Source: Candidatus Levyibacteriota bacterium
Lineage (GTDB): Bacteria > Patescibacteriota > Microgenomatia > Levybacterales > UBA12049
DNA: 64,000 bases
Assembly (NCBI GenBank): GCA_016182235.1
Contig: JACOXT010000003.1
Span: 130,209-194,208, forward strand
Reading direction: 5' to 3'
Shown: positions 1 to 64,000 of the stretch, one piece after another
Position numbering within the stretch: the stretch's first letter is position 1
Layout: each line of letters starts with the position of its first letter
Notes under the pieces: generated by a model
Database searches by the model: none
Seen by the model: the letters and a program-made list of their open reading frames with translations, nothing else
Told to the model about the DNA's origin: nothing
Translations under genes and position numbers: made by a program

Positions 1-421
1 TATTTTTATCTCCATGATACTCATGAACCCAAGTTTTTATATCTTTATCTGTTTTTTGAGGTTTAGCAATTACTAAGGAAGCTCCATCGAATAATTCTGT
101 GCCAGCAATTTGTTTCTTGCCAGAAATACCGACATAAAATATATCACCATCTCTAAAAAACTGACTTTCTATAGAAAATTCCCATGATCTTGGATATTCT
201 ATCTAGAATCTGTATATAGTGTTTCTGTACCTCTTCCAGTAAAGTTTATCTGTATCTTCGATTATATACGGAAGTATTTTAATGGTCGGTTTAGAATCCG
301 TATTTTGCTTATTTTGGAGGTCTAAATAAGATATTAGAGTAAAAAGAAAAATAAGTATTATTAGAGTAATTATTACTTTGGACAAAAAGGAAACTTTTGT
401 TAATCTTTTAGGGAGCTTCAT
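1..421 (-). pseudogene. Membrane-anchored exported protein broken by one in-frame TAG (203-205); partial at window edge
   Basis: ORF 203..421 encodes an N-terminal TM anchor (VIITLIILIFLFTLISYL). My reverse translation of 1..202 stays open in the same frame for 67 codons (IEYPRSWEFSIESQFFRDGDIFYVGISGKK...) with no ATG/GTG/TTG. The two parts therefore read as one gene split by TAG. Confidence 0.5.
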
Positions 422-575
422 TGCTTTTGCGATCTTTCTTATTTCTCGATTCTATCAGATCCCAAATCATGTCGTTAATTTTAACACGCATATCTTTAAG
501 GACCCCGTCGATATCTTTAGTATTATCCTGTAGGTTTATTAACTTTTGGGTTAACTTTTTAATATTCTCTTCCAT
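408..575 (-). CDS. Small 55-aa hypothetical helical protein, below the ORF-track cutoff
   Basis: Hand translation: MEENIKKLTQKLINLQDNTKDIDGVLKDMRVKINDMIWDLIESRNKKDRKSNEAP. It overlaps the start of the next minus-strand gene by 14 nt and has a consensus promoter upstream. It replaces the implausible plus-strand ORF 421..648. Confidence 0.45.
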   Translation of the reverse strand: MEENIKKLTQKLINLQDNTKDIDGVLKDMRVKINDMIWDLIESRNKKDRKSNEAP

Positions 576-597
576 TCACAAAAAGATAATTACAAGA

Positions 598-626
598 ATC
601 ATATCAGCTGACACTTATTTTGTCAA
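598..626 (-). promoter_or_regulatory. sigma70-type promoter TTGACA-17-TATGAT (minus strand)
   Basis: Reverse complement of 621-626 is TTGACA and of 598-603 is TATGAT, with a 17-nt spacer. It lies upstream of the small ORF 408..575. Confidence 0.5.
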
Positions 627-636
627 CTATTTGATA

Positions 637-1455
637 TCAATTATTTGATAACTGGGTGGAGGAGAAAAATTTTTCTGTTCCTTTATCGGCAGGATAACAT
701 AAAATTACTTGAAATCTTGGATCTTTAATAACTCTTGCAGTTGAAAGATGTAAATTAAGTATTTTTTTTCTTTTTCCATAGATTCCAATTATTCTCTTAT
801 ACTCATAATCAAAAAGTTTTTTGGGATATGAATTTTGATCGGTACTAGGCCAAAGCTTCCTAAAATCATCATATTTCATTAGGCTTTGAATCAATTTTTT
901 ATACCAAGACTCATTTTGGTATTTTTCATTTTCTGTTTTAAAAGAAGCTATTTGTGCGATTTTAAAAGTCTTTAGGTTTTTTTCATCCTCACCTTTCATA
1001 ATTTCTACACTAATTTGATCGGAAGGGAGAAAAGGAAATTCTAAAAAATTTGGTTTATTTTTTTCTACCCATTTTTTTTGATTAATTGACATTTTCATAA
1101 CTTTTAAAGTATATAAATTTGTATATAGCCATCGAAAGCTGAAATCCATAAGAAAAGCTGGAAACGGCCAATTATCAATCTTGCTGCCAATTACTTTAAT
1201 AACATTTTTAACTTCCTGGTTGTTTGGTAAATATCCGCCTACCAATAAAAAATTCCCTTTTTCTTGCACATTTAATTTTAATGCTTTAATAATTCTTTCA
1301 ATTGTATCCCTAGAGGGTTTACTCACTCTACCTTGTTCTATCTTTGAAAGACGACTTGAATCTTTCCAGCCAATTCGCAAGGAAACTTCTAGCTGTGAAA
1401 GTCTTTTTCTAATTCTATGATCCTTTATCAGCCCACCTAATGTTGAAGTTAGCAT
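637..1455 (-). CDS. XRE-family helix-turn-helix transcriptional regulator with a C-terminal domain of unknown function
   Basis: The N-terminus LIKDHRIRKRLSQLEVSLRIGWKDSSRLSKIEQGRVSKPSRDTIERIIKAL matches the HTH_XRE pattern. Confidence 0.8.
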   Translation of the reverse strand: MLTSTLGGLIKDHRIRKRLSQLEVSLRIGWKDSSRLSKIEQGRVSKPSRDTIERIIKALKLNVQEKGNFLLVGGYLPNNQEVKNVIKVIGSKIDNWPFPAFLMDFSFRWLYTNLYTLKVMKMSINQKKWVEKNKPNFLEFPFLPSDQISVEIMKGEDEKNLKTFKIAQIASFKTENEKYQNESWYKKLIQSLMKYDDFRKLWPSTDQNSYPKKLFDYEYKRIIGIYGKRKKILNLHLSTARVIKDPRFQVILCYPADKGTEKFFSSTQLSNN

Positions 1456-1665
1456 AGATCTAAATCAGTTATTATAATTTTAGAAGAAAATAGATGGGCG
1501 TAACAATAAAACTTATATGTAGATTTTGTTACGGACATAAGCTAATTTTAGCATATTATTAGAATAATTTCATTTTCAGGACATGACCACACCATGCTCG
1601 TTAAATGAAAATCTACCGATAAATGTAAATAGAAAAATGTCTAACAGGTAATGCTCCGCTTCAGG

Positions 1666-2079
1666 CTATTGGGCTAAAATTTTTGCAGCTTCTTGTGCGC
1701 ATTGAGAATCTTGAGCGGTATCGGTTGATCCTCCGACACCTACTCCTCCAACTAGCTTATTTCCTATTTTTACAGGATGTCCTCCTGCTATTGGTGTAAT
1801 TTCTCCACCAAAAATAGTATTGAGTCCGAAATACGGTTTTCCTTCCGCAGTATAAGCACCTATGCCTTCAGTAGGCATGCCTAAGCTTGCCGACGTAAAA
1901 GCTTTGCTATATGCAAACCTTGGACTAATAGGAATTGCTCCATCCATTCTGCCAGCAGCTATTAAACTTCCATGTTCATCGACTATTACGGTAGTTACTG
2001 CAGTTCCTAGCTCTTTTGCTTTTTGTTCGGAAGCCTCAATTGCCCTTTTAGCCTTATCTAGCGTTATCAATACACTCAC
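1666..2079 (-). CDS. GlcG/HbpS-like heme-binding protein (DUF336 family)
   Basis: 137 aa. The GGHPVKIGNKLVGGVGVGGSTDTAQDSQCA motif is typical of GlcG/DUF336. Confidence 0.8.
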   Translation of the reverse strand: MSVLITLDKAKRAIEASEQKAKELGTAVTTVIVDEHGSLIAAGRMDGAIPISPRFAYSKAFTSASLGMPTEGIGAYTAEGKPYFGLNTIFGGEITPIAGGHPVKIGNKLVGGVGVGGSTDTAQDSQCAQEAAKILAQ

Positions 2080-2167
2080 CTCCTTTTACATGTATAATTA
2101 AAACTATAATAACGGATAAGCTTACAGCTTGTCAATCAAAGAATCTATTCTCTATATAGCTCATAAA

Positions 2168-2196
2168 TTGACAAGCCATTGGAGGATATATACAAT
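2168..2196 (+). promoter_or_regulatory. Candidate upstream promoter TTGACA-17-TACAAT
   Basis: TTGACA at 2168-2173 and TACAAT at 2191-2196. The -35 lies inside a 10-bp inverted repeat partnered with 2127-2136. Confidence 0.4.
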
Positions 2197-2232
2197 GATT
2201 AAGAATATTAGTTCCCGCTTTATTATTTTGGC

Positions 2233-2261
2233 TTGACAAAGGGGCGTTAGCAGTATATACT
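2233..2261 (+). promoter_or_regulatory. Consensus sigma70 promoter TTGACA-17-TATACT for gene 2278
   Basis: TTGACA at 2233-2238 and TATACT at 2256-2261. The ATG at 2278 implies a leader of about 9 nt with no Shine-Dalgarno sequence. Confidence 0.6.
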
Positions 2262-2277
2262 ATAAGTTATTATAAAT

Positions 2278-3261
2278 ATGCTTACAGAACGTAGTCTCCC
2301 TTCCCAGGACACATCTAGATTGAAGATCTCTCATGATAAAAATGTAGGGGGACTTCATCCTCTACTGAAAGTGGAGGGTGAAAATGGAACAAAATCTATT
2401 CCTATCCTATCAGTGCGTGAAAAAGCCCATCATGAAGCAATTGCAAATGCAATGGTGTCTGGAGATGCAGTAGCATTTGAAGTAGGAGTAGTTGGGCTCA
2501 TGATTGCTGTCGGTGATAAAAGATTAGGAGGAAATGCCTGGAAAACATTCTGGGAGGTAAAAAAAGGAAGAGCACCCGAAGATAAAGTCCCCTTTATGAT
2601 GTTGCCAGAAGATCATGATAAAGTTGTAGATTTCACTAAAATTCATGAAGATTTCCAATTCTTAAAAGATGCAGAAGCAAGAAAAAAGTTTTTTGGAGCT
2701 TTACCATTTCATACAATTTTACCTATTAGGGAAGATAATGAATCCCTTAATCGTAATGCATTTGTCACTACTCCTGAAGAAACTTTGAAAAAACCTGCAG
2801 ATCAACGCTTATCTGAATCAACTGTTTGTATATATTGGCAAGGTGGAGACACTGATTGGAGACGTATTGCAGAGTTGGCAAAGAAAATAAACCCAGATGT
2901 TTATCTTGGGATAACTTCGCTTAACGAGCATGGTAAGCCTTCTCCTTGGAATTTCAGTGAGCTTTTGAAACATATAGAAGATGGTCGGGGAAAGGAACTT
3001 AATCATATTGTTCAAGATCCAGTAATAGCAAAAGCAGATATAAAAAGTTCTCATACGCAAGTTAGAGTTCCACTTAAGGGAGAAAAGCCTGCAATTATTA
3101 TTGTAAGAAAAGGACCAATAAGCGCAGATACAATTAACAAATTCACCGGTTTTCCAGTTAGAACATTAGAAAGTGCAAAGCTAGCTTCTCGCGGTCATTC
3201 TCCAGACGTCTCTCTTGATGAAAGAATACTTGAACATCTTCAAAAAGTTAATAGAGCTTAA
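2278..3261 (+). CDS. Hypothetical protein, possibly a divergent YrdC/Sua5-like fold
   Basis: Weak resemblance to the YrdC pattern (VKKGRAPEDKVPFMML; SLNEHGKPSP; IIIVRKGPIS). The functional call is uncertain. Confidence 0.4.
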   Translation: MLTERSLPSQDTSRLKISHDKNVGGLHPLLKVEGENGTKSIPILSVREKAHHEAIANAMVSGDAVAFEVGVVGLMIAVGDKRLGGNAWKTFWEVKKGRAPEDKVPFMMLPEDHDKVVDFTKIHEDFQFLKDAEARKKFFGALPFHTILPIREDNESLNRNAFVTTPEETLKKPADQRLSESTVCIYWQGGDTDWRRIAELAKKINPDVYLGITSLNEHGKPSPWNFSELLKHIEDGRGKELNHIVQDPVIAKADIKSSHTQVRVPLKGEKPAIIIVRKGPISADTINKFTGFPVRTLESAKLASRGHSPDVSLDERILEHLQKVNRA

Positions 3262-3337
3262 AAGCATCCCCTCCAATTTTCGTTTACTAGTCAATTAGTT
3301 TCCTCGAATCCAAAATTACTGTATTATAATAAGGACA

Positions 3338-4798
3338 ATGTCCGAAATAACTAATTCACAAATTCTACTATTATTAATTTTAATAGTTATATCTCTTTCT
3401 TTGGGTGGTATATATTACCATAGGAGAAAAGTGGGGGGGATTAGACAGCGATCTGAGAGAGACCTTGAAGAAATAAATAGAGCACTTGTCACAAGCCAGA
3501 GAATAAACAAAATTATTTTGCAAAGTCTCAATTTTGATGATGTTGTCCAGAAAATATCAGATACTATCCCAAATGAACTTTTTTTTGTTACGGGTGTTGT
3601 TGCAGTAATTGAGAAAGTTAAAAGAACAATTAGAAGAGTGGGAGTTTCTTCTACAAAAGAAGCAAGCGAAGCAGTAAGTGCTTTGCGAGTTCCATTTAAT
3701 AAAATTGAGATCTCCTTAGATGATCCAAATAATTTTATGGCTAGAGCTGTCAGAGAAAAAAAAGGTCTTATTACTGAAGATATTTATGACGTACTAGGTC
3801 CTGTTTTGACGCATGATGAAGCAAATAAAATCCAAAATCTTATGGGTACAAAAACAACTGTAGTTTATCCAATTTATGGAGGAAGAGAAGGGGCAATTGG
3901 AGTGTTCGTTGCTAGCACAAAAAAGAAAAAAGAGGATCTTTCAGAATACGATTATGCTATGATTCAAAGTTTTGTTGACGGAGTTGGTATCGCAATGGAA
4001 CATGCAATGTTATATTCAAATCTTGAAAAAACTTCAGAGCAATTACAAGAAGCAAATATAAAATTAAAAGAGGTGGATAAATTGAAAGATGAGTTTGTGT
4101 CTTTGGCGTCTCATGAATTGAGAACTCCTATGACTATAATTAGTTCTTATTTGTGGTTAATGCTAAATAAGGATAATGCTTCCTCGCTTTCCGAAAAACA
4201 AAAAATGTATCTTGACCGTGCGTACATATCGACCCAAAGACTTATAAATTTAGTTAATGACATGCTGAATGTTTCTAGAATTGAATCCGGAAGACTTACT
4301 CTTGCGATAAAACCAACAGATATTGCTGAGCTAGTTAATTCTGTCTATGTAGAGATACTGCCTAAAGCGCAAGTGCAAAAAATAAATTTGATTTTTGAAA
4401 AACCTCAAGAAGTTTTACCCAAAGTTCAAGCTGATCCAGAAAAAATAGAGCAAGTGCTAATAAACTTAATTGGCAATTCACTCAAATTTACGAAAGAGCA
4501 AGGTTTGATAAAGATATCAATAGCTAACAATCCTTTACAAAAAACAGTAACAGTTACAGTTTTGGACGACGGAAAAGGGATAAACAAAGAAGACATACCC
4601 AAGCTTTTTCAAAAGTTTGGTATGGTAGGAAATAATTATCTTGTAAAGCAGAATACCCAAGGAACAGGACTAGGATTGTATTTATCCAAATCGATAATTG
4701 AACTCCATGGAGGAAAAATCTGGGTAGAGTCAGAAGGTGAAGGAAAAGGTTCTAAGTTTAGTTTTACTTTAAAAACAGTGGATAGTAAAGTTAGCTAA
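3338..4798 (+). CDS. Membrane sensor histidine kinase (TM, GAF-like domain, HisKA, HATPase_c)
   Basis: H-box FVSLASHELRTPMT; G-boxes DDGKGI and GTGLGLYLSKSIIELHGGKIWVESEGEGKGSKFSFTL; N-terminal TM helix. Confidence 0.9.
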   Translation: MSEITNSQILLLLILIVISLSLGGIYYHRRKVGGIRQRSERDLEEINRALVTSQRINKIILQSLNFDDVVQKISDTIPNELFFVTGVVAVIEKVKRTIRRVGVSSTKEASEAVSALRVPFNKIEISLDDPNNFMARAVREKKGLITEDIYDVLGPVLTHDEANKIQNLMGTKTTVVYPIYGGREGAIGVFVASTKKKKEDLSEYDYAMIQSFVDGVGIAMEHAMLYSNLEKTSEQLQEANIKLKEVDKLKDEFVSLASHELRTPMTIISSYLWLMLNKDNASSLSEKQKMYLDRAYISTQRLINLVNDMLNVSRIESGRLTLAIKPTDIAELVNSVYVEILPKAQVQKINLIFEKPQEVLPKVQADPEKIEQVLINLIGNSLKFTKEQGLIKISIANNPLQKTVTVTVLDDGKGINKEDIPKLFQKFGMVGNNYLVKQNTQGTGLGLYLSKSIIELHGGKIWVESEGEGKGSKFSFTLKTVDSKVS

Positions 4799-6006
4799 AT
4801 TATATATTCCACCAATGCATTCGCTAATTGTCTTTTTGATTGTAAAGGGAACTTTTTATATGTTCCGTTTTTTGCAACAACTACTGCTGCATTTGTATCA
4901 ACATCAAAACCCTGTTTTAGTTTTCCAACGTCGTTGACTACAAGAAAATCTATATTTGAATTGTGTAATTTGCGCCTTGCTTCTTCAAGCAATTCCTTAC
5001 CGCTCTTTTTCCACTCTGCTTTAAAAGCGATAAGCTTAATCTTTGGATTACTTGCTTTAACTTGTGTATATATTTTTTGTCTTGGCATTAACCGTAATGT
5101 TAAAGCTTGTTCGCTTGGTATTTTTCCTTCTTGCGCAGCAACTTTAAAGTCAGATACAGCTGCAGTATGAAAACAAATATTGTATATTGAAGCATGTCGT
5201 TTGACTAGTGAGGTTAATTCATCAGCAGTTTCAAAGGTCGCTTCTTGTATTGGATAACGTGGTTTTATTGCATTTCTACTCCTCAACAAAAGTACATCTG
5301 CTCCTTGTAAGAAGCACACCTCTGCGATGGAGATTCCCATCTTCCCCGAACTTCTATTCGTGATAAAACGAATATTATCAATTGGTTCTCTTGTACCGCC
5401 TGCAGTAACAATAATTCGTTTTCCTTTTAGTTGTTCTTGTTTATATAATGCAGTTAAAATCTCTTTTTTGATTTTCGAAACGTTTGTTAGTCTTCCTTTG
5501 CCTTCGTATCCACAAGCAAGCATACCTGAATCTGGTCCAAGGAATTGATAACTAAGAGATTGTAATTTTTTTACATTTTCTTGTACAACCGAATTTGCCC
5601 ACATATTGACATTCATGGAAGGACAAATCATAACAGGGGCTTGAGTTGCAAGAAGGGTAGTAGTTAGAAAATCATCTGCGATACCATGAGCGATTTTCCC
5701 TATAATGTTTGCGGTAGCAGGTATTATTATAAAAAGATCAGCTTTATCAGCAAGTTCGATATGATCAACTTTACGATTTTTTAATATTGTTTTGTAGTTA
5801 AAATTCTCTTCAAAAAGTGTTCTAAAAACTTTATGTCCTGATATCTTATGGAATTCTTCTGGATTTACAAATGCCTCAGCACTTTTTGTCATAATGACAA
5901 ATACATCAATATTTTCTTTCTTTAAACCCTTAATCAATTCAATAACTTTAAATGCCGCTATGCCACCACTTATCCCAATTACTACTGTTTTGTTTACATA
6001 TTTCAT
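4795..6006 (-). CDS. coaBC: Bifunctional phosphopantothenoylcysteine decarboxylase / phosphopantothenate-cysteine ligase
   Basis: Flavoprotein N-domain GISGGIAAFKVIELIKGL and PATANIIGKIAHGIADDFLTT, followed by a DFP ligase C-domain. Confidence 0.9.
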   Translation of the reverse strand: MKYVNKTVVIGISGGIAAFKVIELIKGLKKENIDVFVIMTKSAEAFVNPEEFHKISGHKVFRTLFEENFNYKTILKNRKVDHIELADKADLFIIIPATANIIGKIAHGIADDFLTTTLLATQAPVMICPSMNVNMWANSVVQENVKKLQSLSYQFLGPDSGMLACGYEGKGRLTNVSKIKKEILTALYKQEQLKGKRIIVTAGGTREPIDNIRFITNRSSGKMGISIAEVCFLQGADVLLLRSRNAIKPRYPIQEATFETADELTSLVKRHASIYNICFHTAAVSDFKVAAQEGKIPSEQALTLRLMPRQKIYTQVKASNPKIKLIAFKAEWKKSGKELLEEARRKLHNSNIDFLVVNDVGKLKQGFDVDTNAAVVVAKNGTYKKFPLQSKRQLANALVEYII

Positions 6007-6008
6007 AC

Positions 6009-7217
6009 TTAGAATCTTCCTTTTACCAAATCAGGCAATACACGTAGATTATCTCTTTGGCGCTGCATAGTAATAGAATGGAAAATATTATCGAGAGGTA
6101 ACGACGAGTCATTATGAAGTTTTAAAATTCCACCTTCTGAACTGGTCGCTTCAATAGCATTTCTAATTGCTTGGTGTAATTTTATTGGAGAAAGATAGGG
6201 AATAGTGTTGGCGCAATGTACTAACGCAGAATCTTGGATAACAGTTTTAATACTAGGATTCAAAGGTTCTCCGAAGTCAACTCCATAGAGAATAGTCAAT
6301 ACTCGATTTTCTCTTAAGTCCTCCATTTTTGCCAAAGCTTCATTTAAGGGAACAAGTCGTCTATTAGGATTTGCATAATCAATTATGCGTAATGAACTTA
6401 GATTGCGCAGGGGATTATTATAATCTAAAAGAATAATACGTCCCTGCATTTGCAATGTTTTTGCTATCTCAACAGCAGATATCCCAATACTTGAACCAAC
6501 ATCTAATAAATTTCCTTCTTTATTGACAATTTTTCCAACTGTATCCCATGGTTCTGTGGCAAAGCGATTAAATCCTGTCCATTCGGAGCTCATTAATTGT
6601 TTCATAAGCTGCAAATAGTCTTCTCGTCTATTATGGGAGTAAACATACCATAATCCTTCTGTGCCCCTTACCTTAAACAGTTCTGTTAGAAGAGGATTCC
6701 ATGTTGTATTTAAGGGCATTACAGGCGATATTCTCTGGCTAAAATAATCCTGTAGGTTCACCAAATCATGGAAAAATTCAGAATTTGTTCTTAAAAGTAC
6801 TAACATGCGTCTTGTCTCTATAGGACTTTCAATTCCTCGACGTGCTTGCGGAACACTAGCAATACGTAAACGCTCACCAATAAAACGTTTGAAAGGCTGA
6901 GAAAATTCGCCAGTATAATTATGGCTTGCTGCAATTTCTGTTAAAAATTCTTCGGTTCCTTCATGTAATTGAGGTTTCCCTTCTAATAAAAAAGAGAACG
7001 TTAAAATAAGCGCTTGTTGATCCAACGAATCAGTTTGTTGCAATTCTTGAACAGCGGTTGTAATTAATGATCTTGGTCCTATATCTTCAGTTTTAAACAG
7101 TTCTGAAATGGCTCTAGCTGTCGTTACCACATCTATAGGGGATGATGCTTTAACCCTATTGAGTGTTTGGGCATAATTTATTTCCCCTTCCGGGACGAAT
7201 CGTAAGTTTTCTTGCAT
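6009..7217 (-). CDS. Hypothetical protein with a class I SAM-methyltransferase-like C-terminal half
   Basis: Motif I-like NLLDVGSSIGISAVEIAKTL, then ILLDYN. Tightly packed between coaBC and the Nudix-PPAT gene. Confidence 0.5.
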   Translation of the reverse strand: MQENLRFVPEGEINYAQTLNRVKASSPIDVVTTARAISELFKTEDIGPRSLITTAVQELQQTDSLDQQALILTFSFLLEGKPQLHEGTEEFLTEIAASHNYTGEFSQPFKRFIGERLRIASVPQARRGIESPIETRRMLVLLRTNSEFFHDLVNLQDYFSQRISPVMPLNTTWNPLLTELFKVRGTEGLWYVYSHNRREDYLQLMKQLMSSEWTGFNRFATEPWDTVGKIVNKEGNLLDVGSSIGISAVEIAKTLQMQGRIILLDYNNPLRNLSSLRIIDYANPNRRLVPLNEALAKMEDLRENRVLTILYGVDFGEPLNPSIKTVIQDSALVHCANTIPYLSPIKLHQAIRNAIEATSSEGGILKLHNDSSLPLDNIFHSITMQRQRDNLRVLPDLVKGRF

Positions 7218-8254
7218 TAGCTAGCTGGTTTATTATTTTGTTCTGCTTGTCGTAAAAGTGTGGAAGAGATCACTTCGCCTTGTGTAGTTCTAAATAATGG
7301 GATAATAACAGTTTCAAGTGGATAAACATGGTTTTGAGCTCTCAGGTTATTAACAAAATCTCCCCCAGTACGTGTCTCCTCGCTCACAACAATTGCCGAC
7401 AATTTCGGATCAAGTGCCTTTGGTCCAGCAGTATCTTCCAAGGGAAATATAATTGTACGATTTAAAACTCCTTCTTCATCTAAATATCTTCGTAGGCTAG
7501 CAAGTCGTTCCTCATAAGGATATACTTTTTCTTTGAGTTGTTTGCTTGACCGTTCAATATACTCATCTGTTGTGAGTCCAATGTAGGCATAATCTCCAAC
7601 TTCAAGGGCTTTTTGTAAGAGTCTCTTGTGTCCTTCGTGTAGTCTATCAAAAGTTCCTCCCATAAGTACTTCGCCATATTGGCGTATATGTTCACCTGAT
7701 AAGTACTCTTTAACCCTCTGGATTGCAAAAATTCCTGACGGAAGAATTTTCATCTCTCCGTTTGTTGCCTTATCTAAAGCCTCTTGAGGGTCAAACCACC
7801 CCCAATCGGTCATTTCATCTGGAGAAGCAACTTTTGGCTGTGGTTGATCATCATGATATCTTGTTACATACACTAATAGATCATGTTTAATATTAAATGC
7901 ATCAGGGTCAGTAATATAATTTGCTAGGGGAAAAAGTCTATTACGTTCTGAATCAAGGATTATTCCTGCTTCTTCAAAGGTTTCCCTTCTAGCTGCTTGG
8001 TTATGTGTTTCTCCTGGATCAACGGAACCACCAGGATAAACCCAATCATCACCATAATTATTACCATAATCAACACGTTTCATTAAAAGAATTTTATTTT
8101 CTGAGTTAACAATAGCAACTGCAGAAGCCGCTTTAGGAGCTTCTGGAGAACGAAGTTGCTCTCTGTTTGGTAACTCTTGTCTAAATTCTCTTGGACTCTC
8201 TTGGTATGTCATATGAAATTTTAATTGGAGATGAGTGTACATCAAATCAGGCAC
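7217..8254 (-). CDS. Fusion protein: N-terminal Nudix hydrolase plus C-terminal archaeal-type phosphopantetheine adenylyltransferase-like cytidylyltransferase
   Basis: Nudix box GGSVDPGETHNQAARRETFEEAGI. The C-domain GGTFDRLHEGHKRLLQKA...IVVSEETRTGGDFVNNLR...ISSTLLR matches the (T/H)xGH nucleotidyltransferase pattern of archaeal PPAT. Confidence 0.75.
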   Translation of the reverse strand: MPDLMYTHLQLKFHMTYQESPREFRQELPNREQLRSPEAPKAASAVAIVNSENKILLMKRVDYGNNYGDDWVYPGGSVDPGETHNQAARRETFEEAGIILDSERNRLFPLANYITDPDAFNIKHDLLVYVTRYHDDQPQPKVASPDEMTDWGWFDPQEALDKATNGEMKILPSGIFAIQRVKEYLSGEHIRQYGEVLMGGTFDRLHEGHKRLLQKALEVGDYAYIGLTTDEYIERSSKQLKEKVYPYEERLASLRRYLDEEGVLNRTIIFPLEDTAGPKALDPKLSAIVVSEETRTGGDFVNNLRAQNHVYPLETVIIPLFRTTQGEVISSTLLRQAEQNNKPAS

Positions 8255-8303
8255 ACTTGCAAGTTTTTCTGCTTCGCTTTTATTAATGAATAAATATTAG
8301 GAG

Positions 8304-9314
8304 TTACTTAACTTGGGAACTATAATCTGGAAAATCGTCGATATCTTCAGCATGAAGAATGCTGCTTTTTATTGCTTTGGCTAAAGCGTCAGCTGCCCCA
8401 AGCCCTACAACATCTGTAACTATCGTATCTGCAACTCCTGGAATATTTCGTCGTTCTCCTGAGTGAGAAGATGTTGCAAATACAATGTCTCCATCATAAG
8501 TGGCATGAACAGGAAGAATAGAACGAGCCATGCCGTCTTGCGCTATCTCTGCCACTTTTAGTAATTGATTCCTATTCATTGCCATATTTGTAGCAATCAC
8601 AGCAAGTGTAGTATTTAAAGGGATTGAGCTTGATTGGGTAAATCCCTCAAGATTGTCAGGTAAATGATGTTTCCCCAAGTCAAAATTGCCCTCATCATAG
8701 TAGAATTTCCCCGTTTTCGGGTTAACAATATCTCCAGATGAATTCGTTACAACAAAAGCGCAGACTAAAATATCTTGAGGTAAATGTACTTCGGCAATGC
8801 CAAAACCGCCTTTAAGGTGTTTTCCGTCAAACCACTTACCGGTCGTTGCTCCGGTGCCAACACCTACATTTCCTTCCCTGGGAATATTATAGGAGGAATT
8901 TTCTGCTGCTTTATATCCATTTTCTTTCGTCGGTCGAACTTTCGCGCTACCTACGGTTAAATCATAAATAACCCCGCCGGTTATTCCAGGTACGATACCA
9001 GCTTTTGTTTTATTGCCAATACCCTGTTTCTCAAGATATTCCATAACTCCAAAGATCGATTCAAGACCGTATGAGCTGCCACCGGTTAAAACAATTGCTT
9101 GAGCAAGCCGAGTTGCAGCTTTCGGATTACCATAAGCTTCTGTATTATGTGATCCCGTACTTGATCCCTTAACATCTATCCCAATATCTGCGCCTTTCTC
9201 GGCAATAAAAACAGTTAATCCTGTAAGATTTTCTCTATCTGTATAATGGCCGATTTTTATACCAACTCTTCTTAGCGACTCTTTATCCATGCAGATACAT
9301 TTTAGCAGAATCAC
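8304..9314 (-). CDS. Peptidase S58 (DmpA/BapA-type aminopeptidase family)
   Basis: GLTVFIAEKGADIGIDVKGSSTGSHNTE and NTTLAVIATNMAMNRNQL. The true start is probably the ATG at 9290 (MDKESLRR...). Confidence 0.8.
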   Translation of the reverse strand: MILLKCICMDKESLRRVGIKIGHYTDRENLTGLTVFIAEKGADIGIDVKGSSTGSHNTEAYGNPKAATRLAQAIVLTGGSSYGLESIFGVMEYLEKQGIGNKTKAGIVPGITGGVIYDLTVGSAKVRPTKENGYKAAENSSYNIPREGNVGVGTGATTGKWFDGKHLKGGFGIAEVHLPQDILVCAFVVTNSSGDIVNPKTGKFYYDEGNFDLGKHHLPDNLEGFTQSSSIPLNTTLAVIATNMAMNRNQLLKVAEIAQDGMARSILPVHATYDGDIVFATSSHSGERRNIPGVADTIVTDVVGLGAADALAKAIKSSILHAEDIDDFPDYSSQVK

Positions 9315-9342
9315 GATTTTTTTTAATATGCCACTTGCCTAA

Positions 9343-9500
9343 GAAGGAAGAAATTGCTGAAGCAATTTTGAAAGGGACAGGATTATATGGGAGGGAAAAT
9401 TTGGGCAGAGTCTGAGGGGATTGGTAAAGGTTCGAAGTTTAGTTTTACTTTAAAGACAGCTGAGGACGCACAAGAAATACAACATATAAAGACTCTATAA
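9343..9500 (+). pseudogene. Remnant of a histidine kinase C-terminus (HATPase_c fragment)
   Basis: 9387..9500 translates to MGGKIWAESEGIGKGSKFSFTLKTAEDAQEIQHIKTL, paralogous to the end of the kinase at 3338..4798. A shifted upstream frame reads KEEIAEAILKGTGLY, which indicates an internal deletion. There is no HisKA part. Confidence 0.7.
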
Positions 9501-9508
9501 TTTTTTTA

Positions 9509-9538
9509 TTGACAATAAGCTATTGTTTGTTCTATAGT
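9509..9538 (+). promoter_or_regulatory. sigma70 promoter TTGACA-18-TATAGT
   Basis: TTGACA at 9509-9514 and TATAGT at 9533-9538, upstream of the ATG at 9567. Confidence 0.55.
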
Positions 9539-9566
9539 AAGGCCGTTGAGTAATTAATCAACAAAA

Positions 9567-9857
9567 ATGGCAAATATAGAAGCACTTCGAGGGACAGCTT
9601 TGGAAACTGGTAGAGCAGAATCGACCTCTGTTAAGTGGGATTTTATTTCTACTTTTTCACCTAAACATGGAGCTGCTGTAGGTGAGTCATTAGGACCAGA
9701 AGCAATTGCCGGTCATTTAAAGGGTGAAAATGGTGATGCAATAAAAGTGGACCATTTTGATATGCAGCTTGATTCACTTGAAAAGATTATGTCAAACGTA
9801 TCTACACATGAGCCGGACGTAATTGGCATATCGGTCAAAATTGGAGCGCTTCAGTAA
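9567..9857 (+). CDS. N-terminal fragment (start of the B12-binding domain) of a B12-binding radical SAM enzyme, ending at an in-frame TAA
   Basis: ...HEPDVIGISVKIGALQ then TAA. The same frame continues open from 9858. Confidence 0.6.
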   Translation: MANIEALRGTALETGRAESTSVKWDFISTFSPKHGAAVGESLGPEAIAGHLKGENGDAIKVDHFDMQLDSLEKIMSNVSTHEPDVIGISVKIGALQ

Positions 9858-10019
9858 ACAGACCAAATTGTTAATGCTATCAATGATATCTCATGGAAAA
9901 AGGGACGAAAACCCCTACTCGTTTTAGGCGGTGTTGTTCCAACATTTGCTACATCTGATCTTTTACGTCGTTATCCGAAAACGATTTTAGCAACAGGTGA
10001 AGCTGAAGTCGCATCGCAA

Positions 10020-11252
10020 ATGATAGTTGAGGCTATACGAGGCGACAGAACTTTTGAAGAAATTCCTGGAGTTGCTTATATTAACGGTGACGGTAGGCTT
10101 GTTGCAAATCATCATAAATTGTGGCCGCAAGAAAACCTTCATTTGCCCGCAAGAATTACCACCAAACGAATTCATGATGAAGTCAAAGGGATGGTTTGGG
10201 CAGAAGATTCTCGTGGATGCGATTCTAATTGTACATTTTGTTCAAGACGCGGATTAAGAGGATCTGGATTTTCGGGAGATATGTCGCCAAAACGTGTTGC
10301 GGATGATCTGGAACAATTAAATAACATGGACATTTATAAAGTAAGTTTTACTGGCGATGATTTTGGTGGTGATCCAGAAAGGACATTTCGTATTGCTGAT
10401 GAAATTATACAAAGAGGAATTCGGATGGAGTGGTCTGTATCCACTCGAGCTGATCATGTTTTTGAAAGAAAAAATACTCCCGAACAAAACGCTCGATTAA
10501 AAGAAATAATGAAACATTGTGCAGAAGCAGGATTGACTCGTGTATTCTTAGGCTTAGAGTCCGGTTCACAGTCACAGTTGAAAAGATATGGTAAACAAAT
10601 AACTGTTGAAGAAAACTATAAGGCAATTGAAGTGCTTCGAGAGATAGATGTAGATGTAGTTGCGGGATATATGCCAATAGATTATCTTATGACGGTTACA
10701 GAATTGCGTGAAACGCTGGAGTTTCTAGAAAAGACAGGAATGGGCCTTAAAGTTTCAAACCCTCTTAGCGTGTTGCGTGTACAAGCCGGCAGTCCATATC
10801 TGAAGCTTATGAAGAATGAAGGTCTTTTAGGAGAAAAAACTGAGGATCTCGTATTTTATAAGGCACATTTTAAAGATCCAAGGATTGAACTTGTTGCTCA
10901 ACTGGCAGATAAGTGGGTGGAAGATTTGTATCCTTTAATCTTCGGATTAAAAGGAGAAGTTGCAACTGTAACTCTTGCAAAAGAAAATCAAAATAGTCCT
11001 GCCCGAAATGTAGAAACAACACTCCATGCGTTTCGTCGGCTAGAGTTAGAATTTCTCAAGGTTCTAGTTGGCAACTTGGAAGTAAGCGAAAGTATTGATC
11101 GCGATTCTGTCAACACAATCCGAGAAACTTTTGTAGAAAAAAGGCGCCAGCTTTTAGAAGGGGTTAAATCTCAACTTCTTATGGGCGCATATGGTGATAT
11201 TCAAACGTCCCGGTTGCTTAATTGTCTTAAAGAGGTTTCTCAGTATTGTTAG
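10020..11252 (+). CDS. B12-binding radical SAM enzyme, main part (same frame as 9567..9857; frame open from 9858)
   Basis: Codons 9858-10019 read TDQIVNAINDISWKKGRKPLLVLGGVVPTFATSDLL...ILATGEAEVA, the rest of the cobalamin-binding fold. Radical SAM cluster motif CDSNCTFC. Confidence 0.8.
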   Translation: MIVEAIRGDRTFEEIPGVAYINGDGRLVANHHKLWPQENLHLPARITTKRIHDEVKGMVWAEDSRGCDSNCTFCSRRGLRGSGFSGDMSPKRVADDLEQLNNMDIYKVSFTGDDFGGDPERTFRIADEIIQRGIRMEWSVSTRADHVFERKNTPEQNARLKEIMKHCAEAGLTRVFLGLESGSQSQLKRYGKQITVEENYKAIEVLREIDVDVVAGYMPIDYLMTVTELRETLEFLEKTGMGLKVSNPLSVLRVQAGSPYLKLMKNEGLLGEKTEDLVFYKAHFKDPRIELVAQLADKWVEDLYPLIFGLKGEVATVTLAKENQNSPARNVETTLHAFRRLELEFLKVLVGNLEVSESIDRDSVNTIRETFVEKRRQLLEGVKSQLLMGAYGDIQTSRLLNCLKEVSQYC

Positions 11253-11256
11253 GTTT

Positions 11257-11847
11257 TTATTTACTTCTATTCTGTACGTGAATGTATCCTGCCCATATAC
11301 ACGCTCTACTTGGTAAATCAACGATTTTACCCTCATCCATTAATTTAAATGCATCCTCAAATGTCATCTCTACTTTTTCAATGTTTTCATCTACGTCATG
11401 TTTATGGTCACCATGCAACAATCCTTCGGCAATATAAAAGTAATTATAACCTTCTTCATGAATACCGTTGTAATGCGTACTAACCAGTGTCCATTTTGTT
11501 GCAGATAAACCCACTTCTTCTTTGATCTCTCTTTTTGCTGCTGCTAAAGGATTAATGTCATTTTTTTCTTTCTTTCCCATCGGGACACCATATACAAGCC
11601 CATGGTTATGACGATATTCTTTTGTAAGAATTATGTTTCCTTCCCGAGTCAATGGTAAGATAAGAACGCCTTCTGGCGATTGGAGAATTTCATGAATTTC
11701 CTGTTGTCCATTAGCATGAATGACTGTATCTTCACGAATGGAAAATTCTGCAGTTTCGAATGTTACTCTAGAATGAACTTCATAAACCTTTTCTTTCATA
11801 ATTATTTTATTGGGCATGGTGTTTTGATAGGCTGGTTTTTTCAACAA
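11257..11847 (-). CDS. Nudix hydrolase (ADP-ribose pyrophosphatase-like)
   Basis: Nudix box GKKEKNDINPLAAAKREIKEEVGL. The 11847 start is TTG; ATG alternatives are at 11817 and 11799. Confidence 0.8.
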   Translation of the reverse strand: MLKKPAYQNTMPNKIIMKEKVYEVHSRVTFETAEFSIREDTVIHANGQQEIHEILQSPEGVLILPLTREGNIILTKEYRHNHGLVYGVPMGKKEKNDINPLAAAKREIKEEVGLSATKWTLVSTHYNGIHEEGYNYFYIAEGLLHGDHKHDVDENIEKVEMTFEDAFKLMDEGKIVDLPSRACIWAGYIHVQNRSK

Positions 11848-11930
11848 TAATCACATCGCATCTCTTGATTAACCTTTTCTTGCCGGCGAAAGAAGAGTGG
11901 AAATAAATTTTCATTTTCTTATAGGGGCTT

Positions 11931-11959
11931 ATTATACACGAAATATCCATTTCAGACAA
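11931..11959 (-). promoter_or_regulatory. Promoter TTGTCT-17-TATAAT (minus strand, TG directly upstream of the -10)
   Basis: Reverse complement of 11954-11959 is TTGTCT and of 11931-11936 is TATAAT. Confidence 0.5.
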
Positions 11960-12012
11960 TAAAATAAAGAAAGCAATGCAGAGACTTCAAAGAGGTCAGT
12001 ACTCAGATAATT

Positions 12013-12405
12013 CTATTTATATTTGTCAAGATATACCCTTACTTCCTCAACAAGATTTCCCGGGGTGATTTTACTTTTAATTAAATAGCCATTTCCCAGC
12101 TGCAAAGCTGCTTTAATTTCTTCGTCCTTGTCGAGATTTGTCAAGAAAATAACGCATTTGTTGGGATTTTGAGGAGACGGTTCACTTTTTATTCGCCTCA
12201 TGACCTCTAATCCATCTATTTTTGGCAAGATTATATCCAACAGAACTAGATCGTATCCCCCGAGTTTTATTTTTGAGAGAGCCTCTTCCCCATCTTCCGC
12301 CACATCAATCTGGTATCCTTCTGTTTTTAGGGTATCTATATATAATTCCCGTAGAAACAAATCATCCTCGACAATCAAAATTCTTCCTGTATTCATAAAA
12401 ATCAA
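12013..12405 (-). CDS. Single-domain response regulator (CheY-like receiver)
   Basis: ILIVEDDLFLRELY...DLVLLDIILPKIDGLEV...K. Confidence 0.85.
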   Translation of the reverse strand: MIFMNTGRILIVEDDLFLRELYIDTLKTEGYQIDVAEDGEEALSKIKLGGYDLVLLDIILPKIDGLEVMRRIKSEPSPQNPNKCVIFLTNLDKDEEIKAALQLGNGYLIKSKITPGNLVEEVRVYLDKYK

Positions 12406-12463
12406 TTAAAATTATGTATAATCTTATTGAATAGTATAGCATAAATATAGTATTATCTAAAAT

Positions 12464-12799
12464 ATGGGGAGTATTAATCTTTCTGATTATAAGGAGATAT
12501 ATTTTGAGACGGCAAGGGAATATGTTAAAAATTTATTCAAGAGCAGTGCTGAACTAGAGAAGGATTTTTCTAATATTGACGCATTAAAGCAGTTACATAT
12601 AAGCGCTCATTCATTAAGGAGTCAAAGTCATGTAATGAATTACATGAAAATTGCAGGTTTTGCGCAAAGTATTGAAAGTTCAGCAAGAAACTTGTTGGCT
12701 AATGATATTGAACTGGATAAAAGAACTTTTGATTCTATAAAAATTAATGTTAATAATTTGAACTCGGCTTTCACAGAGATTGAAAAAGAAGAAACATGA
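12464..12799 (+). CDS. Hpt (histidine phosphotransfer) domain protein
   Basis: LKQLHISAHSLRSQSHVMNY fits the HxxKG-type Hpt helix. 4-nt overlap with the downstream receiver gene. Confidence 0.6.
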   Translation: MGSINLSDYKEIYFETAREYVKNLFKSSAELEKDFSNIDALKQLHISAHSLRSQSHVMNYMKIAGFAQSIESSARNLLANDIELDKRTFDSIKINVNNLNSAFTEIEKEET

Positions 12800-13191
12800 A
12801 GATTTTACTTATAGAAGATGATAGATTTTTTCAAAAATTCTATGCGTCAAAACTTAAAGAGCAGAACATTGACGTTGATATCGCTTCTGATGGAGAAGAG
12901 GGGCTTTTAAAAATGAGAAACGGGATGCCGGATTTGATTTTACTTGATTTAATTATGCCAAAAATAGACGGCTTTTCGGTCCTTAAATCTAGGCTTCAAG
13001 ATCCAACTCTTGCAAAAATTCCAGTTATTGTATTCTCCACTTTGGGGCAGGAAAATGATGTGAAGTTTGCCAAATCTCTTGGAGCAAATGATTATATTAA
13101 TAAAAGTTTTTTTGACTTTGGAATTATGATGACAAAAGTCAATAATATTATGAAGATGTCAAGAGTCGAAAATATAATGAAAAGCTCATAG
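12796..13191 (+). CDS. Single-domain response regulator (receiver)
   Basis: ILLIEDDRFFQKFY...DLILLDLIMPKIDGFSVL. Confidence 0.85.
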   Translation: MKILLIEDDRFFQKFYASKLKEQNIDVDIASDGEEGLLKMRNGMPDLILLDLIMPKIDGFSVLKSRLQDPTLAKIPVIVFSTLGQENDVKFAKSLGANDYINKSFFDFGIMMTKVNNIMKMSRVENIMKSS

Positions 13192-13206
13192 TTATTTTAC
13201 TGCCCT

Positions 13207-14889
13207 ATGCTTATTTCGAATGATCAATTAAAATCGTTAATACTTAAGACTGGTCTTATTGATGAAAGAGGATACGCCAAAATTGAGGCAGAGGCAAAAA
13301 GCGCTGACAGAACAATTTCGGAAATCTTAATTGAAAGAGATGTAATCTCCGATGAGAATTTAGGCATATTAATCGGTGATTTTCTTAAGATCCCTTTTAT
13401 AGTTCTTGCAAAGACTGCGATAGCTCCAGATGTTTTTAATATAGTTCCAGAAAAAATGGCACGAAAGCAAAAAGTGATACCTTTTACTCGCGATAGTAGC
13501 GGAGTTAAGCTTGCGATGGCAGACCCTTTCAACAAAGAATTGGCTCAAATGATATCGAAAAAAATTGGCCTACCTGTTATCCCATATCTTGCTACAGAAC
13601 AAGATATTTACAACACTCTTCGGATATATAGAAAAGATTTACAAAAAACCTTTAACCTTATGGTAAAAAGTGAAATCGGGACAGGCGCAGGAACCATTAA
13701 TGACGTACCGATGACAAAAATTGTTGATTTATTGATAAACTATGCTTATCAAGATAAAGCTTCAGATATCCATATAGAGCCTGAGGAAAAAGATTCTCTG
13801 GTTCGATTTAGAATAGATGGAGTCTTACACGATGTTTTATTCTTGCCGAAAAATCTCCATGACCAGATAATTACAAGAATAAAAATTTTGTCTCGTCTTA
13901 GAACAGATGAGCATTTAAGCCCACAGGACGGAAAAATGAGAATGGTTTTGGAGGAAGAGGAAATTGATATCCGGGTTTCAATCCTCCCTGTTACTGAGGG
14001 CGAGAAGGCAGTTCTAAGACTTTTATCCTCAAGATTTAGAAAGTTTTCTCTTATGGATTTGGGGATGAACGAGAAAGATTTGAAAAAAGTTACGAATGCT
14101 TACAAAAAATCCTATGGAATGATTCTTTCAACGGGCCCTACCGGATCCGGAAAAACCACATCTATTTACGCAATTTTAAAAATATTAAATACAAGAGAGC
14201 AGAATATTACGACAATAGAGGATCCGGTTGAGTATAGAATAAAAGGCGTAAATCAGATTAATGTTAATGCTAAGACAAACCTGACTTTTGCAAGCGGTCT
14301 AAGATCTATTCTTCGGCAAGATCCTAATATAATTTTTGTTGGAGAAATTAGAGATAGCGAAACAGCCGGCATTGCGGTTAACGCTTCTTTGACAGGACAT
14401 TTAGTTCTATCTACCCTTCATACGAATGATGCGGCAACAGCACTGCCCAGACTTTTGGATATGAATATAGAGCCTTTCTTGGTAGCATCAACTATAAATG
14501 TAATTATTGCTCAAAGGCTTGTTCGCAGAATTTGCGAGATGTGCAAAGGCAGCATCTCTATTACAAAAGAGGAACTCTTGCAGAACCTTCCTTCAGATAT
14601 TATTGAAAAGCAAATTGGCAGTAAGAGAAGTGTTACTATTTATCAGGGAATCGGGTGCAAAATATGTCATTTTACTTCTTATTCCGGAAGAGTTGGGGTA
14701 TTTGAAGTTTTGGGTATGACCGAGGCCATAAGGGATTTGGTAGCAAAAAGAAGTAATGCAGATGTAATTTTACAAAAAGCAAAAGAAGAAGGAATGACGA
14801 CAATGCTGGACGATGGTTTGGAAAAGGTGCTAAAAGGAGTTACTACCATAGAGGAGATATTAAGAGTAACAAAGGTACAAATTAATTAA
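13207..14889 (+). CDS. pilB: Type IV pilus assembly ATPase (GspE/PilB family)
   Basis: Walker A GPTGSGKTT; Asp/His boxes; C-terminal CxxC...CxxC tetracysteine motif. Confidence 0.9.
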   Translation: MLISNDQLKSLILKTGLIDERGYAKIEAEAKSADRTISEILIERDVISDENLGILIGDFLKIPFIVLAKTAIAPDVFNIVPEKMARKQKVIPFTRDSSGVKLAMADPFNKELAQMISKKIGLPVIPYLATEQDIYNTLRIYRKDLQKTFNLMVKSEIGTGAGTINDVPMTKIVDLLINYAYQDKASDIHIEPEEKDSLVRFRIDGVLHDVLFLPKNLHDQIITRIKILSRLRTDEHLSPQDGKMRMVLEEEEIDIRVSILPVTEGEKAVLRLLSSRFRKFSLMDLGMNEKDLKKVTNAYKKSYGMILSTGPTGSGKTTSIYAILKILNTREQNITTIEDPVEYRIKGVNQINVNAKTNLTFASGLRSILRQDPNIIFVGEIRDSETAGIAVNASLTGHLVLSTLHTNDAATALPRLLDMNIEPFLVASTINVIIAQRLVRRICEMCKGSISITKEELLQNLPSDIIEKQIGSKRSVTIYQGIGCKICHFTSYSGRVGVFEVLGMTEAIRDLVAKRSNADVILQKAKEEGMTTMLDDGLEKVLKGVTTIEEILRVTKVQIN

Positions 14890-14897
14890 AGTGTCAA

Positions 14898-15950
14898 ATG
14901 AAAACAGAAAATATTACCCTTTCAAACAACGACAAGCTTAGCATATTAAGCGATCTTTCGACCATGCTTTCTGCTGGAATTCCTCTTCTTGAAAGCGTCA
15001 ATGCCCTGCTTGAAGACTCAAAAGGAAACCAGAGAAAACTTTTAGAGACTCTGCAAAGCGACCTGACTCAAGGCAAGCATGTGTACTTTACTTTTTCCAA
15101 ATTTCCAAATGTTTTTACAAAAGTTACAACAAATATTGTTAAGGCATCTGAAGAGGCTGGGACGCTAGATGTCACACTAAAGGATCTTAAAGATAATTTG
15201 AAAAAAGAGATAGAGTTCTCAGACAAAATAAAATCAGCTTTAGTGTATCCACTATTTATAGTTTTTGTTTTTTTCGGAGTACTACTTATGATTCTTATTG
15301 TGGTAATTCCTAAAATTTCCTCAGTCTTTTTAAGACTAAATGTTGAGTTGCCATTACCAACCAAGATGCTAATCTTTATGTCAAATGCGCTTTTGACTCA
15401 GACAATCCCTGTAGTGATAGGATTTGTATTATTCACTTTGGTACTGCTATTTCTTTACAAAAAAAATAAGTCATTTCTTTTAAACGCATTATTTAATTTG
15501 CCGCTTCTGTCTAGCTTGGCAAGAGATATTGATCTCACTCGCTTTTCAAGAAGCTTTTACCTTCTTCTTAACGCAGGTCTGCCAATTACAAATGCTTTGG
15601 AGCTGACAGAAGACGTTATTGTAAAAAAAGAGGTTGCAACTGCTGTCAGGCATGCTAGAGAAGCAGTGGTTGGAGGCAAGAAGCTTTCGGAAGGCTTCAA
15701 AGACAAAAAGAAGATTTTTCCCTCAATCGCAATAAGAATTACTGAGGCGGGAGAAAGAAGCGGAACTCTGGACAAATCCATGGTTGAGATTTCAGAATTT
15801 CTTGATTATCAAACAGGCAATCGCCTAAAAACAATAACCTCGCTTCTTGAACCAATCCTTATGGTTGTGATTGGAGGATTGGTTGGCGGAATGATGCTTG
15901 CGATTATTGCCCCCATATATGGACTTATTGGACAAATCGGACAAAGATGA
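14898..15950 (+). CDS. pilC: Type IV pilus platform protein (GspF/PilC family)
   Basis: Duplicated T2SF domain with three TM segments. Adjacent to pilB. Confidence 0.9.
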   Translation: MKTENITLSNNDKLSILSDLSTMLSAGIPLLESVNALLEDSKGNQRKLLETLQSDLTQGKHVYFTFSKFPNVFTKVTTNIVKASEEAGTLDVTLKDLKDNLKKEIEFSDKIKSALVYPLFIVFVFFGVLLMILIVVIPKISSVFLRLNVELPLPTKMLIFMSNALLTQTIPVVIGFVLFTLVLLFLYKKNKSFLLNALFNLPLLSSLARDIDLTRFSRSFYLLLNAGLPITNALELTEDVIVKKEVATAVRHAREAVVGGKKLSEGFKDKKKIFPSIAIRITEAGERSGTLDKSMVEISEFLDYQTGNRLKTITSLLEPILMVVIGGLVGGMMLAIIAPIYGLIGQIGQR

Positions 15951-16423
15951 AGATTTTTAAAGTTTTAAAAAGTGGTCGCGGGTTTACCTTAGTGGAATTG
16001 GGAATAGTAATTGGCATGCTCGCGACCCTTATTGGATTTGCGACAATAAGTTTGTTAAATGTTCAACAGAAGGCCTCTATAAATACAACAGTTCAAGTAA
16101 TAATAGCAGACTTAAAAGCACAACAAGCAAAAGCAATGATTGGAGACACAGAGGGTAGGCCAACACCTAGCCCATATGGCGTGCATCTTGACAATGATCA
16201 ATACGTCTTATTTTATGGCTCAACTTATTCATCAACTGAGACAACAAATTTTGTAGTTAAGCTTTCTGAAAATCTTGAATTTACAACCCCAAGTACAGAT
16301 ATTATTTTTTCTCAAACAACTGGCGAAATATCATCGCCAGTTTCAATAACAATTAGAAATACCAGTAGCGAAGAGAAAACAATTCAACTAAATAAGTACG
16401 GAGTGGTTACGGGAGTAAACTAA
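15947..16423 (+). CDS. Prepilin-type pseudopilin
   Basis: Leader and cleavage/methylation motif MKIFKVLKSGRG/FTLVELGIVIGML. Confidence 0.8.
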   Translation: MKIFKVLKSGRGFTLVELGIVIGMLATLIGFATISLLNVQQKASINTTVQVIIADLKAQQAKAMIGDTEGRPTPSPYGVHLDNDQYVLFYGSTYSSTETTNFVVKLSENLEFTTPSTDIIFSQTTGEISSPVSITIRNTSSEEKTIQLNKYGVVTGVN

Positions 16424-16424
16424 G

Positions 16425-18398
16425 ATGAAAAATCAAAAGGGACAGTCGTTAATTGAGATATTGATTGTAATAGGTTTGAGCGCGATTTTGTTGCCCGCGC
16501 TTCTCACTGGACTTGTCGCGTCTCGGGAAGGAAAAGCTCAAGATTCTCAAAGATCTCAGGCTTTAACTCTTCTAACAACGACTATAGAGGCAGCGCGCAG
16601 CGTACGCGAGAACGGTTGGGCTAGTTTTGCTATAAACGGTACATTTCATCCGGAAATTTCAGGGTCGTCTTGGACGCTTGTAGGAGGGAGTGATACTATA
16701 AATGGATTCACGAGAAAAATTGAGATTAGCGATGTAAACAGAGACTCAAATGGAACAATTGTTACAACTGGCGGAACTCTTGACCCATCAACTAAAAAAA
16801 TAGTAGCAACAATTTCATGGGGACTTCCTTATATTTCCTTAATTTCCGACACGCTTTATATGACCAGATATTTAGACAACAATGGCCATATAGATACTAC
16901 CACAAGTGATTTCACAATTGGAGCTACGCATACAAGCACAGTCACCCAAGATCCTCCGTCTGCAGATGGAGAGGTTATTTTGGGTGCTGGTGGAGGAGGA
17001 GGAAATTGGTGCACGCCAAGCGCATCAATTGTTGCACAAGATTTGCCCAAAAGTGGAGTGGCAAATGCGATTACAGCAATAGAGGGATCAGATGGAAATG
17101 TTATTGTATTTGCTGGTACGGGGGATAATTCTTCCGGTGTATCATTTGCAGATGTTGATATTGTTGGAGATACTCCGTCCATTTCTACTTCTATTCCTGC
17201 AACTTTTGATGGTTACAAAACTAACGCGGTTTTTGGAGAGAATGACTATTCATATCTTGCAACGGATAACAATTCAAAAGAAATAGTAATAATGAGCCTA
17301 ACTCAATTTAGCAATCCTCCTACAAATTCGAAATATCTGGAAGTTGGTTCAATTAATTTACCGGGAAACGTAAATGGAAATAGTATTTTTGTGGTCAACA
17401 ACAAAGCTTATGTCCTTTCTTCCAATAATAAGTTTTATATTTATAATCTTTCAGCTGATCGAACTTCTGCTACTCTTCAAAATACAGGAGGCCTTACGAT
17501 TTCAGGATCTGGCAAAAAAGTTTTGGTTGCAGAAGATTATGCGTATGTAGCAACTGGTGCAACATCAAATCAGTTCCAGATAATCAACGTAGAAAGTTCT
17601 TCAAGTCCAAATATTGCCGGACAAATAACTCTTGGATCATCCCAAACAGGAGTTGATATATATGTGAATACCAACATAGAGGAACCTTCTGTTGCTTATT
17701 TTGTAACTTCGTATTCAGCAGGTAATTCGAATGTATTTAAAATTAATATCTCAAATGAATCCAGCCCAGTGGTAGAAGGTAGTGGTTATAGCACGAATGG
17801 AATGAATCCTACAGGTATAACTGTTGTTACAGGGAATAAGGGAATAGTCGTAGGATCTGGGGGAACAGAACAATATCAAGTGTTTGATGTTGGAACTTTC
17901 GTTAAATGCGCAGGGCTAGTTTATTCCACAGGAATAAATGGTGTGTCGTCTGTTTTGAAAACCAGTGGATATGCTTATTCTTATATTATTACTGGAGATG
18001 CGAGCGCAGAGCTTAAAATAATTCTTGGAGGCGGCGGAAGCGGAACAACTTATGCTCCGGCAGGAAGTTTTATTTCAGATGCAGTAGATGCTCTTATTCC
18101 AACAGTATTTAATCGATTTGAATTTACAGTTACTCAGCCTTTGCAGACAACCATAGGATTTCAGGTAGCAGTTGCAAATCCTGCTCCAGATTGTGCAAGC
18201 GCAACCTATGAATTCATTGGTCCGGGTCTTACTTCTAATATAAGTGATGTATTTACAACCGGAAGTCCAGTACCAATACTAAGCAGTGGCTCTTATCAAA
18301 ATCCCGGTCAATGTTTTAAATATAAAGTTTATTTTACAACTGTTGATTCAAACCAAACACCAGTTTTATATGATTTTACACTAAATTATAGTCCATGA
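16425..18398 (+). CDS. Large (657 aa) pseudopilin with an LVIVD-like beta-propeller module; candidate tip adhesin
   Basis: N-terminus KG/QSLIEILIVIGLSAILL. Repeated blocks include DYSYLATDNNSKEIVIMSL..SNPP, NKAYVLSSNNKFYIYNLS, DYAYVATGATSNQFQIINVESSSSP and VAYFVTS...VFKINISNESSP. Confidence 0.7.
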   Translation: MKNQKGQSLIEILIVIGLSAILLPALLTGLVASREGKAQDSQRSQALTLLTTTIEAARSVRENGWASFAINGTFHPEISGSSWTLVGGSDTINGFTRKIEISDVNRDSNGTIVTTGGTLDPSTKKIVATISWGLPYISLISDTLYMTRYLDNNGHIDTTTSDFTIGATHTSTVTQDPPSADGEVILGAGGGGGNWCTPSASIVAQDLPKSGVANAITAIEGSDGNVIVFAGTGDNSSGVSFADVDIVGDTPSISTSIPATFDGYKTNAVFGENDYSYLATDNNSKEIVIMSLTQFSNPPTNSKYLEVGSINLPGNVNGNSIFVVNNKAYVLSSNNKFYIYNLSADRTSATLQNTGGLTISGSGKKVLVAEDYAYVATGATSNQFQIINVESSSSPNIAGQITLGSSQTGVDIYVNTNIEEPSVAYFVTSYSAGNSNVFKINISNESSPVVEGSGYSTNGMNPTGITVVTGNKGIVVGSGGTEQYQVFDVGTFVKCAGLVYSTGINGVSSVLKTSGYAYSYIITGDASAELKIILGGGGSGTTYAPAGSFISDAVDALIPTVFNRFEFTVTQPLQTTIGFQVAVANPAPDCASATYEFIGPGLTSNISDVFTTGSPVPILSSGSYQNPGQCFKYKVYFTTVDSNQTPVLYDFTLNYSP

Positions 18399-18967
18399 AG
18401 ACAATACAAATTGTTAAATTGCTAAATTGTTATATTGCCAAGTTAATAAAAAACAATACAACAATAAAACAATACAACAATCATAATGGCTTTACGATTG
18501 TTGAGTTGCTGATGTTTATGGGGCTTTTGTCAATAATGCTTGTTATATTGACGGGGATCTTTGTATCAGCTCTAGATGTTCAGCTTGAATCTGAAGCCAA
18601 TTCTTCTGTACAGCAAGATGGAAATTACATCCTTGCCAAATTATCGGGAGACATGCATAAGGCAACAAATATTTCAATCCCGAGTTCCTTAGGCGGATCT
18701 GCAACCAATTTTCAAGTAGTTGTTGGAGGTGTAAGCTATACGTATAATGTAAATTCGGATAACCTTGAGCTAAATGATGGGGTTTCAGCAGACGCTCTTA
18801 ATAGTTATAATTCAAGTATCTCTAATTTTTCGGCAACTCGATTGGGAAATAGCGGAAAAGTAGAAGATACGCTTAAAATTAATTTTACACTGACAAGCAA
18901 AACAAAAAAAAATACGGGTTTTGAGACAAAAGATTTTGAGACAACGCTTTCTCTTAGAAGACAATGA
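18395..18967 (+). CDS. Prepilin-type pseudopilin with an unusually long 32-aa leader
   Basis: ...YNNHNG/FTIVELLMFMGLLSIML. ATGA overlap with the upstream gene. Confidence 0.75.
   Translation: MKTIQIVKLLNCYIAKLIKNNTTIKQYNNHNGFTIVELLMFMGLLSIMLVILTGIFVSALDVQLESEANSSVQQDGNYILAKLSGDMHKATNISIPSSLGGSATNFQVVVGGVSYTYNVNSDNLELNDGVSADALNSYNSSISNFSATRLGNSGKVEDTLKINFTLTSKTKKNTGFETKDFETTLSLRRQ
18401..18482. repeat. Mirror-symmetric array of degenerate 8-bp repeats (about 4 x AAATTGNT, then about 4 x AACAATAN) inside the prepilin leader coding region
   Basis: Read directly: ttaaattg ctaaattg ttatattg ... aacaatac aacaataa aacaatac aacaatca. The arms are imperfect reverse complements. Confidence 0.6.
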
Positions 18968-19371
18968 TGCATAAATTTCAAATTTCAAATTTCAAATTTC
19001 AAATTTCAGAGGGTGGGCAGGCTTTAACTACACTTTTGATTTTTGTAATAATAGCTGTAACAATTACATCGGGAGCAATAGTAGTTCTTATCGCGAATAC
19101 CACATCGACAAGTAAAATTCAGGAAGGTTTGGCTGCGTATTACGCGGCAGAGAGCGGCGTTGAGAATGCGCTACTTCGTCTGTTAAGAGACCCGAATTAT
19201 ACAGGTGAAACTTTATCTATAGATACGTCAACTGCTGAAATTACCGTAACAGGAAGTAATCCAAAAACTGTTGTTTCAGTTGGGCAAAATGGAAACTTTA
19301 AACGCACTGTTCAAGTACAAATGAATTATAATAGTGGGTATTACACCTTTTCCAGTTGGAAAGAGATTTAA
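18964..19371 (+). CDS. PilX-N-like minor pilin / pseudopilin
   Basis: GGQALTTLLIFVIIAVTITSGAIV followed by AAYYAAESGVENALLRLL, the PilX N-terminal pattern. Confidence 0.6.
   Translation: MMHKFQISNFKFQISEGGQALTTLLIFVIIAVTITSGAIVVLIANTTSTSKIQEGLAAYYAAESGVENALLRLLRDPNYTGETLSIDTSTAEITVTGSNPKTVVSVGQNGNFKRTVQVQMNYNSGYYTFSSWKEI
18973..19007. repeat. Perfect tandem heptamer (AAATTTC) x5 in the 5' coding region of the PilX-like gene
   Basis: Read directly; encodes KFQISNFKFQIS. The unit length is not a multiple of three. Confidence 0.9.
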
Positions 19372-19373
19372 TT

Positions 19374-20099
19374 ATGTTTTCAAAAAACAATACGATTATT
19401 TTACTATTAGATAGAAGCGGATTTATTCTATTTAGAGACAGCTTGACGAATGTTTTGAGGTTCCCATTTGCGCCTGATATTGTCGCGAATCTGGATGTAG
19501 TTAATAAAGATCAGCTTACTAATCTAGTCATTTCCTTTATTGAAAAAAATAAGATAAATCCAGGCATAATGGTAGTATTATTGTCAGACGCTACTATATA
19601 CGAAAAAAACATATCTATACTTCCGCAGAAAACTCAATCTTCGGTTAACGGCATGAATCATAACTTTAATCACGAGGAAGAGATTCAACAGTATCTCCAG
19701 AATATTCCATTTGAAGACATTCTTGCCAGGGTTATAAAAACAGAGAAGAATTCCATGTTGGTTGCGGCCAACAAAGATCTTATTTCTTCAATTATAAACC
19801 CATTTATTAAAAAGGGGTTTGTTGTAGAATATGTAGTTCCAAGCTTCTTATACGGACAAAACTTAAATATTACAAATGGATTAACGTCAGATATTGCTCG
19901 GGCAGTCTTAAGAAAAACAGAGTTATTAAAAGTTGCCAATCTGTTAATAGGTCAAGAACATATAAACATTCCTCAGGATTCGCAACGAAATGGAAAAGAT
20001 ATAGAAGAAAAACCAAAAAGTATCAGGCAATTTATTCTCATTGGTGTCTTTATTTTTTTGGCAATAGTTTTGGTAGTTATGCTTCTTACTTTAAAATGA
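19374..20099 (+). CDS. Hypothetical tail-anchored membrane protein in the pilus operon (possible PilM/N-like role)
   Basis: C-terminal TM FILIGVFIFLAIVLVVMLLTL. The ORF-track start at 19356 overlaps the upstream gene; the ATG at 19374 follows its stop. Confidence 0.5.
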   Translation: MFSKNNTIILLLDRSGFILFRDSLTNVLRFPFAPDIVANLDVVNKDQLTNLVISFIEKNKINPGIMVVLLSDATIYEKNISILPQKTQSSVNGMNHNFNHEEEIQQYLQNIPFEDILARVIKTEKNSMLVAANKDLISSIINPFIKKGFVVEYVVPSFLYGQNLNITNGLTSDIARAVLRKTELLKVANLLIGQEHINIPQDSQRNGKDIEEKPKSIRQFILIGVFIFLAIVLVVMLLTLK

Positions 20100-20103
20100 C
20101 CCC

Positions 20104-20133
20104 TTGACAACAGCTTTTTTATATGTTTATACT
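20104..20133 (+). promoter_or_regulatory. Consensus promoter TTGACA-18-TATACT for the major pilin
   Basis: TTGACA at 20104-20109 and TATACT at 20128-20133. This argues that the TTG start at 20104 in the ORF track is not used. Confidence 0.6.
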
Positions 20134-20157
20134 GGATATATCAGAAATTTACTGCCC

Positions 20158-20652
20158 ATGAAATTATTTAGAAATAATCAAAAAGGTTTTACACTCATAG
20201 AGCTTTTAGTCGTAATCGGCATCCTCGCAATCCTTCTGGCAATCACACTTATCGCTATTAATCCCGCAAGACAATTTGCCCAAGCAAACAATACCCAGAG
20301 ACAGAGTGATGTAAACGCAATCTTGAATGCTGTCCATCAGTATATGGCGGATAATAATGGCACTCCACCTGCGGGCATTCCTGTTGATGATGGAGATCCG
20401 GCAACAGATGACACTCTTCCAATTGGAGTAAATGCAGCACTCCCGGCAAGCGTAGTTGATCTTTGCACTCCTCTAGCTCCTACATATATTGCGGCCATTC
20501 CTACCGATCCGCAATCAGGCGTTACCCCTGTAACCGATTGTGCGGTTGATCACGATACTGACTACAGGATAGTACAAAGTGCTACAAATTCAAGAATTAC
20601 TATATCTGCTCCAGATGCTGAACTAACTGCAATCATTTCTGTAACAAGATAA
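20158..20652 (+). CDS. Type IV major pilin
   Basis: MKLFRNNQKG/FTLIELLVVIGILAILLAI, a class III signal, plus a C-terminal Cys pair. Start moved to the ATG at 20158. Confidence 0.85.
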   Translation: MKLFRNNQKGFTLIELLVVIGILAILLAITLIAINPARQFAQANNTQRQSDVNAILNAVHQYMADNNGTPPAGIPVDDGDPATDDTLPIGVNAALPASVVDLCTPLAPTYIAAIPTDPQSGVTPVTDCAVDHDTDYRIVQSATNSRITISAPDAELTAIISVTR

Positions 20653-20742
20653 ATTCCTCATAATACTTAAAATAAGATATATACTCTGGTTTTACTCATC
20701 TTATCTTGCATTACACAATATTCTCTATTATAATTTAATAAA

Positions 20743-22935
20743 TTGAGATTAATAGCCGGTGGATTTTTCTGTTTGTTTCTTTTTCTATTTTCTTTGAGTA
20801 ACGTAAATAAAGTTTATGCGGACTTAACTAATGAATTTTTTGCAACTAGCAATATCATTTGCAATAATTGGGTAAATATAGAAAGTTCTTTAGGTCCTCC
20901 TGATTTAATATATGCAACTATTTCTAACAAAATTCCTGTTTGTAGATGGAATTTTAATACACCTTTTAATATTCCTCTAGAGTCAGAAATAAATGAGATA
21001 AAAGTAAAAGTTTATTACAGCAGTTCAGGGAATAATGGTAATTCTTCAATGTCACCTTTTTATAATGGAATCCAATCGTGCGTTCCACCTCCTTTTTGGC
21101 CTGCTCGTATCTTTAACGATGCTCACGAATATGTAGTTACACCCTTAAATTGTCCTACAACATTTCCAACTCTTGCACAACTGAATAGTTCTGGGATGAG
21201 TTGGCGTTTCTTCAACTCAGGCAATATAAACGCAGCTATAGATGCAGTATCCATGCGGGTTTCTTATACTCCATTCAGTACGCCAGCTCCTCTTCCCCTT
21301 TTCGATCTTCCGTGGGATTATGAGGGGAAAGGAATTTCATTTAATGAGGCCGCATTGGCGATAAATTCATATTTTGACCATGACTATCCTTTATTAAGTT
21401 CTGGTTTAAGCGAGCCAGCAGACAGTTTGGGGACAATTATTAATTATTTAGGTTTTCCCCGTGTGAATAAATTTTACTCGAGTCATGATGGTTATGATTA
21501 TGGCATACCTGCAAATGTTCATCTCGGCGATCCAGTTCTGGCTGCAGGAGATGGAATTGCGACTTATATTAATTCCTGTAGTGATTGCGGAAATATGATT
21601 ATTATAGATCATGGAAACGGATATCAAACTCGATATCTTCATTTACAAAAAGATGGATTAATATCATCCACTCCTGGTGAAGAAATTAATGTAAATGCAG
21701 GACAGCAAATTGGCCTTGTTGGCGCGACTGGGAAAACTACAGGAGCCCATATCCATTTTGGAGTTTTCCAAGACAAAAATAATGATGGAAATTTTTCAGA
21801 CAATATCCCAGATGGTGTAACAGATCCATTTGGATGGCAGTCAAAAGATCCTGATCCTTGGGAGACTTACTCGTTTTTCTACAATGGTGAAGATAGATCA
21901 GGAAATAAATCTTATTATCTTTGGAAGAAAAATCTTGACAAGCTTGACGCGATACTTACATCAAATGGCGGCGTATTTAATACAGAAAGATTTGAACTTG
22001 ATTTTCCGCAAGATTCGGTAGTTAACGAAACGCATTTGAGCATTAAGTCGGCTCCAATAATAAAAGACTTAAATAACCTTTCGTCTATTGGTTCAACTTT
22101 AGACATTCATGCTTTTGATTCTCAGGGCAACGAAGTTTTAAATTTTGAAAAAGAATTCACTTTGACGGTTGGTTTTAATGACTTTGATCTTATCCCTTAT
22201 AACACAGATAGTTTCTCTATTTATTCAAGTGCGGATGGAGTTGTTTGGAATAAAGAACCAACTCTTGTTGATTTTGTTAATAAGTCTGCAATTGCTAGAT
22301 TTAATCACCTAACTCATTTTGCTCTTATGGCAGAAAGATTTGATACAGATCCTCCCGTTACGACTGCTGTTTTAGATGGACAAAATGGTCAATCAAATTG
22401 GTTTAGATCCGATGCTTATGTTAGTTTAAATTCGGATGACGGAAGAGGTTTGGGTACTGACTATACTTTATATAGAAAAGAAGATGAGGACTGGGAAACT
22501 TACGAAGGCCCACTACTATTTACCGATGAAGGGCATCATAAAATAGAATTTTATTCTGTTGACAAAGACGAAAATATTGAGGATGTGAAATCAGTAAAAT
22601 TCGATATTGATAAAACAGCGCCTGAGGCAGAAATTGACATAAATCCCAAAACAATTTGGCCGGCAAACGGGAAGATGATAAATATTTCTGTTACCGGCGA
22701 TGTAAGCGATTTACATCTATTCTCCAAACAAATTTTAGTTATTGACGAGTATGACCAAATACAGCCTGCTATTTCTGATTTTGGACAAACAATTCAGCTT
22801 GAAGCAAAAAGAAGAGGTAATGATTTAGATGGAAGAATATATGTTCTAGGAATACTAGCAGAAGATTTAGCAGGAAATGTAAAAGAGGATCAAGTTAAAG
22901 TAGTAGTTCCTCATGATCAGGGAAAAGACAAATAG
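20743..22935 (+). CDS. Secreted M23 family metallopeptidase with a C-terminal Ig-like/adhesion region
   Basis: Signal peptide; HDGYDYG (HxxxD), IIIDHGNGYQTRYLHL, GATGKTTGAHIHFGVF (HxH). Confidence 0.85.
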   Translation: MRLIAGGFFCLFLFLFSLSNVNKVYADLTNEFFATSNIICNNWVNIESSLGPPDLIYATISNKIPVCRWNFNTPFNIPLESEINEIKVKVYYSSSGNNGNSSMSPFYNGIQSCVPPPFWPARIFNDAHEYVVTPLNCPTTFPTLAQLNSSGMSWRFFNSGNINAAIDAVSMRVSYTPFSTPAPLPLFDLPWDYEGKGISFNEAALAINSYFDHDYPLLSSGLSEPADSLGTIINYLGFPRVNKFYSSHDGYDYGIPANVHLGDPVLAAGDGIATYINSCSDCGNMIIIDHGNGYQTRYLHLQKDGLISSTPGEEINVNAGQQIGLVGATGKTTGAHIHFGVFQDKNNDGNFSDNIPDGVTDPFGWQSKDPDPWETYSFFYNGEDRSGNKSYYLWKKNLDKLDAILTSNGGVFNTERFELDFPQDSVVNETHLSIKSAPIIKDLNNLSSIGSTLDIHAFDSQGNEVLNFEKEFTLTVGFNDFDLIPYNTDSFSIYSSADGVVWNKEPTLVDFVNKSAIARFNHLTHFALMAERFDTDPPVTTAVLDGQNGQSNWFRSDAYVSLNSDDGRGLGTDYTLYRKEDEDWETYEGPLLFTDEGHHKIEFYSVDKDENIEDVKSVKFDIDKTAPEAEIDINPKTIWPANGKMINISVTGDVSDLHLFSKQILVIDEYDQIQPAISDFGQTIQLEAKRRGNDLDGRIYVLGILAEDLAGNVKEDQVKVVVPHDQGKDK

Positions 22936-22973
22936 AGCAACATCTATCTGTCAGAGTTTTGTCATTTTGGCTA

Positions 22974-23001
22974 TTGACGTTTGGGAAGAAATATGTATAA
23001 T
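22974..23001 (+). promoter_or_regulatory. Candidate tuf promoter TTGACG-16-TATAAT
   Basis: TTGACG at 22974-22979 and TATAAT at 22996-23001. Confidence 0.5.
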
Positions 23002-23010
23002 ATAGTTTAG

Positions 23011-23036
23011 CCTTAAAAGACTTAAGGTCTTTTTTT
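23011..23036 (+). terminator. Terminator-like hairpin plus T-run located in the tuf leader
   Basis: ccttaa-aagac-ttaagg followed by tcttttttt. Confidence 0.4.
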
Positions 23037-23042
23037 GAAGTT

Positions 23043-24230
23043 ATGGCGGAATCTAAAAAATACGAAAGAACAAAACCTCATGTTAATATTGGAACAATTG
23101 GCCATGTTGATCACGGAAAAACCACTTTAACAGCAGCTATAGCAACAGTTCTCTCAAAAAAAGGGTTGGCCCAAGCTAAAAAATACGAAGACATTGATAA
23201 CGCCCCTGAAGAAAAAGCAAGAGGTGTTACTATTAACATTTCCCATATCGAGTATGAGACGGCAAAGCGCCATTATGCTCATATAGATGCTCCGGGACAT
23301 GCGGATTATATTAAAAATATGATTACGGGAGCCGCTCAAATGGATGGGGCGATCTTAGTTGTATCTGCTCCAGATGGACCGATGCCACAAACTCGAGAAC
23401 ACATTCTTCTTGCACGGCAAGTTGGAGTTCCAGCAATTGTTGTATTTCTTAATAAAGTTGACATGGTTGCCGACAAAGAGCTTTTGGATTTGGTTGAAAT
23501 GGAAGTTAAAGATCTTCTTAAAAAATATCAATATCCGGGGGATGAAATCCCGATCATAAAAGGATCTGCTCTTAAGGCTCTTAATGGAGATGCTGAGGGA
23601 GAAAAGCAGATAATGGAGTTGATGGATAAAGTTGATAGTTATATTCCAACTCCAAAAAGAGACATTGATAAGCCATTTCTCATGCCTGTTGAGGATGTTT
23701 TTTCTATTAAAGGACGCGGAACTGTTGTAACAGGAAGAATTGAAAGAGGGAAGATAAAAATTAATGATCCTGTTGAGATTGTCGGTATTCGCGAAACCAA
23801 ATCAAGTGTCGTAACTGGAGTTGAAATGTTTAGAAAGCAATTGGATGAAGGGCAAGCAGGAGATAACGTCGGACTTCTGGTCCGAGGAATTGAGAAAAAC
23901 GATGTTGAAAGAGGACAGGTATTAGTCAAGCCGGGATCAATGACTCCACATAAAGAATTTGAGGCAGAAGGTTATATTCTTACAAAAGAAGAAGGGGGAA
24001 GACATACGCCATTCTTTACAGGCTATAGACCTCAGTTCTATATCAGAACAACAGATGTAACCGCTGAAGTGACTCTCCCAAAGGGCGTTGAAATGGTAAT
24101 GCCAGGAGATAACACCAAAATGACAGTTAAGCTTATTGTTCCTGTTGCTATGGAAGACGGACTTAGATTTGCAATTCGTGAAGGCGGAAAGACGGTTGGA
24201 GCAGGAGTAATAAGCAAAATTATTGCATGA
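23043..24230 (+). CDS. tuf: Translation elongation factor Tu
   Basis: [19 protein letters not shown]; full-length 395 aa. Confidence 0.98.
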
Positions 24231-24253
24231 AATTGGTAAATGTGATATAAATG

Positions 24254-24276
24254 TGGCCGTAAAGGCCATTTTTTTT
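24254..24276 (+). terminator. Rho-independent terminator after tuf
   Basis: tggcc-gtaaa-ggcca followed by tttttttt. Confidence 0.6.
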
Positions 24277-24318
24277 GGTTTTTGCCAAGTCAAACTTGGC
24301 CTTGCACCTTAATTTAAT

Positions 24319-24627
24319 ATGCCAAAAGGAAGAATAAGGGTACGTTTAAAAAGTTATGACGCTCGAGTAATTGATAACTGCTGTCAACAGATATTAGATA
24401 CAGCTATTAGAACAGGTGCAAAAGTCGTTGGCCCTATACCTCTTCCTACTCAAAGAAGCGTTTACGCGGTTAATAAATCTCCATTTATAGATAAAGACGC
24501 AAGAGATCATTTTGAAATAAAAGTCCACAAAAGATTAATAGATATAATTTCCCCGACAGACAAAACAATAGATAGTCTTACTCATTTAGAATTGCCTGCA
24601 GGAGTAAGTATAGAAATCAGAATGTAG
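24319..24627 (+). CDS. rpsJ: 30S ribosomal protein S10
   Basis: IRVRLKSYDARVIDN...; position in the cluster. Confidence 0.97.
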   Translation: MPKGRIRVRLKSYDARVIDNCCQQILDTAIRTGAKVVGPIPLPTQRSVYAVNKSPFIDKDARDHFEIKVHKRLIDIISPTDKTIDSLTHLELPAGVSIEIRM

Positions 24628-24716
24628 TCAACCTCACGTGTCTATTGCATTTATATCCACCTCGTTATATAATTATTCTTAGAAAAGTCATGATAAACCG
24701 ATTGGGGGTGTTGAGA

Positions 24717-24780
24717 ACTACATAGACAACTAATCGAAGGCATGCTTGAGATTAAGGCGACTCTATGTAGTCGCTTTTTT
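24717..24780 (+). promoter_or_regulatory. Attenuator-like structure: long-range stem competing with an intrinsic terminator between rpsJ and rplC
   Basis: actacataga (24717-24726) is complementary to tctatgtagt (24762-24771). A gcgac/gtcgc hairpin (24757-24774) uses that same segment as its loop and is followed by tttttt. Confidence 0.4.
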
Positions 24781-24802
24781 GGTGCACTTGACTTAACTTA
24801 AT

Positions 24803-25471
24803 ATGAATTCATTATTAGGTATAAAAGTAGAGCAATCGCAAAAGTTTTTGGAGAATGGTCTTCGTATACCTGTCACAAAATTGAAGGTGGGAGGTAATGT
24901 TGTGGCTGGCATTAAAACCTTGGATAAACACTCATATTCTGCCATACAACTAGGATTTGGAGGCACAAAGCCTCCTTTTAAATTTTTAAGAGAGATTAGG
25001 ATTGCTGATGGCAATTCCTCTTTGCCAGATAAAGGCGAGATGCTTAAGGCAACTTCTCTTTTCAAGCCAGGCGATGTGATTAATGCTACTGGTATTTCTA
25101 AGGGAAAAGGATATGCTGGCGTTGTTAAGAGACATCATTTTAAGGGAGGTCCTAGAACTCACGGTCAATCAGATAGAGAAAGAGCACCAGGCGCAATTGG
25201 ATCAACCACAACTCCGGGAAGAGTATATCGGGGAAAGCGTATGGCAGGCCGAATGGGACATGAAAGAATAACAATTAAAAATCTAGAAGTAGTTTCTGTA
25301 GATGACGATTTCATGCTGGTAAAAGGTTTAGTGCCCGGAGGAAAAAATAGTTTATTAATGCTTAAAAAGGTTGGAGAGGATAAGAAATTTGTACCCATTC
25401 ACACAGAAACGCAGAGTATTCCACAGAAAGAAACTGAAACGCAGAAGGAGGTAAAGGGAAATGCCAGCTAA
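24803..25471 (+). CDS. rplC: 50S ribosomal protein L3
   Basis: GISKGKGYAGVVKRHHFKGGPRTHGQSDRERAPGAIG. Confidence 0.95.
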   Translation: MNSLLGIKVEQSQKFLENGLRIPVTKLKVGGNVVAGIKTLDKHSYSAIQLGFGGTKPPFKFLREIRIADGNSSLPDKGEMLKATSLFKPGDVINATGISKGKGYAGVVKRHHFKGGPRTHGQSDRERAPGAIGSTTTPGRVYRGKRMAGRMGHERITIKNLEVVSVDDDFMLVKGLVPGGKNSLLMLKKVGEDKKFVPIHTETQSIPQKETETQKEVKGNAS

Positions 25472-26246
25472 GAAGTTTCCGTCAAAGGCGGATCAGCCTA
25501 AGGTTGAGAAAGTTGCTAAAAAGAGCGCTAAGCTTGATCTTAAGAAAGAATTAAAATCTGAGGTTAAATTTGTTAAAAAAGAAGTTAAGAGCGTAAGCAA
25601 ATTGAACGCTGACGTTTTTGATGTTAAGGGAAAAGTAATAGGAAAAGTTTCTCTTCCTCAAGAAATATTTGGAGCAAAAATCAATAAAGTACTTTTGTCT
25701 CAAGCTGTGAGAGTGTATCTTGCCAATCAACGCTTGGGAACTGCGAAAACAAAAGACAGAGGAGAAGTTCATGGGACAACAAAAAAAGTCTGGCAGCAGA
25801 AAGGAACTGGGCGTGCAAGACATGGTTCAAGAAAAGCTCCAATCTTTGTTCATGGGGGCATTGCCTTTGGTCCTCGCCCTCGAGATTTTTCACTGAAACT
25901 TTCAAAAAAAATGAGAAAACAAGCTCTTTTTTCGGCATTTTCCTCTAGAGTTAAAGATAGGCAGTTAAGAATAGTCGCAGGACTTGAGAAAATTAAACCC
26001 AAAACAAAAGTAATGGTTGGGACTTTTAAAGATTTGGGAATAAAAGATAAAGAAAAGATTCTTCTGATAACTCCTTCAAAAGGTGGTTCTTATGACAATG
26101 TTTATAGGTCTGCAAGAAATATCGAAGGAGTACAAATTCTCGCTTCTAATATTCTTAATGCTTACGAAGTTTTAGATAACAATTTAGTTATTGTTATGCG
26201 GGATGCGATAAATTCTATAAAAGATAATTTTTTGAGGGAAAGATAA
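25461..26246 (+). CDS. rplD: 50S ribosomal protein L4 with a Lys-rich N-terminal extension of about 48 aa
   Basis: Core VWQQKGTGRARHGSRKAPIFVHGG, preceded by KKFPSKADQPKVEKVAKKSAKLDLKKELK... Confidence 0.93.
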   Translation: MPAKKFPSKADQPKVEKVAKKSAKLDLKKELKSEVKFVKKEVKSVSKLNADVFDVKGKVIGKVSLPQEIFGAKINKVLLSQAVRVYLANQRLGTAKTKDRGEVHGTTKKVWQQKGTGRARHGSRKAPIFVHGGIAFGPRPRDFSLKLSKKMRKQALFSAFSSRVKDRQLRIVAGLEKIKPKTKVMVGTFKDLGIKDKEKILLITPSKGGSYDNVYRSARNIEGVQILASNILNAYEVLDNNLVIVMRDAINSIKDNFLRER

Positions 26247-26247
26247 A

Positions 26248-26547
26248 ATGGATACAAGAGATGTTATCATAGCGCCAATTATAACCGAAAAATCAACTAA
26301 GGATTCTAGCCTTGGAAGATTTACTTTCAAAGTAACAAAGATTGCTGATAAAAATGTTATAAAAAAAGCAGTTGAAGAAAAATTCAAGGTAAAAGTACTT
26401 CAAACTTTCGTTATCGTTACTAAGGGGAAAAGGAATAGGATTGGAAAAAGGAGAACTGAGGTAAATGTAACGCCTTGGAAGAAAGCAATTGTTAAATTGG
26501 CAAAAGATCAGAAGATAAGCTTGTTTGAATCAGGAGCAAAGGCATAA
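26248..26547 (+). CDS. rplW: 50S ribosomal protein L23
   Basis: IIAPIITEKSTKD...FTFKV; position in the cluster. Confidence 0.93.
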   Translation: MDTRDVIIAPIITEKSTKDSSLGRFTFKVTKIADKNVIKKAVEEKFKVKVLQTFVIVTKGKRNRIGKRRTEVNVTPWKKAIVKLAKDQKISLFESGAKA

Positions 26548-27284
26548 TGAATAAACTTAAGTTTATAAAAAAGAAAAAATCGGGTAGGGATGCAAGCGGG
26601 AAAGTAGTTGTCAGACATCAGGGCGGAGAGCATAAACGGTTTATGCGAGTTATTGATTTCAAGCGAAGAAAGACAACTTCAGGAAGAGTCATCTCGATAG
26701 AATATGATCCCAACAGAACTTCTGAAGTTGCGTTAGTTCAATATACTGATGGAGAAAAAAGATATATTCTTAGACCTTCAGGGTTAGATATCGGGAGAGA
26801 AATAAAGTCTTGGGAAAATAATGAAATTCAAGTTGGCAATGCGCTGCCGTTAAAAGTACTTCCGGTCGGTACGTTTGTGCATAATGTCGAAATAACTCCG
26901 GGTCGGGGAGGACAGTTGGTAAGAGGGGCAGGAACAGGAGCTCTTGTTCTGGCAAAAGAGGGAGATTTTGTTGATCTTAAGTTACCTTCTGGGGAATTAA
27001 GAAGAATAAGCAATTTATGCTTTGCTACGGTTGGAACTTTGGGAAATGAAGATTTAAAGAATGAGAAAAGAGGCAAAGCAGGACGAAATATACATATGGG
27101 TATACGGCCGAGTGTTCGTGGGGTAGCTCAGAACCCAAGATCGCATCCTCATGGAGGAGGAGAAGGAAGAAGCGGAATTGGAATGTCTACTCCAAAAACA
27201 TATGCTGGGAGGTCAGCCGTTGGAAAGACAAGAAGAAAGAGGAAATATTCGGACAAGTATATACTGAAAAGGAGAAAGAAATGA
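26547..27284 (+). CDS. rplB: 50S ribosomal protein L2 (short N-terminus)
   Basis: [20 protein letters not shown]...GGGEGRSG. Confidence 0.95.
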
Positions 27285-27565
27285 GCAGAAGTTCTAAGAA
27301 AGGTCCATTCATAGATCCGAAATTACAAAAAAAAGTGATGAAGCAAAAACAAATGGGAGATAAATCTCCTATAAAGACATGGGCAAGAGCTTCACAAATT
27401 CCACCCGAGTTTGTTGGGCACACATTCGCAATTCATAATGGAAAAGTGTTTATAAGTGTGTTTATACAGGAGGCTATGGTTGGACATAGGCTTGGAGAGT
27501 TTGCGCCAACAAGAACATTTAGGAGTCATGGTAGAGTTGTTGCAAGGGAAATTTCCAAGACATAG
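27281..27565 (+). CDS. rpsS: 30S ribosomal protein S19
   Basis: [12 protein letters not shown]...[10 protein letters not shown]. Confidence 0.96.
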
Positions 27566-27573
27566 TAAAAATT

Positions 27574-27921
27574 ATGGAGATAGTTGCTAGAACAAAATCA
27601 ATTAGGATAAGCCCAAGAAAAGTAAGGTTAGTTGCGGATAGCATAAGAAATCTTACAATAAGAGAAGCTCTTAATACTCTAAGTTTGGTTCAGAAAGTAG
27701 GAGCCAGTGCTCTTTACGACACATTACAAAGTGCAGTAGGGAATGCAATAAATAATGCAAAGAAAAAAGAAAGCGACATGTTTATTAAGAGCATCGAGGT
27801 TTTCGAAGGACCTTCCCTTAAAAGATTTCATCCCTCAACGAGAGGAAGAATACATTCATACAAAAAAAAGAGCAGCCACATAAAGATAGTACTTGAAACG
27901 AAAGGAGAACATAGCGCCTAG
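27574..27921 (+). CDS. rplV: 50S ribosomal protein L22
   Basis: IRISPRKVRLVADSIR; position in the cluster. Confidence 0.95.
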   Translation: MEIVARTKSIRISPRKVRLVADSIRNLTIREALNTLSLVQKVGASALYDTLQSAVGNAINNAKKKESDMFIKSIEVFEGPSLKRFHPSTRGRIHSYKKKSSHIKIVLETKGEHSA

Positions 27922-27981
27922 CAATTAGCCTCTAGCGTTCAGTTTTAACTAGACGCTTGACGCTGATAACTAAACGCTAAA
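27912..27981. repeat. Heptamer-periodic mirror array (4 x TAGCNNN, then CGCTNNN/AACTNNN units) spanning the rplV stop and the rplV-rpsC gap
   Basis: tagcgcc tagcaat tagcctc tagcgtt cagtttt aactaga cgcttga cgctgat aactaaa cgctaaa. tagcgtt (27933-39) pairs with aacgcta (27973-79). Confidence 0.65.
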
Positions 27982-27986
27982 AAGAT

Positions 27987-28631
27987 ATGGGACAAAAAGT
28001 TAATCCAAGAATATTAAGACTGGGAACAATTTACAACTGGAGCAGTCGTTGGTTTGATGATAAAAAATACAAAGATGTTCTTCTTGAGGACTACAAACTT
28101 AGGCGTGCTCTTATGGAAAAACTCTCAAGTGCTGGAATTTCAGAGATTGAGATCGAAAGATCTATTAACAGTTTGAAATTAACCATATATGTTTCAAGGC
28201 CAGGTATGGTTATAGGGCGCGGTGGTTCGGGACTGGAAGATATGAAAGATTATATATATAAACTTCTTAATATTAAGAAAAACGCTAAAACAGCGCCAAA
28301 GATAGATATTAGAATAGAGGCTATAAAAGAACCAAATTTAGACGCATACTTAGTCGCAAAAAACATTTCTGACCAGCTGGTAAAACGGCTTCCTCATAGA
28401 AGAGTTATGGCTCAGGCAGTTGATAGAGTTATCGGAGGGGGCGCAAAAGGAATAAGAATCATTATTTCTGGAAGAGTTGGTGGCGCAGAAATAGGAAGAC
28501 GAGAAAAGTTACAGCAAGGTACGGTTCCTTTATCAACCATTAGAGAAAAGATTAATTTCGCAAGTGTTCCCGCGCTTACAAAGAAAGGCTATATAGGGGT
28601 AAAGGTTTGGATAAATAGAGGAGAGAAATAA
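27987..28631 (+). CDS. rpsC: 30S ribosomal protein S3
   Basis: [13 protein letters not shown]... Confidence 0.97.
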
Positions 28632-28632
28632 T

Positions 28633-29052
28633 ATGTTGGTTCCAAAAAGAGCAAAGTATAAAAAACAACAAAAAGGCAGAGTAAGAGGTAAAGCTCACAA
28701 AGGAGTTAGGGTTTCCTTTGGTGAATATGGCCTCCTTGCGGAGAAACGGGGATTGATTACAAGTAGGCAAATAGAGGCGGCAAGAAGGGCTATAACTCAT
28801 TATACCCAAAGGGGAGGAAGGCTTTGGATAAGAATTTTCCCTCATAAGCCGATTACAAAAAAACCAGCAGAGACAAGAATGGGTGGAGGTAAAGGAGACG
28901 TATTTGAATTTGTTGCCCAGATTAAGCCTGGCAGAATGTTATTTGAAATGGGTGGAGTTACAAAAGATATAGCTTTCTCAGCACTAAAACTTGCGTCACA
29001 TAAGCTTAATATAAAAACAAGAATTGTTGTAAAAGAAGAATACAATCTCTAA
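28633..29052 (+). CDS. rplP: 50S ribosomal protein L16
   Basis: [16 protein letters not shown]... Confidence 0.97.
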
Positions 29053-29054
29053 AT

Positions 29055-29270
29055 ATGAAAACAAAAGATAAAACGACACTTAGAACTAAAAGTTTAAATG
29101 AGCTTAAGGACATGGCTATAAGTGCCCAAGATTTACTTTCAGAATTAAATCTTTCCAAATCTCAAAACAAACTTAAGAACACAAGACAAATTTTTCTAAA
29201 GAGGAAAGAGCTTGCGCAGATCTTGACTATTATAAGAGAGAAGGAATTATTGGAGGGTTTGAGGACTTAA
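29055..29270 (+). CDS. rpmC: 50S ribosomal protein L29
   Basis: Size, position in the cluster and helical pattern. Confidence 0.85.
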   Translation: MKTKDKTTLRTKSLNELKDMAISAQDLLSELNLSKSQNKLKNTRQIFLKRKELAQILTIIREKELLEGLRT

Positions 29271-29271
29271 T

Positions 29272-29514
29272 ATGAGAAAAATACAGGGATTTGTTATTTC
29301 GGTTAATATGCAAAAAACAGCGGTTGTTAATGTTACGAGGAAAAGTCCCCATCCGTTATATTCTAAGCTTATAAAGAAAGACAAAAAGATAAAAGTTGAT
29401 ATCGGAAATTTTACTCCTGTTGTAGGAGATAGGGTAAAAATTATTGAGACAAAACCAATTTCGGCTACTAAATATTTTAAGATTGTTGAGGTAATAAAAC
29501 ATGGTACAACATAG
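29272..29514 (+). CDS. rpsQ: 30S ribosomal protein S17
   Basis: GFVISVNMQKTAVVNV...HPLY.K; position in the cluster. Confidence 0.92.
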   Translation: MRKIQGFVISVNMQKTAVVNVTRKSPHPLYSKLIKKDKKIKVDIGNFTPVVGDRVKIIETKPISATKYFKIVEVIKHGTT

Positions 29515-29875
29515 AACAATGCTTGAGGTTGCGGATAATTCAGGGGCAAAAAGCCTAATGGTTATTCATATTTTTGGAGGATCAAAAAGAAGGTATGGGT
29601 ATGTTGGAGACACGCTTAATTGCGTAGTAAAAGGAGCAAGCAGTGTTGGGTTGGTTAAAGATAATCAGATAGTAAAAGTAGTTATTGTTAGAACTAGAAA
29701 AGAGAAGAGAAGAAGTGACGGATCCTATATTAGATTTTCTGATAACGCGGGAGTCCTGATCGATAATTTGACAGACAAAAATCCGATCGGAACAAGAATT
29801 TTTGGTCCAATTGCTCGAGAAGTTAAAGACAAAGGTTTCTCAAAGATCGCAAGTATGGCACTTGAGGTTGTTTGA
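29501..29875 (+). CDS. rplN: 50S ribosomal protein L14
   Basis: MVQHRTMLEVADNSGAK. Confidence 0.97.
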   Translation: MVQHRTMLEVADNSGAKSLMVIHIFGGSKRRYGYVGDTLNCVVKGASSVGLVKDNQIVKVVIVRTRKEKRRSDGSYIRFSDNAGVLIDNLTDKNPIGTRIFGPIAREVKDKGFSKIASMALEVV

Positions 29876-29925
29876 AAAAATATGACCCCTCAACAAGTTC
29901 AGGGTCATAGTGAGGAATTCGAACT

Positions 29926-30231
29926 ATGAAATTAAAAAAAGGAGATAATGTCAAGGTGGTTTTGGGAAAAGATAAAGGTAGGATTGCCAAAATAGAAAAA
30001 GTATTTTCAAAGACTGGAAAAGTGCTTGTTACTGGGGTCAATCAATATAAAAGGCATCTTAAGGCAAGGTCTCAAAGTCAGCGTTCGGAGATTATTACGA
30101 TCACAAAACCTTTACCTTTACAAAACGTTTCTTTGATTTGTCCGAACTGTAAAAAACTAACAAGAGTTGGGTTTAAAATCGAAGCTGATAAGAAAATTAG
30201 AGTCTGCAGGAAGTGCAAGAAAGAGATATAA
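29926..30231 (+). CDS. rplX: 50S ribosomal protein L24 (with a C-terminal CxxC...CxxC ribbon)
   Basis: MKLKKGDNVKVVLGKDKGR; CPNC...CRKC. Confidence 0.93.
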   Translation: MKLKKGDNVKVVLGKDKGRIAKIEKVFSKTGKVLVTGVNQYKRHLKARSQSQRSEIITITKPLPLQNVSLICPNCKKLTRVGFKIEADKKIRVCRKCKKEI

Positions 30232-30244
30232 TCTGAAGCTTAAT

Positions 30245-30784
30245 ATGGATAATTTGAGAGATAAATTTAGAAAACAAATAATTAAAGATTTACAAAAAGC
30301 GCTAGGTCTTAAAAACCTTCAGGCCGTACCTCATTTGACAAAAATTGTTCTTAATATGGGAGTAAAAGATGCGCTTTTAGATAAGAAAAATTTGGAAAAA
30401 GGAAGCATGGTTCTTACTCAAATAACCGGGCAGAAACCCAAGTGGACTTCTGCCAAAAAATCTATATCCACTTTTAAATTAAGAGAGGGAGACAGGATAG
30501 GAATGATGGTAACGCTTCGAGGCAAGAGAATGTATGATTTTTTTGAAAGATTAATTTCTGTGGTATTGCCAAGACTTCGTGACTTTCATGGTTTGGATAA
30601 GAAAAGTTTTGATGGACATGGAAACTATTCAATGGGTTTTTCGGAAAGTACAGTCTTTCCCGAGATAGATCCTGGAAAAATTGATAGAATACAAGGGTTT
30701 GAAGTAAGTATCGCAACTAATGCAAAAACAGATAAGGAGAGCTTTGAGCTTCTAAAGGCATTGGGAATGCCGTTTCAAAAATAA
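30245..30784 (+). CDS. rplE: 50S ribosomal protein L5
   Basis: Start moved to the ATG at 30245 ([17 protein letters not shown]...[13 protein letters not shown]). The ORF-track start at 30167 would overlap rplX. Confidence 0.93.
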
Positions 30785-30786
30785 AT

Positions 30787-30972
30787 ATGGCTAAAGTATC
30801 TAATATCATAAAAATGAGGAGAAAGCAGAAATATAAAGTAAGAAATAAAAATATTTGCAATCTCTGTGGCAGGTCAAAAGGGTATATGAGGAGATTTGGT
30901 TTATGCAGGCTTTGTTTTAGGGATCTTGCATTAAAAGGTCAGTTGCCCGGAGTGACTAAAGCAAGTTGGTAG
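30787..30972 (+). CDS. rpsN: 30S ribosomal protein S14, type Z (zinc-binding, 61 aa)
   Basis: [22 protein letters not shown]. Confidence 0.95.
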
Positions 30973-30989
30973 TTCTAGTTCTGTAGAGA

Positions 30990-31391
30990 ATGGATGATAT
31001 GAATCATAAAGTATCGGATTTAATAATTAGAATTAAAAATGCATCAAGGGCTCGAAGGCGCGAGATAGTTGTTGACAATTTGCGTATCAATAAGGCAATT
31101 TGTAAAGTTTTGGTTGACTTAGGATTTTTGGAAGAAGCTAAGACAGACACCAAGGATGGAAAAAAGGTTCTGGTTGCCAGGATTAAGTATTATAAAAGAG
31201 AACCTGTTTTGAATGATGTCAAGGTAGTTTCCAAACCTTCCCTTAGGATATATGCTGGAGCAAGTAATGTTTCAGGGATTCAAAGGCGCGGGAAAGTAAC
31301 AGCAGTGCTCTCAACTAGTAGGGGAATTATGACAGGACAGGACGCGGTAAAGAGGAAGATTGGAGGCGAGGTTCTTTTTAAGATATGGTAA
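30990..31391 (+). CDS. rpsH: 30S ribosomal protein S8
   Basis: VSDLIIRIKNA...; position in the cluster. Confidence 0.94.
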   Translation: MDDMNHKVSDLIIRIKNASRARRREIVVDNLRINKAICKVLVDLGFLEEAKTDTKDGKKVLVARIKYYKREPVLNDVKVVSKPSLRIYAGASNVSGIQRRGKVTAVLSTSRGIMTGQDAVKRKIGGEVLFKIW

Positions 31392-31397
31392 TACACT

Positions 31398-31952
31398 ATG
31401 TCTAAACTTGCAAAAAAACCAGTTATTATAAAAGAAGGTGTTAATGTAACAATCGAAAATGGCACTCTTAAGGTAAGTGGACCTAAGGGAGTCCTTGCTT
31501 TTAAAATTCCCGAGGGAGTTGTTGTCAAAGTTACGAATGGCCAGGGCATTGTCACAATTTTGGAAAAAAATACTGAAGATTTAAAGCCTGTACTTGGTTT
31601 GACAAGGGCAATGTTGGCGAATATGGTTACGGGGGTATATAGTGGATTCGAGAAGAAGCTTGAGTTGTCTGGAGTTGGATATAGAGCGCAAGTTTCCGGA
31701 AATGATCTTTCGCTTTCTGTAGGATTTTCTCATCCAGTTAAGATCGCGAAGGCTCCCGGAATAAACTTTGAAGTCGCAGATAATATTATTACTGTTTCTG
31801 GAATTGATAAAGATAGTGTTGGAAGTATGGCAGCAGAGATCAGAGCCATACAGCCACGCGAACCCTATAAGGGTAAAGGAATTGGGTATGTGGGTGAGCG
31901 AATAAGGAGAAAAGCCGGAAAAGCGGCAAAGACATTGGGGGCAACGAAATAA
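31398..31952 (+). CDS. rplF: 50S ribosomal protein L6
   Basis: SKLAKKPVIIKEGVNV...; position in the cluster. Confidence 0.94.
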   Translation: MSKLAKKPVIIKEGVNVTIENGTLKVSGPKGVLAFKIPEGVVVKVTNGQGIVTILEKNTEDLKPVLGLTRAMLANMVTGVYSGFEKKLELSGVGYRAQVSGNDLSLSVGFSHPVKIAKAPGINFEVADNIITVSGIDKDSVGSMAAEIRAIQPREPYKGKGIGYVGERIRRKAGKAAKTLGATK

Positions 31953-31960
31953 ATTAATAT

Positions 31961-32308
31961 ATGGATAAAAATATTCAGAAATTAAGAAGAAAAGAAAGAA
32001 CTCGGAAAAAAATTAAAGGCACAAAAGATCGGCCAAGACTTTCTGTGTTTAAATCGAATCGTTTTAGCTATGCGCAGTTGATAAATGATGAGACTGGAGA
32101 GACAATTGTTGGCGTATCGGAAAAACATATTTCTCAAAAAGTAAATTTAAAAAAGAAAGAATTGGCAAAAAAAGTTGGGATTCTGTTAGCAAAAAAAGCG
32201 CAAGATATGAAGATAAAAAAAGTTGTATTTGACAGGGGGAGTTATACTTATCAGGGAAGAGTAAAGGAGATTGCGGAAGGAGCAAGGGAAGGAGGTTTGA
32301 AATTTTGA
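31961..32308 (+). CDS. rplR: 50S ribosomal protein L18
   Basis: RPRLSVFKSNRFSYAQLIND...FDRGSYTYQGRVKEIAEGAREGGLKF. Confidence 0.95.
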   Translation: MDKNIQKLRRKERTRKKIKGTKDRPRLSVFKSNRFSYAQLINDETGETIVGVSEKHISQKVNLKKKELAKKVGILLAKKAQDMKIKKVVFDRGSYTYQGRVKEIAEGAREGGLKF

Positions 32309-32796
32309 TGAATGATTCTAGATTTTCAAAAGCGAAGAGCCCAGACGGTTTTGAAGAAAAAATAGTTCAGGTTAATAGAGTTTCTAAGAAAACAAAAGGC
32401 GGAAATAAGATTGGATTTTCGGTTTTGGTAGTTGTTGGAGATAAAAAAGGTAAGGTTGGAGTGGGACTAGGAAAAGCACCGGATATATCTGCGGCCATTA
32501 AAAAAGGAGTATCAATAGGAAAGAAGCATTTGATTACCGTACCCATTATAAATGGAACTATTCCTTTTGAATTTAATATAGAGCTTGGTGCTGCGAAAAT
32601 AATGATTAAGCCAGCACCGCGCGGCAGCGGAGTTATCGCGGGAGGTGCCGTAAGAAGCGTTGTTGCTGCGGCGGGAATAGAAAATATTTCATCAAAGGTT
32701 TTGGGAACAAAGAATCAGGCAAGTAATGTTTATGCAACAATCACAGCCTTAAAAAGAATGACAGAAAGATATAATAAGGAAAGAAAAATTAAATAG
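32305..32796 (+). CDS. rpsE: 30S ribosomal protein S5
   Basis: VVQVNRVSKKTKGGNKIGFSVLVVVGD. Confidence 0.95.
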   Translation: MMNDSRFSKAKSPDGFEEKIVQVNRVSKKTKGGNKIGFSVLVVVGDKKGKVGVGLGKAPDISAAIKKGVSIGKKHLITVPIINGTIPFEFNIELGAAKIMIKPAPRGSGVIAGGAVRSVVAAAGIENISSKVLGTKNQASNVYATITALKRMTERYNKERKIK

Positions 32797-32798
32797 GT

Positions 32799-33239
32799 AT
32801 GAAGCTTTCATCTTTGACAAAAATAACGGCAGTTGAGAAAAGAAGACTTGGACAAGGCCCTGGGTCAGGAAGGGGAAAAACAGGCGGTCGTGGCACAAAG
32901 GGGCAAAAAGCAAAAAGAACAATTCCTCTTGATTTTGAAGGAGGAGCGCTTCCTCTTATAAAAAGACTTCCTTTTATGAGAGGGAAGGGTAAAAATAAGC
33001 TGTTTAAGAAAAAACCAATTATTATTAATGTAAAGGCATTAAATCTATTGAAAAAGGATAGCATAGTTGACTTAAAGACTCTTGTTGCAAATCGTATAGT
33101 TCTTGAGGAGGAGGGAAAAATGTATGGTGTTAAAATTTTGGGAGATGGAGAACTTTCTATTCCCCTAACTGTAAAATTGCCAGTTTCCAAGGGAGCTAGG
33201 AAAAAAATTGAGAAAATAGGTGGAAAGGTGGAGGTATGA
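32799..33239 (+). CDS. rplO: 50S ribosomal protein L15
   Basis: [17 protein letters not shown]. It starts 3 nt after rpsE, so there is no L30 gene. Confidence 0.94.
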
Positions 33240-34522
33240 ATAGCATATTCGAGGTTTTTACCAGAAGCTTAAAGACTCCAGAGGTAAGGAAAAAACTTCT
33301 ATTTACGTTTGGGATATTTGTAATATTTAGAATTTTTGCTCATATACCAGTTTCGGGTGTGAATTTAGCCGCGTTAAAAGCGCTTTTTTCTCAAAATCAA
33401 TTCTTAGGACTTTTGGATATCTTTTCCGGGGGAACTCTTGCAAATTTTTCAGTGATGGCTCTGGGGCTTAATCCTTATATCAACTCTTCAATTATCTTGC
33501 AGCTTTTAACCATGGTTTTTCCAAAGCTTGAGGCTTTATCAAAAGAAGGAGAAACTGGACGGCAGAAAATAAATCAATATACTAGATTTCTTACAGTTCC
33601 CTTGGCGGTTTTACAAGCCGTTGGAATGTACGCTTTACTTAGAAGCCAGGGAATTATTTCCTCTTTAGACCCAGTTAACATTGTTTCATTTGTCGTCACA
33701 ATGACTGCCGGTACAATGCTTCTTGTCTGGCTGGGAGAACTTATTTCTCAAAAAGGAGTTGGAAATGGCATATCTTTATTAATTTTTGCGGGAATAGTCA
33801 ACAGAATTCCTGTAATTTTTGGTCAAACAATATCAACTGCGCAAGCCGCCAATTATTTCAATCTGGCGGTCTTTATTGTGATGGGGGTAATGGTAATAGC
33901 TTCAATAGTTGTTATTAATGAAGGCACTCGCAAGATAACGGTTTATTATGCTAAAAGAGTAAGAGGAAACAAGATGTATGGAGGTCAGTCAACGCATCTC
34001 CCCCTTAGGGTTAATCAGGCAGGAGTTATTCCGATCATTTTCGCGGTTTCTTTGGTGCTTCTTCCATCAATTGTCGCGAACTATCTGACAGCATCTCCAA
34101 ATAAGATTTTATATAACATTGCTACATCAGTTACAGCGCTATTCAATCCGTCCGGCCCATTTTATAACGGATTGTACTTTTTATTAGTTGTTGGGTTTAC
34201 TTATTTTTATACCGCAGTAATTTTTAGCCCAAAAAAAATAGCCTCAGAAATACAGAAATACGGCGGTTTTATTCCGGGCATTAGGCCGGGAAGTCCTACC
34301 GCAAACTACTTAAACTATATCTTAACTCGCATAACGCTGGCCGGTGCAATTTTTTTAGGTACCATAGCAATCTTTCCAGAAATCGCCCGCGCGCTTACAA
34401 ATGTTCAGACTCTTGTTCTGGGCGGAACGGGAATACTGATTGTGGTCTCTGTGGTTTTGGAGACTATTAAGAAAATTGAAGCTCAATTGGTAATGAGAAG
34501 TTACGAAAGATTCACTAAGTAA
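33236..34522 (+). CDS. secY: Preprotein translocase subunit SecY
   Basis: 10-TM protein; [16 protein letters not shown]; position in the cluster. Confidence 0.97.
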
Positions 34523-34533
34523 AATCCTAAACT

Positions 34534-35076
34534 ATGAAGATAATATTGATTGGTATTCAAGGTGCGGGAAAATCTACTCAAGGAAACCTTCTTTCAAAGG
34601 AACTCGGAATTCCCTACCTTTCAACAGGACATATATTTAGGGCTCTTGCCAAGGAGAAGACAAAACTTGGTCGCTACATAAAAGAGGTAATGAATGCAGG
34701 GTATCTTATCCCTGACAGAAAAACAATGTCGATTGTTAGCGACTATCTCAAAAGATCTAAATATCAGAATGGATATATATTGGACGGTTTTCCAAGGACT
34801 ATTGTGCAGGCAAAGGCGTTTAGAAATGGAATTGACAAAGTGATTTACCTTAGAGTCTCTGATAAAGAGGCATTGTGGAGACTTTCTTATAGAAATGGGG
34901 ATGACCGAAATGATGAGACATTGATGGCGATTAGAAAAAGAATCGAGCTTTTTCATAAATTGACAGAGCCGGTTTTAGATTTTTACCGAGCAAAAAAAGC
35001 GTTAATTGAGGTTGACGGCGAAAGGCCGATAGGGGAGATTTATAAGGAAATTTTAGATAAAATTAACACTAAATAA
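34534..35076 (+). CDS. adk: Adenylate kinase (short form without a zinc lid)
   Basis: GIQGAGKSTQ, ILDGFPRTIVQA. Confidence 0.88.
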   Translation: MKIILIGIQGAGKSTQGNLLSKELGIPYLSTGHIFRALAKEKTKLGRYIKEVMNAGYLIPDRKTMSIVSDYLKRSKYQNGYILDGFPRTIVQAKAFRNGIDKVIYLRVSDKEALWRLSYRNGDDRNDETLMAIRKRIELFHKLTEPVLDFYRAKKALIEVDGERPIGEIYKEILDKINTK

Positions 35077-35081
35077 TTGCT

Positions 35082-35735
35082 ATGGTTGAGGCAGGATCTG
35101 GTATTCAAGGTAGTTCGCCAGAGGCTCAAGAAAGAAGGCGGGAAATAGTTGTGATTTGCGGTCCGGAAGGGTCCGGAAAAACAACTCAAGCAATTAATCT
35201 TTCGAGAGATTTAAATTTACCTTATGTCACAATGGGGGATGTATTTGTAGAACTAGCAAAAGAGGAAACAGAATTCGGCCTAGAAATTAAAACTATGCTA
35301 AAAGAACATAGATACTCGACCATAAAAGAGTTTGAAACGGCTTTTCTTTGGAGAATGGCAAAAGGTGATGTTAAAGAGGGATTTATACTTGATGGAGGAT
35401 TTAGGACAGTAGAGCAAGTTCAAAATTTTGAGTTACAGCTCAGAAAAGCAGGGATATCAGAGAGCATTCCTATTGATGTTGTATATTTCCGTGTAGCAGG
35501 ATGGGAGGCAATAGATAGGGTTTTAACTGGAAACAGAGAGGGTCGTTTGTATGACACTGAGGAAGGAGTATTAGATAGACTTTCTCATCATTATTATCAA
35601 TTAGGAGAAAGAATGTCATATGCCCGAAGGAAATGGCCATTTATTATAATAGATTGCACAAATAAGACTGAAGAGATGATCGAAGAAGAGACAATGAAAA
35701 ATTTAGCAGCTAACAGGGTGGTGATGAAAGAATGA
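35082..35735 (+). CDS. Adenylate-kinase-family paralog (divergent NMP kinase)
   Basis: GPEGSGKTTQ, ILDGGFRTVEQV. Confidence 0.65.
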   Translation: MVEAGSGIQGSSPEAQERRREIVVICGPEGSGKTTQAINLSRDLNLPYVTMGDVFVELAKEETEFGLEIKTMLKEHRYSTIKEFETAFLWRMAKGDVKEGFILDGGFRTVEQVQNFELQLRKAGISESIPIDVVYFRVAGWEAIDRVLTGNREGRLYDTEEGVLDRLSHHYYQLGERMSYARRKWPFIIIDCTNKTEEMIEEETMKNLAANRVVMKE

Positions 35736-35935
35736 ATGAAAGATATCAGGAATTGCATCCGTTACATTTTGAAATTCTAAATGAAGTTAAAGATGCTTCA
35801 GGAAATAAGCGGGTATCATTAGCAAAGGATTATATTAGCGGAATCGATGGAGGTTTAGCAACAACGTTTGATACGGAAGTGAACTTTGAGGGATTATTAA
35901 TACTTAAGAATCTACTCGAGAAAAGACTAAAATGA
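35732..35935 (+). CDS. Hypothetical 67-aa protein embedded in the kinase array
   Basis: 4-nt overlap with the upstream gene. No recognisable motif. Confidence 0.45.
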   Translation: MNERYQELHPLHFEILNEVKDASGNKRVSLAKDYISGIDGGLATTFDTEVNFEGLLILKNLLEKRLK

Positions 35936-35949
35936 AGTAATTCAAACGC

Positions 35950-36534
35950 ATGGCGCTAACAGAACATAAACCTTTTATTATCGGAATTACCGGGGCGTTT
36001 GGGAGCGGCAAGTCAACAGCCGCTAATTTTTTTGAAGATAAGGGGCTTAAAAAAATCGTTCTCTCCTCTTTCATTGAGGAGGAAGCGAAAAAAAGAGGGA
36101 TAAAAAAGATTACCAGAAAGTTGTTACAAGATATTGGAAATGATTTAAGAGATAAATTTGGTTCTGGAATTCTTGCTAAAAAAGCAGTTCTATTTTTGAA
36201 AAATGAGAGGTTAGATAGGGCAGTTGTTGATGGAGTGAGAAATCTTGGTGAAGTTGAAGAATTTAAAAAGAATAGCAATTTTGTTCTTATCGCGGTTGTA
36301 GCTAATCGAAAAACCAGGTTTGAACGCTTAAGAAATCTTAAAAGACGTGAAAAGTTAAATTGGGATACATTCGAAAAGCTTGATAGAAGAGATCTGGGCA
36401 TTGGAGAGAAACAAACAGGTCTTCAAACAGCTTTTTGCATAGCTTCGGCTGATATATTTGTCGAAGGAAATGAAGATATTGATGAATTTAGGCAAAAACT
36501 AGATAAGATTCTAAGAAGAATTGAGAATTTATGA
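35950..36534 (+). CDS. P-loop kinase of the dephospho-CoA-kinase / dNMP-kinase-like type
   Basis: IIGITGAFGSGKSTAANFF resembles the CoaE P-loop. Substrate unknown. Confidence 0.55.
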   Translation: MALTEHKPFIIGITGAFGSGKSTAANFFEDKGLKKIVLSSFIEEEAKKRGIKKITRKLLQDIGNDLRDKFGSGILAKKAVLFLKNERLDRAVVDGVRNLGEVEEFKKNSNFVLIAVVANRKTRFERLRNLKRREKLNWDTFEKLDRRDLGIGEKQTGLQTAFCIASADIFVEGNEDIDEFRQKLDKILRRIENL

Positions 36535-37091
36535 TAATTGTTTTTATAGGCCCGCCATTTGCGGGAAAAGATACTCAAGCAGTAATGCTGTCAAAGAAAT
36601 TATCGTTATCGCTATTTAGCATGGGTGGTTTGATAAGAGAAGCTCGTGAGAAAGGAGACAAAGTTATAGAAGATGCATATAGGAATTATTCATTGAAAGG
36701 CTTGCATCTGCCGATTGGTATTAAGTTTGGGTTGCTTAGGAAAAAAATAGAAAATCTCAATGACGGATTCATTCTAAACAATTTCCCTGCGACAAATGAA
36801 GACCTGCAAGTTTTTAATGAATATTTAAAAGAGCATAATCTAAGCGTATATAAAGCATTTTATCTAAATATCTCAAAAAATATAATGCAAAAAAGACTTG
36901 ACGCATCAACCAGAAAAAGATCGGATGATGATTTAAAAATAATTTTGGCAAGAAGAGAGATACAAGACAAAGATAGAATTCCTGTTATCAATTACTTTAG
37001 AAATTTGGGAATACTTGAGGAGGTAGACGGAGAAAGAGAGATTGATGAGGTAAATAAAGATATATTAAGTCGTTTGAGAAAAATAACATGA
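36531..37091 (+). CDS. Adenylate-kinase-family paralog (third copy)
   Basis: GPPFAGKDTQ, ILNNFPATNEDL. Confidence 0.65.
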   Translation: MIIVFIGPPFAGKDTQAVMLSKKLSLSLFSMGGLIREAREKGDKVIEDAYRNYSLKGLHLPIGIKFGLLRKKIENLNDGFILNNFPATNEDLQVFNEYLKEHNLSVYKAFYLNISKNIMQKRLDASTRKRSDDDLKIILARREIQDKDRIPVINYFRNLGILEEVDGEREIDEVNKDILSRLRKIT

Positions 37092-37870
37092 TCAATATTA
37101 AAACTAAAGAGGAAATAGAGATAATGAGAGAAGGGGGAAGGATATTGGCGGAAGTTTTATTTACGCTTATTGAAAGTGTGAGGCCAGGAGTTTCTGAGCT
37201 GGATATTGATAAACTTGCCGAAACATTAATTTTAAAGGCGGGAGGAGAACCAGCATTTAAAAGAGTGAAAGACTACAAAAATACAATTTGTGTATCTACA
37301 AATGACGTTGTAGTTCATGGCGTCCCAACTGACTATACATTTAAAGAAGGGGACGTTGTCGGAATAGATTGCGGAGTCTATTATAAAGGATTTAATACGG
37401 ATATGGCGGAAACGCTTCGCGTCTCAACAGAGAACGAAGGACTAAGAACTAAAAACTCAAGTAATGAAATAGATAGGTTTTTGGAGACTGGGATGAAGGC
37501 GCTTCAGGCTGGGATAAATGCCGCTCATTTAGGAAATAGAGTTGGACATATTTCTAGGGCAATCCAGAGCATTGTTGATAAGGAAGGATACTCTGTTGTA
37601 AAGAGTCTTGTTGGGCATGGGATTGGGCAAAACCTTCACGAGGAGCCAGATGTGCCTGGATATCTTTCTCAATCTCTTGATAAGACTTCGGAGTTAAGAC
37701 AGGGAATGGCAATTGCGATTGAGGCCATCTATAATATGGGAAAAGATGATGTAATTTACTCCAACTCAGACGGATGGACTATTAAAACTAAAGATCAAAG
37801 CTTGTCAGGGCTTTTTGAAAGAACAGTCGCGATTACAAAAGAAGGGCCATTAATCTTAACTAAGAAGTGA
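37088..37870 (+). CDS. map: Methionine aminopeptidase type I
   Basis: GIDCGVYYKGFNTDMAET, GHGIG, IEA. Carries an extra segment of about 9 aa encoded by a heptamer repeat. Confidence 0.93.
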   Translation: MINIKTKEEIEIMREGGRILAEVLFTLIESVRPGVSELDIDKLAETLILKAGGEPAFKRVKDYKNTICVSTNDVVVHGVPTDYTFKEGDVVGIDCGVYYKGFNTDMAETLRVSTENEGLRTKNSSNEIDRFLETGMKALQAGINAAHLGNRVGHISRAIQSIVDKEGYSVVKSLVGHGIGQNLHEEPDVPGYLSQSLDKTSELRQGMAIAIEAIYNMGKDDVIYSNSDGWTIKTKDQSLSGLFERTVAITKEGPLILTKK

Positions 37871-37899
37871 TTGAAGTTTTGAGGCAGATTTGATATAAT
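37871..37899 (+). promoter_or_regulatory. Internal promoter TTGAAG-17-TATAAT upstream of infA
   Basis: TTGAAG at 37871-37876 and TATAAT at 37894-37899. Confidence 0.55.
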
Positions 37900-37907
37900 T
37901 TGTAGTT

Positions 37908-38126
37908 ATGCCACATCAGGGTTCTTTTGAAATTGAAGGAGTTGTTAAAGAGTCTTTGCCGAATACCCTTTTTAGAGTTGAGTTGGCAAACGGGGTTGTT
38001 ATCTTATGTCATTTATCAGGCAAGATGAGAATGAATTTTATTAAAATTTTGCCCGGAGACAAAGTGCGTATAGAGATGACTCCCTATGATAAAGCAAAAG
38101 GAAGGATAGTGTACAGATATAAATGA
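37908..38126 (+). CDS. infA: Translation initiation factor IF-1
   Basis: [20 protein letters not shown]...[16 protein letters not shown]. Confidence 0.97.
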
Positions 38127-38236
38127 AAGTTCAGGCGAGTGTTAAAAAAAGATGCGTTAAGTGCAAAATTATAAGAAGACGCGGAGTTGTCCGTGTTGTT
38201 TGTGACAATCCAAAGCACAAGCAGAGACAAGGATAA
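38123..38236 (+). CDS. rpmJ: 50S ribosomal protein L36 (37 aa, absent from the ORF track)
   Basis: Hand translation [41 protein letters not shown] overlap with the infA stop. Confidence 0.93.
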
Positions 38237-38237
38237 T

Positions 38238-38645
38238 ATGAGGATTGCAGGATATAATTTACCGGATACAAAAAGAGTAGATATTGCTCTGACCTACGTT
38301 TATGGAATCGGACGGAGAAATGTTGTGGGAATTCTTAAAAAAGCCGGTGTTGAAAGCTTTAAAAGAGTGAATGTTCTTTCTGAAGAAGAGCAGAAAAGAA
38401 TACAAAATGCTTTAGAGACATATAAACTTGAAGGAGATCTAAGAGCAGAGGTAAGCACTGATATTAAAAGATTAAAAGAAATTTCTTCTTATAGAGGAAC
38501 GCGTCATAGCAAGAATCTTCCAGCGAGAGGACAGCGCACAAGATCTAATGCGAGAACCAAAAGAGGAAAAAGAGTTACAATTGGAGCGATTAAAAAAGAA
38601 GTCGCTGTAAAGCTCGGGATTGACAAGAAAGAAGAGGGGAAATAG
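38238..38645 (+). CDS. rpsM: 30S ribosomal protein S13
   Basis: Start moved to the ATG at 38238 (MRIAGYNLPDTKRVDIALTYVYGIG). Confidence 0.95.
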   Translation: MRIAGYNLPDTKRVDIALTYVYGIGRRNVVGILKKAGVESFKRVNVLSEEEQKRIQNALETYKLEGDLRAEVSTDIKRLKEISSYRGTRHSKNLPARGQRTRSNARTKRGKRVTIGAIKKEVAVKLGIDKKEEGK

Positions 38646-38651
38646 TTTTAT

Positions 38652-39050
38652 ATGGCGGATAGTAAAAGTGAAAAAGAAAAAGTAAAGAAAAAAAATGTTC
38701 TGGTCTCTAGTAACGGTAGAGCTTATATAACCTCTACATTTAATAATACTATAGTTACAATAACAAATGACAAAGGAGAGGTTATCGGATGGAGTAGTGC
38801 CGGAGCAAGCGGTTTTAAGGGTACAAGAAAATCTACTCCATATGCTGGAACTACAGCAGCAGAGAATGTTACTAGAAAGGCAGTTGCAAAAGGTCTGAAG
38901 ACAGTTGAGGTATACGTAAAAGGTCCGGGGGGAGGTCGGGACTCTGCGCTTCGCGGAATTAAAAGCGGCGGACTTTCGATATCTTTGATTGCAGATATAA
39001 CACCTATGCCACATAACGGACCGAGGGCTAAAAAGAAGAGGAGGATCTAG
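38652..39050 (+). CDS. rpsK: 30S ribosomal protein S11
   Basis: [15 protein letters not shown]...WSSAG..GFKG.RK.TP.A. Confidence 0.96.
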
Positions 39051-39064
39051 TTAACTTATAGTTT

Positions 39065-39142
39065 TTGGTCTTTGGTCTATAGCAAATGACTAAAGACTAA
39101 TAGCAAATGACTAAAGACTAATAGCAAATGACTAAAGACTAA
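39065..39142. repeat. 2 x TTGGTCT followed by 3 perfect copies of a 21-bp unit (tagcaaatgactaaagactaa = three heptamers), ending immediately before the rpsD ATG
   Basis: Read directly: copies at 39080-39100, 39101-39121 and 39122-39142. uuggucuuugguc can pair with gacuaaagacuaa using G-U wobbles. Confidence 0.9.
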
Positions 39143-39143
39143 T

Positions 39144-39752
39144 ATGGGAAGATATACTGGGCCGAAACATAAAACAGCAAGAAGAGAAGGAATAAATATT
39201 CTAGAAAAAGAGTCGGAAAGCCTCAAAAGAAGGTTGAATGTTCCACCGGGAGGCATACAGAGAAAAAAAATAAGAAGAAGGCTTTCTGAATATGGCCAAC
39301 AGCTTCGAGAGAAACAGAAAGCTAAAGCAATATACGGGCTTTTGGAAAAACAGCTTGCAAATTTGGTTAAAGAATTGGGAAAGAAAAAGGGAGAAACAGG
39401 AGAAATGATAATAGCCTCTCTAGAAACAAGATTAGACAATATCGTTTTTCGTTTGGGTTTTGCAAAAACAAGAGCACATGCTCGCCAGCTTGTTGCTCAT
39501 AAACACGTTTTAGTTAATGACAAGAAAGTAAATATCCCATCTTACTATGTAAAGGTAAATGATGTTATTTCTTTGACTTCCCCAACGCAGAGTAATGTTC
39601 AGATAGCGCCTCTTCTCTCGGAAAAAGATCGTAAGGTTTTACCATATCTTAAAAAAGAGGGAACAGTAGGGAAGCTTTTAAGAATGCCCAAAAAAGATGA
39701 CGTCCAAGTTCTTTTTGATTTGCAGCCCATTATTGAATATTATTCAAGATAA
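39144..39752 (+). CDS. rpsD: 30S ribosomal protein S4
   Basis: MGRYTGPKHKTARREG... Confidence 0.96.
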   Translation: MGRYTGPKHKTARREGINILEKESESLKRRLNVPPGGIQRKKIRRRLSEYGQQLREKQKAKAIYGLLEKQLANLVKELGKKKGETGEMIIASLETRLDNIVFRLGFAKTRAHARQLVAHKHVLVNDKKVNIPSYYVKVNDVISLTSPTQSNVQIAPLLSEKDRKVLPYLKKEGTVGKLLRMPKKDDVQVLFDLQPIIEYYSR

Positions 39753-39768
39753 TGGTACAATGTAGCTT

Positions 39769-40692
39769 ATGGTAAATCCGATATTTAAGGTAAAAGAAGA
39801 GAAAACTGGCGAAAATGAAAGCAGATTTATTATTGAACCTTTAGACCAGGGTTTTGGTCATACTCTCGGAAATGCTTTACGAAGAGTGCTTTTAACTTCT
39901 ATAACAGGTGCTGCAGTCACTTCAGTTAAGATTCCTGGTGTAAAACATAAATTCTCAACCATTTCTGGAGTTAAAGAAAACGTTATTGATCTTTTACTTA
40001 ATATAAAAGGTTTAAATTTTAAACTTCTTGACTCAACGAATAAAGGAAAGGTTTCCTTGTCAATTAAAGGGCCGAAGAAAATAACAGCTTCAGATTTTGA
40101 CCTGCCTGAAAATATTGAGATTGTAAATAGCGACCATTATATTGCTTATATTAACGATAAAAAGGCAAAGCTTGAAATGGATTTGACAGTCGAGCAAGGC
40201 TTGGGATTTACTTCGTCTGAAGATCAAAAAACCAGCTCACTTGGCGTAATGCCGCTAGATGCAGTTTTTACCCCTGTTAGAAGAGTAAGCTACGAAGTCT
40301 CTGCTACCCGAGTTGGCAGACAGACAGATTTAGACAAACTAGTTTTGAATATTTTGACGAATGGAGTTGTCAGTCCAAGGGAGGCATTGGATGAAGCAGC
40401 TGAAATATTAAGCTCGTACTTTTTGCAGGTTTATGAACCAAAATATTCGGAACCCTCAAAATCATCAACTCAAGAGTCTATGGCTGTTGATAGTATTTCA
40501 AAACTTACAATCGACGAACTAGATTTGCCAACGAGAATTTATAACAGTCTTCGCAATGGAAGCGTTGAGACTATAGGCGATCTTTTGTCTTCAACAAAAA
40601 AGAACTTGATGTCAATGCGAAATATGGGAAACAAATCAATCATGGTTATAGAGGAAAAACTTAAACAAAGAGGGGTATCGTTAGCACAATAA
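39769..40692 (+). CDS. rpoA: DNA-directed RNA polymerase alpha subunit
   Basis: GFGHTLGNALRRVLL; C-terminal domain LDLPTRIYNSLRN. Confidence 0.96.
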   Translation: MVNPIFKVKEEKTGENESRFIIEPLDQGFGHTLGNALRRVLLTSITGAAVTSVKIPGVKHKFSTISGVKENVIDLLLNIKGLNFKLLDSTNKGKVSLSIKGPKKITASDFDLPENIEIVNSDHYIAYINDKKAKLEMDLTVEQGLGFTSSEDQKTSSLGVMPLDAVFTPVRRVSYEVSATRVGRQTDLDKLVLNILTNGVVSPREALDEAAEILSSYFLQVYEPKYSEPSKSSTQESMAVDSISKLTIDELDLPTRIYNSLRNGSVETIGDLLSSTKKNLMSMRNMGNKSIMVIEEKLKQRGVSLAQ

Positions 40693-40776
40693 TTGTGCTA
40701 AATCTCAAATCTTAAATCGCAAAGCCCAAAGCTGCAGCTTTCAGTTTTGACTTTTGACATTTGAGTTTTGAGATTT
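40681..40776. repeat. 9-bp perfect hairpin across the rpoA stop codon, then a mirror array of heptamers (5 x AAANNNN | 6 x NNNNTTT)
   Basis: ttagcacaa-taa-ttgtgctaa; then aaatctc aaatctt aaatcgc aaagccc aaagctg | cagcttt cagtttt gactttt gacattt gagtttt gagattt. Confidence 0.85.
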
Positions 40777-40781
40777 TTATT

Positions 40782-41279
40782 ATGCGGAAAAATGTTTTTG
40801 GAAGAAAGTTCAAAAGAGACACAAATGAGAGAAAAGCTTTGTTTAAAAGTTTGATATCTTCTTTGATTTTAAATGGAAAAATTAAGACAACTTTGGAAAA
40901 GGCAAAAGCTATAAAAGGAGATGTTGATAAAATTGCCAATAAGGCAAAAAAGGGAGAGGCGCGATATCTCTTACAGCCCATTTTGGACAGTGATGTATTA
41001 GAGAGATTAATCAAGAATATTGTACCCAGGGTTTCTGATAGAAATAGCGGATACACAAAGCTTACCAAACTTGGAAGGAGGTTTTCTGACAATGCTCAAA
41101 TGGTTTTGATGGAATGGATAGGAGAAGAAATTAAAGATCAAGGATCTCGCCTCGCAGCGAAGCGGGCAAACATAAAAAATGAAAACAAAAAACTTGCAAT
41201 TATAGAAGCACCCGTCTCTGCTAAGGCTTCGGCGGGCAAGCAGAAAAAACGTGAAGTACAGAAAGCAAGAAGGAAATAG
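40782..41279 (+). CDS. rplQ: 50S ribosomal protein L17 with a Lys/Ala-rich C-terminal extension
   Basis: Start moved to the ATG at 40782 (MRKNVFGRKFKRDTNERKALFKSL...KTTLEKAK). Confidence 0.92.
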   Translation: MRKNVFGRKFKRDTNERKALFKSLISSLILNGKIKTTLEKAKAIKGDVDKIANKAKKGEARYLLQPILDSDVLERLIKNIVPRVSDRNSGYTKLTKLGRRFSDNAQMVLMEWIGEEIKDQGSRLAAKRANIKNENKKLAIIEAPVSAKASAGKQKKREVQKARRK

Positions 41280-41283
41280 TTCT

Positions 41284-41709
41284 ATGAACAATTCAACTAA
41301 GGCAACAAAATTATCTGATGTCAAACGAGAGTGGCATTTGGTTGATGTTGAGGAGAAGATTTTAGGGAGAGTGTCCTCGGATATAGCGAAGATTTTAATG
41401 GGCAAATCAAAGCCCTATTATGTTAGCAACTTAGACTGTGGAGATTATATAGTTGTCGTAAACGCCAGTAAAGTTAAAGTTACCGGAAAAAAAGAATACT
41501 TGAAAAAATATTCTCATCATTCAGGATACCCGGGGGGATATACAGAAGAGAGTTTAGGTGCACTTAGAAAAAGAAACCCCTCAGAAATTATAAGGCATGC
41601 TGTTTTGGGGATGTTGCCGCAAAATAAATTAAGGGATAGAATGATGACTCGTTTGTTTGTGTTTGAAGGTATGGATCACTCGTATAAAGATAAATTCAAA
41701 AATGGTTAA
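41284..41709 (+). CDS. rplM: 50S ribosomal protein L13
   Basis: Start moved to 41284 (MNNSTKATKLSDVKREWHLVDVEEKILGR). Confidence 0.93.
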   Translation: MNNSTKATKLSDVKREWHLVDVEEKILGRVSSDIAKILMGKSKPYYVSNLDCGDYIVVVNASKVKVTGKKEYLKKYSHHSGYPGGYTEESLGALRKRNPSEIIRHAVLGMLPQNKLRDRMMTRLFVFEGMDHSYKDKFKNG

Positions 41710-42157
41710 GCAAACAAATAAAATAACACAAAATAATAAAGATTATATTTCTGCTCTTGGGAGACGAAAAAACGCCACAGCTTTAGTCCGTTTGTATAAA
41801 AATGATGTGACTTTGTTCGGAGGAGTTGTTAAAAAAGGAGAGATTGTTGTTAACAAAAAAAATGCATTAGAATATTTTGGAAAAGACACGGAATCAATAT
41901 GTAGAGAGCCCTTACGTATTACAAATATCGAGAACAAGTTTGCTGTCTCGATCAAGGTAACTGGTGGAGGCAATAGGGGGCAATTAGACGCTGTAGTTTT
42001 GGGAATGGCTAGAGCCTTGGATAAATTTGACCGCGAAAAGTTCCACACAGTTCTTAAAAGAAAGGGAATGCTTACTCGAGATTCTAGAATTAAAGAAAGA
42101 AGAAAAGTTGGAATGGGTGGAAAATCAAGAAGAAAGAAACAGTCTCCAAAGAGATAA
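41702..42157 (+). CDS. rpsI: 30S ribosomal protein S9
   Basis: Start moved to 41702 (MVKQ...ALGRRKNATALVRL; C-terminal KKQSPKR). Confidence 0.93.
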   Translation: MVKQTNKITQNNKDYISALGRRKNATALVRLYKNDVTLFGGVVKKGEIVVNKKNALEYFGKDTESICREPLRITNIENKFAVSIKVTGGGNRGQLDAVVLGMARALDKFDREKFHTVLKRKGMLTRDSRIKERRKVGMGGKSRRKKQSPKR

Positions 42158-42214
42158 CCTGCAACCACAGAAATACTGAAGTCTTCTGAAGTACAGAGGT
42201 CGTTCGCATTTTTT

Positions 42215-42775
42215 CTAAAGTACGCTGCTATGTAGCAACATACTTTGGAAATGTCTATTTTCTAATAATTCTTGTACTTCCAACACGCTCCAGGGGGAAT
42301 ATTTATTTGGGTTTTTATTTATATCTTCAACAAATGTTTTCCATTCAATCCATTTAGTGTCTTCAATCTCATCTTTATTGATCACTGGTTTCTGATTTGT
42401 AAATCCAACAAGAACAGGACATATCTCATTTTCTACAATTTCATCCTTTTCTACCCTATAAGAAAAGTTGGGTAGTATTTCGTGTAATTCGCCAAGTTCT
42501 ATTCCTAATTCAAATATTGCTCTCCTTTTTGCAGCATTAATACTTGACTCATTTAACTTTGGATGTCCGCAGACGGAATTTGACCATACCAACGGCCAAG
42601 TTTTTTTCTTGCGACTTCTTTGCTGAAGCAATAGTTCTCCATCAGAATTAAATAAAAAAACAGAAAAACCCCTATGAAGCGGCGTATTAGCATTATGAGC
42701 TGCTAATTTTGGAGAGGTTCCCAAAACATTATTTTGTTTATCAACTAAAACAACGTATTCTTGATTACTATTCAT
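42215..42775 (-). CDS. idi: Isopentenyl-diphosphate delta-isomerase, type 1 (Nudix fold)
   Basis: LHRGFSVFLFNSDGELLLQQRS..K..WPLVWSNSVCGHP. Confidence 0.85.
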   Translation of the reverse strand: MNSNQEYVVLVDKQNNVLGTSPKLAAHNANTPLHRGFSVFLFNSDGELLLQQRSRKKKTWPLVWSNSVCGHPKLNESSINAAKRRAIFELGIELGELHEILPNFSYRVEKDEIVENEICPVLVGFTNQKPVINKDEIEDTKWIEWKTFVEDINKNPNKYSPWSVLEVQELLENRHFQSMLLHSSVL

Positions 42776-42781
42776 ATTACT

Positions 42782-43099
42782 TTATTTTTTCCACAACGCG
42801 ATTAAGAAATTAATTAACAAGTATAATAATAAAGCCTGCCAAAGAAGTATTGAAATTAAAACAGTGCTTAAGAAAATTGCAATCGCTTCTCTTCTTAGGC
42901 CATAAAAATCCAATAGAAATGCTCCAAGTCTGCCAAAAACAAAAAAGGAAGCAAGACCTATAAATGGGGAGAATATAACAGGTAAAAGGACAGGTCGTCT
43001 TGTAACTTGTCTTATTGTGGAGAAAGGATGGAATGTAATACCAAGAAGTGTCTTGGTCCATACATAAGCGACAAAGATTAAAAATGTACTTTTCTTCAT
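42782..43099 (-). CDS. Hypothetical integral membrane protein
   Basis: Three predicted TM helices. Follows the sigma factor operon. Confidence 0.5.
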   Translation of the reverse strand: MKKSTFLIFVAYVWTKTLLGITFHPFSTIRQVTRRPVLLPVIFSPFIGLASFFVFGRLGAFLLDFYGLRREAIAIFLSTVLISILLWQALLLYLLINFLIALWKK

Positions 43100-43120
43100 G
43101 TCCTTCGACTCCGCTCAGGA

Positions 43121-43348
43121 TTATAATTTTCCAAATATCTTCAAAATAAATTCATCATAGCGTCCTCCAAATAGTCCGTGAAGTATTAAAGTGACAATTA
43201 ATGCAAGCGGAATTAAAATTCTATAAGGGTGATTGCCTAACCAGAAACTTACAGAAGTAAAGATATTTGGCAAAAACGTGCTTTTTATGATTTTTTCTTG
43301 TTCCTTCGCTCTTTGCTCTAGTGTTTTAAGAAATTCACGCTCGTTCAT
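43121..43348 (-). CDS. Small membrane protein, possible anti-sigma factor
   Basis: 14-nt overlap with the ECF sigma gene. Cytoplasmic N-terminus followed by TM segments. Confidence 0.4.
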   Translation of the reverse strand: MNEREFLKTLEQRAKEQEKIIKSTFLPNIFTSVSFWLGNHPYRILIPLALIVTLILHGLFGGRYDEFILKIFGKL

Positions 43349-43871
43349 AAGCGAGTTTAAAACTCCGGCGGGCTCTAAAAAGAAGAGATTCCGTTGCTTT
43401 GAAAGTTAAATTTAAAATAATTGATAGTTCTTTTACTGAAACATTTTCTTCATAATGAAGTCTTAATATTTTTTGATACTTAAGAGAAATTTTATGGAAT
43501 GTAAACTCAATTCTATCCCGGATTTTATTTTTTTCGTATTGGAATTCCGGTTGATTAATTTCAGAAGCAACGATTTGTAGAAATGGCATTTGGGATAAAA
43601 GTATTGATTTTATTTTCCTTTTACGATAAAAATCAACCATTTTGTTGTGGGCTATTCGATAAAGCCAAGAAGAGATATTTTCTTCTTTACTAAGCATTGA
43701 TAATGAGTCAGTTGCTTCTAAAAAAACGTCATTCGTCAGCTCCTGCGCATCCTCAAAACATGGTAGTTTTTTTGAAAGATAAGAGAGAATCTTTGGGGAG
43801 TAAAATTTGTAAAATTCTCTTACTGCTTTACTGTCTCCTTCCAGGATTCGTTTTACAAAAGAGTGAGACAT
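43335..43871 (-). CDS. ECF-type RNA polymerase sigma-70 family factor
   Basis: Region 2 WLYRIAHNKMVDFYRKRK; region 4 HTH LSVKELSIILNLTFKATESLLFRAR. Confidence 0.85.
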   Translation of the reverse strand: MSHSFVKRILEGDSKAVREFYKFYSPKILSYLSKKLPCFEDAQELTNDVFLEATDSLSMLSKEENISSWLYRIAHNKMVDFYRKRKIKSILLSQMPFLQIVASEINQPEFQYEKNKIRDRIEFTFHKISLKYQKILRLHYEENVSVKELSIILNLTFKATESLLFRARRSFKLAYERA

Positions 43872-43959
43872 AATGAGATTATAACAGATTTATTATCAAA
43901 GTTGCATTTTCGAATGATTTTGCCCAATTCTCCGTCTAAATTATAAAGAGGGCAAAATT

Positions 43960-44676
43960 ATGAAAGAGCAAGAAAGACAAATTGATCCATTAAAAGAACC
44001 AGTCGCAGAAGAGACAATTGGAGCTATTGTTGAGGAATGTCATAGAATATTTCTTGACCCAACGCCTCCTACAATAGTAAAAGAGTCAATATTTGATGAT
44101 CGTGAAGGGATAACAAGAGATGGAAAAACCGTTGCAATAATACATAATTATTTTAGAATTGATTCGGAAGATGAAAAAAATGGAGAGATGGCGGAACGAT
44201 ATGGTCTTAAAGATACTTCCTTTTCAGATTCATACAATCCAATAAATAGATATGGCATACATGTTACAGAGATATTTAGCCAAGATAGTACTAAACCAAA
44301 GAAAATTATTTCAATAGATAAATATTTTCTTGCAGAAGATTTAATAGACAACGGCATAATAAATGATAAGTATCAAGTGATTTCTTATTTATATGCAATA
44401 GATTCAGATGCTAATTTTTTGCAATTATATATATGTCATCCTGCTTTATTATTTTGGTTTCCAAAAGAACTTCCTTTAGCGGAGAACGAGGCCAAAGATC
44501 TTTTGACAAGAGGAGTTCCCATGGCTAGAGTTAGTTTTGAGACAGGTTGGCCTAACTTTGGTGTTTCTCTTTCTGATGCAATTAGACCAAGTGAGGAACA
44601 CGCACAAACTTTACTTCAGTCGTTAAAGGGATTACAGCAGGTTATAAGAATAAATCTTGATAAGCCGGACTTTTAG
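43960..44676 (+). CDS. Hypothetical protein
   Basis: Long ORF with no motif I recognise. Confidence 0.5.
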   Translation: MKEQERQIDPLKEPVAEETIGAIVEECHRIFLDPTPPTIVKESIFDDREGITRDGKTVAIIHNYFRIDSEDEKNGEMAERYGLKDTSFSDSYNPINRYGIHVTEIFSQDSTKPKKIISIDKYFLAEDLIDNGIINDKYQVISYLYAIDSDANFLQLYICHPALLFWFPKELPLAENEAKDLLTRGVPMARVSFETGWPNFGVSLSDAIRPSEEHAQTLLQSLKGLQQVIRINLDKPDF

Positions 44677-44784
44677 TTTTAAAAATTTTAATTTTTACTC
44701 CGAATGATTACGGGGAATTTTACGACTATAATTATACTAATACTTAGCATGGATAGGGTACAGGCTTAATGTTTATAATAAACT

Positions 44785-45300
44785 ATGGTTGAATCTTTTC
44801 GTCCAGGTTTTCCAATAGATGAATCTGGTGTGTCTATTCCAACTACGGAGCAACCTAAGTACAAGGACTTAATCAATCTTCCAGGTAATCATAGAAAATT
44901 AATTGCAGAAAGGATTGCGAAGTTGGATATTCCCCTATCTGAGTCAGAGCTTAAGTTTTTTGAGTTTCCAAATAGGCATAACGGTTCAGACGCAGTCTAT
45001 TTGTTGGAACAGTTTGTAGATGAAGATTGGCTTTTGGCTTCTCATCTTGAACCAAAGCGCAATACATCCAGACATAAACACATTGCTCCTATGGGTACAG
45101 AGCAATATTATTGGCTTGCTGGAGAAGCTATTCTTAATATCGATGGAGAGGATGTGCCATTAGATAGTGAGCATGATTTTAGAGTGGTTCCATTAGATGC
45201 GGTTCATCAATTAAGAACAGAAGGTGCTTTTGTTCTGACTCTTATCGTAATGAAAAACGCAAGATTGGTAACGCCGGAAAATCGACATATTCGCGTTTAA
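44785..45300 (+). CDS. Cupin-fold protein (hypothetical)
   Basis: HKHIAPMGTEQYYWLAGEAILNIDGE...VVPLDAVHQLRTEG resembles the two cupin motifs. Confidence 0.5.
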   Translation: MVESFRPGFPIDESGVSIPTTEQPKYKDLINLPGNHRKLIAERIAKLDIPLSESELKFFEFPNRHNGSDAVYLLEQFVDEDWLLASHLEPKRNTSRHKHIAPMGTEQYYWLAGEAILNIDGEDVPLDSEHDFRVVPLDAVHQLRTEGAFVLTLIVMKNARLVTPENRHIRV

Positions 45301-45316
45301 GTTCTGTATCTCCATT

Positions 45317-46093
45317 ATGAGAAAAGTAATCCTTATTAAATTTGGAGGATCAATAATTACGGACAAAAACGTGCCGTATAAGGCGCGTCCAGATGTTATA
45401 AGAAGATTAGCAAAAGAGTTGAAAAAAATAAAAGATGCATCTATAATTCTTGCTCATGGTAGCGGAAGTTTTGGGCATACTTCTGCCAAAGAATTTGGGG
45501 GAAAAAAGGGTTATAAGAGTAATTGGGGCATTGCCAAAGTTGCAAGGGATGCAATGGAAATAAATAGAATTGTTATGGACATACTTGTTGATGAAGGATT
45601 ACCCACAGTATCTCTTCGACCCATGAGCATGATGACAACAAATGCTGGAAAGCTAGAAGAAAATTTCTTTAAACCAATAGTTGAAGTTCTCAATCGAGAC
45701 TTACTACCCGTTGTATATGGAGATGTTATTTGGGACAGAGAATGGAAAAGTACAATTCTTTCTGGAGAGGTGATCCTTAATGAAATTGGAAAATATCTAA
45801 TGAAAAAGGGCTTTAAGGTTGGTAAAATTATTCAGGTTGGAGAAACAAATGGAGTTTATGACGATAATGGCAACACAATCCCTTTTATTACAAATACAAA
45901 CTGGGAGAATATTAAACATTATATTTTTAGAAAAAATAAAATTGATGTAACTGGAGGAATGCGACACAAAATAGAAAACGCATTACTAATAGCAAATGAA
46001 GGTGTTGAAACATGGATTGCTAATGGAATTATTCCAAACGAATTATCTCATGCGCTTAACGGCAAAGATATTCGAGGTACGATTATTCAATAA
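45317..46093 (+). CDS. Isopentenyl phosphate kinase (amino acid kinase family)
   Basis: ILIKFGGSIITDK, AHGSGSFGH, DVTGGMRHKIENAL. Confidence 0.8.
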   Translation: MRKVILIKFGGSIITDKNVPYKARPDVIRRLAKELKKIKDASIILAHGSGSFGHTSAKEFGGKKGYKSNWGIAKVARDAMEINRIVMDILVDEGLPTVSLRPMSMMTTNAGKLEENFFKPIVEVLNRDLLPVVYGDVIWDREWKSTILSGEVILNEIGKYLMKKGFKVGKIIQVGETNGVYDDNGNTIPFITNTNWENIKHYIFRKNKIDVTGGMRHKIENALLIANEGVETWIANGIIPNELSHALNGKDIRGTIIQ

Positions 46094-46095
46094 AT

Positions 46096-46806
46096 ATGAT
46101 CAGAGAAAGAGAATCAGGTAGCATTAATGGGGTCCACCTTGAACAGGAAAGAAGAAAAGGATTTGGAGTACTTTTGCCTATCGTTGAGATAGATCCCAGT
46201 AGAAATGGAGAAAATATAACACAGCCTAAATTGTTCACTATTATAGAGAAGAAATCTAAGCCTGAGACAGGAAAGATAGCTGGACAAATTTCATTTCCAG
46301 GCGAAACTGCAAAAATTCATAATGAACCGATGGGGGACAATATAATTGGAGGAATAGCAGAGGTTACAGATAATGATTATACAATTAGAAACAATATTTT
46401 TTTCATGCGAGATTCCTCTTTTATTAAAGAAAGAATTTTTATAAACGGCAATCCTTTTGATATGGCTATATTAATACATGTTGGTCCTTTCGATAATGCC
46501 ATCAAACCTGTGGATGTTAATGAAGTTTCACCAAACGGACCAATGACAATTCAAGAAATTAGAAGAAAAGATCCTACCAGAGATTCTAGAATTGTAAGAC
46601 GAATTGTGCATCAAGTCGCAGACTTAGAAGATTCGGAAGGTCTCATAAGAAGGGTCGTATCTGACTTTTTTAATTTTCCTACCTTGAGAATTCCTTTGCG
46701 AGCTATTTTGCCTGATGGCTTTTCCTCTATAAGGGATTTTTTTCAAGAAAGAGAAAGGACTGTAGACGTTATTGGCTCACTTTCCAAACCTTCTCTGTCT
46801 TCTTGA
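46096..46806 (+). CDS. Hypothetical protein with a degenerate Nudix-like segment
   Basis: GQISFPGETAKIHNEPMGDNIIGGIAEVT lacks the REx2EE catalytic residues. It starts 3 nt after the kinase gene. Confidence 0.45.
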   Translation: MIRERESGSINGVHLEQERRKGFGVLLPIVEIDPSRNGENITQPKLFTIIEKKSKPETGKIAGQISFPGETAKIHNEPMGDNIIGGIAEVTDNDYTIRNNIFFMRDSSFIKERIFINGNPFDMAILIHVGPFDNAIKPVDVNEVSPNGPMTIQEIRRKDPTRDSRIVRRIVHQVADLEDSEGLIRRVVSDFFNFPTLRIPLRAILPDGFSSIRDFFQERERTVDVIGSLSKPSLSS

Positions 46807-47475
46807 GTATTCTGCAATAGCGTTTTCTATATCTTCGTCATTAAGATCTGGAAAGTGTTTCTCAAGAAAAAAATACTCCGCATATGCTGCTTGCCAGATC
46901 ATAAGGCCTGATGTTCGCATCTCTCCACTTGTTCTTATGATTAAATCCGGATCAGGATGAGGTTGATTAGCAGTATCTAAAAATTGGCTAAAGTTCTCTA
47001 TGTTAATACTTAATACTTTATACTTTATACTTAATACTTTCTTTATTGCCCTTATTACTTCATCGCGTCCTCCATAATCGAGCGCAATATTTAAGACATA
47101 TTTGTCAAATGATTTTGTTTTTTCCTCTGAATTTTGGATTTTTTTAAGTAAACCTTTTGGGATTCTGTCTTTTCTTCCAAGATGAATAATTCTTATTTTT
47201 TCCTTCATTGCCTCCTTTAGATTTTTGTCTATGAATATTTCGTACATCTTCATAAGGTAATTCACTTCTTCTTTACTTCTGTCCCAATTTTCAGTTGAGA
47301 ATGCCCACATTGTGAGAGTATTAACGCCAAGGGATCGAATTTTTCTCCCGATTTTTATTGCCACATCAAATCCTCGTCTATGTCCTTCAAGACTTGGAAG
47401 TCTGTGTTCTTTTGCCCACCTTCTGTTTCCATCAGGAGTAATTGCTATATGATTAGGGATATTAAGATTAGCCAT
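46777..47475 (-). CDS. uppS: Isoprenyl transferase (undecaprenyl diphosphate synthase family)
   Basis: HIAITPDGNRRWAK, DLIIRTSGEMRTSGLMIWQAAYAE. Confidence 0.92.
   Translation of the reverse strand: MANLNIPNHIAITPDGNRRWAKEHRLPSLEGHRRGFDVAIKIGRKIRSLGVNTLTMWAFSTENWDRSKEEVNYLMKMYEIFIDKNLKEAMKEKIRIIHLGRKDRIPKGLLKKIQNSEEKTKSFDKYVLNIALDYGGRDEVIRAIKKVLSIKYKVLSINIENFSQFLDTANQPHPDPDLIIRTSGEMRTSGLMIWQAAYAEYFFLEKHFPDLNDEDIENAIAEYSRRQRRFGK
47003..47037. repeat. Five tandem heptamers (ttaatac ttaatac tttatac tttatac ttaatac) inside the uppS coding sequence
   Basis: Read directly. On the minus strand it encodes KVLSIKYKVLSI. Confidence 0.8.
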
Positions 47476-47532
47476 TTATTTGCATAAGTATACCATATTG
47501 TATTTTTGTAGAAATTGTGCAATAATCTAAAA

Positions 47533-48192
47533 ATGGCAAGTAGAAAAACCTCAAGAGAGAAATCAGATACATCAGTGCTGCCTATAAATACGAAATCTTC
47601 AGGATTTGGAAGAGTTAAAAACTCAAGGATCTTTTATATTTTTATAATTTTAGTTATTGCAGGAATATTGTTTTATTTCAAAGGATTTTTTATTGCAGCC
47701 TTAGTAAATGGTCAACCGATTTCAAGGCTTGCGATAATTGAGGAACTTGAGAGAAGAGATGGAAAGAACGCCATGACCGCCCTTGTAAATCAGGCTCTTA
47801 TTATGCAGGAGGCGAAGAAAAAAAATATAGAAGTTAATCAAGAAGAAATTAATGCGGCATCTAAAGAAATTGAGGATAGTCTAAAAAAGCAAGGACAAAA
47901 TTTGGATTCCGCGTTAACCGCGCAAGGGATGACAAGAAAAGATTTTGAGGATCAACTTAAAATAAGAAAATTGGTTGAGAAGTTGTTGGCAAATGATATA
48001 AAAGTTACAGATAAAGAGATTAATGGTTATATAGACCAAAATAAAGATCTAATTCCAAAGGACCTAAAAGCTGAAGAAGTGACAGCAAGTGCACGACAAC
48101 AGTTAGAACAACAAAAATTGTCTGTCAAATCTCAGGAATGGTTGGCAAGTCTTGAGAAAAACGCGAAAATCAACTACTTCGTAAATTACTAA
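47533..48192 (+). CDS. Membrane-anchored SurA-N-like chaperone domain protein (no PPIase domain seen)
   Basis: N-terminal TM, then VNGQPISRLAIIEELERRDG...; ATG at 47533 preferred over the TTG at 47515. Confidence 0.6.
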   Translation: MASRKTSREKSDTSVLPINTKSSGFGRVKNSRIFYIFIILVIAGILFYFKGFFIAALVNGQPISRLAIIEELERRDGKNAMTALVNQALIMQEAKKKNIEVNQEEINAASKEIEDSLKKQGQNLDSALTAQGMTRKDFEDQLKIRKLVEKLLANDIKVTDKEINGYIDQNKDLIPKDLKAEEVTASARQQLEQQKLSVKSQEWLASLEKNAKINYFVNY

Positions 48193-49130
48193 TCCTTGTT
48201 AGTAAGTTTATTCTTTTCTATGTAATTAGTATACCAGCTGTAACTTCCTCCCAGAAGTTTTGCGATTAACTCAATTCCAAGTTCCGCAGTTTTTCCATCG
48301 ATATCTCTTAGGGGATTATATTCATCAATATCAAGTCCAACAACATTACAATTTTTACCTATATATTCTGCAATAGTTGTTATTTCTCGGTAATTAAACC
48401 CTCCTTTATTTGGCATACCAACGCCCGGTGCATAAATTTCATCTATTACATCTAGATCCAGACTTACCCAAATATTTTTTACTCTTTTGCAAAGATTATT
48501 AATATAGTCAAACAATGGCCTTAGTCCAAAAGAAAGCATGTCGATTGTTTTGAAGCATAATAGATTTTCTTTTTCAATAAGCTCAATTTCTCCAGGATCA
48601 AAATCAATCCCGCCAATATGAAGTACGTTTTCTTTTGAAATCTTCTTTTTTAGTTTGTAGATATTTATAAGCTGTTCGTCTCCAAATCCCATGAGTGAGG
48701 CTAATGGCATACCGTGAATGTTTCCCGTTAAGGTCGTTTCCGTCGTATTCATGTCTCCATGAGCATCAAGATAGATTATTCCAATCTCCCCATTTAGAGC
48801 AGCTGACGCGCCGGAGACAACGCCCAAACATAGTGAGTGGTCGCCTCCAAGCGCTACTGCTTTCTCCCCTTTTTGAATAATTTGAAATGTTTTTCCCGCA
48901 GATTCTTCAGAAACTCTAAGAATTTCCTCAAGATATCTTAGCTTTGGATTTCCAATTTGTAGGTGTTTTTTGGGTAGACATTTAATATTGCCCCCATCTT
49001 TGACAGTAAAACCAACATTAGTTAATTTTTCAACAATTTTCTGATGTCTGAATGCATCCGGTCCTATATCAACTCCTAAATTTTCAGCACCCAAATCAAG
49101 AGGAACCCCAAAAATAGTAATTTTTTCCAT
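48189..49130 (-). CDS. rocF: Arginase (ureohydrolase family)
   Basis: GGDHSL, DAHGD, GNIHGMPLA, SLDLDV. Confidence 0.8.
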   Translation of the reverse strand: MEKITIFGVPLDLGAENLGVDIGPDAFRHQKIVEKLTNVGFTVKDGGNIKCLPKKHLQIGNPKLRYLEEILRVSEESAGKTFQIIQKGEKAVALGGDHSLCLGVVSGASAALNGEIGIIYLDAHGDMNTTETTLTGNIHGMPLASLMGFGDEQLINIYKLKKKISKENVLHIGGIDFDPGEIELIEKENLLCFKTIDMLSFGLRPLFDYINNLCKRVKNIWVSLDLDVIDEIYAPGVGMPNKGGFNYREITTIAEYIGKNCNVVGLDIDEYNPLRDIDGKTAELGIELIAKLLGGSYSWYTNYIEKNKLTNKD

Positions 49131-49159
49131 CCATGTATTTTAGCAGGTTTTTTCAGCTA

Positions 49160-49197
49160 TTGACAAATATAATTACAGCATTTATTATATTAATATA
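49160..49197 (+). promoter_or_regulatory. Promoter TTGACA-17-TATTAT with an overlapping 12-bp palindrome TATATTAATATA; likely leaderless start at the ATG at 49197
   Basis: TTGACA at 49160-65, TATTAT at 49183-88, palindrome at 49186-49197. The ATG lies 8 nt after the -10. Confidence 0.5.
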
Positions 49198-49565
49198 TGT
49201 TCAATCGTTCATACATACAACTTCACAAAGGGCATCCTCATTACATGACAGACTCGAAAGCTTTATCCTTGCAAAAAAAGACCACATTGTCTATTGAAGA
49301 AGAAAAGCTTTTAATAATTGCACATAATCTCTCCAATCCCACAAAACTTAAAATCTATTCACTTCTGACAAGAGTAAAATCAATGCCTGTAACAGATATA
49401 AGTCTAATTTTAAATCTTTCTCAATCTGCAGTATCTCATGCATTGGCTGATTTAAGAAATCTGGGACTAGTAGAAAGTTATCGCTGTGGACAATTGATTT
49501 GTTATTCACTCAAAAGAGGTAAACAAAAGAATAAATTCTTAAGTTTTTTTGATAATTTTAATTAG
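49197..49565 (+). CDS. ArsR/SmtB-family transcriptional regulator (copy 1)
   Basis: LSNPTKLKIYSLL...VTDISLILNLSQSAVSHALADLRNLGLV. Confidence 0.8.
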   Translation: MFNRSYIQLHKGHPHYMTDSKALSLQKKTTLSIEEEKLLIIAHNLSNPTKLKIYSLLTRVKSMPVTDISLILNLSQSAVSHALADLRNLGLVESYRCGQLICYSLKRGKQKNKFLSFFDNFN

Positions 49566-49567
49566 CT

Positions 49568-50014
49568 ATGAAACCGTTTAACATTTTTGTAATTTTAATA
49601 CTAGCAATAATTACAATAGGATTTATCTTCTTTAAAGATATGTTTAATTTGCCTCAAAATAAAACTGAGAGCGAGAGTTCTAATAACCCTATTCTAATGG
49701 ATCGGATTAACTATCTTGATTACACAAAAGAGAGCTTAAATTCTTCGAAAGGATCTGGAAGGTCAGTTTTGTTTTTTGCGGCAACTACCTGGTGTCAGAC
49801 TTGTAGTCAGTTAGATAAAGAAATTAAAGAGAATGCCCAACGTTTGCCATCAGATGTAACTATTTTGAAAGTAGATTATGATAATGATAGGGAGATGAAA
49901 AGAGCATGGGGAATAACTATCCAACATACTCTTATTGTTTTGGATAAAGACGGCAAAGAAATCAAAAGATGGGTGGGAGGGAATTTCGATTTACTGCTTA
50001 GGGAGCTTTCTTAA
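49568..50014 (+). CDS. Membrane-anchored thioredoxin-fold protein (CxxC)
   Basis: N-terminal TM; FFAATTWCQTCSQLDKEI. Confidence 0.75.
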   Translation: MKPFNIFVILILAIITIGFIFFKDMFNLPQNKTESESSNNPILMDRINYLDYTKESLNSSKGSGRSVLFFAATTWCQTCSQLDKEIKENAQRLPSDVTILKVDYDNDREMKRAWGITIQHTLIVLDKDGKEIKRWVGGNFDLLLRELS

Positions 50015-50029
50015 GAGGAAAGGCTAGAT

Positions 50030-51037
50030 ATGAAATTTATTATACTAATTATCGGAATCATAGTTTTAATAATTTGGGTATTGATAAACATGCCAAAAAT
50101 ATGGACTCAGATTGATCAATCAAGAGGAGGAACACCGGTGCAAAAAGCAAGCCCCGGTGAAATTGTTGTAAGAAAAGTGTCTTTGCAAAATGATTTTACT
50201 GGAGCTAAGGTAAAACAAGAAGATCTATTGCAGGGGTGTTTTGGACAGGACTGCATTCCTTCTATTGACAGTCCGAAATTTGAATCAGCGCAGGATGCTA
50301 GCTGGTTAAGAGGTGAAGACAGAGTATTTGCAATTGATTATAAGGAAACTCAAAGAGCCTATCCACAAAGAATTTTGAATTGGCATGAGATTGTAAATGA
50401 TACTATAACAGGCGATCCAATTGTCATAACTTTTTGCCCTCTTTGTGGATCAGCTTTGGCATTTGAGCGAAAAGTTGACGGAGTAATCACCGAGCTTGGA
50501 GTATCCGGCAAACTGCATAACTCTGATTTAGTTATGTACGATAGATATGAAGGCAATTTATGGCAGCAAGTTACAGGCGAGGGAATTGTTGGTCCGGCGG
50601 CAAGAAGAAATGAGATTCTAAAACAAGTGCCGATAATAACTGTTCCGTGGGGGCAATGGAAAAAGGAACATCCAGGAACACAAGTTCTTTCAAGGGATAC
50701 GGGCCATAGCAGGAATTACGACCAATACCCCTATGGAACTTACGAACAGGATGATGAAATTTACTTCGGAGTTAAAGATCTAAACAGACAACTTCAAATA
50801 AAAACAGTAGTCTATGGAGTAGAGATAAATGGATCATCTAAGGCTTACCCTGAAAGTGTTTTTGATAAGAGAAAAGTAGTTGAGGACACGGTTGGAAATA
50901 CAGCAATAAGATTGGAAAGAACTGACTCAGGACAAATTAAAGTCACTAACTTGCAAACCCAAGAGGAAATCATTCCAATTCGGCTATTCTGGTTTGCCTG
51001 GGCAGCATTCCATCCGGATACAGAGCTTTTTAAGTAA
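50030..51037 (+). CDS. DUF3179 domain protein (membrane-anchored)
   Basis: DCIPSIDSPKF, YPQRILNWHEIVND, ITFCPLCGS, GVSGKLHNSDLVMYDR..GNLWQQ. Confidence 0.8.
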   Translation: MKFIILIIGIIVLIIWVLINMPKIWTQIDQSRGGTPVQKASPGEIVVRKVSLQNDFTGAKVKQEDLLQGCFGQDCIPSIDSPKFESAQDASWLRGEDRVFAIDYKETQRAYPQRILNWHEIVNDTITGDPIVITFCPLCGSALAFERKVDGVITELGVSGKLHNSDLVMYDRYEGNLWQQVTGEGIVGPAARRNEILKQVPIITVPWGQWKKEHPGTQVLSRDTGHSRNYDQYPYGTYEQDDEIYFGVKDLNRQLQIKTVVYGVEINGSSKAYPESVFDKRKVVEDTVGNTAIRLERTDSGQIKVTNLQTQEEIIPIRLFWFAWAAFHPDTELFK

Positions 51038-51260
51038 TCCTTGATGACAATTGTAGAAAAAATCCGATAATAATTAGTATCATACCTAATAAGGTTAACC
51101 AAATTTCATTAGAGATTTCCGAGACCACAGACTTATCAATTTTGCGTTCTCTCCTAACTCCCAGATGAACTTTAAGAATGGAATATCCAATTAGGAGTTC
51201 GCCTAAAGTGGTGAGTATGAAACCAAATGCCGGCAGAGTCATATTTTTAGTGTAACACAT
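51030..51260 (-). CDS. Small two-TM membrane protein (hypothetical)
   Basis: Two hydrophobic helices. Convergent 8-nt overlap with the DUF3179 gene. Confidence 0.45.
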   Translation of the reverse strand: MCYTKNMTLPAFGFILTTLGELLIGYSILKVHLGVRRERKIDKSVVSEISNEIWLTLLGMILIIIGFFLQLSSRIT

Positions 51261-51270
51261 TTAGGAGCTC

Positions 51271-51318
51271 TTGACAGACAGATTTTAAAGATGTATTATT
51301 TGAATAATCGTTCAAATA
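51271..51318 (+). promoter_or_regulatory. Promoter TTGACA-17-TATTAT plus operator TATTTGAA-N6-TTCAAATA
   Basis: TTGACA at 51271-76 and TATTAT at 51294-99. A perfect 8-bp inverted repeat at 51297-51318 overlaps the -10. The same operator recurs at 53581-53602. Confidence 0.7.
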
Positions 51319-51320
51319 GT

Positions 51321-51632
51321 ATGGATAAACACTCTTGGATTAAAAAGAAATTAGGTAATAAAAAAGAACTGGTTGAGTGTGCCAAGCAGCTGGGAGTTGT
51401 TGGTGACACTACCAGACTCAAGATTTGTTATCTTCTCTGCAATTATCCAGAGATAAGTGTTGGCGATATGGCAGAAATATTAGATACCTCTGTTTCCGTT
51501 GTTTCCCATAGCGTTAAGAAACTTCTTAAACTTGATCTTGTAAAAAGAAGAAAGGAAGCTCAGACAGTATATTACTCGCTTGCAAAGAACGAGTTTACAA
51601 GGACTTTGAGAGATTTCATTACGAGTCTATGA
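51321..51632 (+). CDS. ArsR/SmtB-family metal-sensing regulator (copy 2)
   Basis: TTRLKICYLLCNYPEISVGDMAEILDTSVSVVSHSVKKL. Start moved to the ATG at 51321 because 51291 lies inside the promoter/operator. Confidence 0.8.
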   Translation: MDKHSWIKKKLGNKKELVECAKQLGVVGDTTRLKICYLLCNYPEISVGDMAEILDTSVSVVSHSVKKLLKLDLVKRRKEAQTVYYSLAKNEFTRTLRDFITSL

Positions 51633-51838
51633 AAAATAATGAATCAAAAATGAACAATTGGATTTTTCTTGCTGCTATTTTCTGCTGCGGATTGCCTTTA
51701 TTGCTTCTTTTGGGCGCAGGGTCAGCTTTTGCGCTAGGCATAAGTTTCTTAACAGACAATCTAATCTTTCTGATTTTAGGACTGGTTTTTGCTTTTGTAT
51801 TTATCTGGTTGTTTATAAAAAGGAGAGTTGGTGAGTAA
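51629..51838 (+). CDS. Small two-TM protein with a vicinal Cys pair in TM1 (MerT/MerF-like)
   Basis: AAIFCCGLPLLLLLGAG resembles the CC-x-x-P motif of the first TM helix of mercury transporters. Confidence 0.5.
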   Translation: MKNNESKMNNWIFLAAIFCCGLPLLLLLGAGSAFALGISFLTDNLIFLILGLVFAFVFIWLFIKRRVGE

Positions 51839-52397
51839 TTCTAGTATGGTAAAAATTACAAGTACTATAATTGTGATTGCGGTTGTGGTTCTCGGACTTC
51901 TTACAACAGACGTTATCAAATTTGGGGAGTCGAGTTCTGAGACTAAAGTCTCATCGCAAGTTCAGACTGCTGGTTTGTCCATCGGAGACAAGGCTCCGGA
52001 TTTTACACTTACTACTATTGATGGCGTAAATTTGACGCAAAGCAATCTTCAGGGAAAAATTCTGGTAATTACATCTGGTGCTGCCTGGTGCCCAACCTGC
52101 ATTATTGAAAATAAAAATTTCAATCCAGTTTTTAAGGAAGTCAAAGATAAAGGAGTTGAGTTTATAACAGTTGACATAGACCCGATAGATGACGAAGTGG
52201 CAATTGCTGAATTTCAAAGACTTTATGCGCCTTGGCATAATGTTTCGCAAGAAAACGCAAAGAAAATGATTGAAGATTATGGATTTTGGAGATTTGAAAT
52301 TACTTATATTGTAGATAGAGAAGGAATTATCCGCTTTAAAGATGGTGGTATTACCTCAACAGAAACTCTACGCAACGAGCTTGGTAAACTAATATGA
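51828..52397 (+). CDS. Membrane-anchored TlpA-like thiol:disulfide oxidoreductase (redoxin fold)
   Basis: GKILVITSGAAWCPTC. Confidence 0.8.
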   Translation: MVSNSSMVKITSTIIVIAVVVLGLLTTDVIKFGESSSETKVSSQVQTAGLSIGDKAPDFTLTTIDGVNLTQSNLQGKILVITSGAAWCPTCIIENKNFNPVFKEVKDKGVEFITVDIDPIDDEVAIAEFQRLYAPWHNVSQENAKKMIEDYGFWRFEITYIVDREGIIRFKDGGITSTETLRNELGKLI

Positions 52398-53056
52398 TTG
52401 ATTCGGGACTATTAATACTTGCTTCTACCTCCGGCATTTTTGCTTTTTTTACACCATGCAGCGTGGCCTTGATTCCCGGCTTTGTAGGTTTTCTCGTGAA
52501 GACTGACGACGAAGGCAAGATATTAAGAGGGGTGAAAGTCGGGTTAGTTTCTGCTTTGGGGCTTTTGACTGTTTTTATGGGGCTGGGACTCCTGATAAGT
52601 TTGTTTGGCAATTTTATAGCGCCTTTTACATTCTTTATTGGCGTTACTGCCGGAGTGATACTGATTATTTTGGGTCTGTATCTTCTGGCAGGGAAAACGA
52701 TAGGTGTGGCTATTCCTAATTCGATAGGGGAAAATCGCGGAGTTAAAGGATATTTTTTATTTGGAGCGACTTATGGACTTGCCTCTTTGAGCTGCACTTT
52801 GCCTATTTTTCTTCTGGTAATGTTTCAGGCTTTGTCTGTAGGCGGAGCAAAAGCGGGAATACTGATCTTTTTAATTTACAGCGCAACAGCAGCCTCTTTT
52901 ATGGCGCTGACTGCTTTTGCAGCTATTCTATCCAAGGATTTAGTGAGAAATTACCTTGGAAAAGCATTGCCTGTTGTAACAAGACTTAGCCCAATTCTAA
53001 TAATATTGGCAGGAATGTATCTGATATATTTTCAGTTAAGAGCTTTTTATTTATGA
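52394..53056 (+). CDS. ccdA: CcdA/DsbD-type transmembrane thiol-disulfide electron transporter
   Basis: FFTPCSVALIPGFVG and ASLSCTLPIFL, one conserved Cys in each half. Confidence 0.75.
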   Translation: MIDSGLLILASTSGIFAFFTPCSVALIPGFVGFLVKTDDEGKILRGVKVGLVSALGLLTVFMGLGLLISLFGNFIAPFTFFIGVTAGVILIILGLYLLAGKTIGVAIPNSIGENRGVKGYFLFGATYGLASLSCTLPIFLLVMFQALSVGGAKAGILIFLIYSATAASFMALTAFAAILSKDLVRNYLGKALPVVTRLSPILIILAGMYLIYFQLRAFYL

Positions 53057-53574
53057 GAGAGGTTTACTTGGCAATAATAAACGTTTTTAAGGAAAGAAAT
53101 TATTTTTTGGCTTTTGTACTTATAGCAATGGTCTTTTTTGCGCTGTTTATTTTTATTCCTGTTTTCACTATTCCAGGAAATGATCTTGGGTTTCAACTGT
53201 CCATTTACTCGCAAAAGGACTATGTTCTGATGTTTTTATTAGCCGCTCTGGTAGGACTTAATTTGGCCTTGCAAGTTTATATTTTTAGAAAACAAAGAGA
53301 GGAACGCAGGTTAACTCAGTCAACAGGTCAATTAGCAGTGTCGGGAATTTCTGGAGTATTTGGAGCAGTTGTTGGGACAGCGGCCTGTGCATCATGTCTT
53401 GCATTCTTTTTCGGACTTATTGGGTTGGGAGCAGGAAGCGTCATTTTTGTTTTGAATAATCAAATATATTTTTTTGTTGGCGCAATAATTTTGCTCTTAA
53501 TTTCTCTATATTTTACAGCTCGAAAAGTTAATGGTGTCTGTGAATCTTGCCATATTGACAAAGCGAAAACATAG
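53053..53574 (+). CDS. Integral membrane protein with an intramembrane CASC and a C-terminal CESC motif (unknown; candidate metal or thiol handling)
   Basis: VGTAACASCLAFFFGLIGLG; NGVCESCHIDKAKT. Confidence 0.5.
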   Translation: MREVYLAIINVFKERNYFLAFVLIAMVFFALFIFIPVFTIPGNDLGFQLSIYSQKDYVLMFLLAALVGLNLALQVYIFRKQREERRLTQSTGQLAVSGISGVFGAVVGTAACASCLAFFFGLIGLGAGSVIFVLNNQIYFFVGAIILLLISLYFTARKVNGVCESCHIDKAKT

Positions 53575-53602
53575 AGTTACTATTTGAATAGTTGTTCAAA
53601 TA
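53555..53602 (+). promoter_or_regulatory. Internal promoter TTGACA-17-TACTAT plus a second copy of the operator TATTTGAA-N6-TTCAAATA, upstream of the merA-like gene
   Basis: TTGACA at 53555-60, TACTAT at 53578-83, inverted repeat at 53581-53602. Confidence 0.65.
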
Positions 53603-53608
53603 AATATT

Positions 53609-55009
53609 ATGGATACTTATGATTTAATTATCATCGGCGGCGGAGCAGGAGCTTTTGCTGCGGCTATCAAAGCCAATGAACTTGGCGCAAAAACTTTGAT
53701 GGTTAATAAAGGATTACCTCTCGGTGGAACTTGCGTCAATGTGGGTTGTGTTCCTTCCAAGACTTTACTTTGGGCAGGGGAAGTAATGCACCTTGCCAAA
53801 AACCATAAAATTCCGGGAATTGATATGGAAGTAAAAAACTTCGATTTTGCAACTGTTCTTCAGCATGAACTCGATCTTGTTGCAAAATTAAGAGAAGAAA
53901 AATATGAGAAGGTGCTAAGGAATTTAGAAAACGTCACTCATTTAGAAGGACGCGCATCTTTTGTGTCTGCAAATGAAATTGAGGTTAATGGTCAGAAATA
54001 TCAAGGAAAGAAATTTATTATTGCCGCCGGATCAACAACTACAGTACCGCCGATTGAAGGTATTAAGGAGGTAGGCTTTATAACCCATATTGAAGCCTTA
54101 AAACTTAAAGAACAGCCAAAAGAACTGATTGTTATTGGTGCGGGTCCTGTAGGGCTTGAGTTTGCCCAAATGTATGCCCGGTTCGGCACGAAGGTAACAA
54201 TTCTTCATAGAGGCTCAACTATTTTTAGAGGTGAAGAAGAATTGACCACAAGATTGGCAGAGATACTGACTGATGAAGATATTACTATTAAAACAAATGT
54301 CCAAGTGAAAAGTGCGAGAAAAGAAGGCGACAAAAAGATTGTTTCCTATCTTGTTGAGGGCAAGCAGGAAGAAGTAGTGGCAGATGAAGTTTTACTCGCC
54401 GTTGGCAAAACACCAAATACGAAAGATCTAGGACTTGATAAAGCCGGCATTGAAATTGATGAAAAACAAGCAATCAAAGTAAGTCCCAATTTTCAAACTT
54501 CTCAACAGTATGTTTATGCGGTAGGCGATGTAATAAACTTACCCATAAGACAAGAACCGACAGCAGGTAGAGAAGGAACATTAGCTGCTGAAAATGCTCT
54601 GAAAAATACGCAAAATAGTATTGACTACAATACTGTTCCCTGGACTATTTTTACAGACCCGCAACTTGCAGGAGTTGGATTTACCGAGGAGGAACAGATG
54701 AAACGGTTTGGAACGTGTATGTGTAAGGCTGTCTCTTTCAAAGATATACCTAAAGCTATTATTTTAAATAGAACCGAAGGACTTATTAAGATGGCAATTC
54801 ACCCAGAAACAAAACAAATTATGGGGGTTCATATTCTGGCGCCTAATGCGGGAGAGTTAATCGCGCAAGCTATGATTCTTATTAAAAATAAAAATACTAT
54901 TGACGATGTTGTTAATTCCCTGCCGATGTTTCCGACACTTTCCGAGGCTATTAAAATTGCCGCCCTATCCTTTACCCAAGACATTACCAAACTTAGTTGT
55001 TGTGTTTAG
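53609..55009 (+). CDS. merA: Mercuric reductase-like FAD-dependent disulfide oxidoreductase (core MerA without the NmerA domain)
   Basis: Redox-active GGTCVNVGCVPSK and a C-terminal vicinal cysteine pair ...ITKLSCCV, as in MerA. Confidence 0.7.
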   Translation: MDTYDLIIIGGGAGAFAAAIKANELGAKTLMVNKGLPLGGTCVNVGCVPSKTLLWAGEVMHLAKNHKIPGIDMEVKNFDFATVLQHELDLVAKLREEKYEKVLRNLENVTHLEGRASFVSANEIEVNGQKYQGKKFIIAAGSTTTVPPIEGIKEVGFITHIEALKLKEQPKELIVIGAGPVGLEFAQMYARFGTKVTILHRGSTIFRGEEELTTRLAEILTDEDITIKTNVQVKSARKEGDKKIVSYLVEGKQEEVVADEVLLAVGKTPNTKDLGLDKAGIEIDEKQAIKVSPNFQTSQQYVYAVGDVINLPIRQEPTAGREGTLAAENALKNTQNSIDYNTVPWTIFTDPQLAGVGFTEEEQMKRFGTCMCKAVSFKDIPKAIILNRTEGLIKMAIHPETKQIMGVHILAPNAGELIAQAMILIKNKNTIDDVVNSLPMFPTLSEAIKIAALSFTQDITKLSCCV

Positions 55010-55011
55010 CT

Positions 55012-55677
55012 ATGAATAGTAAACTTTGGTATTTAAAACAATTAAATCTTTTTAAATCATTACCTCAAAAAGAGGTCGAGATGCTTTCGCACAATCTGGT
55101 GATGAAGGAATACGGCAAGAGGAAAGTTATTTTAGAGCCCGAAGATAGCGATAAAGTTTTTATATTAAAGATGGGGAGGGTAGAAATATATGAACTGACC
55201 CCTGATGGCAAAAAGATCATTGTGGATATCCTTACCCCAGGGAATGTTTTTGGGGACTTAGGTGTTGAAGAAACAAATGAGAATTTTGTAGAAGCCACAA
55301 CAAATTCACTTGTTTGTGTTATGAAAAAACAGGAATTCTTCGAGATGGTATCTAAAAACCTGGCTGTTTCTTATCAGCTGATTCGGGAGCTGTTCCAAAA
55401 AACTGTTGAAGATAAAAAAACTGTTGCAGCATTAGCTTCTGATAGTTTACTCACTAAGGTCAAAAACTTACTATTAAGATTGGCTAAAAGATATGGAGAG
55501 AAAAAAGAAAATACAGTAACCATAGCTGCTAAGTTTACTCATGAGGAGTTGGCAGACATGGTGGGAATTTCCCGTCCAACGATGACTGAACTGCTTAATA
55601 AACTAGATCGCATAGGGGTTATTAAAAGAGTAGGAAAAATTATTACATTTGATCCCCGGAAACTTGCTGAGATATAG
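55012..55677 (+). CDS. Crp/Fnr-family transcriptional regulator (no FNR Cys cluster)
   Basis: cNMP-binding-like beta-roll followed by a C-terminal HTH HEELADMVGISRPTMTELLNKL. ATG at 55012 preferred over the TTG at 54997. Confidence 0.85.
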   Translation: MNSKLWYLKQLNLFKSLPQKEVEMLSHNLVMKEYGKRKVILEPEDSDKVFILKMGRVEIYELTPDGKKIIVDILTPGNVFGDLGVEETNENFVEATTNSLVCVMKKQEFFEMVSKNLAVSYQLIRELFQKTVEDKKTVAALASDSLLTKVKNLLLRLAKRYGEKKENTVTIAAKFTHEELADMVGISRPTMTELLNKLDRIGVIKRVGKIITFDPRKLAEI

Positions 55678-55681
55678 CATT

Positions 55682-55702
55682 TTGTCGCCCGAATGACAGA
55701 AT
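55682..55702 (+). promoter_or_regulatory. CRP-geometry site 1: TTGTCGCCCGAATGACAGAAT
   Basis: Core TGTCG-N6-TGACA. TATAGT begins 30.5 bp from the site centre, the class II activator geometry. Confidence 0.65.
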
Positions 55703-55771
55703 TAAGCGTCACTTTCTTTATATAGTTTATTTAGGTTTTAAATCTGAAAACCTGGAAGGAGGTGAAAACTT

Positions 55772-56131
55772 ATGAAAAACATGACACCAATAATGATGGG
55801 AATGATGATGGCACTTATGCTCGCAGGTATTATTTTTGCCTGGCAGGGAGTAAGCATGCACAGACAAGTAAGTGTTGAAGAAGCGAAATTTCATGCGCTT
55901 CAATCCGAGTATTTCATTCAGAGCAAAGAAGTTAGAGATGAGGCAGTAACAGGGTCAGAACTCAATTCCCAACTGGTGCAAATACAAAATTACCCCTCTG
56001 AGCTTTTAAGACTCAAACTTGTAGGGGTAGGTAATATACTGACCGGAATATTTATCCTTCTTTTTGGAATTTTGGTTGCATTAATTATGATGCCAAAGAG
56101 ACTTGGGAAGATTATTTCGGAAAAAAGATAA
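55772..56131 (+). CDS. Hypothetical two-TM membrane protein
   Basis: Strong SD GGAAGGAGGTGA; TM helices at both ends. Confidence 0.6.
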   Translation: MKNMTPIMMGMMMALMLAGIIFAWQGVSMHRQVSVEEAKFHALQSEYFIQSKEVRDEAVTGSELNSQLVQIQNYPSELLRLKLVGVGNILTGIFILLFGILVALIMMPKRLGKIISEKR

Positions 56132-56137
56132 AAGAGC

Positions 56138-56151
56138 GTCGTCCGGACGAC
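56138..56151. terminator. Bidirectional terminator-like GC palindrome GTCGTCCGGACGAC between convergent genes
   Basis: Perfect 14-bp palindrome with A/T runs on the flank. Confidence 0.45.
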
Positions 56152-56181
56152 CGAACAAAAACAAATTTTTTTAAGATCAAC

Positions 56182-56910
56182 TCAAAGCTTAATCGTCCCC
56201 TCTTTTGTGAAAAGATGCGTTATGTTAATCCCTAATTTTTCATATACTTGTTTTGGAATAGACAAATCAGCAACATATAACTCTCCAACATAATCTTTTG
56301 CTTTGTCCACCAAAAGACCAACCTTAGGTAAAGCAAGAGTGATTGTTGTTGAGGCCCTTACGGTAGGATTATTAGCATCTCCTGAATTTCCGTTAAGACC
56401 TGAAGGAATATCAACAGCAAGAATTAGCTTACCTGAATTATTCGAAATATCAATTAGGTTAGAGTAGGGCACCCTAGGATTGCCTTTCAAATTATATCCA
56501 AGGAGGGCATCGATTATCAGATCCGAATCTTTTATTTTTTCCTGGATCAAGTTTATTTGTTCATTTGAGAATTCTATAATGTCTGCTCCTGTATTTATTA
56601 AGATATTAAACTGTACTTGAGCATTTTCAGCAAGATTTTCCTTCTTTTCTGCAAGTATACAAGTAATCTTCCCGCCAAAGTTAATCAAATGGCGTGCAGC
56701 GCCAAGCCCATCCCCGCCGTTATTTCCTCTGCCGCAAAGAATAACGATTTTTTTATTCTTTACACTTCCCGAAAGTATTTTCCGGGTAAGCCCTGCAATA
56801 TTTATTGATGCGTTTTCCATCATCATAAGGATTGAAGTACCAATCTCCTCAACCATAAGTCTATCTACCTCTGCCATCTGATCAACGGTTAGGGCCGGAA
56901 TTCTTCTCAC
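56182..56910 (-). CDS. nnrE: NAD(P)H-hydrate epimerase (YjeF N-terminal domain)
   Basis: ILCGRGNNGGDGLGAARHL. Confidence 0.85.
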   Translation of the reverse strand: MRRIPALTVDQMAEVDRLMVEEIGTSILMMMENASINIAGLTRKILSGSVKNKKIVILCGRGNNGGDGLGAARHLINFGGKITCILAEKKENLAENAQVQFNILINTGADIIEFSNEQINLIQEKIKDSDLIIDALLGYNLKGNPRVPYSNLIDISNNSGKLILAVDIPSGLNGNSGDANNPTVRASTTITLALPKVGLLVDKAKDYVGELYVADLSIPKQVYEKLGINITHLFTKEGTIKL

Positions 56911-56940
56911 GTCTTAATAATACATTATTCTCTAGTAAAT

Positions 56941-56961
56941 TTGTCGCCTGGATGACAGAAT
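56941..56961 (+). promoter_or_regulatory. CRP-geometry site 2: TTGTCGCCTGGATGACAGAAT
   Basis: 18 of 21 nt identical to site 1. TAGAAT at 56979-84 begins 29.5 bp from the centre. The predicted TSS is at or next to the ATG at 56992 (leaderless). Confidence 0.65.
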
Positions 56962-56991
56962 ATAAAAAATGCAAAGACTAGAATTAGTTTT

Positions 56992-57324
56992 ATGAAAGGA
57001 ATAGCTACGTGTCAAAATTGCATTATTGAGCTGTGGAAAAATGATTGCGAACATTGTGAGGCTGTTAAGCCCATTGTCGCGGAGCTTGAAAAAGAAGGAT
57101 ATGTTTTTGAAAAACACAATATTGAAGAAAAAGATGGAGAAACTCTGTGGCATGAGTATGCCGAGGAAATTGAGAAAAATAATAAAAGCATGGGATATGA
57201 TGAAGGGTATATTTATACACCAACATTTATTAATCCAGACAACAGAAACATTATTGCGTTTACCGATCGTGAGCCGACTAAAACTGAGTTAATCCGGTTT
57301 GCGGAAGGAGGCGAACCAAAATGA
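56992..57324 (+). CDS. Thioredoxin/glutaredoxin-fold protein with a CEHC motif
   Basis: IIELWKNDCEHCEAVKPIVAELEKEG. Confidence 0.65.
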   Translation: MKGIATCQNCIIELWKNDCEHCEAVKPIVAELEKEGYVFEKHNIEEKDGETLWHEYAEEIEKNNKSMGYDEGYIYTPTFINPDNRNIIAFTDREPTKTELIRFAEGGEPK

Positions 57325-57461
57325 TGGGGCATGGAAAACACGATAACTGCGCGATGTGCAGAATGGGAAAAGCTGTTGGGATGATAGAAAAGCATCCTGA
57401 GGGCTGTGAGTGCGAAACTCATCCAAAGAAGAAAGATGAAAGAGAAAACTATGGTAAATAA
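57321..57461 (+). CDS. Cys/His-rich micro-protein A (46 aa; absent from the ORF track)
   Basis: Hand translation MMGHGKHDNCAMCRMGKAVGMIEKHPEGCECETHPKKKDERENYGK. SD GGAGG lies 9 nt upstream. ATGA overlap with the upstream stop and 11-nt overlap with the gdh start. A paralog lies at 59433. Confidence 0.7.
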   Translation: MMGHGKHDNCAMCRMGKAVGMIEKHPEGCECETHPKKKDERENYGK

Positions 57462-58743
57462 TAATCCCTGGAAAAGAGCACAAAAACAATTACGGAAAGC
57501 GGCAAGGTATATCAAGCTTGATCCTCTAACGCTCGCAAAACTATCAAATCCTGATAGGGTGGTTGAGGTTTCTCTGCCTATAAAACTTGGCAGTGGCGAA
57601 ATAAAGGTTTTTCAAGGTTATAGAGTTCAACATAATAATATCAGAGGTCCCTATAAAGGTGGGCTAAGATATCATCAAAAGGTGGACATGGATGAAGTAA
57701 AAGCTTTGGCTTTTTGGATGACTATAAAAAATGCAGTGGTAAACGTGCCGTTTGGTGGTGGTAAAGGCGGTATTGCAGTTGATCCCAAGACTCTTGAGGA
57801 ATTGGAGCTTGAAAAACTCACCCGCCAGTTTACCAGAAAAATTGCAGACTTTATTGGCCCTCAAAAAGATGTCCCAGCGCCTGATGTAAATACTAATCCT
57901 AAAATCATGTCTTGGATTAAGAATGAATATAGCAATCTAACGGGTCAAGATTCGCCTGCGGTGGTAACTGGTAAGCCTATTGAGGATGGGGGTTCGCAAG
58001 GCAGAACTGAAGCTACAGGATTGGGTGGCGTTTACGCTTTGTTGACTGTTTTAAGCAAATTAGGTAAAGATCCCAAAGGGATGAGTGTGGCTATCCAGGG
58101 TTTTGGTAATGTGGGGAGTTTTTTGGCTAAATTTTTACAAAAAGAGGGATTTAAAGTTGTAGCGCTATCAGATTCTAAGGGTGGAATTTATATTCCGGAT
58201 GGCATAAGGGATATTGATGAAGTTAAGCGTTGTAAAGAAGAAAAAGGACTACTGGCTGGATGCTATTGCGTTGGTTCTGTCTGTGATCTAAAAAATATGA
58301 AAAACTTAGGAGGAAAAAATATTGAAGCCGATAAAGTTTTAACTCTTCCTGTTGATATCATTGTACCTGCTGCTTTAGAAAACTCAATTACCAAAGAGAA
58401 TGCTGAAAAGATAACAGCAAAGATAATACTAGAAATGGCTAATGGTCCGACAACATTAGAAGCGGATGAAATATTGCAAAAAAAGGACGTTGTGGTAATA
58501 CCGGATATTTTAGCAAACTCTGGAGGCGTGGCTGTTAGTTACTTTGAGTGGTATCAAAATTTAAACAGTAAGCACTGGGGTAAGGAAGAAGTGTTTAAGA
58601 AGCTAAGGGAAAAAATGGAAAAAGCTACAGGTAAAGTACTTGATACTTCTAATAAATATGGCGTTAGTTTAAGAGAAGCCGCATACATAGTCGCTTTAAA
58701 TAGGATTCAAGAAAAGAGCCAAAATATTTTGTCGTTGAAATAA
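57451..58743 (+). CDS. gdhA: Glutamate dehydrogenase (Glu/Leu/Phe/Val dehydrogenase family)
   Basis: VNVPFGGGKGGIAVDPK. Start moved to the ATG at 57451 (MVNNNPWKRAQKQL). Confidence 0.9.
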   Translation: MVNNNPWKRAQKQLRKAARYIKLDPLTLAKLSNPDRVVEVSLPIKLGSGEIKVFQGYRVQHNNIRGPYKGGLRYHQKVDMDEVKALAFWMTIKNAVVNVPFGGGKGGIAVDPKTLEELELEKLTRQFTRKIADFIGPQKDVPAPDVNTNPKIMSWIKNEYSNLTGQDSPAVVTGKPIEDGGSQGRTEATGLGGVYALLTVLSKLGKDPKGMSVAIQGFGNVGSFLAKFLQKEGFKVVALSDSKGGIYIPDGIRDIDEVKRCKEEKGLLAGCYCVGSVCDLKNMKNLGGKNIEADKVLTLPVDIIVPAALENSITKENAEKITAKIILEMANGPTTLEADEILQKKDVVVIPDILANSGGVAVSYFEWYQNLNSKHWGKEEVFKKLREKMEKATGKVLDTSNKYGVSLREAAYIVALNRIQEKSQNILSLK

Positions 58744-58749
58744 CAGAAT
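58729..58749 (+). promoter_or_regulatory. CRP-geometry site 3: TTGTCGTTGAAATAACAGAAT (overlaps the gdh stop codon)
   Basis: 16 of 21 nt identical to site 1. TATACT at 58767-72 begins 29.5 bp from the centre. Confidence 0.55.
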
Positions 58750-58796
58750 TAAATTAAAAGCTCGAATATACTGTGTTTATACAAAAATAAGATTTT

Positions 58797-59417
58797 ATGA
58801 AAGCAAATCAAAAATTTAGCAAATTAGCAAGCAATCAAATAATTGAAAAAACAGTTAATGCGCTTGAGAGAAACGGAATTAAAACGTTTGTTGCAGAAAA
58901 TGGCAGCGAGGCAAAAAGGAAAGTTGTAGAAATGTTGCCGGATGGGGCAGAGGTTTTAACCATGACGTCTCAGACCGCAGAAATAGTGAGTTTGGCAAAA
59001 GAAATAAACGAATCTGGAAAATATAATTCCGTGAGGCAAAAACTCATAGCAATGGATAAAAGTACGCAGGGTCGTGAGATGGCAAAAATGGGGGCGGCAC
59101 CCGAATTTGTAGTAGGGTCTTTGCATGCGGTCACAGAGGATGGGCAGCTTTTGATAGCTTCTGCAACAGGCAGTCAACTTCCGGCAGAGTCCTATGCCGC
59201 AGGAAAGGTTATTTTCGTGGTTGGAGCACAAAAGATAGTTAAGGATACTCAAGAGGGATTAAGAAGAATTTATGAGTACTCCTATCCTTTGGAAGACGAA
59301 AGAGCGCAAAAAGCATATGGCATGAGAAGCGGAGTTAATAAAATCCTTATAATCAACAAAGAAATGATGCCGGGCAGAATAACGATTGTTTTTATTAAAG
59401 AAAACTTAGGATTTTAA
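58797..59417 (+). CDS. LUD-domain (LutC/YkgG-like, DUF162) protein
   Basis: Size and the pattern ...LIASATGSQL...VIFVVGAQKIVKD. Confidence 0.6.
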   Translation: MKANQKFSKLASNQIIEKTVNALERNGIKTFVAENGSEAKRKVVEMLPDGAEVLTMTSQTAEIVSLAKEINESGKYNSVRQKLIAMDKSTQGREMAKMGAAPEFVVGSLHAVTEDGQLLIASATGSQLPAESYAAGKVIFVVGAQKIVKDTQEGLRRIYEYSYPLEDERAQKAYGMRSGVNKILIINKEMMPGRITIVFIKENLGF

Positions 59418-59432
59418 GGGAGGTGACATTAT

Positions 59433-59576
59433 ATGATGGGGCATGGAAAACACGATAACTGCGCGATTTGTCAAATGGGAAAAGCTGTTGGTATGATAGA
59501 AAAATGTACAGATAAAAATTGTACTAATCCAGTTCATAAAAAAGAGAAAGAGGAGGAAATTAAAAAAAGTGAGTAG
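59433..59576 (+). CDS. Cys/His-rich micro-protein B (47 aa; absent from the ORF track)
   Basis: Hand translation MMGHGKHDNCAICQMGKAVGMIEKCTDKNCTNPVHKKEKEEEIKKSE. SD GGGAGGTGA. 8-nt overlap with the GTG start of the downstream glutaredoxin-like gene. Confidence 0.7.
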   Translation: MMGHGKHDNCAICQMGKAVGMIEKCTDKNCTNPVHKKEKEEEIKKSE

Positions 59577-59868
59577 TAAAAACAAACTTATCTTTTATGG
59601 AGCTGACTGGTGTCCGGATTGTAGAAGATCTAAGCAATTTCTGGATGAAAAAGGAATTGAGTATGAATATATAAATATCGAGGAAGTGCCGGGAGCAGCT
59701 AAAGAGGTAGAAAGAATTAACAATGGTTACCAGTCAATTCCAACTATTGTTTTTCCTGACGGGAAAGTGCTTGTTGAACCATCCAATGCTGAGTTGGAAA
59801 AAGCACTGGAAGAAAATAAAAATCTGATTATTGTTCATAAAAGCGACATGGAAGGAGGTGGTAAATAA
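59569..59868 (+). CDS. Glutaredoxin/NrdH-like small redoxin (CPDC)
   Basis: LIFYGADWCPDCRRSKQFLDEKGIEYEYINI. Confidence 0.8.
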   Translation: MSSKNKLIFYGADWCPDCRRSKQFLDEKGIEYEYINIEEVPGAAKEVERINNGYQSIPTIVFPDGKVLVEPSNAELEKALEENKNLIIVHKSDMEGGGK

Positions 59869-60065
59869 TGGATGCTAATTTAAAATGCCCGACGTGCGGT
59901 GGTCAGTTTAACTCTCAACAGGAGTTGGATGAACATGCAAAAGGGACTCACAGTAACCAAGCAGGTGAGGAGCAACAGGAACATTCAATAAGTTGTTCAA
60001 AGTGTGGTTTAAAAGCAAACTCCAAAGTGGAGCTTGAAGAACATGAGCAACACCACAGTATGTAA
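59868..60065 (+). CDS. 65-aa protein with two classical C2H2 zinc-finger motifs
   Basis: CPTCGGQFNSQQELDEHAKGTH (C-x2-C-x3-F-x5-L-x2-H-x4-H) and CSKCGLKANSKVELEEHEQHH. Confidence 0.7.
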   Translation: MDANLKCPTCGGQFNSQQELDEHAKGTHSNQAGEEQQEHSISCSKCGLKANSKVELEEHEQHHSM

Positions 60066-60110
60066 TCCTTGGCGAAGATTACAATTTATTGATAAACTTA
60101 AGGAAGTACT

Positions 60111-61442
60111 ATGAAAAAATTTGATGTTTTGGTTGTCGGCAGTGGAGCTGGTCTTGAGGTGGCTTCATTTGCTGCAGAACGCGGTATGTCTGTTGCAGTA
60201 GTTGAGGAAGGTCCGCTGGGCGGAACATGTCTTAATCGCGGCTGTATTCCCTCTAAAATATTGATTCATTCGGCAGATGTTGCTGAGACTATTAAAAAAT
60301 TCGGGATTAAAAGCAAGATTGAAAATATTGATTTTGCAGCGATTGTAAAAAGAGTTTCTCAAGTTGTGGATGGTGACTCAAGTGGTATTGAAAAGGCAAT
60401 AAGACAAGGCAATAATCCAAACCTTTATAAAATGCGTGGTAAGTTTATCGGTCCAAAACTTATGCAAGTTGGCTCCGAACAAATAGAGGCAGACAAAGTG
60501 TTTATTGTGGGTGGAACAAGACCCTCTATTCCGCCAATTCCAGGCTTGAAAGATACACCATTTCTAGATAGTACAAAAGCATTAAGACTTGAAAAACAAC
60601 CGGAACATCTGGTAATTATAGGCGGTGGTTATATTGCGGCAGAGCTTGCTCATTTTTATGGATCACTCGGAACAAAGGTTACTATTCTAGTTCGGGGCAA
60701 TATCATGTTAAGTAACGAGGATGAAGAAATAGCACAATGGTTTACAAAAGAATTTATTAAGAAACATGAAATCCTCTTCAGCACGAAGGTAAGTAGTGTT
60801 TCTTATCATGATGAAATTTTTAATATTGGATTAAATGATGGGAAGAAATTGGAAGCGGACCAATTGCTGATTGTCACAGGAAGGATTCCTAATACCGATA
60901 TTTTGAATGTTAAAGCAACAGGGGTTGAAACGGACGAAAAAGGATATATAAAAGTAAACGAGTATTTGGAAACTAATGTAAACGGTGTCTTTGCATTCGG
61001 AGATATTATTGGGATTTTACCCTTTAGGCATACTGCCAATGATCAAGTTAGCTTTGCAATCAGAAACGCATTTACAGAAAAGAAGATTCCTGTCAACTAT
61101 TTTGCCATTGGTCATGCAGTATTTTCCTCTCCCCAAGTCGGTGGAGTTGGTAAAACCGAGGAGGAGTTAAAAAAGGAAGGAGTTTCATATAAAGTTGGCA
61201 GAGCAGAGTTAAAAGATACAGGTATGGGAGGAGCATTGCAAGAAAATGGTCTTGCTAAAGTTCTGGCAGATCAGGAGGGAAATATTTTAGGAGTTCATAT
61301 AGTTGGCCCACAAGCTTCAGTTTTAATTCATGAAGCAATAGTCGCCATGAAGGCAAATGGAACAGTCAGTGCTATTACCGATTCCGTTTATATTCACCCG
61401 GCTTTGCCTGAATGGCTGCAAAGAGCATTTTTTGCAATATGA
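60111..61442 (+). CDS. Class I FAD-dependent pyridine nucleotide-disulfide oxidoreductase (lipoamide/mycothione-reductase-like; not MerA)
   Basis: GGTCLNRGCIPSK; C-terminal HIHPALPE His-Glu dyad; no C-terminal Cys pair. Confidence 0.8.
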   Translation: MKKFDVLVVGSGAGLEVASFAAERGMSVAVVEEGPLGGTCLNRGCIPSKILIHSADVAETIKKFGIKSKIENIDFAAIVKRVSQVVDGDSSGIEKAIRQGNNPNLYKMRGKFIGPKLMQVGSEQIEADKVFIVGGTRPSIPPIPGLKDTPFLDSTKALRLEKQPEHLVIIGGGYIAAELAHFYGSLGTKVTILVRGNIMLSNEDEEIAQWFTKEFIKKHEILFSTKVSSVSYHDEIFNIGLNDGKKLEADQLLIVTGRIPNTDILNVKATGVETDEKGYIKVNEYLETNVNGVFAFGDIIGILPFRHTANDQVSFAIRNAFTEKKIPVNYFAIGHAVFSSPQVGGVGKTEEELKKEGVSYKVGRAELKDTGMGGALQENGLAKVLADQEGNILGVHIVGPQASVLIHEAIVAMKANGTVSAITDSVYIHPALPEWLQRAFFAI

Positions 61443-63049
61443 GTAGTAAAACCCAGCTTAATTGGTCAAGAAAAGTTGTTGTTTATCAAATTTATCCGCG
61501 AAGTTTTAAGGACAGCAATAATGATGGTATTGGTGATTTGCAAGGGATAATCGACAAGCTCGATTATCTGAATGACGGAACAGAAAAATCTCTTGGCATT
61601 GATGCAATTTGGCTTTCTCCCATCTATAAATCTCCTATGATTGATTTCGGTTACGACATTTCAGATTATCTGGATATAGATCCTGTTTTTGGCGATCTTG
61701 AAATATTCGATCGTTTCATAAAAGAGGCCCATAAACGCAATATAAAAGTTATTATGGATTTTGTTGCAAATCATACTTCAGATAAGCACATTTGGTTTAA
61801 AGAGTCTAGGTCTTCAAGGCATAATTCAAAAAGAGATTGGTATATTTGGAAAGACCCAAAACCTGATGGATCACCACCCAATAATTGGCTTAGTGTGTTT
61901 GGCGGTTCTTCTTGGGCTTTGGATAAAAGAACAAATCAGTATTATCTCCATAGTTTTTTACCTGAGCAGCCTGATTTAAATTGGCGAAATATTGAGGTAA
62001 AAACAGCAATGGAAAAGGTATTGGAATTTTGGATTCACAAAGGCGTTGACGGTTTTCGATCCGATGCTTCTTACCATTTGATAAAAGATGATCAATTTCG
62101 AGACGATCCTGGAAATCCAAACTACAAAGGCCCTAAAAATTCTTACAAAAGATTTCTCCATATCTATAGTCAGGGTCGGCCTGAAGCTTTAGATACTATA
62201 AACACTTTTTGTTCGATTCTGGGACTTCATAAAGATAAATATATTGTCAGTGAGGCCTATCTTGATATCCCCGAAATGACCAAACTTTACAAAGCTTGTT
62301 CCAATGGCCTCCATGCTCCGTTTAACTTTAATCTTATATCGCTTCCATGGGACGCACAAATAGTAAAAAGCCACATAGATAATTTTGAGGCATCCCTTAA
62401 TAAAAATGATTGGCCAAATTATGTATTAGGCAATCACGACAGACAGCGCGTGGTTTCACGTGTTGGCAAGAAAAGAGCAAAATTGTTAGCTATGCTACTT
62501 TTCACCTTGCGGGGCATGCCTTTTGTGTATTATGGCGAAGAGATTGGCATGGAGAATGTCGGCCTATCTTCCGATAAGCAAAAAGATTTAGTTGGGAATC
62601 GTCTAACAGCAAATCGAGATGGTGAAAGAACACCCATGCAATGGGACGAATCGGCGCATGCCGGTTTTTCTATTGTTAAACCATGGTTGCCAGTGGGAGA
62701 AAAATACAAAGATGTAAATGTCAAGAAAGAATTAAACGATCCCATATCTATGCTTCGTTTGTACCGTCATCTTATTCATTATCGTACTCATAATCATGTT
62801 CTTCTTCACGGATCCTATCGTTCATTAGGCTTTGGCAATAGAAATGTCTTTGCTTTTCTTCGCGAACTTGGTGATGAAAAAATTCTTGTTATATTAAATT
62901 TTTCAAAAGACGAAGAATCTGTTTCCCTTCCCTATCAAAAAGCAAAAGTTGTATGTACTACAAATAGAGAAAAAGAGGGAGAAACTATTAATATCAAAAA
63001 GATAATTTTGTTCGCATATCAAGGGTATGTGATGGAGGTGATTGAGTAA
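61439..63049 (+). CDS. GH13 alpha-glucosidase / oligo-1,6-glucosidase family enzyme
   Basis: YQIYPRSFKDSNNDGIGDLQGI, DFVANHTS, GVDGFRSDA, VSEAY, GNHD. ATGA overlap, so start moved to 61439. Confidence 0.88.
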   Translation: MSSKTQLNWSRKVVVYQIYPRSFKDSNNDGIGDLQGIIDKLDYLNDGTEKSLGIDAIWLSPIYKSPMIDFGYDISDYLDIDPVFGDLEIFDRFIKEAHKRNIKVIMDFVANHTSDKHIWFKESRSSRHNSKRDWYIWKDPKPDGSPPNNWLSVFGGSSWALDKRTNQYYLHSFLPEQPDLNWRNIEVKTAMEKVLEFWIHKGVDGFRSDASYHLIKDDQFRDDPGNPNYKGPKNSYKRFLHIYSQGRPEALDTINTFCSILGLHKDKYIVSEAYLDIPEMTKLYKACSNGLHAPFNFNLISLPWDAQIVKSHIDNFEASLNKNDWPNYVLGNHDRQRVVSRVGKKRAKLLAMLLFTLRGMPFVYYGEEIGMENVGLSSDKQKDLVGNRLTANRDGERTPMQWDESAHAGFSIVKPWLPVGEKYKDVNVKKELNDPISMLRLYRHLIHYRTHNHVLLHGSYRSLGFGNRNVFAFLRELGDEKILVILNFSKDEESVSLPYQKAKVVCTTNREKEGETINIKKIILFAYQGYVMEVIE

Positions 63050-63052
63050 ATT

Positions 63053-63583
63053 ATGAACAACGAAAAAAAACTTTTAAAATTTAGAAAAGAAAAAGACATC
63101 GCTTGGAAAAATGATAAAGAATCGCCTTTAACTGAGGAACAGAGAAGAATTTTTGAAGGATTAAATTATTTTCCATCTAATCGTAATTTGAGTTTTGAGC
63201 TGTTGCTTAATAAAAACGTTCCCGATGCAGGCAAAGAGGTAACTATTAAAACTACAGGCGGAGAGGAACAGGTTTATTTAAGAGCTGGGAAAGTTAGATT
63301 CAGAGTTGAGGGTATTGATGTTGAAGCAATTGTTTTTGAAGATCCTGAGCAGGAACAGTTTCAGTATTGTCTACTTTTTAGAGACCTAACAACTGGGAAA
63401 GAGACCTATAAAAATGGCAGGATGTTACAAATTCCAAAAAAAGGAGACAAGTTAGTTGTTGACTTTAATTATGCCTATAATCCCTATAGTTCCTACAATG
63501 ATAATTGGGATTGTCCAATTACACCAGAAAAAAATGTGTTGCCTGTTGCAATTAAAGCCGGAGAAAAGAAGTTTAATTCATGA
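63053..63583 (+). CDS. DUF1684 domain protein
   Basis: YAYNPYSSYNDNWDCPITPEKNVLPVAIKAGEKKF. Confidence 0.75.
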   Translation: MNNEKKLLKFRKEKDIAWKNDKESPLTEEQRRIFEGLNYFPSNRNLSFELLLNKNVPDAGKEVTIKTTGGEEQVYLRAGKVRFRVEGIDVEAIVFEDPEQEQFQYCLLFRDLTTGKETYKNGRMLQIPKKGDKLVVDFNYAYNPYSSYNDNWDCPITPEKNVLPVAIKAGEKKFNS

Positions 63584-63942
63584 AGTCGCTGCTTTTTGTT
63601 TATAATGCTGACTCGTCTTTATTTAATCAAATTGGTGATTTAATTCACAAAACTATTTCTCCTAAAACCTATCAATGTAATTTATGCGGGCTAACTTACT
63701 CGGGAATAAGTATGAAAAGCGGCTGGAAAGATTTTATCAACTCGTTACCCATTAAAGCAGTGTTTCTACACAAGGATGAATTTCTTAAGCAATATCCTAA
63801 TATGCAGAATACAAATTTTCCCATAGCTTTTACCAAACAAAATAATAATCTGGTAGAACTAATTTCAACACAGGAAATAAACCAGGCAAAAAGTTTGGAA
63901 GAATTGGAAAAACTGATTTTAGAAAAAACGCTACGATTTTAA
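63580..63942 (+). CDS. Hypothetical protein with a CxxC motif
   Basis: LLFVYNADSSLFNQIGDLIHKTISPKTYQCNLCGLTY. Family not recognised. Confidence 0.5.
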   Translation: MKSLLFVYNADSSLFNQIGDLIHKTISPKTYQCNLCGLTYSGISMKSGWKDFINSLPIKAVFLHKDEFLKQYPNMQNTNFPIAFTKQNNNLVELISTQEINQAKSLEELEKLILEKTLRF

Positions 63943-64000
63943 GCCACTAAATTTTTCGTGGGCTCAGTTATTTACGGATTCACTTTCAGTCGGGGCGCCC

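Follow-up and report, generated by a model that had tools for sequence, protein, structure and literature searches.

The perfect 21-nt repeats that abut rpsD, the gene for ribosomal protein S4, are probably part of a young, lineage-specific copy of a heptamer-periodic intergenic hairpin that occurs Levybacteria-wide. The loop and 3' arm of this copy would have been triplicated by slippage, and the element would be a tolerated spacer, not an S4 sensor. At the level of the locus this reading is deflationary: a striking perfect repeat beside an essential gene would come down to a repeat class plus slippage, and not to a new S4 riboregulator. Herein, the window is the whole 64-kb stretch of DNA that was analysed, which belongs to a Candidatus Levybacteria (CPR/Patescibacteria) genome, and positions are counted from its first letter.

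Anatomy and predicted folding of the rpsK-rpsD spacer

The locus lies in the alpha-operon part of a ribosomal-protein cluster with the gene order map, infA, rpmJ, rpsM, rpsK, rpsD, rpoA (39769-40692) and rplQ (from about 40782). The upstream cistron, rpsK (38652-39050, forward strand), was assigned to ribosomal protein S11 from its ORF and from the Pfam Ribosomal_S11 domain on the identical product of the Logan contig L001, and it ends with the stop codon TAG at 39048-39050. The downstream cistron, rpsD (39144-39752, forward strand), was assigned from its ORF and protein identity: the product is 100% identical to the NCBI entry "Candidatus Levybacteria 30S ribosomal protein S4", and its homologues carry Pfam S4 domains. 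The spacer between the two genes measures 93 nt and consists, in order, of ttaactta, a 5' arm (39059-39079), three copies of TAGCAAATGACTAAAGACTAA (39080-39142) and a single t at 39143, followed by the ATG of rpsD at 39144. On the forward strand the 5' arm reads TAGTTTT TGGTCTT TGGTCTA, in which the heptamer TTGGTCT occurs twice (39065-39071 and 39072-39078, together 39065-39078) and is followed by an a at 39079. The three repeat copies, all on the forward strand and each of 3 x 7 nt, span 39080-39100 (unit 1), 39101-39121 (unit 2) and 39122-39142 (unit 3, ending 1 nt before the ATG).

TRF reported the 21-nt array at 39079-39144 with a period of 21, 3.1 copies, 100% matches and a score of 132. 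When the whole 64 kb was searched with the 21-mer, allowing up to 3 mismatches, it was confined to its three sites, with 0 expected in 100 shuffles. Two period-7 arrays were also found by TRF, one at 39064-39078 with 100% matches and one at 39088-39142 with 7.9 copies and 69% matches, and the 21-nt unit is three times this period. The spacer therefore contains the tandem arrays of 7-nt units that characterise intergenic heptameric SSRs. TTGGTCTTTGGTC (39065-39077) is 85% complementary to the GACTAAAGACTAA of every unit (11 Watson-Crick pairs and 2 G-U pairs in RNA), which gives an imperfect palindrome with 13-nt arms, as in REP, REPIN and MITE elements. The loops between TTGGTCTTTGGTC and the successive copies of GACTAAAGACTAA are 10, 31 and 52 nt long. 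In the simplest hairpin, which uses unit 1, the 10-nt loop TATAGCAAAT takes in the first 8 nt of that unit, TAGCAAAT, and GACTAAAGACTAA is the 3' arm; units 2 and 3 have the same sequence. The element is thus asymmetric, with one 5' arm against three 3' arms. Within each unit, frame 0 has TAG and TAA, frame 1 has TGA and frame 2 has TAA, so that all three frames are closed. An earlier note on this DNA had described three perfect units abutting rpsD, a complementary heptamer pair upstream of them and closed reading frames, and these descriptions agree with the sequence, the TRF results, the 21-mer search, the complementarity and the stop codons given above. As a side observation, each unit contains a mini-ORF, ATGACTAAAGACTAA (MTKD*), the last of which ends 1 nt before the rpsD ATG. 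These mini-ORFs have neither a Shine-Dalgarno motif nor a counterpart in related elements, and we take them as coincidence.

In RNA folding, the segment 39040-39175 gave an MFE of -28.6 kcal/mol (z -3.48). When the 5' arm was paired with one unit at a time, the predicted simple hairpins had -16.1 (unit 1), -14.9 (unit 2) and -14.3 kcal/mol (unit 3). The ensemble of the spacer was dominated by a composite fold with an MFE of -22.2 kcal/mol, in which 39058-39070 is predicted to pair with unit 3 (probability about 0.85) and 39072-39078 with the last 7 nt of unit 2 (about 0.70). The alternative pairing registers that the earlier note had proposed therefore exist as predicted folds, to judge from the register energies and pair probabilities.

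No GGAGG-like motif is present in the 20 nt before the rpsD ATG, which bears out the remark that rpsD has no Shine-Dalgarno sequence. A Shine-Dalgarno-like motif, GAGGAGGA, lies within the last rpsK codons (39038-39045, forward strand), about 98 nt upstream of the rpsD ATG. Considering that Shine-Dalgarno-like motifs precede only about 17-30 of the window's 82 genes (background 7%), the lack of one at rpsD is ordinary in this genome.

The junction in relatives and the lineage-wide excess of period-7 arrays

For comparison, 160 loci were gathered by S4 homology from genome and metagenome collections. The closest S4 homologues, with 87%, 86% and 81% identity, have no spacer of this kind. Stop and start overlap as TAATG or TAGTG in L162 (S4 identity 87%) and in L163-166 (86%), and the two genes are 6 nt apart in L167-169 (81%). 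Since the spacer is absent from the closest relatives, the 93-nt spacer represents a recent gain in the lineage of the window.

Among 64 non-redundant Levybacteria loci, the length of the rpsK|rpsD spacer was bimodal: 42 loci had at most 25 nt (18 of them with overlapping genes), none had 26-39 nt, and 22 had at least 40 nt. The long spacers are nearly all single long hairpins. Mostly, both of their arms are tandem heptamers that are specific to a lineage, such as (TTGAGAA)n/(CTTTCAA)n, (AAATWTC)n/(GAAATTR)n and (AGCGTTC)n/(GACGCTA)n. Most relatives do not show the asymmetry of the window's element, with its single 5' arm and three 3' arms. The long rpsK|rpsD spacers of other lineages have no sequence in common with that of the window. 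AAGGAG or GAGGAG in the last rpsK codons is conserved in nearly all Levybacteria loci, GAGGAGGA being the window's version of this motif, and in the relatives with an overlapping junction this AAGGAG, 5-9 nt before the rpsD ATG, is the rpsD Shine-Dalgarno sequence. Distant lineages that bear a hairpin have a new GGAGG downstream of it, whereas the clade nearest to the window has none.

Hairpins of the same kind occur at other junctions. Spacers of at least 40 nt were found at map|infA in 43 of 48 loci, at infA|rpmJ in 15 of 47, at rpmJ|rpsM in 21 of 50, at rpoA|rplQ in 53 of 56 and at rplM|rpsI in 9 of 32. When the long spacers were folded (n=173), the mean z was -3.8, and 76% lay below -2. 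The window itself contains two sister elements, both on the forward strand. One is a heptamer-periodic hairpin built from AGCGTTC and GACGCT units between rplV (L22) and rpsC (S3) at 27922-27986, with a top period of 7 and -17.8 kcal/mol; it is homologous to the rpsK|rpsD element of L089, as the local alignment scored 71, whereas 300 shuffles reached at most 19. The second, a long heptamer-periodic hairpin, fills the rpoA|rplQ junction at 40693-40781 (-28.8 kcal/mol, z -2.75), and its family is conserved in several relatives. All three hairpins of the window are within the ribosomal-protein cluster.

The excess concerns period 7 specifically. In 312.6 kb from the 64 non-redundant Levybacteria loci, 147 period-7 arrays were detected, against 2-4 in shuffles, an excess of about 40-fold over shuffled sequence. 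Arrays with periods of 5, 6 and 8 numbered 11, 12 and 1 in the same 312.6 kb, and in other phyla 8 period-7 arrays were found in 386 kb. The density of period-7 arrays was 2.05/kb in non-coding and 0.24/kb in coding sequence, that is, about 9-fold higher in the former by crude ORF calls. Both the lineage-wide, period-specific excess and the intergenic bias that mark heptameric SSRs are therefore present. Period-7 arrays were also found in frame, in a variable loop of methionine aminopeptidase (MetAP) and in uppS, and some heptamer arrays have no complementary partner. The arrays inside coding loops point to an expansion process at the DNA level. At the lineage level, the small, dense genomes of these CPR bacteria tolerate many 7-nt-periodic palindromes in their most conserved operons, and even in the MetAP loop, as far as the sampled ribosomal-protein loci go.

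At least some heptamer-hairpin families in Levybacteria are dispersed and recently mobile. In L083 and L009, an element of about 66 nt flanks rpmJ on either side and recurs at rpsK|rpsD, in copies that are 97-100% identical. L083 and L084 have flanks that are 99.75-100% identical over 4.3 kb, and yet the rpsK|rpsD junction is 7 nt long in L084 and holds a 69-nt element in L083. Dispersed near-identical copies were seen in 9 of 78 short loci (L083, L084, L009, L008 and L031 among them), and in L082 and L163 one element apparently lies inside the loop of another. Searches of the 64-kb window, of 170 collected loci and of viral contigs gave no second copy of the TTGGTCT/GACTAAA element beyond the same organism, and its membership of a dispersed family is suggested only by analogy.

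Origin of the element and the explanations weighed

The following course of events would account for the locus. The ancestral junction would have been an overlapping or near-abutting stop-start (TAATG), and the final codons of rpsK would have held the Shine-Dalgarno sequence for rpsD. A small hairpin, consisting of two to three TTGGTCT-type heptamers, a loop and two GACTAAA-type heptamers, would then have come to occupy this junction, probably through insertion of a dispersed element, by analogy with the sister family. Subsequently, replication slippage may have duplicated the 21-nt module of loop plus 3' arm twice, and the three copies would be identical because this happened very recently. 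The element would be co-transcribed in the operon mRNA, where the predicted stem-loop could close in several registers, with pairing of the 5' arm to copies 3 and 2 favoured. Translation of rpsD would proceed without a Shine-Dalgarno sequence of its own, by SD-independent initiation as in most genes of the genome, presumably after ribosomes that finish rpsK have melted the base of the stem (the rpsK stop lies 8 nt before it) or when the structure breathes.

The earlier note had preferred a lineage-specific S4 autoregulatory element, in which free S4 would bind the repeated leader or its alternative hairpins and repress the translation of rpsD. In E. coli and B. subtilis, S4 represses its own synthesis; here, the structure adjoins the rpsD start, and alternative registers are on offer. 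Known S4 autoregulatory leaders include the alpha-operon pseudoknot at rpsM of E. coli, the rpsD leader of B. subtilis and the S4 leader families of Rfam, and the window element resembles them in being a structured RNA directly upstream of an S4-related cistron. However, the S4 operators that are known fold as pseudoknots or as several helices mimicking the 16S five-way junction, and none is a simple AU-rich repeat stem; the window element is such a simple repeat stem, has no covariance-model match and sits at an internal junction instead of an operon leader. At the gathering score, no S4 or alpha-operon leader and no other relevant Rfam family matched in the whole window; at E<=10, the region 37850-39350 gave only chance miRNA/sRNA matches, far below their gathering scores. 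A leader of this type was also not conserved among related genomes: the element is missing from relatives at all three levels of S4 identity given above, and the elements at rpsK|rpsD in other lineages share no sequence with it. The same architecture is found at many junctions that have nothing to do with S4, and the lack of a Shine-Dalgarno sequence, as stated, is nothing special here. An S4 operator is thus very unlikely, although these sequence comparisons disfavour the idea rather than disprove it. The earlier note had offered, as a fallback, another site of expansion of a heptamer repeat family, and this is what the period-7 excess and the hairpins at other junctions favour. Its structural description and its fallback therefore stand, and its S4 element is left unsupported.

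Another explanation holds that the hairpin is a functional mRNA structure, which selection would maintain as a cis element in the mRNA of the ribosomal-protein operon. In one variant, the stem base would hide the rpsD start, and ribosomes terminating at the rpsK stop would melt the stem and thereby couple the two cistrons; in another, the hairpin would serve as a site of mRNA processing or stability and would thereby determine how the upstream and downstream cistrons are balanced. The number of 3' arms would then tune the accessibility of the start site. Several results point in this direction: the long spacers are far more structured than their shuffles, the rpoA|rplQ spacer is long in nearly all relatives, the window's three hairpins all lie in the ribosomal-protein cluster, and the rpsK|rpsD hairpins are flush with stop and start, with no new Shine-Dalgarno sequence in the clade nearest to the window. 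In addition, the modelled cost of opening the region -18 to +12 at the rpsD AUG was 7.1, 5.5, 5.0, 5.1, 4.6 and 4.7 kcal/mol for 1-6 units, respectively, a fall from one unit to three followed by a plateau. Translational coupling by RNA structure is established for rpmI-rplT in E. coli, and the MS2 coat-replicase pair is its paradigm. As in those systems, the predicted stem would sequester a downstream start and be opened by upstream ribosomes, here too in a ribosomal-protein operon; unlike them, the window structure is a young insertion that replaces a stop/start overlap, and not a conserved long-range pairing.

Other results speak against selection on the RNA. The sense fold was more stable than the antisense fold in 124 of 173 spacers (against 48; p=4e-11) before composition correction, but this excess vanished after correction for the G+U-rich composition of the sense strand (93 of 173; p=0.78 for the z-scores), and RNA-level selection is therefore not claimed. 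The nearest relatives lack the element, its flush position is a trivial outcome of insertion into an overlapping junction, and the unpaired heptamer arrays and those in coding loops point to a DNA-level process. The predicted change in accessibility is also small, about 2 kcal/mol. On balance, a structure kept by selection seems unlikely. Most likely, the rpsK-rpsD element is selfish or close to neutral, in other words a structured spacer that is tolerated, and not a device dedicated to sensing S4. Against neutrality, hairpins recur at this same junction and the older ones have their own downstream Shine-Dalgarno sequence, so that structure could be useful here. A more ambitious version would see in Levybacteria a class of mobile heptamer-periodic RNA hairpins that target the stop-start junctions of highly expressed operons and couple translation there in a tunable way. 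In this genome, the count of 21-nt 3' arms would be a rheostat, driven by slippage, for the output of S4 and of the downstream rpoA, and S4 itself might read it. We regard this as improbable.

Two narrower ideas about the start site were set aside. A split ribosome-binding site, in which the hairpin would return the rpsK Shine-Dalgarno motif to the AUG, would have a spacing of about 15 nt with the stem closed, and longer in relatives, and most genes have no Shine-Dalgarno sequence anyway. A decoy arm, in which extra units would free the AUG region, agrees weakly with the modelled drop in opening energy (about 2 kcal/mol), but the dominant predicted fold pairs the AUG-proximal unit.

It is also very improbable that the three 21-bp repeats reflect a function of the DNA itself, such as protein-binding iterons or a phase-variable switch, or that they result from an assembly error. 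A spacing of 21 bp corresponds to two helical turns and would align the sites along one helix face, hypermutability is typical of perfect tandem repeats, and short-read k-mer assemblies break at the array. In the Logan contig L001 (SRR12113430), rpsK is identical, and so is the spacer through one full unit and 8 nt into the second, where the contig ends, as is expected when a k-mer assembler meets a true tandem repeat. For S11 and RpoA, the only records were short Logan contigs that break at the repeats, and an exact look-up of the window's S4 protein gave no record. Against an artefact, this separately assembled contig repeats the left flank, one unit and the start of the second, although its reads are possibly not independent of those behind the genome, and the array, at only 63 nt, should be spanned by ordinary reads. 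For a replication origin with iterons, there is neither a GC-skew switch nor a replication gene nearby, and this candidate was rejected on the absence of the switch. A phase-variable contingency locus was rejected as well, since all frames are closed, no promoter-like site is present and a step of 21 nt, a multiple of 3, cannot shift the reading frame; rpsD is also essential. No promoter-like or terminator-like site was found in the spacer (39051-39143), and an intrinsic (Rho-independent) terminator was discarded accordingly, the stem being AU-rich and followed by AUAUGGG.

Comparison with known repeat families

In the literature searched, heptamer hairpins were not described from Levybacteria, CPR or Patescibacteria. 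Intergenic heptameric SSRs have been described in cyanobacteria (three tandem heptanucleotides in Calothrix PCC 7601 and GGGGA(C/T)T in Nostoc PCC 7120) and in Xanthomonas (GGGAATC) (Rehm et al. 2015, PMC4692102). That paper cites a 2007 report of an over-representation of heptameric repeats among the SSRs of bacteria. Those of Nostoc and Xanthomonas are over-represented in intergenic DNA, sometimes as inverted pairs, for which polymerase slippage has been blamed (PMC4692102). The Levybacteria arrays share with them the 7-nt unit, the specific over-representation of period 7, the intergenic bias and the suspected slippage; in both, length and sequence vary among close relatives, and some inverted pairs form stem-loops. 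We take the heptanucleotide repeats of Calothrix PCC 7601 to be the STRR repeats. Unlike the few genome-wide G-rich motifs of cyanobacteria and Xanthomonas, the Levybacteria units are AT-rich, locus- and lineage-specific, and have no G-quadruplex potential. Most of the Levybacteria arrays also pair into one hairpin that fills an intra-operon stop-start junction, the host, a CPR bacterium, has a tiny genome, and at rpsK-rpsD the repeat unit is now 21 nt (3 x 7) with one arm alone amplified. Levybacteria thus provide a second, phylogenetically remote case of the unexplained heptamer excess known from Nostoc and Xanthomonas. Their many independent "insertions" between translationally coupled genes are also natural experiments, from which one could learn how operon stoichiometry is maintained in SD-poor genomes.

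Short palindromic elements form the other class for comparison, namely REP, REPIN and BIME elements (Bertels & Rainey 2011, PMC3116915) and MITEs, among which a MITE containing a minisatellite in Porphyromonas gingivalis (PMC4596501) is a precedent for an internal tandem repeat. Like these, the Levybacteria elements are short (50-130 nt) imperfect intergenic palindromes. One sister family further resembles REPs and MITEs in having several near-identical copies per genome and presence or absence between near-identical strains, and the apparent nesting in L082 and L163 is another resemblance. Unlike REPs, however, the Levybacteria arms are internally 7-nt periodic, and the element of the window stands alone within the 64 kb. 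The junction sequences aat...gat are at most suggestive with regard to terminal inverted repeats with a target-site duplication.

Heptamer hairpins at the rpsK|rpsD and rpoA|rplQ junctions

At the junction between rpsK and rpsD, the metagenome contigs L083 and L084 were distinguished by a heptamer hairpin of 69 nt, an intergenic palindrome with arms of tandem 7-nt units. The hairpin was present in L083 (1194-1262), while the corresponding 'empty' site in L084 (2493-2499) consisted of one heptamer-like TTTAAAT, and the flanks of the two contigs were 99.75-100% identical. In another fetched locus, L082, a GC-rich mini-hairpin (TCCCGCTGAGCGGGA) occupied the loop of the heptamer hairpin at approximately 1185-1200, which suggests the nested insertion of a second type of small element. 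The same junction in L002 carried GC-rich hairpins in place of heptamer hairpins.

The rpoA|rplQ spacer of the window was a single long heptamer hairpin (40693-40781), followed by UUUUUAUU and then by the AUG of rplQ. The 3' arm of this hairpin also contained TTGACA-18-TATTAT (11/12), the region's best sigma-70-like match. Among the relatives, the spacer was filled by at least two unrelated hairpin families, and some of these hairpins apparently contain nested insertions. Of the Logan contigs from the organism of the window (run SRR12113430), L001 ended in the array of three identical 21-nt units in the rpsK|rpsD spacer (39080-39142), and L170 ended in the rpoA|rplQ heptamer hairpin. These two repeats systematically break up k-mer assemblies of Levybacteria.

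Heptamer arrays within coding sequences

An in-frame heptamer array was also found in the coding sequence of map, the methionine aminopeptidase (MetAP) gene (37437-37457). In-frame arrays occurred at the matching position of map in L006, L007, L016, L017, L091, L103, L107, and other loci. The product of these arrays, that of the window included, is a loop of variable sequence (such as QNSKLKTQN, KDKGLRIK, and RNSKFEIRNSK), which was missing from L005 and L024. Thus, the heptamer expansion process works in coding DNA too. On the minus strand, the undecaprenyl-diphosphate synthase (UppS) gene (46777-47475) contained a (TTAATAC) x5.3 array at 47003-47039, across which the reading frame remained open.

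Repeat arrays in pilin-like genes

A perfect 35-nt array, (AAATTTC) x5 (18973-19008), was located within codons 1-15 of an ORF for a PilX_N-like minor pilin (18964-19371). Gain or loss of a single unit would move the ORF out of frame, which makes it an apparent candidate for a phase-variable pilin gene. The array directly preceded the hydrophobic segment of the ORF.

The pseudopilin-like ORF at 18395-18967 had an N_methyl motif at residues 28-52. Two mutually inverted octamer arrays, (AAATTGTT)n and (AACAATAC)n (18408-18481), fell in its annotated N-terminus; they probably form a hairpin 5' of the true start.

Adenylate-kinase-like genes and a dispersed repeat

Three successive adenylate-kinase-like/AAA-type genes (ADK, AAA_18, and ADK) followed secY (35082-37091), and the same order was present in L001 and L163. 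Most bacteria have one adk at this place.

A dispersed repeat of 71 nt was present in two copies with 93% identity (57321-57391 and 59433-59503). The repeat seems to code for the beginning of a small peptide with Cys and His residues (MGHGKHDNCA.C...GKAVG.IEK). The two copies may be paralogous small genes that escaped the ORF scan, whose minimum was 70-80 aa.

Follow-up and report, generated by a model that had tools for sequence, protein, structure and literature searches.

The hairpin with heptamer arms that occupies the gap between rpoA and rplQ is real and conserved, and it is more than a peculiarity of a single spacer: the array is one member of a dispersed class tied to the ribosomal-protein gene cluster, across the Microgenomates. 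A class of palindromes of this kind, with heptamer arms and filling the gaps of the ribosomal cluster throughout the Microgenomates, is apparently undescribed; a search of the full-text literature found no description of such elements in CPR, and an Rfam cmscan of positions 24000-43000 at E <= 1 returned nothing beyond a chance-level match (27.7 bits, the gathering score being 70) to an unrelated family. We tentatively regard the elements as dispersed, co-transcribed palindromic repeats which form an intercistronic RNA hairpin and are resized by slippage, an account that we consider slightly more apt to be wrong than right.

The array between rpoA and rplQ

The window, that is, the whole 64-kb stretch of DNA that was analysed, contains the following features in and around the spacer:

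39769..40692, + strand: rpoA, open reading frame for the RNA polymerase alpha subunit (307 aa), with RpoA relatives in 131 public loci
40681..40701, + strand: hairpin 1, a perfect stem of 9 bp, ttagcacaa/ttgtgctaa, whose loop is the rpoA stop codon TAA
40700..40734, + strand: 5' arm of hairpin 2, five AAA(T/G)CNN heptamers
40735..40741, + strand: sixth right-hand unit, cagcttt, the apical loop of the minimum-energy fold
40742..40776, + strand: 3' arm of hairpin 2, five (C/G)A(G/C)NTTT heptamers
40777..40781, + strand: TTATT, a T-rich tail separating the hairpin base from the start codon of rplQ
40782..41279, + strand: rplQ (ribosomal protein L17), ATG start at 40782

Hairpin 1 takes in the last three codons of rpoA together with the stop codon (ttagcacaa at 40681-89, TAA at 40690-92 and ttgtgctaa at 40693-40701) and directly adjoins hairpin 2, the AA at 40700-01 being common to both. 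The 11 heptamers at 40700-40776 follow each other without gaps and form a roughly 35-bp imperfect AU-rich hairpin: aaatctc aaatctt aaatcgc aaagccc aaagctg in the 5' arm (40700-40734) and cagcttt cagtttt gactttt gacattt gagtttt gagattt to the right (40735-40776), with the perfect palindrome aaagctgcagcttt at 40728-41, composed of units 40728-40734 and 40735-40741, at the centre of the array. Most of this had been described in a sequence-only reading of the region, and direct inspection bears it out: the stem enclosing the rpoA stop is perfectly complementary, five and six heptamers do flank the centre of the palindrome, and the outermost units, aaatctc and gagattt, are exact complements. The statement that the entire 89-nt gap is built from 7-nt units holds for 77 of the 89 bases; the exceptions are the initial 7, which form part of hairpin 1 (its right arm), and the TTATT at the end.

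The 7-nt phasing and the dyad symmetry claimed in the same reading are also real: TRF reports period 7 on both arms, with units matching at 80–82%, the lag-7 autocorrelation is 0.65 (z = 10, with 0.65 reached by none of 300 shuffles) and the arms are 77% complementary over 35 nt. The hairpin is the top-scoring one in the window (21.0, maxima in five shuffled windows being 12–17.5), and the RNA minimum free energy for 40670-40790 is -35.0 kcal/mol (z = -3.3). The mirror symmetry requires qualification at the level of single units, since unit-by-unit matching reaches 27/35 against a mean of 25.0 for random pairing, and 19% of the unit permutations of the window array do equally well. Mirror matching is thus no better than with permuted units, and the dyad reflects a shared degenerate unit, AAANNNN/NNNNTTT, and not specific mirrored units.

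The base of hairpin 2 lies 7 nt past the rpoA stop and the hairpin ends 5 nt before the rplQ ATG, the TTATT tail and the last three stem bases together reading TTTTTATT. Upstream of rplQ a Shine-Dalgarno-like motif is absent; a loss of this motif special to genes that follow hairpins was considered and rejected, given that no more than about 10 of the 28 cluster genes have such a motif at all. Read-through of the rpoA stop beyond hairpin 1 was likewise dismissed, because an in-frame TAA occurs two codons later. TGA triplets at 40748, 40755, 40762 and 40769 of the 3' arm close all three reading frames, and the notion of an all-frame stop cassette as the reason for period 7 is weakened because AT-rich spacers would close all frames by chance. 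The best match to a promoter consensus in 10 kb, TTGACA-18-TATTAT at 40754-40783, was rejected as an internal promoter on the grounds that its -10 box overlaps the rplQ ATG and that its spacing is broken or its hexamers degraded in the relatives L019 and L002, and we consider it a by-product of the TTTTGAC units. Mechanically called ORFs pass through such arrays, as in the case of the TTG at 40761.

The expectation that related arrays exist elsewhere in the window was confirmed by three mirror arrays and two direct arrays:

27912..27979, + strand: TAGCNNN heptamers in mirror arrangement, rplV|rpsC spacer, the left arm including the rplV stop codon
39061..39144, + strand: mirror array in the rpsK|rpsD spacer, two TTTGGTC opposite GACTAAA units
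18408..18481, + strand: period-8 mirror array, four copies of AAATTGTT and four of AACAATNN
18973-19008 and 47003-47039: direct arrays

Three spacers of the window carry three different units (AAATCTC, TAGCNNN and TTTGGTC/GACTAAA). The element at 27912-27979 belongs to a TAGC family present at three other spacers in two other genomes, and is 98% identical over 48 nt to that of L092, while in the element at 39061-39144 the right arm and loop are triplicated, giving a perfect 21-nt (3 x 7) tandem repeat at 39079-39144. The array at 18408-18481 falls in the leader-peptide codons of a pilin-like gene, and its unit type recurs in spacers of L011 and L084; a pilin array of the form (AAATTTC)5 is present as well.

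Conservation in relatives and dispersal within the ribosomal-protein cluster

Among the 75 Levybacteria loci with a measurable rpoA-rplQ gap (RpoA identity 58–75%), about 45 have a 60–150-nt hairpin in this spacer with a best lag of exactly 7 (z of at least 4) and about 8 more show lag 10; in other Microgenomates the gap is mostly 0–12 nt. Groundwater sites such as Rifle and Hainich are the source of related contigs. Spacer identity within one unit family is 87–93% (0.87–0.90 in the family comparison) and between families 0.61–0.75, the value after shuffling of 7-mer order being 0.71, at a distance where the four-fold codon sites of the flanking genes are saturated (37–50% identical; 0.37–0.50 for rpoA). 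The window and L002, for example, agree at 70 of 75 arm positions (32 of 35 in the 5' arm of hairpin 2) with RpoA 74% and four-fold sites 42% identical, and across 10 genomes some 75 central columns are nearly invariant and the apical loop varies. The stem of hairpin 1 covaries, being kept despite two-sided changes (GCACAA/TTGTGC in the window, GCTCAAT/ATTGAGC in L002, ACGCAAT/ATTGCGT in L019), and is missing from the closest relative, L052.

Unit number differs among relatives, as would be expected of the expanded heptamer repeat that had been proposed: within a family, spacer length varies between 66 and 166 nt, with 7- and 14-column gaps and apex indels, and the spacers differ by 7, 14 or 21 nt or by deletions at the apex. 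Compared with L052, L002 and L019, where about 50 extra bases of arm and apex lie at the position of 40735-40741, the window shows an apex deletion. In most orthologous rpoA-rplQ spacers a T-rich tail again precedes ATG, and in L015, L017, L061, L066 and L078-82 the spacer holds an unrelated GC-rich hairpin with a T-run, which points to a structure being kept at this position. The element itself is dispensable, because only a 31-nt remnant is left at rpoA-rplQ in L058 and L100, and L011, L095 and L109 have gaps of 31–33 nt without a hairpin.

Period-7 arrays are strongly enriched in intergenic DNA (64/260 spacers against 1/300 coding windows), in keeping with the sequence-only reading, which had tied its proposal to their enrichment beyond this spacer. 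Their location is more specific still: in Levybacteria 60/154 spacers inside the ribosomal-protein cluster and 3/105 outside it are periodic (Fisher p = 5e-13), and in outgroup Microgenomates 20/89 and 2/69, respectively, statistics which count orthologous loci that are not independent and in which the sample from outside the cluster was drawn from within about 10 kb of rpoA, plus this window. In four non-CPR loci none of 16 spacers was periodic. The majority of periodic spacers show lag 7, with periods of 8, 9 and 10 also represented, and about 12 of roughly 18 unit families (grouped by their listed unit motifs) share the 7-nt register. Median distances from the hairpin base are 9 nt to the preceding stop codon and 8 nt to the following start codon, and 30 of 37 hairpins combine an A-rich 5' arm with a T-rich 3' arm.

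Individual families are dispersed over different gaps. Copies of the TAGC family, in which about 55 columns are invariant, are present at four different spacers distributed over three genomes, AAATCTC-type arrays are found too at the infA, rpsK|rpsD and rplQ|rplM spacers, and the same families sit before rpsC, rpsD, rpsM and infA, one class member being located between a promoter-like site and infA, i.e., in a 5' leader. L088 has two copies 99% identical over 68 nt, and L113 two composite copies 92% identical over about 150 nt. The elements thus show multiple dispersed copies and presence/absence polymorphism, as MITEs do; terminal inverted repeats are present in a trivial sense, the whole element being an inverted repeat.

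At the RNA level, the sense transcript of the window array is more stable than the antisense one (-35.0 vs -29.2 kcal/mol), as are the class means (-25.6 vs -22.9; sense ahead in 34 cases vs 19, p = 0.0045), a modest advantage of the sense strand. One-sided changes in the AAATCTC family are mostly G.U (at least 13 cells, with A.C in 3 cells), and covariation there is weak (2 of 23 pairs compensatory). In the TAGAAGA family none of 37 pairs is compensatory, a result that is uninformative as to covariation, given the invariance of these stems. Mismatches in the arms, counted without bias, gave no wobble excess (G.T 70 vs A.C 61), and this symmetry leaves selection for RNA-level pairing unsupported by the mismatch count, the sense/antisense energies supporting it modestly. 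Taken with the 0/37 of the TAGAAGA family and the result for permuted units, the lack of a wobble excess means that conservation extends to mismatched positions, which fits sequence-specific recognition better than simple selection for pairing.

Possible nature and function of the elements

In the explanation that we tentatively favour, the array at 40700-40776 would be one copy of a class of small non-coding palindromes, with arms made of rows of units of about 7 nt, which, in the Levybacteria and the remaining Microgenomates (CPR), fills the gaps from gene to gene along the S10-spc-alpha ribosomal-protein cluster. The element would be transcribed inside the operon mRNA and fold as a long imperfect AU-rich hairpin, bringing the rpoA stop and the rplQ start near each other and covering the initiation region of rplQ. 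Its action would then be post-transcriptional, either as a barrier or processing site setting the stability of operon segments or by coupling rplQ translation to ribosomes finishing rpoA, or both, with some leaky termination possible at the U-rich tail. The 7-nt phasing would best be explained by slipped-strand gain and loss of 7-nt units or their multiples, together with apex deletions, in an AT-rich genome, and need not be a code that is read. Anatomy, periodicity, conservation, dispersal, confinement to the cluster and the modest sense-strand advantage are shown by the data, and the RNA-level function of the class (stability, processing or translational coupling), its origin by slippage and its means of copying between sites are inferred; translational coupling cannot apply to the class member ahead of infA, which follows a promoter-like site. 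Slippage alone leaves the dominance of 7 over 8–10 unexplained, and it sits uneasily with the strong conservation of the arrays.

Two alternatives concern the rpoA-rplQ spacer alone. An ordinary intrinsic (Rho-independent) terminator or attenuator after rpoA, to which the heptamer pattern would be incidental, is rather improbable: TTTTTATT directly 3' of the hairpin, the T-rich tails after most orthologous hairpins, the resemblance of the GC-rich replacements to classic terminators and the A-rich 5' and T-rich 3' arms are all in agreement with it, yet the site was not called by a consensus terminator scan, and a stem of about 35 bp that is AU-rich differs from the terminator-like hairpins of this genome, which are short GC stems with a T7-8 run after two genes upstream of rpsJ (presumed from their position to be fusA and tuf). 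Over the class as a whole, T content of the tail does not significantly exceed the mirrored upstream A content (3.59 vs 2.97, p = 0.2), with at least 5 T in no more than 12 of 37 cases, 90% sequence conservation is not needed for a terminator, and the class member in the infA leader does not fit one. Furthermore, the hairpin leaves no space for an rplQ promoter, so that efficient termination would starve L17, L13 and S9. The earlier remark that such phasing is not expected of a simple terminator is supported to the extent that the hairpin is not of this genome's usual terminator type. An autoregulatory leader of rplQ, that is, an L17-binding mRNA structure, seems very improbable to us, although the hairpin is immediately upstream of rplQ, is strongly conserved within a family and has a precedent in the L17 r-leader predicted in Actinobacteria and Proteobacteria (PMC7247131): no Rfam match to one appears even at E <= 1, different Levybacteria clades have unrelated sequences at rpoA-rplQ, and the same families precede rpsC, rpsD, rpsM and infA.

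The other two alternatives concern the class as a whole. It is unlikely, in our estimation, that the elements are selfish non-autonomous palindromic mobile DNA (MITE/REP/REPIN-like), spreading by copy-and-paste and tolerated without a host function because they are folded away. One family is indeed found at different sites and in different genomes, paralogous copies within one genome are near-identical (the 99% and 92% cases), presence/absence and remnant states exist, GC-rich mini-hairpins are nested within the AT-rich hairpins of L052, L019, L087 and L113, and spacer identity in the TAGAAGA family fails to follow host divergence. Random insertion, however, would not be expected to concentrate copies in the ribosomal cluster, orthologous copies stay at one site across genomes with saturated synonymous sites, two nested insertions inspected by eye have no target-site duplication, no transposase or RAYT gene was seen within the 64 kb examined, and the cores of the TAGC and TAGAAGA families have no match in viral contigs. 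Rather improbable, too, is the proposal that the heptad arrays are read by an oligomeric nucleic-acid-binding protein with a 7-nt step, whose binding would open or close the hairpin and control ribosomal-protein synthesis, whether on RNA (HutP-like on NAG-N4 repeats, TRAP-like, or cold-shock/OB-fold with about 7 nt per domain) or on DNA (a ribbon-helix-helix repressor of tandem and inverted heptads, such as omega of pSM19035). The proposal would account for the register common to so many unit families, the conservation of unit-specific sequence with mismatched positions included, the TAGAAGA family without covariation, arms that pair no better than permuted units and the lack of a wobble excess. 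Many units consist of a 3-nt core plus N4, the TAGC and TAGAAGA families both being (TAG-N4)n and the 3' arm of the window having six (C/G)AG/GAC-N4 units (CAG-N4 CAG-N4 GAC-N4 GAC-N4 GAG-N4 GAG-N4, with NAG in 4 of 6 cores), patterns that AT-rich heptamers could in both cases yield by chance. Also in its favour, B. subtilis CspB has been reported to bind repeated heptamers, each taken up by one protein (PMC4679880), and the elements are limited to one functionally coherent gene cluster. Against it stand at least three units in one genome and ten or more in the phylum, which would call for many proteins or a very loose specificity, the latter contradicting the tight conservation of the units; no candidate protein was identified, and the periods of 8, 9 and 10 do not fit the step. 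The fuller version, a Microgenomates cis-regulatory system specific to the ribosomal-protein cluster in which heptad-phased palindromes are read by an oligomeric factor and copy themselves between gaps, is in our view improbable; its factor may be RNA/DNA-binding, of Csp/OB-fold, HutP/TRAP-like or ribbon-helix-helix-like type.

A phage or mobile-element origin was rejected separately: the matches of the AAATCTC core in 19 viral stretches (about 9 distinct) are all short direct arrays in unrelated contexts, none of them with a mirror hairpin, and the TAGC and TAGAAGA family cores had 0 viral matches.

CPR bacteria make up a large share of bacterial diversity and the regulation of gene expression in them is almost unexplored, and we have here an easily recognised, conserved non-coding class without an Rfam family, situated in those operons that an entire CPR class, the Microgenomates, expresses most highly. 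Should the elements act on mRNA, as in the co-transcribed hairpin explanation, they would offer a handle on operon-internal control of ribosomal proteins in organisms uncultured so far; should they be mobile, they would be a rare example of repeats specialised on one gene cluster; and if heptads are read, reduced-genome bacteria would gain a global control of ribosomal-protein stoichiometry. The class also supplies concrete material on a long-standing problem, the excess of 7-nt repeats in bacteria, and such arrays can break assemblies and mislead gene callers.

Comparison with known systems

The class unites heptamer simple-sequence arrays with palindromic dispersed repeats, which are usually seen apart. 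REP/BIME, REPIN, ERIC and Correia elements are dispersed non-coding imperfect palindromes that lie within operons and are co-transcribed, and RNA hairpins of the REP/BIME type can affect mRNA stability, termination or RNase III processing. The elements described here resemble them in being dispersed, non-coding, imperfect intergenic palindromes, but REP/BIME-type elements have no internal 7-nt periodicity, are spread genome-wide, bear either GTAG/CGTC tags or terminal repeats accompanied by target duplications, and are served by a cognate transposase or RAYT, features not found in the 64 kb; at 77 nt, AT-rich and with untagged ends, the window array is also unlike the 20–40-bp G+C-rich palindrome with a GTAG/CGTC tag that characterises REP/REPIN. 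With the coupling or exonuclease-barrier hairpins of bacterial operons the elements share, judging by geometry, a position between stop and start and a covered downstream initiation region and, as geometry and general knowledge suggest, an upstream ribosome that adjoins the stem. Those known hairpins are short individual structures and not members of a repeated periodic family.

Arrays of short period that are read by proteins include (UAG-N4)x3 for HutP, (G/UAG-N2-3)x11 for TRAP, the heptads of the omega repressor, which accepts them in direct and inverted orientation, and the 8-bp met boxes of MetJ. They combine a fixed short period, a conserved core and a variable spacer, as the present arrays may do, but each has one protein and one motif, whereas many motifs coexist in the elements described. 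A HutP-type antiterminator site comprises two sets of three NAG triplets with spacers of 4 nt between them. A TIGR array, which consists of units of about 36 nt (edge repeat, spacer A, loop repeat, spacer B) beside a Nop-domain Tas gene (PMC12045711), was rejected, the period being 7 and not 36 and the flanking genes being rpoA and rplQ, with no Tas gene.

Among heptamer arrays, the STRR of heterocystous cyanobacteria, with which the sequence-only reading had compared the array, likewise have a 7-nt unit and are intergenic, but the likeness proved superficial. In STRR, nearly identical units follow one another head to tail in direct orientation and can be assigned to a small number of consensus families that run through the genome; the present arrays, from a CPR lineage, are mirror-symmetric with inverted half-arrays, have degenerate units (80–82% match) that are not fast-evolving and differ in unit from spacer to spacer, with three units in the three window spacers. 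The TAACTGA repeats of Beggiatoaceae and cyanobacteria are placed immediately before start codons, in many cases with no Shine-Dalgarno sequence, and have been suggested to act post-transcriptionally (PMC4679880). They consist of one fixed heptamer in 169 direct sets and a single indirect one (PMC4679880), whereas the arrays here are inverted and use many heptamers. The GGGAATC arrays of Xanthomonas are intergenic, with 70–75 convergent pairs per genome that could form stem-loops, and occur at the same gene pairs in related species with varying length (Rehm et al. 2015, PMC4692102); the same authors discuss the over-representation of heptameric repeats in bacteria generally and the hypothesis of polymerase slippage. 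Xanthomonas uses a single G-rich, quadruplex-forming unit family throughout the genome, unconnected with any particular gene cluster, while the Microgenomates arrays are AT-rich and restricted to the ribosomal-protein cluster, and comprise many unit families whose units are conserved in spite of their degeneracy.

The element between rpoA and rplQ

The window is AT-rich (36% G+C) and its RpoA, 72-86% identical to the best public relatives, places it in Candidatus Levybacteria (Microgenomates, CPR/Patescibacteria). The element is part of the S10-spc-alpha ribosomal-protein cluster (24.3-42.2 kb) and sits between the rpoA stop codon (TAA, 40690-40692) and the rplQ start codon (ATG, 40782), and its sequence is exactly as the sequence-only reading had described it: a perfect inverted repeat, ttagcacaa/ttgtgctaa (40681-40701, hairpin 1), holds the rpoA stop codon in its loop, and at 40700-40776 there follow 11 heptamers without gaps, five AAANNNN and six NNNNTTT, flanking the perfect palindrome aaagctgcagcttt. 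Both halves of the array have period 7 (Tandem Repeats Finder), and the lag-7 autocorrelation of the spacer (0.65) was equalled or exceeded in 0 of 300 shuffles. RNA from 40670-40790 is predicted to fold into two adjoining hairpins (-35.0 kcal/mol, z = -3.3), and the rpoA-rplQ hairpin is the top hairpin of the entire 64-kb window. The proposed mirror symmetry holds for the palindrome and the inverted arms (77% complementarity over 35 nt) but not from unit to unit, with 27/35 matches between mirror partners against a mean of 25.0 for random unit pairing (19% of permutations giving at least 27); what is symmetric is thus a degenerate unit common to both arms, not each unit with its mirror partner. 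A promoter-like match at 40754-40783 (TTGACA-18-TATTAT, fitting the sigma-70-type consensus at 11/12, the highest value in 10 kb) was rejected: TTTTGAC units together with the T-rich tail give rise to it, the rplQ ATG overlaps its -10 box, and two relatives, L002 and L019, do not keep it.

Three spacers are outstanding among all those of the window, in lag-7 periodicity as well as in folding energy per base. All belong to the cluster; one is rpoA-rplQ, and the other two are:

27912-27979, rplV-rpsC spacer: element of TAGCNNN units
39061-39144, rpsK-rpsD spacer: element of TTTGGTC/GACTAAA units with a perfect threefold 21-nt tandem

A Shine-Dalgarno-like motif accompanies about one third of the cluster genes and is absent at rplQ, rpsC and rpsD. 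Elsewhere in the cluster, infA is preceded by a promoter-like site (TTGnnn-N17-TATAAT), both in the window (37871-37907) and in the map-infA spacers of L002, L008, L066, L068, L092 and L103; in the window the ATG comes within ~8 nt of it, and in several relatives an inserted heptamer-phased hairpin separates the -10 box from the ATG. In the spc region, four successive P-loop kinase-like ORFs, an unusual expansion, lie between secY and a methionine-aminopeptidase-like ORF (34534-37091); their N-terminal motifs are those of adenylate-kinase-like (two to three) and dephospho-CoA-kinase-like proteins.

Conservation and length change in relatives

The rpoA-rplQ gap was taken from 131 public loci carrying RpoA relatives. 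In other Microgenomates (RpoA 45-53% identical) it is mostly 0-12 nt, and in Levybacteria mostly 60-150 nt, made up of a single long hairpin followed by a T-rich tail and then the ATG. The majority of the long gaps have their best autocorrelation at exactly lag 7 (z = 4-12), with clade-specific units: AAATCTC (the family of the window), AAATCCG/AAATTCG, TAGAAGA/TTGAAGA/TAGAGGG or TTTCAGT. Units of 10 nt (TACGAATTTA) are found in a smaller group, and certain lineages have an unrelated GC-rich structure with a terminal T-run. In a few the gap measures 31-33 nt and lacks a hairpin; in L058 and L100 the short gap is a visible 3' remnant of a TAGAAGA-type arm, so the element can be lost. In L061, L078, L080-L082 and L104 (also L063, L067 and L105) the spacer holds a 106-133-nt multi-stem structure of ~50% G+C ending in a T-run, conserved among its carriers and unrelated to the heptamer hairpins, possibly a distinct structured RNA or terminator.

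The heptamer spacer is conserved, not hypervariable. With the same aligner, identity is 0.87-0.90 within families against 0.61-0.75 between them and 0.71 after shuffling of 7-mer order, and four-fold degenerate sites of the flanking rpoA reach just 0.37-0.50. The window and L002, whose RpoA is 74% identical, agree without gaps at 32/35 positions of the 5' arm and 38/40 of the 3' arm and tail. Across ten genomes of the TAGAAGA family, ~75 central columns show almost no variation, the variable parts are the apical loop and the basal portion, and compensatory changes were found at 0/37 predicted pairs, meaning that mismatched positions are conserved too. Unit number nevertheless differs between related spacers, and length differences are quantised: alignment gaps span 7 and 14 columns, and ~50 apical bases of L052, L002 and L019 are missing from the window. 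At 39079-39144, the right arm and the loop of the rpsK-rpsD hairpin are present in triplicate as the perfect 21-nt tandem (x3.1, 3 x 7 nt), apparently a very recent expansion.

Dispersal, and concentration in the ribosomal-protein cluster

Spacers of 45-260 nt were surveyed in 63 non-identical Levybacteria loci and the window, z >= 4 being taken as periodic. Enrichment of period-7 arrays in intergenic DNA was borne out: 64/260 spacers are periodic (lag 7 in 50, 10 in 7, 8 in 6, 9 in 1) against just 1/300 coding windows, and with rpoA-rplQ left out lag 7 still accounts for 25 of 35, many of them mirror arrays. Periodic spacers number 60/154 in the cluster against 3/105 outside (Fisher p = 5e-13), orthologous sites being counted and hence non-independent, and outside spacers being those sampled near rpoA and in the window. 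Counted likewise, other Microgenomates have 20/89 against 2/69, at other gaps; four non-CPR loci have 0/16.

The same unit families recur at different spacers, within and between genomes. The TAGC family, with ~55 invariant columns, occupies rplV-rpsC in the window, rpsK-rpsD in L001 and both sides of rpmJ in L092 (98% identical to the window over 48 nt), and AAATCTC-type arrays occur additionally in infA, rpsK-rpsD and rplQ-rplM spacers. L088 has two copies 99% identical over 68 nt, and L113 two composite 150-nt copies 92% identical.

Small GC-rich hairpins, seemingly a second dispersed family of mini-palindromes, are nested in, or replace, AT-rich heptamer hairpins of relatives: L052:1355-1386 (CCCGCCTG...CGGGCAGG), the related CCGCCTG...GGCGGG type in the L015 and L017 rpoA-rplQ spacers and at L113:2910-2950 and 8895-8935, and L019:4025-4041 (CCCCCTCTGGGGACAGG). 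No target duplication was seen at the L052 and L019 insertions. The exact 19-mer AAATCTCAAATCTTAAATC is found in 19 viral stretches (~9 distinct) of IMG/VR contigs (L132-L150), some of 61-62% G+C, in every case as a short direct array of AAATCT(C/T) that lacks a mirror arm.

Arrays also occur in coding DNA of the window. A perfect direct (AAATTTC)x5.1 (18973-19008) lies in an ORF for a PilX_N-like pseudopilin (18964-19371), at codons 4-15; the frame would shift if a unit were added or lost, which makes the array a candidate switch for slipped-strand phase variation of a CPR pilus gene, and each unit also matches the X XXY YYZ slippery-heptamer pattern. A period-8 mirror array, AAATTGTT x4 / AACAATNN x4 (18408-18481), lies within a pilin-like gene (18395-18967), in codons of the 27-residue leader that comes before the N-methylation motif, the unit type of the array recurring in ribosomal-operon spacers of L011 and L084. 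Finally, (TTAATAC)x5.3 (47003-47039, 93% matching), encoding KKVLSIKYKVLSI, lies within the coding region of a presumably essential gene, an odd site for a slippage-prone repeat:

46777-47475, minus strand: undecaprenyl-diphosphate synthase (Pfam E = 1.7e-70)

Possible role and known systems

Our tentative reading, held at somewhat below even confidence, is that the element belongs to a dispersed, co-transcribed class of palindromic repeats with a putative role as an intercistronic RNA hairpin. Sense-strand energies, a G.U bias and double changes in hairpin 1 are in favour of sense RNA: the sense RNA of the window hairpin is predicted to be 5.8 kcal/mol more stable than the antisense, and among 54 periodic spacers the sense RNA is the more stable one in 34, against 19 for the antisense (p = 0.0045); one-sided changes in the wider AAATCTC family are mainly G.U, not A.C; and hairpin 1 pairing is preserved via double changes in three lineages, one of them compensating a synonymous GCA-to-GCT change. 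Counting against RNA-level pairing are a structure-blind tally of arm mismatches (G.T 70, A.C 61) and the lack of significant T-tail enrichment over mirrored A content. The hairpin base lies at a median of 9 nt past the stop codon and 8 nt ahead of the start codon, so that the folded element would restore the ~0-12-nt stop-to-start distance of outgroups and cover the downstream initiation region. If it acts at all, such a hairpin may be a stability or processing barrier and/or enforce translational coupling. Slippage, by lengthening and shortening the array, would account for the 7-nt phasing, in line with reports that heptameric repeats are over-represented in bacteria and with the polymerase-footprint hypothesis (both cited in PMC4692102).

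The near-identical paralogous copies would also suit a selfish element, which we consider rather unlikely. Conserved mismatched positions and the dominance of a single register (7) are consistent with a heptad array read by protein, and CspB is reported to bind heptamers one to one (PMC4679880); this reading, too, is unlikely, if slightly more so. A plain terminator is less likely still, since terminator-like hairpins of this genome, behind two genes upstream of rpsJ taken by position to be fusA and tuf, are ordinary short GC stems with T7-8, and across the class the T-tails are not significantly enriched. An L17 leader is highly improbable, the element having no Rfam match.

TIGR arrays, also found in CPR, were excluded by their 36-nt units and Tas gene, and no description of such elements was found in the literature searched. 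The described systems that come closest are the Xanthomonas arrays of convergent GGGAATC heptamers (PMC4692102) and transcribed palindromic repeats of the REP/ERIC/Correia type, with a looser likeness to the STRR and TAACTGA heptamer repeats; in none of these are heptamer arms with mirror symmetry, numerous unit families, strong conservation and restriction to the ribosomal-protein cluster found together.

Follow-up and report, generated by a model that had tools for sequence, protein, structure and literature searches.

The gene cluster found in the 64-kb stretch of DNA analyzed here (the window), from an uncultured member of Candidatus Levybacteria, is, as judged by its sequence, an ArsR-repressed mer operon built like the staphylococcal and actinobacterial mer operons, and it probably provides inducible Hg(II) resistance of the Gram-positive/actinobacterial type. 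Two elements of this operon are new: the unannotated membrane-protein family to which the product P5 belongs, and an internal second operator/promoter for merA. A mer-type operon with an ArsR-family repressor and a duplicated operator had been proposed previously (the original prediction), and this proposal held, as the reductase scored as a MerA equivalog and the operator preceded arsR in all related loci with arsR.

The genes all lie on the + strand. The first, arsR (51321–51632), encodes a 103-aa ArsR/SmtB metalloregulator and is followed by the gene of CC69 (51629–51838), a 69-aa two-TM protein with a C19-C20 pair, recognized by its orthologues and position. Next come tlpA (51846–52397), assigned by Pfam to a membrane-anchored extracytoplasmic TlpA/ResA-like thioredoxin-fold protein with a WCPTC motif; ccdA (52394–53056), assigned from identity to annotated CcdA to a CcdA-like six-TM protein; and the P5 gene (53053–53574), whose product of 173 aa has four TM helices and, from the conservation among its homologues, characteristic CASC and CESC motifs. 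The merA gene (53609–55009) specifies a 466-aa core mercuric reductase with no NmerA domain (TIGR02053). From arsR to the MerA-like reductase, the previously listed genes and cysteine motifs were all present. ATGA overlaps point to translational coupling among the arsR, CC69, tlpA, ccdA and P5 genes, and the motif cysteines account for every cysteine of these first five proteins. The anticipated absence of MerR, MerP and NmerA was confirmed: none of the 10 proteins scanned was a MerR-family regulator, and the GMxCxxC (MerP/HMA) motif was found in no frame within or near the operon, its only two matches in the window lying approximately 32–37 kb away (14647 and 19814).

A Crp/Fnr-family regulator gene, crp (55012–55677; above the cutoffs of both Pfam cNMP_binding and HTH_Crp_2), starts 2 nt past merA and is probably co-transcribed with it. 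An orthologue with 67% identity follows merA in the related locus L015, and crp is also present near P5-merA in L010 and L067. Directly upstream of the mer operon, a second operon (49160–51037) encodes ArsR, thioredoxin and DUF3179 proteins; this operon and crp were both omitted from the original prediction.

The reductase reached 514 bits with the TIGR02053 MerA equivalog model (cutoff 454). It carries C42 and C47 within GGTCVNVGCVPSK, Y98, the C-terminal pair C464-C465 (LSCCV) and the archaeal-type Phe in MFPT. Its closest solved relatives are the MerA structures 5x1y, 4ywo and 1zk7, and the CxxxxC motif, Tyr98, the Phe/Tyr605-equivalent and the C-terminal CC align to solved MerA. It shares 65–84% identity with the MerA of other CPR mer loci, and the top plasmid match is on a Thermococcus plasmid (45.8%). 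CPR MerA has already been catalogued and is a known lineage beside Thermococci and Archaeoglobi (PMC8261052). Mer operons with ArsR-type regulators and with a MerA that lacks NmerA have been described from Archaea, Bacteroidetes and Actinobacteria (PMC3466566).

P5 possesses an intramembrane motif, C112-A-S-C115, in TM3 and a cytoplasmic C-terminal motif, C163-E-S-C166. Among 87 homologues C112 and C115 were invariant, as were P36, P41, N43 and L63, and C163 and C166 were kept in at least 90%. When 1.84 billion proteins were searched with a profile, approximately 444 representative clusters emerged, seen in CPR and DPANN, and among the matches listed 150 of 150 clusters were P5-like in length. 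The C-terminal halves of five family members matched positions 4–78 of Pfam MerT, E 3e-7 to 2e-5, below the cutoff, and this sub-threshold similarity spans both the TM and the cytoplasmic cysteine sites; the window's own P5 gave an E value of 0.0084 with merT_RC607. P5 adjoins merA, TlpA or arsR in the majority of the longer related loci. Neither the PDB nor plasmids yielded a relative, and around the cysteine-bearing helix the predicted structure is of low confidence (pLDDT 70). Taken at the level of sequence, P5 founds an unannotated CPR/DPANN family whose members distantly resemble MerT and are tightly linked to merA. As in MerT (Pfam PF02411; Tn501/Tn21, Bacillus RC607), an intramembrane cysteine pair is combined with a cytoplasmic one. 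P5 differs by its four TM helices, by CxSC instead of vicinal CC and by an N-terminal extension with a conserved IPxxTxPGN loop, and all matches to MerT models fall under the curated cutoffs. The original prediction, which listed the CASC/CESC motifs, had missed this distant relationship and the separate family.

CC69, with vicinal C19-C20 (FCCGLP) in TM1, is a candidate small Hg(II) transporter of the MerE/MerF/MerT kind. Its profile matches were weak and below cutoff (MerE E 0.0027, MerTP E 0.016); for both CC69 and P5, scores stayed below the curated thresholds of all mer transporter families. Mycobacterial mer operons have two-TM CC proteins in the same slot, following the regulator, and CC69 orthologues with 47–59% identity follow arsR in L005, L017, L018, L042 and L044. 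The TlpA-like protein scored above cutoff with Pfam AhpC-TSA (63 bits) and Redoxin (44 bits). Its gene has an alternative TTG start at 51828, and its CxxC (C82 and C85) is invariant across the mer-linked homologues of Mycobacterium, S. aureus and CPR. The CcdA-like protein is approximately 30% identical over 92–98% of its length to annotated CcdA, including genes within mer operons, and was under the cutoff of Pfam DsbD_TM (19.5 bits versus 27.1); Cys22 (TPC22) and Cys134 (SC134TLP) were both invariant among the homologues compared.

We propose the following route for mercury. Outside the membrane, the anchored TlpA-like protein would capture Hg(II) with its CxxC and so act as a counterpart of MerP; instead of this, or as well, CcdA may keep TlpA reduced and thereby the entry thiols reduced. 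Ligand exchange would then move Hg(II) via intramembrane cysteine pairs, namely the CC of CC69, the pair in the TM helices of CcdA and the CxSC of P5. The cytoplasmic CxxC at the C terminus of P5 could deliver it directly to the CC at the C terminus of MerA, which lacks NmerA. With NAD(P)H, MerA would convert Hg(II) to volatile Hg(0), a reaction established for the family.

It is possible, with a probability of about one chance in three, that within a genuine mer operon TlpA and CcdA carry electrons rather than mercury, so that transport of Hg(II) falls to CC69 and P5 alone. The electrons would pass from a cytoplasmic reductant to CcdA and then TlpA, which would reduce the outward cysteines of CC69, P5 and surface proteins. 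Electron transfer is the established biochemical function of both protein families, CcdA and TlpA/ResA, and both proteins retain the canonical redox cysteines. CcdA is absent from several mer loci that contain P5 and merA, and in L005 and L018 a 145-aa P5-like cysteine membrane protein stands in place of ccdA, so that CcdA is dispensable there. Against this, the CcdA-like and thioredoxin-like mer products of Streptomyces have reportedly been named MerT and MerP. A review table labels such actinobacterial proteins 'mercury transporter' (PMC12195606).

A response to another thiol-reactive stress (Ag, Au, Cd, Cu, disulfide or oxidant), with the flavoenzyme reducing disulfides or oxidants and TlpA/CcdA serving solely as an extracytoplasmic reducing pathway, appears improbable. 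TlpA-CcdA pairs do adjoin copper genes (SCO, sulfocyanin) on other plasmids and are therefore not specific to mercury; in L018, the gene immediately upstream of arsR encodes a heavy-metal P-type ATPase; and the flavoprotein has strong but sub-threshold scores with lipoamide dehydrogenase, glutathione, RclA and hypothiocyanite reductase models. However, MerA alone among the models exceeded its curated cutoff, RclA-type enzymes are without the C-terminal vicinal cysteine pair and the Tyr/Phe residues that define MerA, and cultured bacteria have the same cassette in operons that also contain merB and a bona fide merA. The earlier suggestion of a different metal or disulfide detoxification route found nothing in its support, the TlpA/CcdA cassette being standard in Gram-positive mer operons.

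Returning to the mer operon, its repressor scored 64.1 bits with NF033788 (cutoff 55) and above the cutoff of Pfam HTH_5. The ATG at 51321, 2 nt past the operator, is the true start of arsR, not 51291. The cysteines C20, C36 and C40 (the latter two in KICYLLC) were kept in 5/5 CPR orthologues examined, and Hg(II) would bind these three thiolates and release the protein from DNA.

The perfect repeat TATTTGAA-N6-TTCAAATA was present in two exact copies in 64 kb (0.00 expected from 100 dinucleotide shuffles), located 2.3 kb apart in one gene cluster, and no further site appeared in the window at up to two mismatches. Operator O1 (TATTTGAA-TAATCG-TTCAAATA, 51297–51318) accompanies promoter P1 (TTGACA-17-TATTAT, 51271–51299, + strand, 11/12 versus consensus), and operator O2 (TATTTGAA-TAGTTG-TTCAAATA, 53581–53602) accompanies the internal promoter P2 (TTGACA-17-TACTAT, 53555–53583, + strand, 10/12). 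Both promoters rank among the five best sigma-70-like sites between 48 and 57 kb. As predicted, each operator overlaps a -10 element, by 3 nt, in an identical geometry. The second promoter was also correctly placed at the 3' end of the preceding gene: its -35 sits within the P5 codons for ...H-I-D-K and its -10 just past the stop codon (53572–53574). O2 ends 6 nt before the merA ATG, and there is no room for a Shine-Dalgarno sequence at either promoter. Its sequence marks the repeat as a typical ArsR/SmtB operator of the 12-2-12 class. The centre of O2, TTGAATA-GT-TGTTCAA, equals over 16 nt the published Anabaena aztA operator TACAATTGAATA-GT-TGTTCAATTGTT (PMC8790569). The operators of SmtB, ZiaR, AztR and CzrA share the imperfect 12-2-12 repeat, the TGAA-N6-TTCA core and the overlap with the promoter. 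Here, the operator is linked to a mer operon and occurs twice in the cluster, and the putative sensing site is tri-Cys, with an alpha-1/2 cysteine and a CxxxC in alpha-3.

An operator copy with at most one mismatch was located 0–33 nt before arsR in 10/10 non-redundant related loci with arsR; in L005 it was identical including the spacer. In 355 kb of related loci, the core TTGAA-N6-TTCAA was observed 11 times (0.67 expected). Nine of these sites, from eight non-redundant loci, were 0–33 nt before the arsR start, and the remaining two followed the P5 gene in L018 (6537) and L019 (1143), with non-canonical -35/-10 geometry. The TTGAC(A)/-10/operator layout before arsR was also seen in L005, L008, L017, L018, L042 and L044. 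From the behaviour of the family, an ArsR-family dimer would, without mercury, occupy both operators over the -10/start region of strong sigma-70-like promoters; P1 would drive the arsR, CC69, tlpA, ccdA and P5 genes, and P2 would give merA and crp their own repressor-controlled start beyond P1 read-through. That the second repeat is instead a relic of a rearrangement separating merA from arsR, with merA expressed only by P1 read-through, is improbable. Most relatives have merA directly after arsR or a P5-merA gap of 8–20 nt without a second site, and the P5-merA interval has no predicted terminator. However, conservation between the copies is confined to the functional elements (-35, -10, both half-sites and spacing) and does not extend to the spacers of the promoter (17 nt) and the operator, which favours selection over recent duplication, and a second operator also follows P5 in L018 and L019, where P5 is only approximately 72–75% identical.

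The combination of CcdA/TlpA with MerA had been regarded as a non-canonical architecture, which did not stand, since this cassette is standard in Gram-positive mer operons, as on mycobacterial and S. aureus plasmids. An "unusual thiol relay" was likewise rejected, the small CC membrane protein, TlpA and CcdA sharing the same order in mycobacterial mer plasmids. In the S. aureus pI258-type plasmid (merR, TlpA, CcdA, merT, merA, merB), TlpA and CcdA similarly stand ahead of a small Cys-pair membrane transporter and merA, and among the matches listed the window CcdA matched staphylococcal plasmid copies with E 3e-12 to 9e-12. In contrast to the window, pI258 has a MerR activator/repressor, merB and a MerA with NmerA, and its MerT has two TM helices, one CC in TM1 and another CC at the C terminus, whereas P5 is a 4-TM protein with CxSC and CxxC. 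The prototype of the actinobacterial type is Streptomyces lividans 1326 merR(ArsR)-merT-merP / merA-merB. Like the window's operon, this type uses an ArsR-family repressor, not MerR (PMC3466566). Plasmid pSMC-4_3 of Mycobacterium sp. SMC-4 has the same order of ArsR, two-TM CC protein (99 aa), TlpA-like redoxin, CcdA and mercuric reductase, and the M. dioxanotrophicus plasmid carries merA, merB, a 97-aa CC protein, redoxin and CcdA. The CxxC and the CcdA cysteines are kept in these actinobacterial operons. The window differs from them by the P5 gene between ccdA and merA, the lack of merB, the second operator/promoter before merA, protein identities of only 18–30% and a MerA of the archaeal-like CPR lineage, and the mycobacterial mer-linked ArsR has its cysteines in the C-terminal and alpha-5 region instead of at C20, C36 and C40.

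The operon of the window, in which arsR is followed by the genes for CC69 (a 69-aa protein with two transmembrane (TM) helices and a CC pair, 51629-51838), TlpA, CcdA, P5 (a 173-aa membrane protein with CxSC and CxxC motifs, 53053-53574) and MerA (53609-55009), is quite probably an ArsR-repressed Hg(II) resistance operon. What was observed were the identities of the genes, the conservation of their motifs, the position of the operator and its conservation, and synteny with experimentally studied mer operons. All the ORFs and cysteine motifs of the original prediction were present; only the arsR start needed correction, to the ATG at 51321, where the orthologues also begin. The reductase passed the TIGR02053 MerA equivalog model (514.4 bits for a cutoff of 454.45) and stayed below the cutoffs of all other flavoprotein disulfide reductase models. 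Its best solved relatives were the MerA structures 5x1y, 4ywo (Metallosphaera) and 1zk7. The predicted active site and C-terminal LSCCV pair both aligned to solved MerA structures: C42-VNVG-C47 corresponded to the redox-active site of 5x1y and 4ywo, and C464-C465 (...KLSCCV) to their C-terminal CC, equivalent to the C558/C559 pair of Tn501. Y98 (EKY) was conserved with both 5x1y and 4ywo. Tyr264 and Tyr/Phe605 are among the MerA-defining criteria (PMC3466566), in Bacillus RC607 numbering, their equivalents in the window being deduced from the alignment. The residue equivalent to Tyr/Phe605 was a Phe (PMFPT), as in the archaeal MerA 4ywo (HMFPT), which fits the published placement of MerA from the CPR, a group of ultra-small bacteria, beside Thermococci/Archaeoglobi (PMC8261052). 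The closest plasmid-borne MerA relative was on a Thermococcus plasmid (45.8%), and a look-up of the exact MerA protein in the contig collection returned no record. As predicted, the reductase carried no NmerA (the N-terminal metal-binding domain of MerA), and MerP was missing: the GMxCxxC motif of MerP/HMA was absent within or near the operon, its only two matches in the window lying some 32-37 kb away. An extra CxC, C370-M-C372 (GTCMCK, 54716-54724), was kept in the CPR MerA proteins of the related loci L005 (GTCMCK) and L015 (KICACR) and was missing from the aligned solved MerA structures.

The redoxin was TlpA/ResA-like (AhpC-TSA, 63.1 bits, cutoff 26; Redoxin, 44.3 bits, cutoff 26.6), with an invariant WCPTC and an N-terminal hydrophobic stretch at residues 5-20, read from the sequence as a membrane anchor. 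The CcdA-like protein remained below the cutoff of Pfam DsbD_TM (19.5 bits versus 27.1, over residues 12-91 only). Its alignments with annotated CcdA genes covered 92-100% of the protein at 28-31% identity (E down to 3e-12). Both TM cysteines of the family, C22 and C134, were invariant in the alignment; the TlpA CxxC and the two CcdA cysteines were likewise invariant across the window and the mer-linked homologues. TlpA-CcdA pairs are also found beside copper genes, a caveat to the mercury reading, and it is possible, with a probability well short of even, that TlpA and CcdA carry electrons only and not mercury. In a review table, the actinobacterial proteins with TrxA and CcdA domains are named 'mercury transporter', and the ArsR-domain protein is given as the mer repressor (PMC12195606). 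In the route that we favor, Hg(II) would pass by way of TlpA, CC69, CcdA and P5 to MerA. The TrxA- and CcdA-domain proteins presumably correspond to ORF3 and ORF4 of pI258 (Laddaga 1987) and, in Streptomyces lividans, to MerP and MerT (Sedlmeier and Altenbuchner 1992; Brunker 1996).

The search of plasmids with the CcdA-like protein led to mer operons of cultured bacteria, 40 of the 84 matches being staphylococcal. On a plasmid of Mycobacterium sp. SMC-4 (L012), ArsR, a 99-aa protein (two TM, IVCCAGP), TlpA, CcdA and mercuric reductase are encoded beside merA-merR-merB. A plasmid of M. dioxanotrophicus (L074) carries merA, merB and genes for a 97-aa CC protein, a redoxin and CcdA; a pI258-type plasmid of S. 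aureus (L014) has the order merR, TlpA, CcdA, merT, merA, merB. The window, L012 and L014 thus have the order regulator-TlpA-CcdA-MerA in common, while in L074 the trio of CC protein, redoxin and CcdA lies 3' of merA-merB. The Gram-positive-type mer order, with regulator, (small CC protein), TlpA, CcdA, (MerT) and MerA in one direction, was therefore found in the window, and the presence of the same cassette in plasmid mer operons gives it a Gram-positive/actinobacterial mer architecture. The original prediction had regarded the combination of CcdA/TlpA with MerA as non-canonical, possibly serving another metal or a disulfide route. The cassette already exists in mycobacterial and staphylococcal mer operons, and the other route found no support, the precedents being mer operons of cultured bacteria. 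Among the related loci, L005 and L008, both of CPR, shared the mer gene order.

CC69 fell below all family cutoffs in the HMM searches (MerE, 17.6 bits, cutoff 80; MerTP, 14.9 bits, cutoff 180). Of its two TM helices, the first bears a CC(x)xP motif (FCCGLP, residues 18-23). The mer operons of L012 (IVCCAGP) and L074 (ACCALLP) have this motif at an equivalent position, as does MerT of pI258 (LCCAGP). By BLASTP, the comparison with pI258 MerT was not significant, and with the mycobacterial 99-aa protein the CC helix alone was matched (E 0.006). From the CCxxP in TM1 and an operon position as in mycobacteria, we conclude that CC69 is likely MerE/MerF-like in action.

P5 is identical to an NCBI record from a Candidatus Levybacteria MAG (locus tag HYT07_01280). 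Four TM helices were predicted in the AlphaFold models. These were obtained with 18 and 87 sequences at pLDDT 65 and 70, respectively, and the cysteine-bearing TM3 was poorly defined in them. All four cysteines were invariant in alignment A1 of the family; in A4, with 87 homologues, C112 and C115 of TM3 were invariant and the C-terminal C163 and C166 were present in at least 90%. P36, P41, N43 and L63, in and after an IPxxTxPGN loop, were also invariant. The family amounted to 444 clusters at 50% identity out of 1.84 billion, its named members belonging to CPR bacteria (Levy-, Giovannoni-, Kerfeld-, Yanofsky- and Peregrinibacteria) and to the ultra-small DPANN archaea. Neither Pfam nor NCBIfam offers a model of the family, whose proteins carry the name 'hypothetical'. 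In about 30 of the 68 related contigs, which are mostly short, P5 adjoined merA, often with TlpA and arsR alongside.

Searches with the MerT families (PF02411/NF033560/NF010314) gave no Pfam MerT match for the P5 of the window, and merT_RC607 scored 16.5 bits (cutoff 130, E 0.0084). The best member of the P5 family reached 31.0 bits for Pfam MerT, with a cutoff of 32.9, and the C-terminal halves of five members aligned to Pfam MerT positions 4-78 just below the cutoff (E 3e-7 to 2e-5), over a part spanning the TM cysteine site and the cytoplasmic cysteine site. BLASTP of P5 against pI258 MerT was not significant. A profile search of PDB sequences returned chance matches only, Foldseek of the model against the PDB a single meaningless match (E 8.9), and tblastn against plasmids nothing even at E 1, so that P5 could not be linked to transporters carried on plasmids, MerH for example. 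The logic is alike in the two proteins but the motif is different: MerT has a vicinal CC in the first TM and a cytoplasmic cysteine pair, whereas P5 has a CxSC in TM3 and a cytoplasmic C-terminal CxxC. One JGI record labels a P5-family fragment 'DsbB'; a DsbB/VKOR-like oxidase was nevertheless rejected, as it had no HMM support, the cysteines in mid-TM3 and in the cytoplasmic tail were in unfit positions, and the gene is linked to merA. We conclude from these comparisons that P5 is probably MerT-like in action, yet it is not filed as a member of the MerT family. It would take Hg(II) from its intramembrane thiol pair to its cytoplasmic thiol pair, and from there to the C-terminal CC of MerA. 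In two closely related loci (L005, 1634-2071; L018, 5558-5998), a 145-146-aa membrane protein without family match occupied the slot between tlpA and P5 where ccdA lies in the window. With a CC in a cytoplasmic loop and an intramembrane GACPAC, it looks like a P5 paralogue. The CcdA-like gene of L005 was placed after merA.

The perfect inverted repeat TATTTGAA-N6-TTCAAATA was located at 51297-51318 (operator O1, before arsR) and 53581-53602 (O2, before merA), with no third exact copy in the 64-kb window. Allowing two mismatches over the whole window added no site, and exact matches in dinucleotide shuffles amounted to 0.00. The two near-consensus promoters were P1, TTGACA-17-TATTAT at 51271-51299, and P2, TTGACA-17-TACTAT at 53555-53583, each operator starting 3 nt within the -10 hexamer of its own promoter. 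Both sites and promoters were thus as described in the original prediction, including the location of P2 inside the 3' end of the preceding gene, its -35 being encoded by the final codons of the P5 gene (H-I-D-K). The operators are of the ArsR/SmtB 12-2-12 inverted repeat class, and O1 lies over the -10 of the promoter of arsR itself, the position taken as the mark of autoregulation. The class is published, with the aztA operator among the examples, and the centre of O2, TTGAATA-GT-TGTTCAA, is identical to that operator (PMC8790569).

The core TTGAA-N6-TTCAA was present in 11 copies, versus 0.67 expected, in 68 related loci (355 kb). Nine of them were just 5' of arsR (eight non-redundant loci), and the other two, which are second operators in a less canonical promoter geometry, followed the P5 gene in L018 and L019. 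A TTGAC -35-like element was visible upstream of eight core sites, those of L015, L036 and L007 having none. In all 10 non-redundant arsR-bearing loci, an operator with no more than one mismatch preceded the start of arsR by 0-33 nt, and the L005 copy was identical to that of the window, spacer included. Between P1/O1 and P2/O2, conservation was confined to the -35, the -10 and the half-sites, the spacers being different, which argues that the second copy was kept by selection and is not a recent duplication. In most relatives merA directly follows arsR, whereas in the window it is the sixth gene; an internal ArsR-controlled promoter therefore plausibly restores merA expression, and P2 would be active in the window. 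A terminator or attenuator was rejected for the inverted repeats, their stems being 8-bp, AT-rich and without T-tract, and the scan giving no terminator on the + strand. A recent horizontal insertion of the operon was dismissed, as its GC content (37.7% against 36.5% for the window) gave no compositional signal. The leaders of both operator-controlled transcripts would be approximately 15-20 nt long, A/T-rich and without a Shine-Dalgarno sequence (51300-51323 and 53584-53611), suggesting SD-independent initiation. The gap between operator and ATG is 2 nt for O1 and arsR and 6 nt for O2 and merA, and a gap of 2-3 nt was conserved in L005, L017, L018, L042 and L044.

The regulator matched the ArsR/SmtB models (NF033788, 64.1 bits, cutoff 55; PF01022, HTH_5, 35.8 bits, cutoff 22), and ArsR-type regulators are documented in mer operons of Archaea, Bacteroidetes and Actinobacteria (PMC3466566). 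The CPR ArsR proteins have three cysteines in common, C20 and the C36/C40 of KICYLLC, which are a plausible candidate for a trigonal Hg(II) site. Hg(II) would then be the inducer, with putative release of ArsR from DNA.

A second operon is located directly upstream (49160-51037). Behind a TTGACA-17-TATTAT promoter (49160-49188), it encodes an ArsR-family regulator with cysteines only in SYRCGQLIC (49197-49565), an anchored thioredoxin-like protein with a CQTC (49568-50014) and a DUF3179 protein with CxxxC/CxxC motifs (50030-51037). It has a ATATTAATAT palindrome after its -10 instead of the TTGAA-N6-TTCAA operator. DUF3179 recurs in L010/L067, close to P5-merA, and in L017, where it follows merA; the upstream operon may therefore be part of one metal/thiol stress island with the mer genes. 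On the other side, a Crp/Fnr-family regulator gene (55012-55677) begins 2 nt past the merA stop and is thus probably co-transcribed from P2; crp also follows merA in L015 (67% identity) and is near P5-merA in L010/L067. In L018, a heavy-metal P-type ATPase whose N-terminus carries an HMA domain with GMHCASC (2052-4361) lies immediately 5' of the arsR operator, placing the module within a wider metal-resistance neighbourhood in some genomes. A 158-172-aa protein, missing from the window, is encoded directly 5' of merA in L005 (2593-3111) and L015 (3411-3887). From its phosphatase-like HCQNGHGRAP (CX5R), NQCCQTHF and C-terminal ECC motifs, it could be a cytosolic Hg handler replacing NmerA. In L015 (991-5319), P5 is followed by a fragment of 58 codons that matches the N-terminus of MerA at 91% identity, then by about 2.7 kb with three long ORFs (102, 300 and 323 aa), the phosphatase-like gene and the full merA; this looks like an insertion or rearrangement exactly at the P5-merA junction, the place of O2/P2 in the window. 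The GTDB genome records of L001, L005 and L006 show typical CPR-type mer clusters under the title 'uncultured Gammaproteobacteria bacterium', a label that is probably wrong. The MerA of L001 and L005 is 76-78% identical to that of the window, and L006 has P5 only.

We tentatively propose that the P5 family (TAACxSC in TM3, C-terminal CxxC, IPxxTxPGN outer loop) may be an unrecognised class of CPR/DPANN Hg(II) importers, from which Hg(II) would go straight to the cysteines at the C-terminus of an NmerA-less archaeal-type MerA. Together with the tri-Cys ArsR clade it might make up a mer module that CPR and DPANN share by lateral transfer and that follows a regulatory logic of its own, the dual operators restoring the dosage of the distal merA. 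Here a mer operon is mapped for the first time in a CPR bacterium, previous surveys of the group having catalogued MerA only. What is new is an unannotated family of probable MerT-like transporters linked to merA in CPR and DPANN, with an ArsR clade whose conserved three-Cys site makes it a possible Hg sensor or biosensor part, and a compact, well defined operator/promoter pair. Through the tie to the staphylococcal/actinobacterial architecture, these organisms can be recorded as bacteria that probably reduce Hg(II) in the mercury cycle of groundwater. No new detoxification chemistry is revealed: the possibly new detoxification route becomes a well-anchored mer operon with an uncharacterised transporter family, P5. 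Compared with the mer operons of cultured bacteria, the system is known in kind, and it varies in its P5 family, in the ArsR clade with three cysteines and in the duplication of the operator inside the operon.
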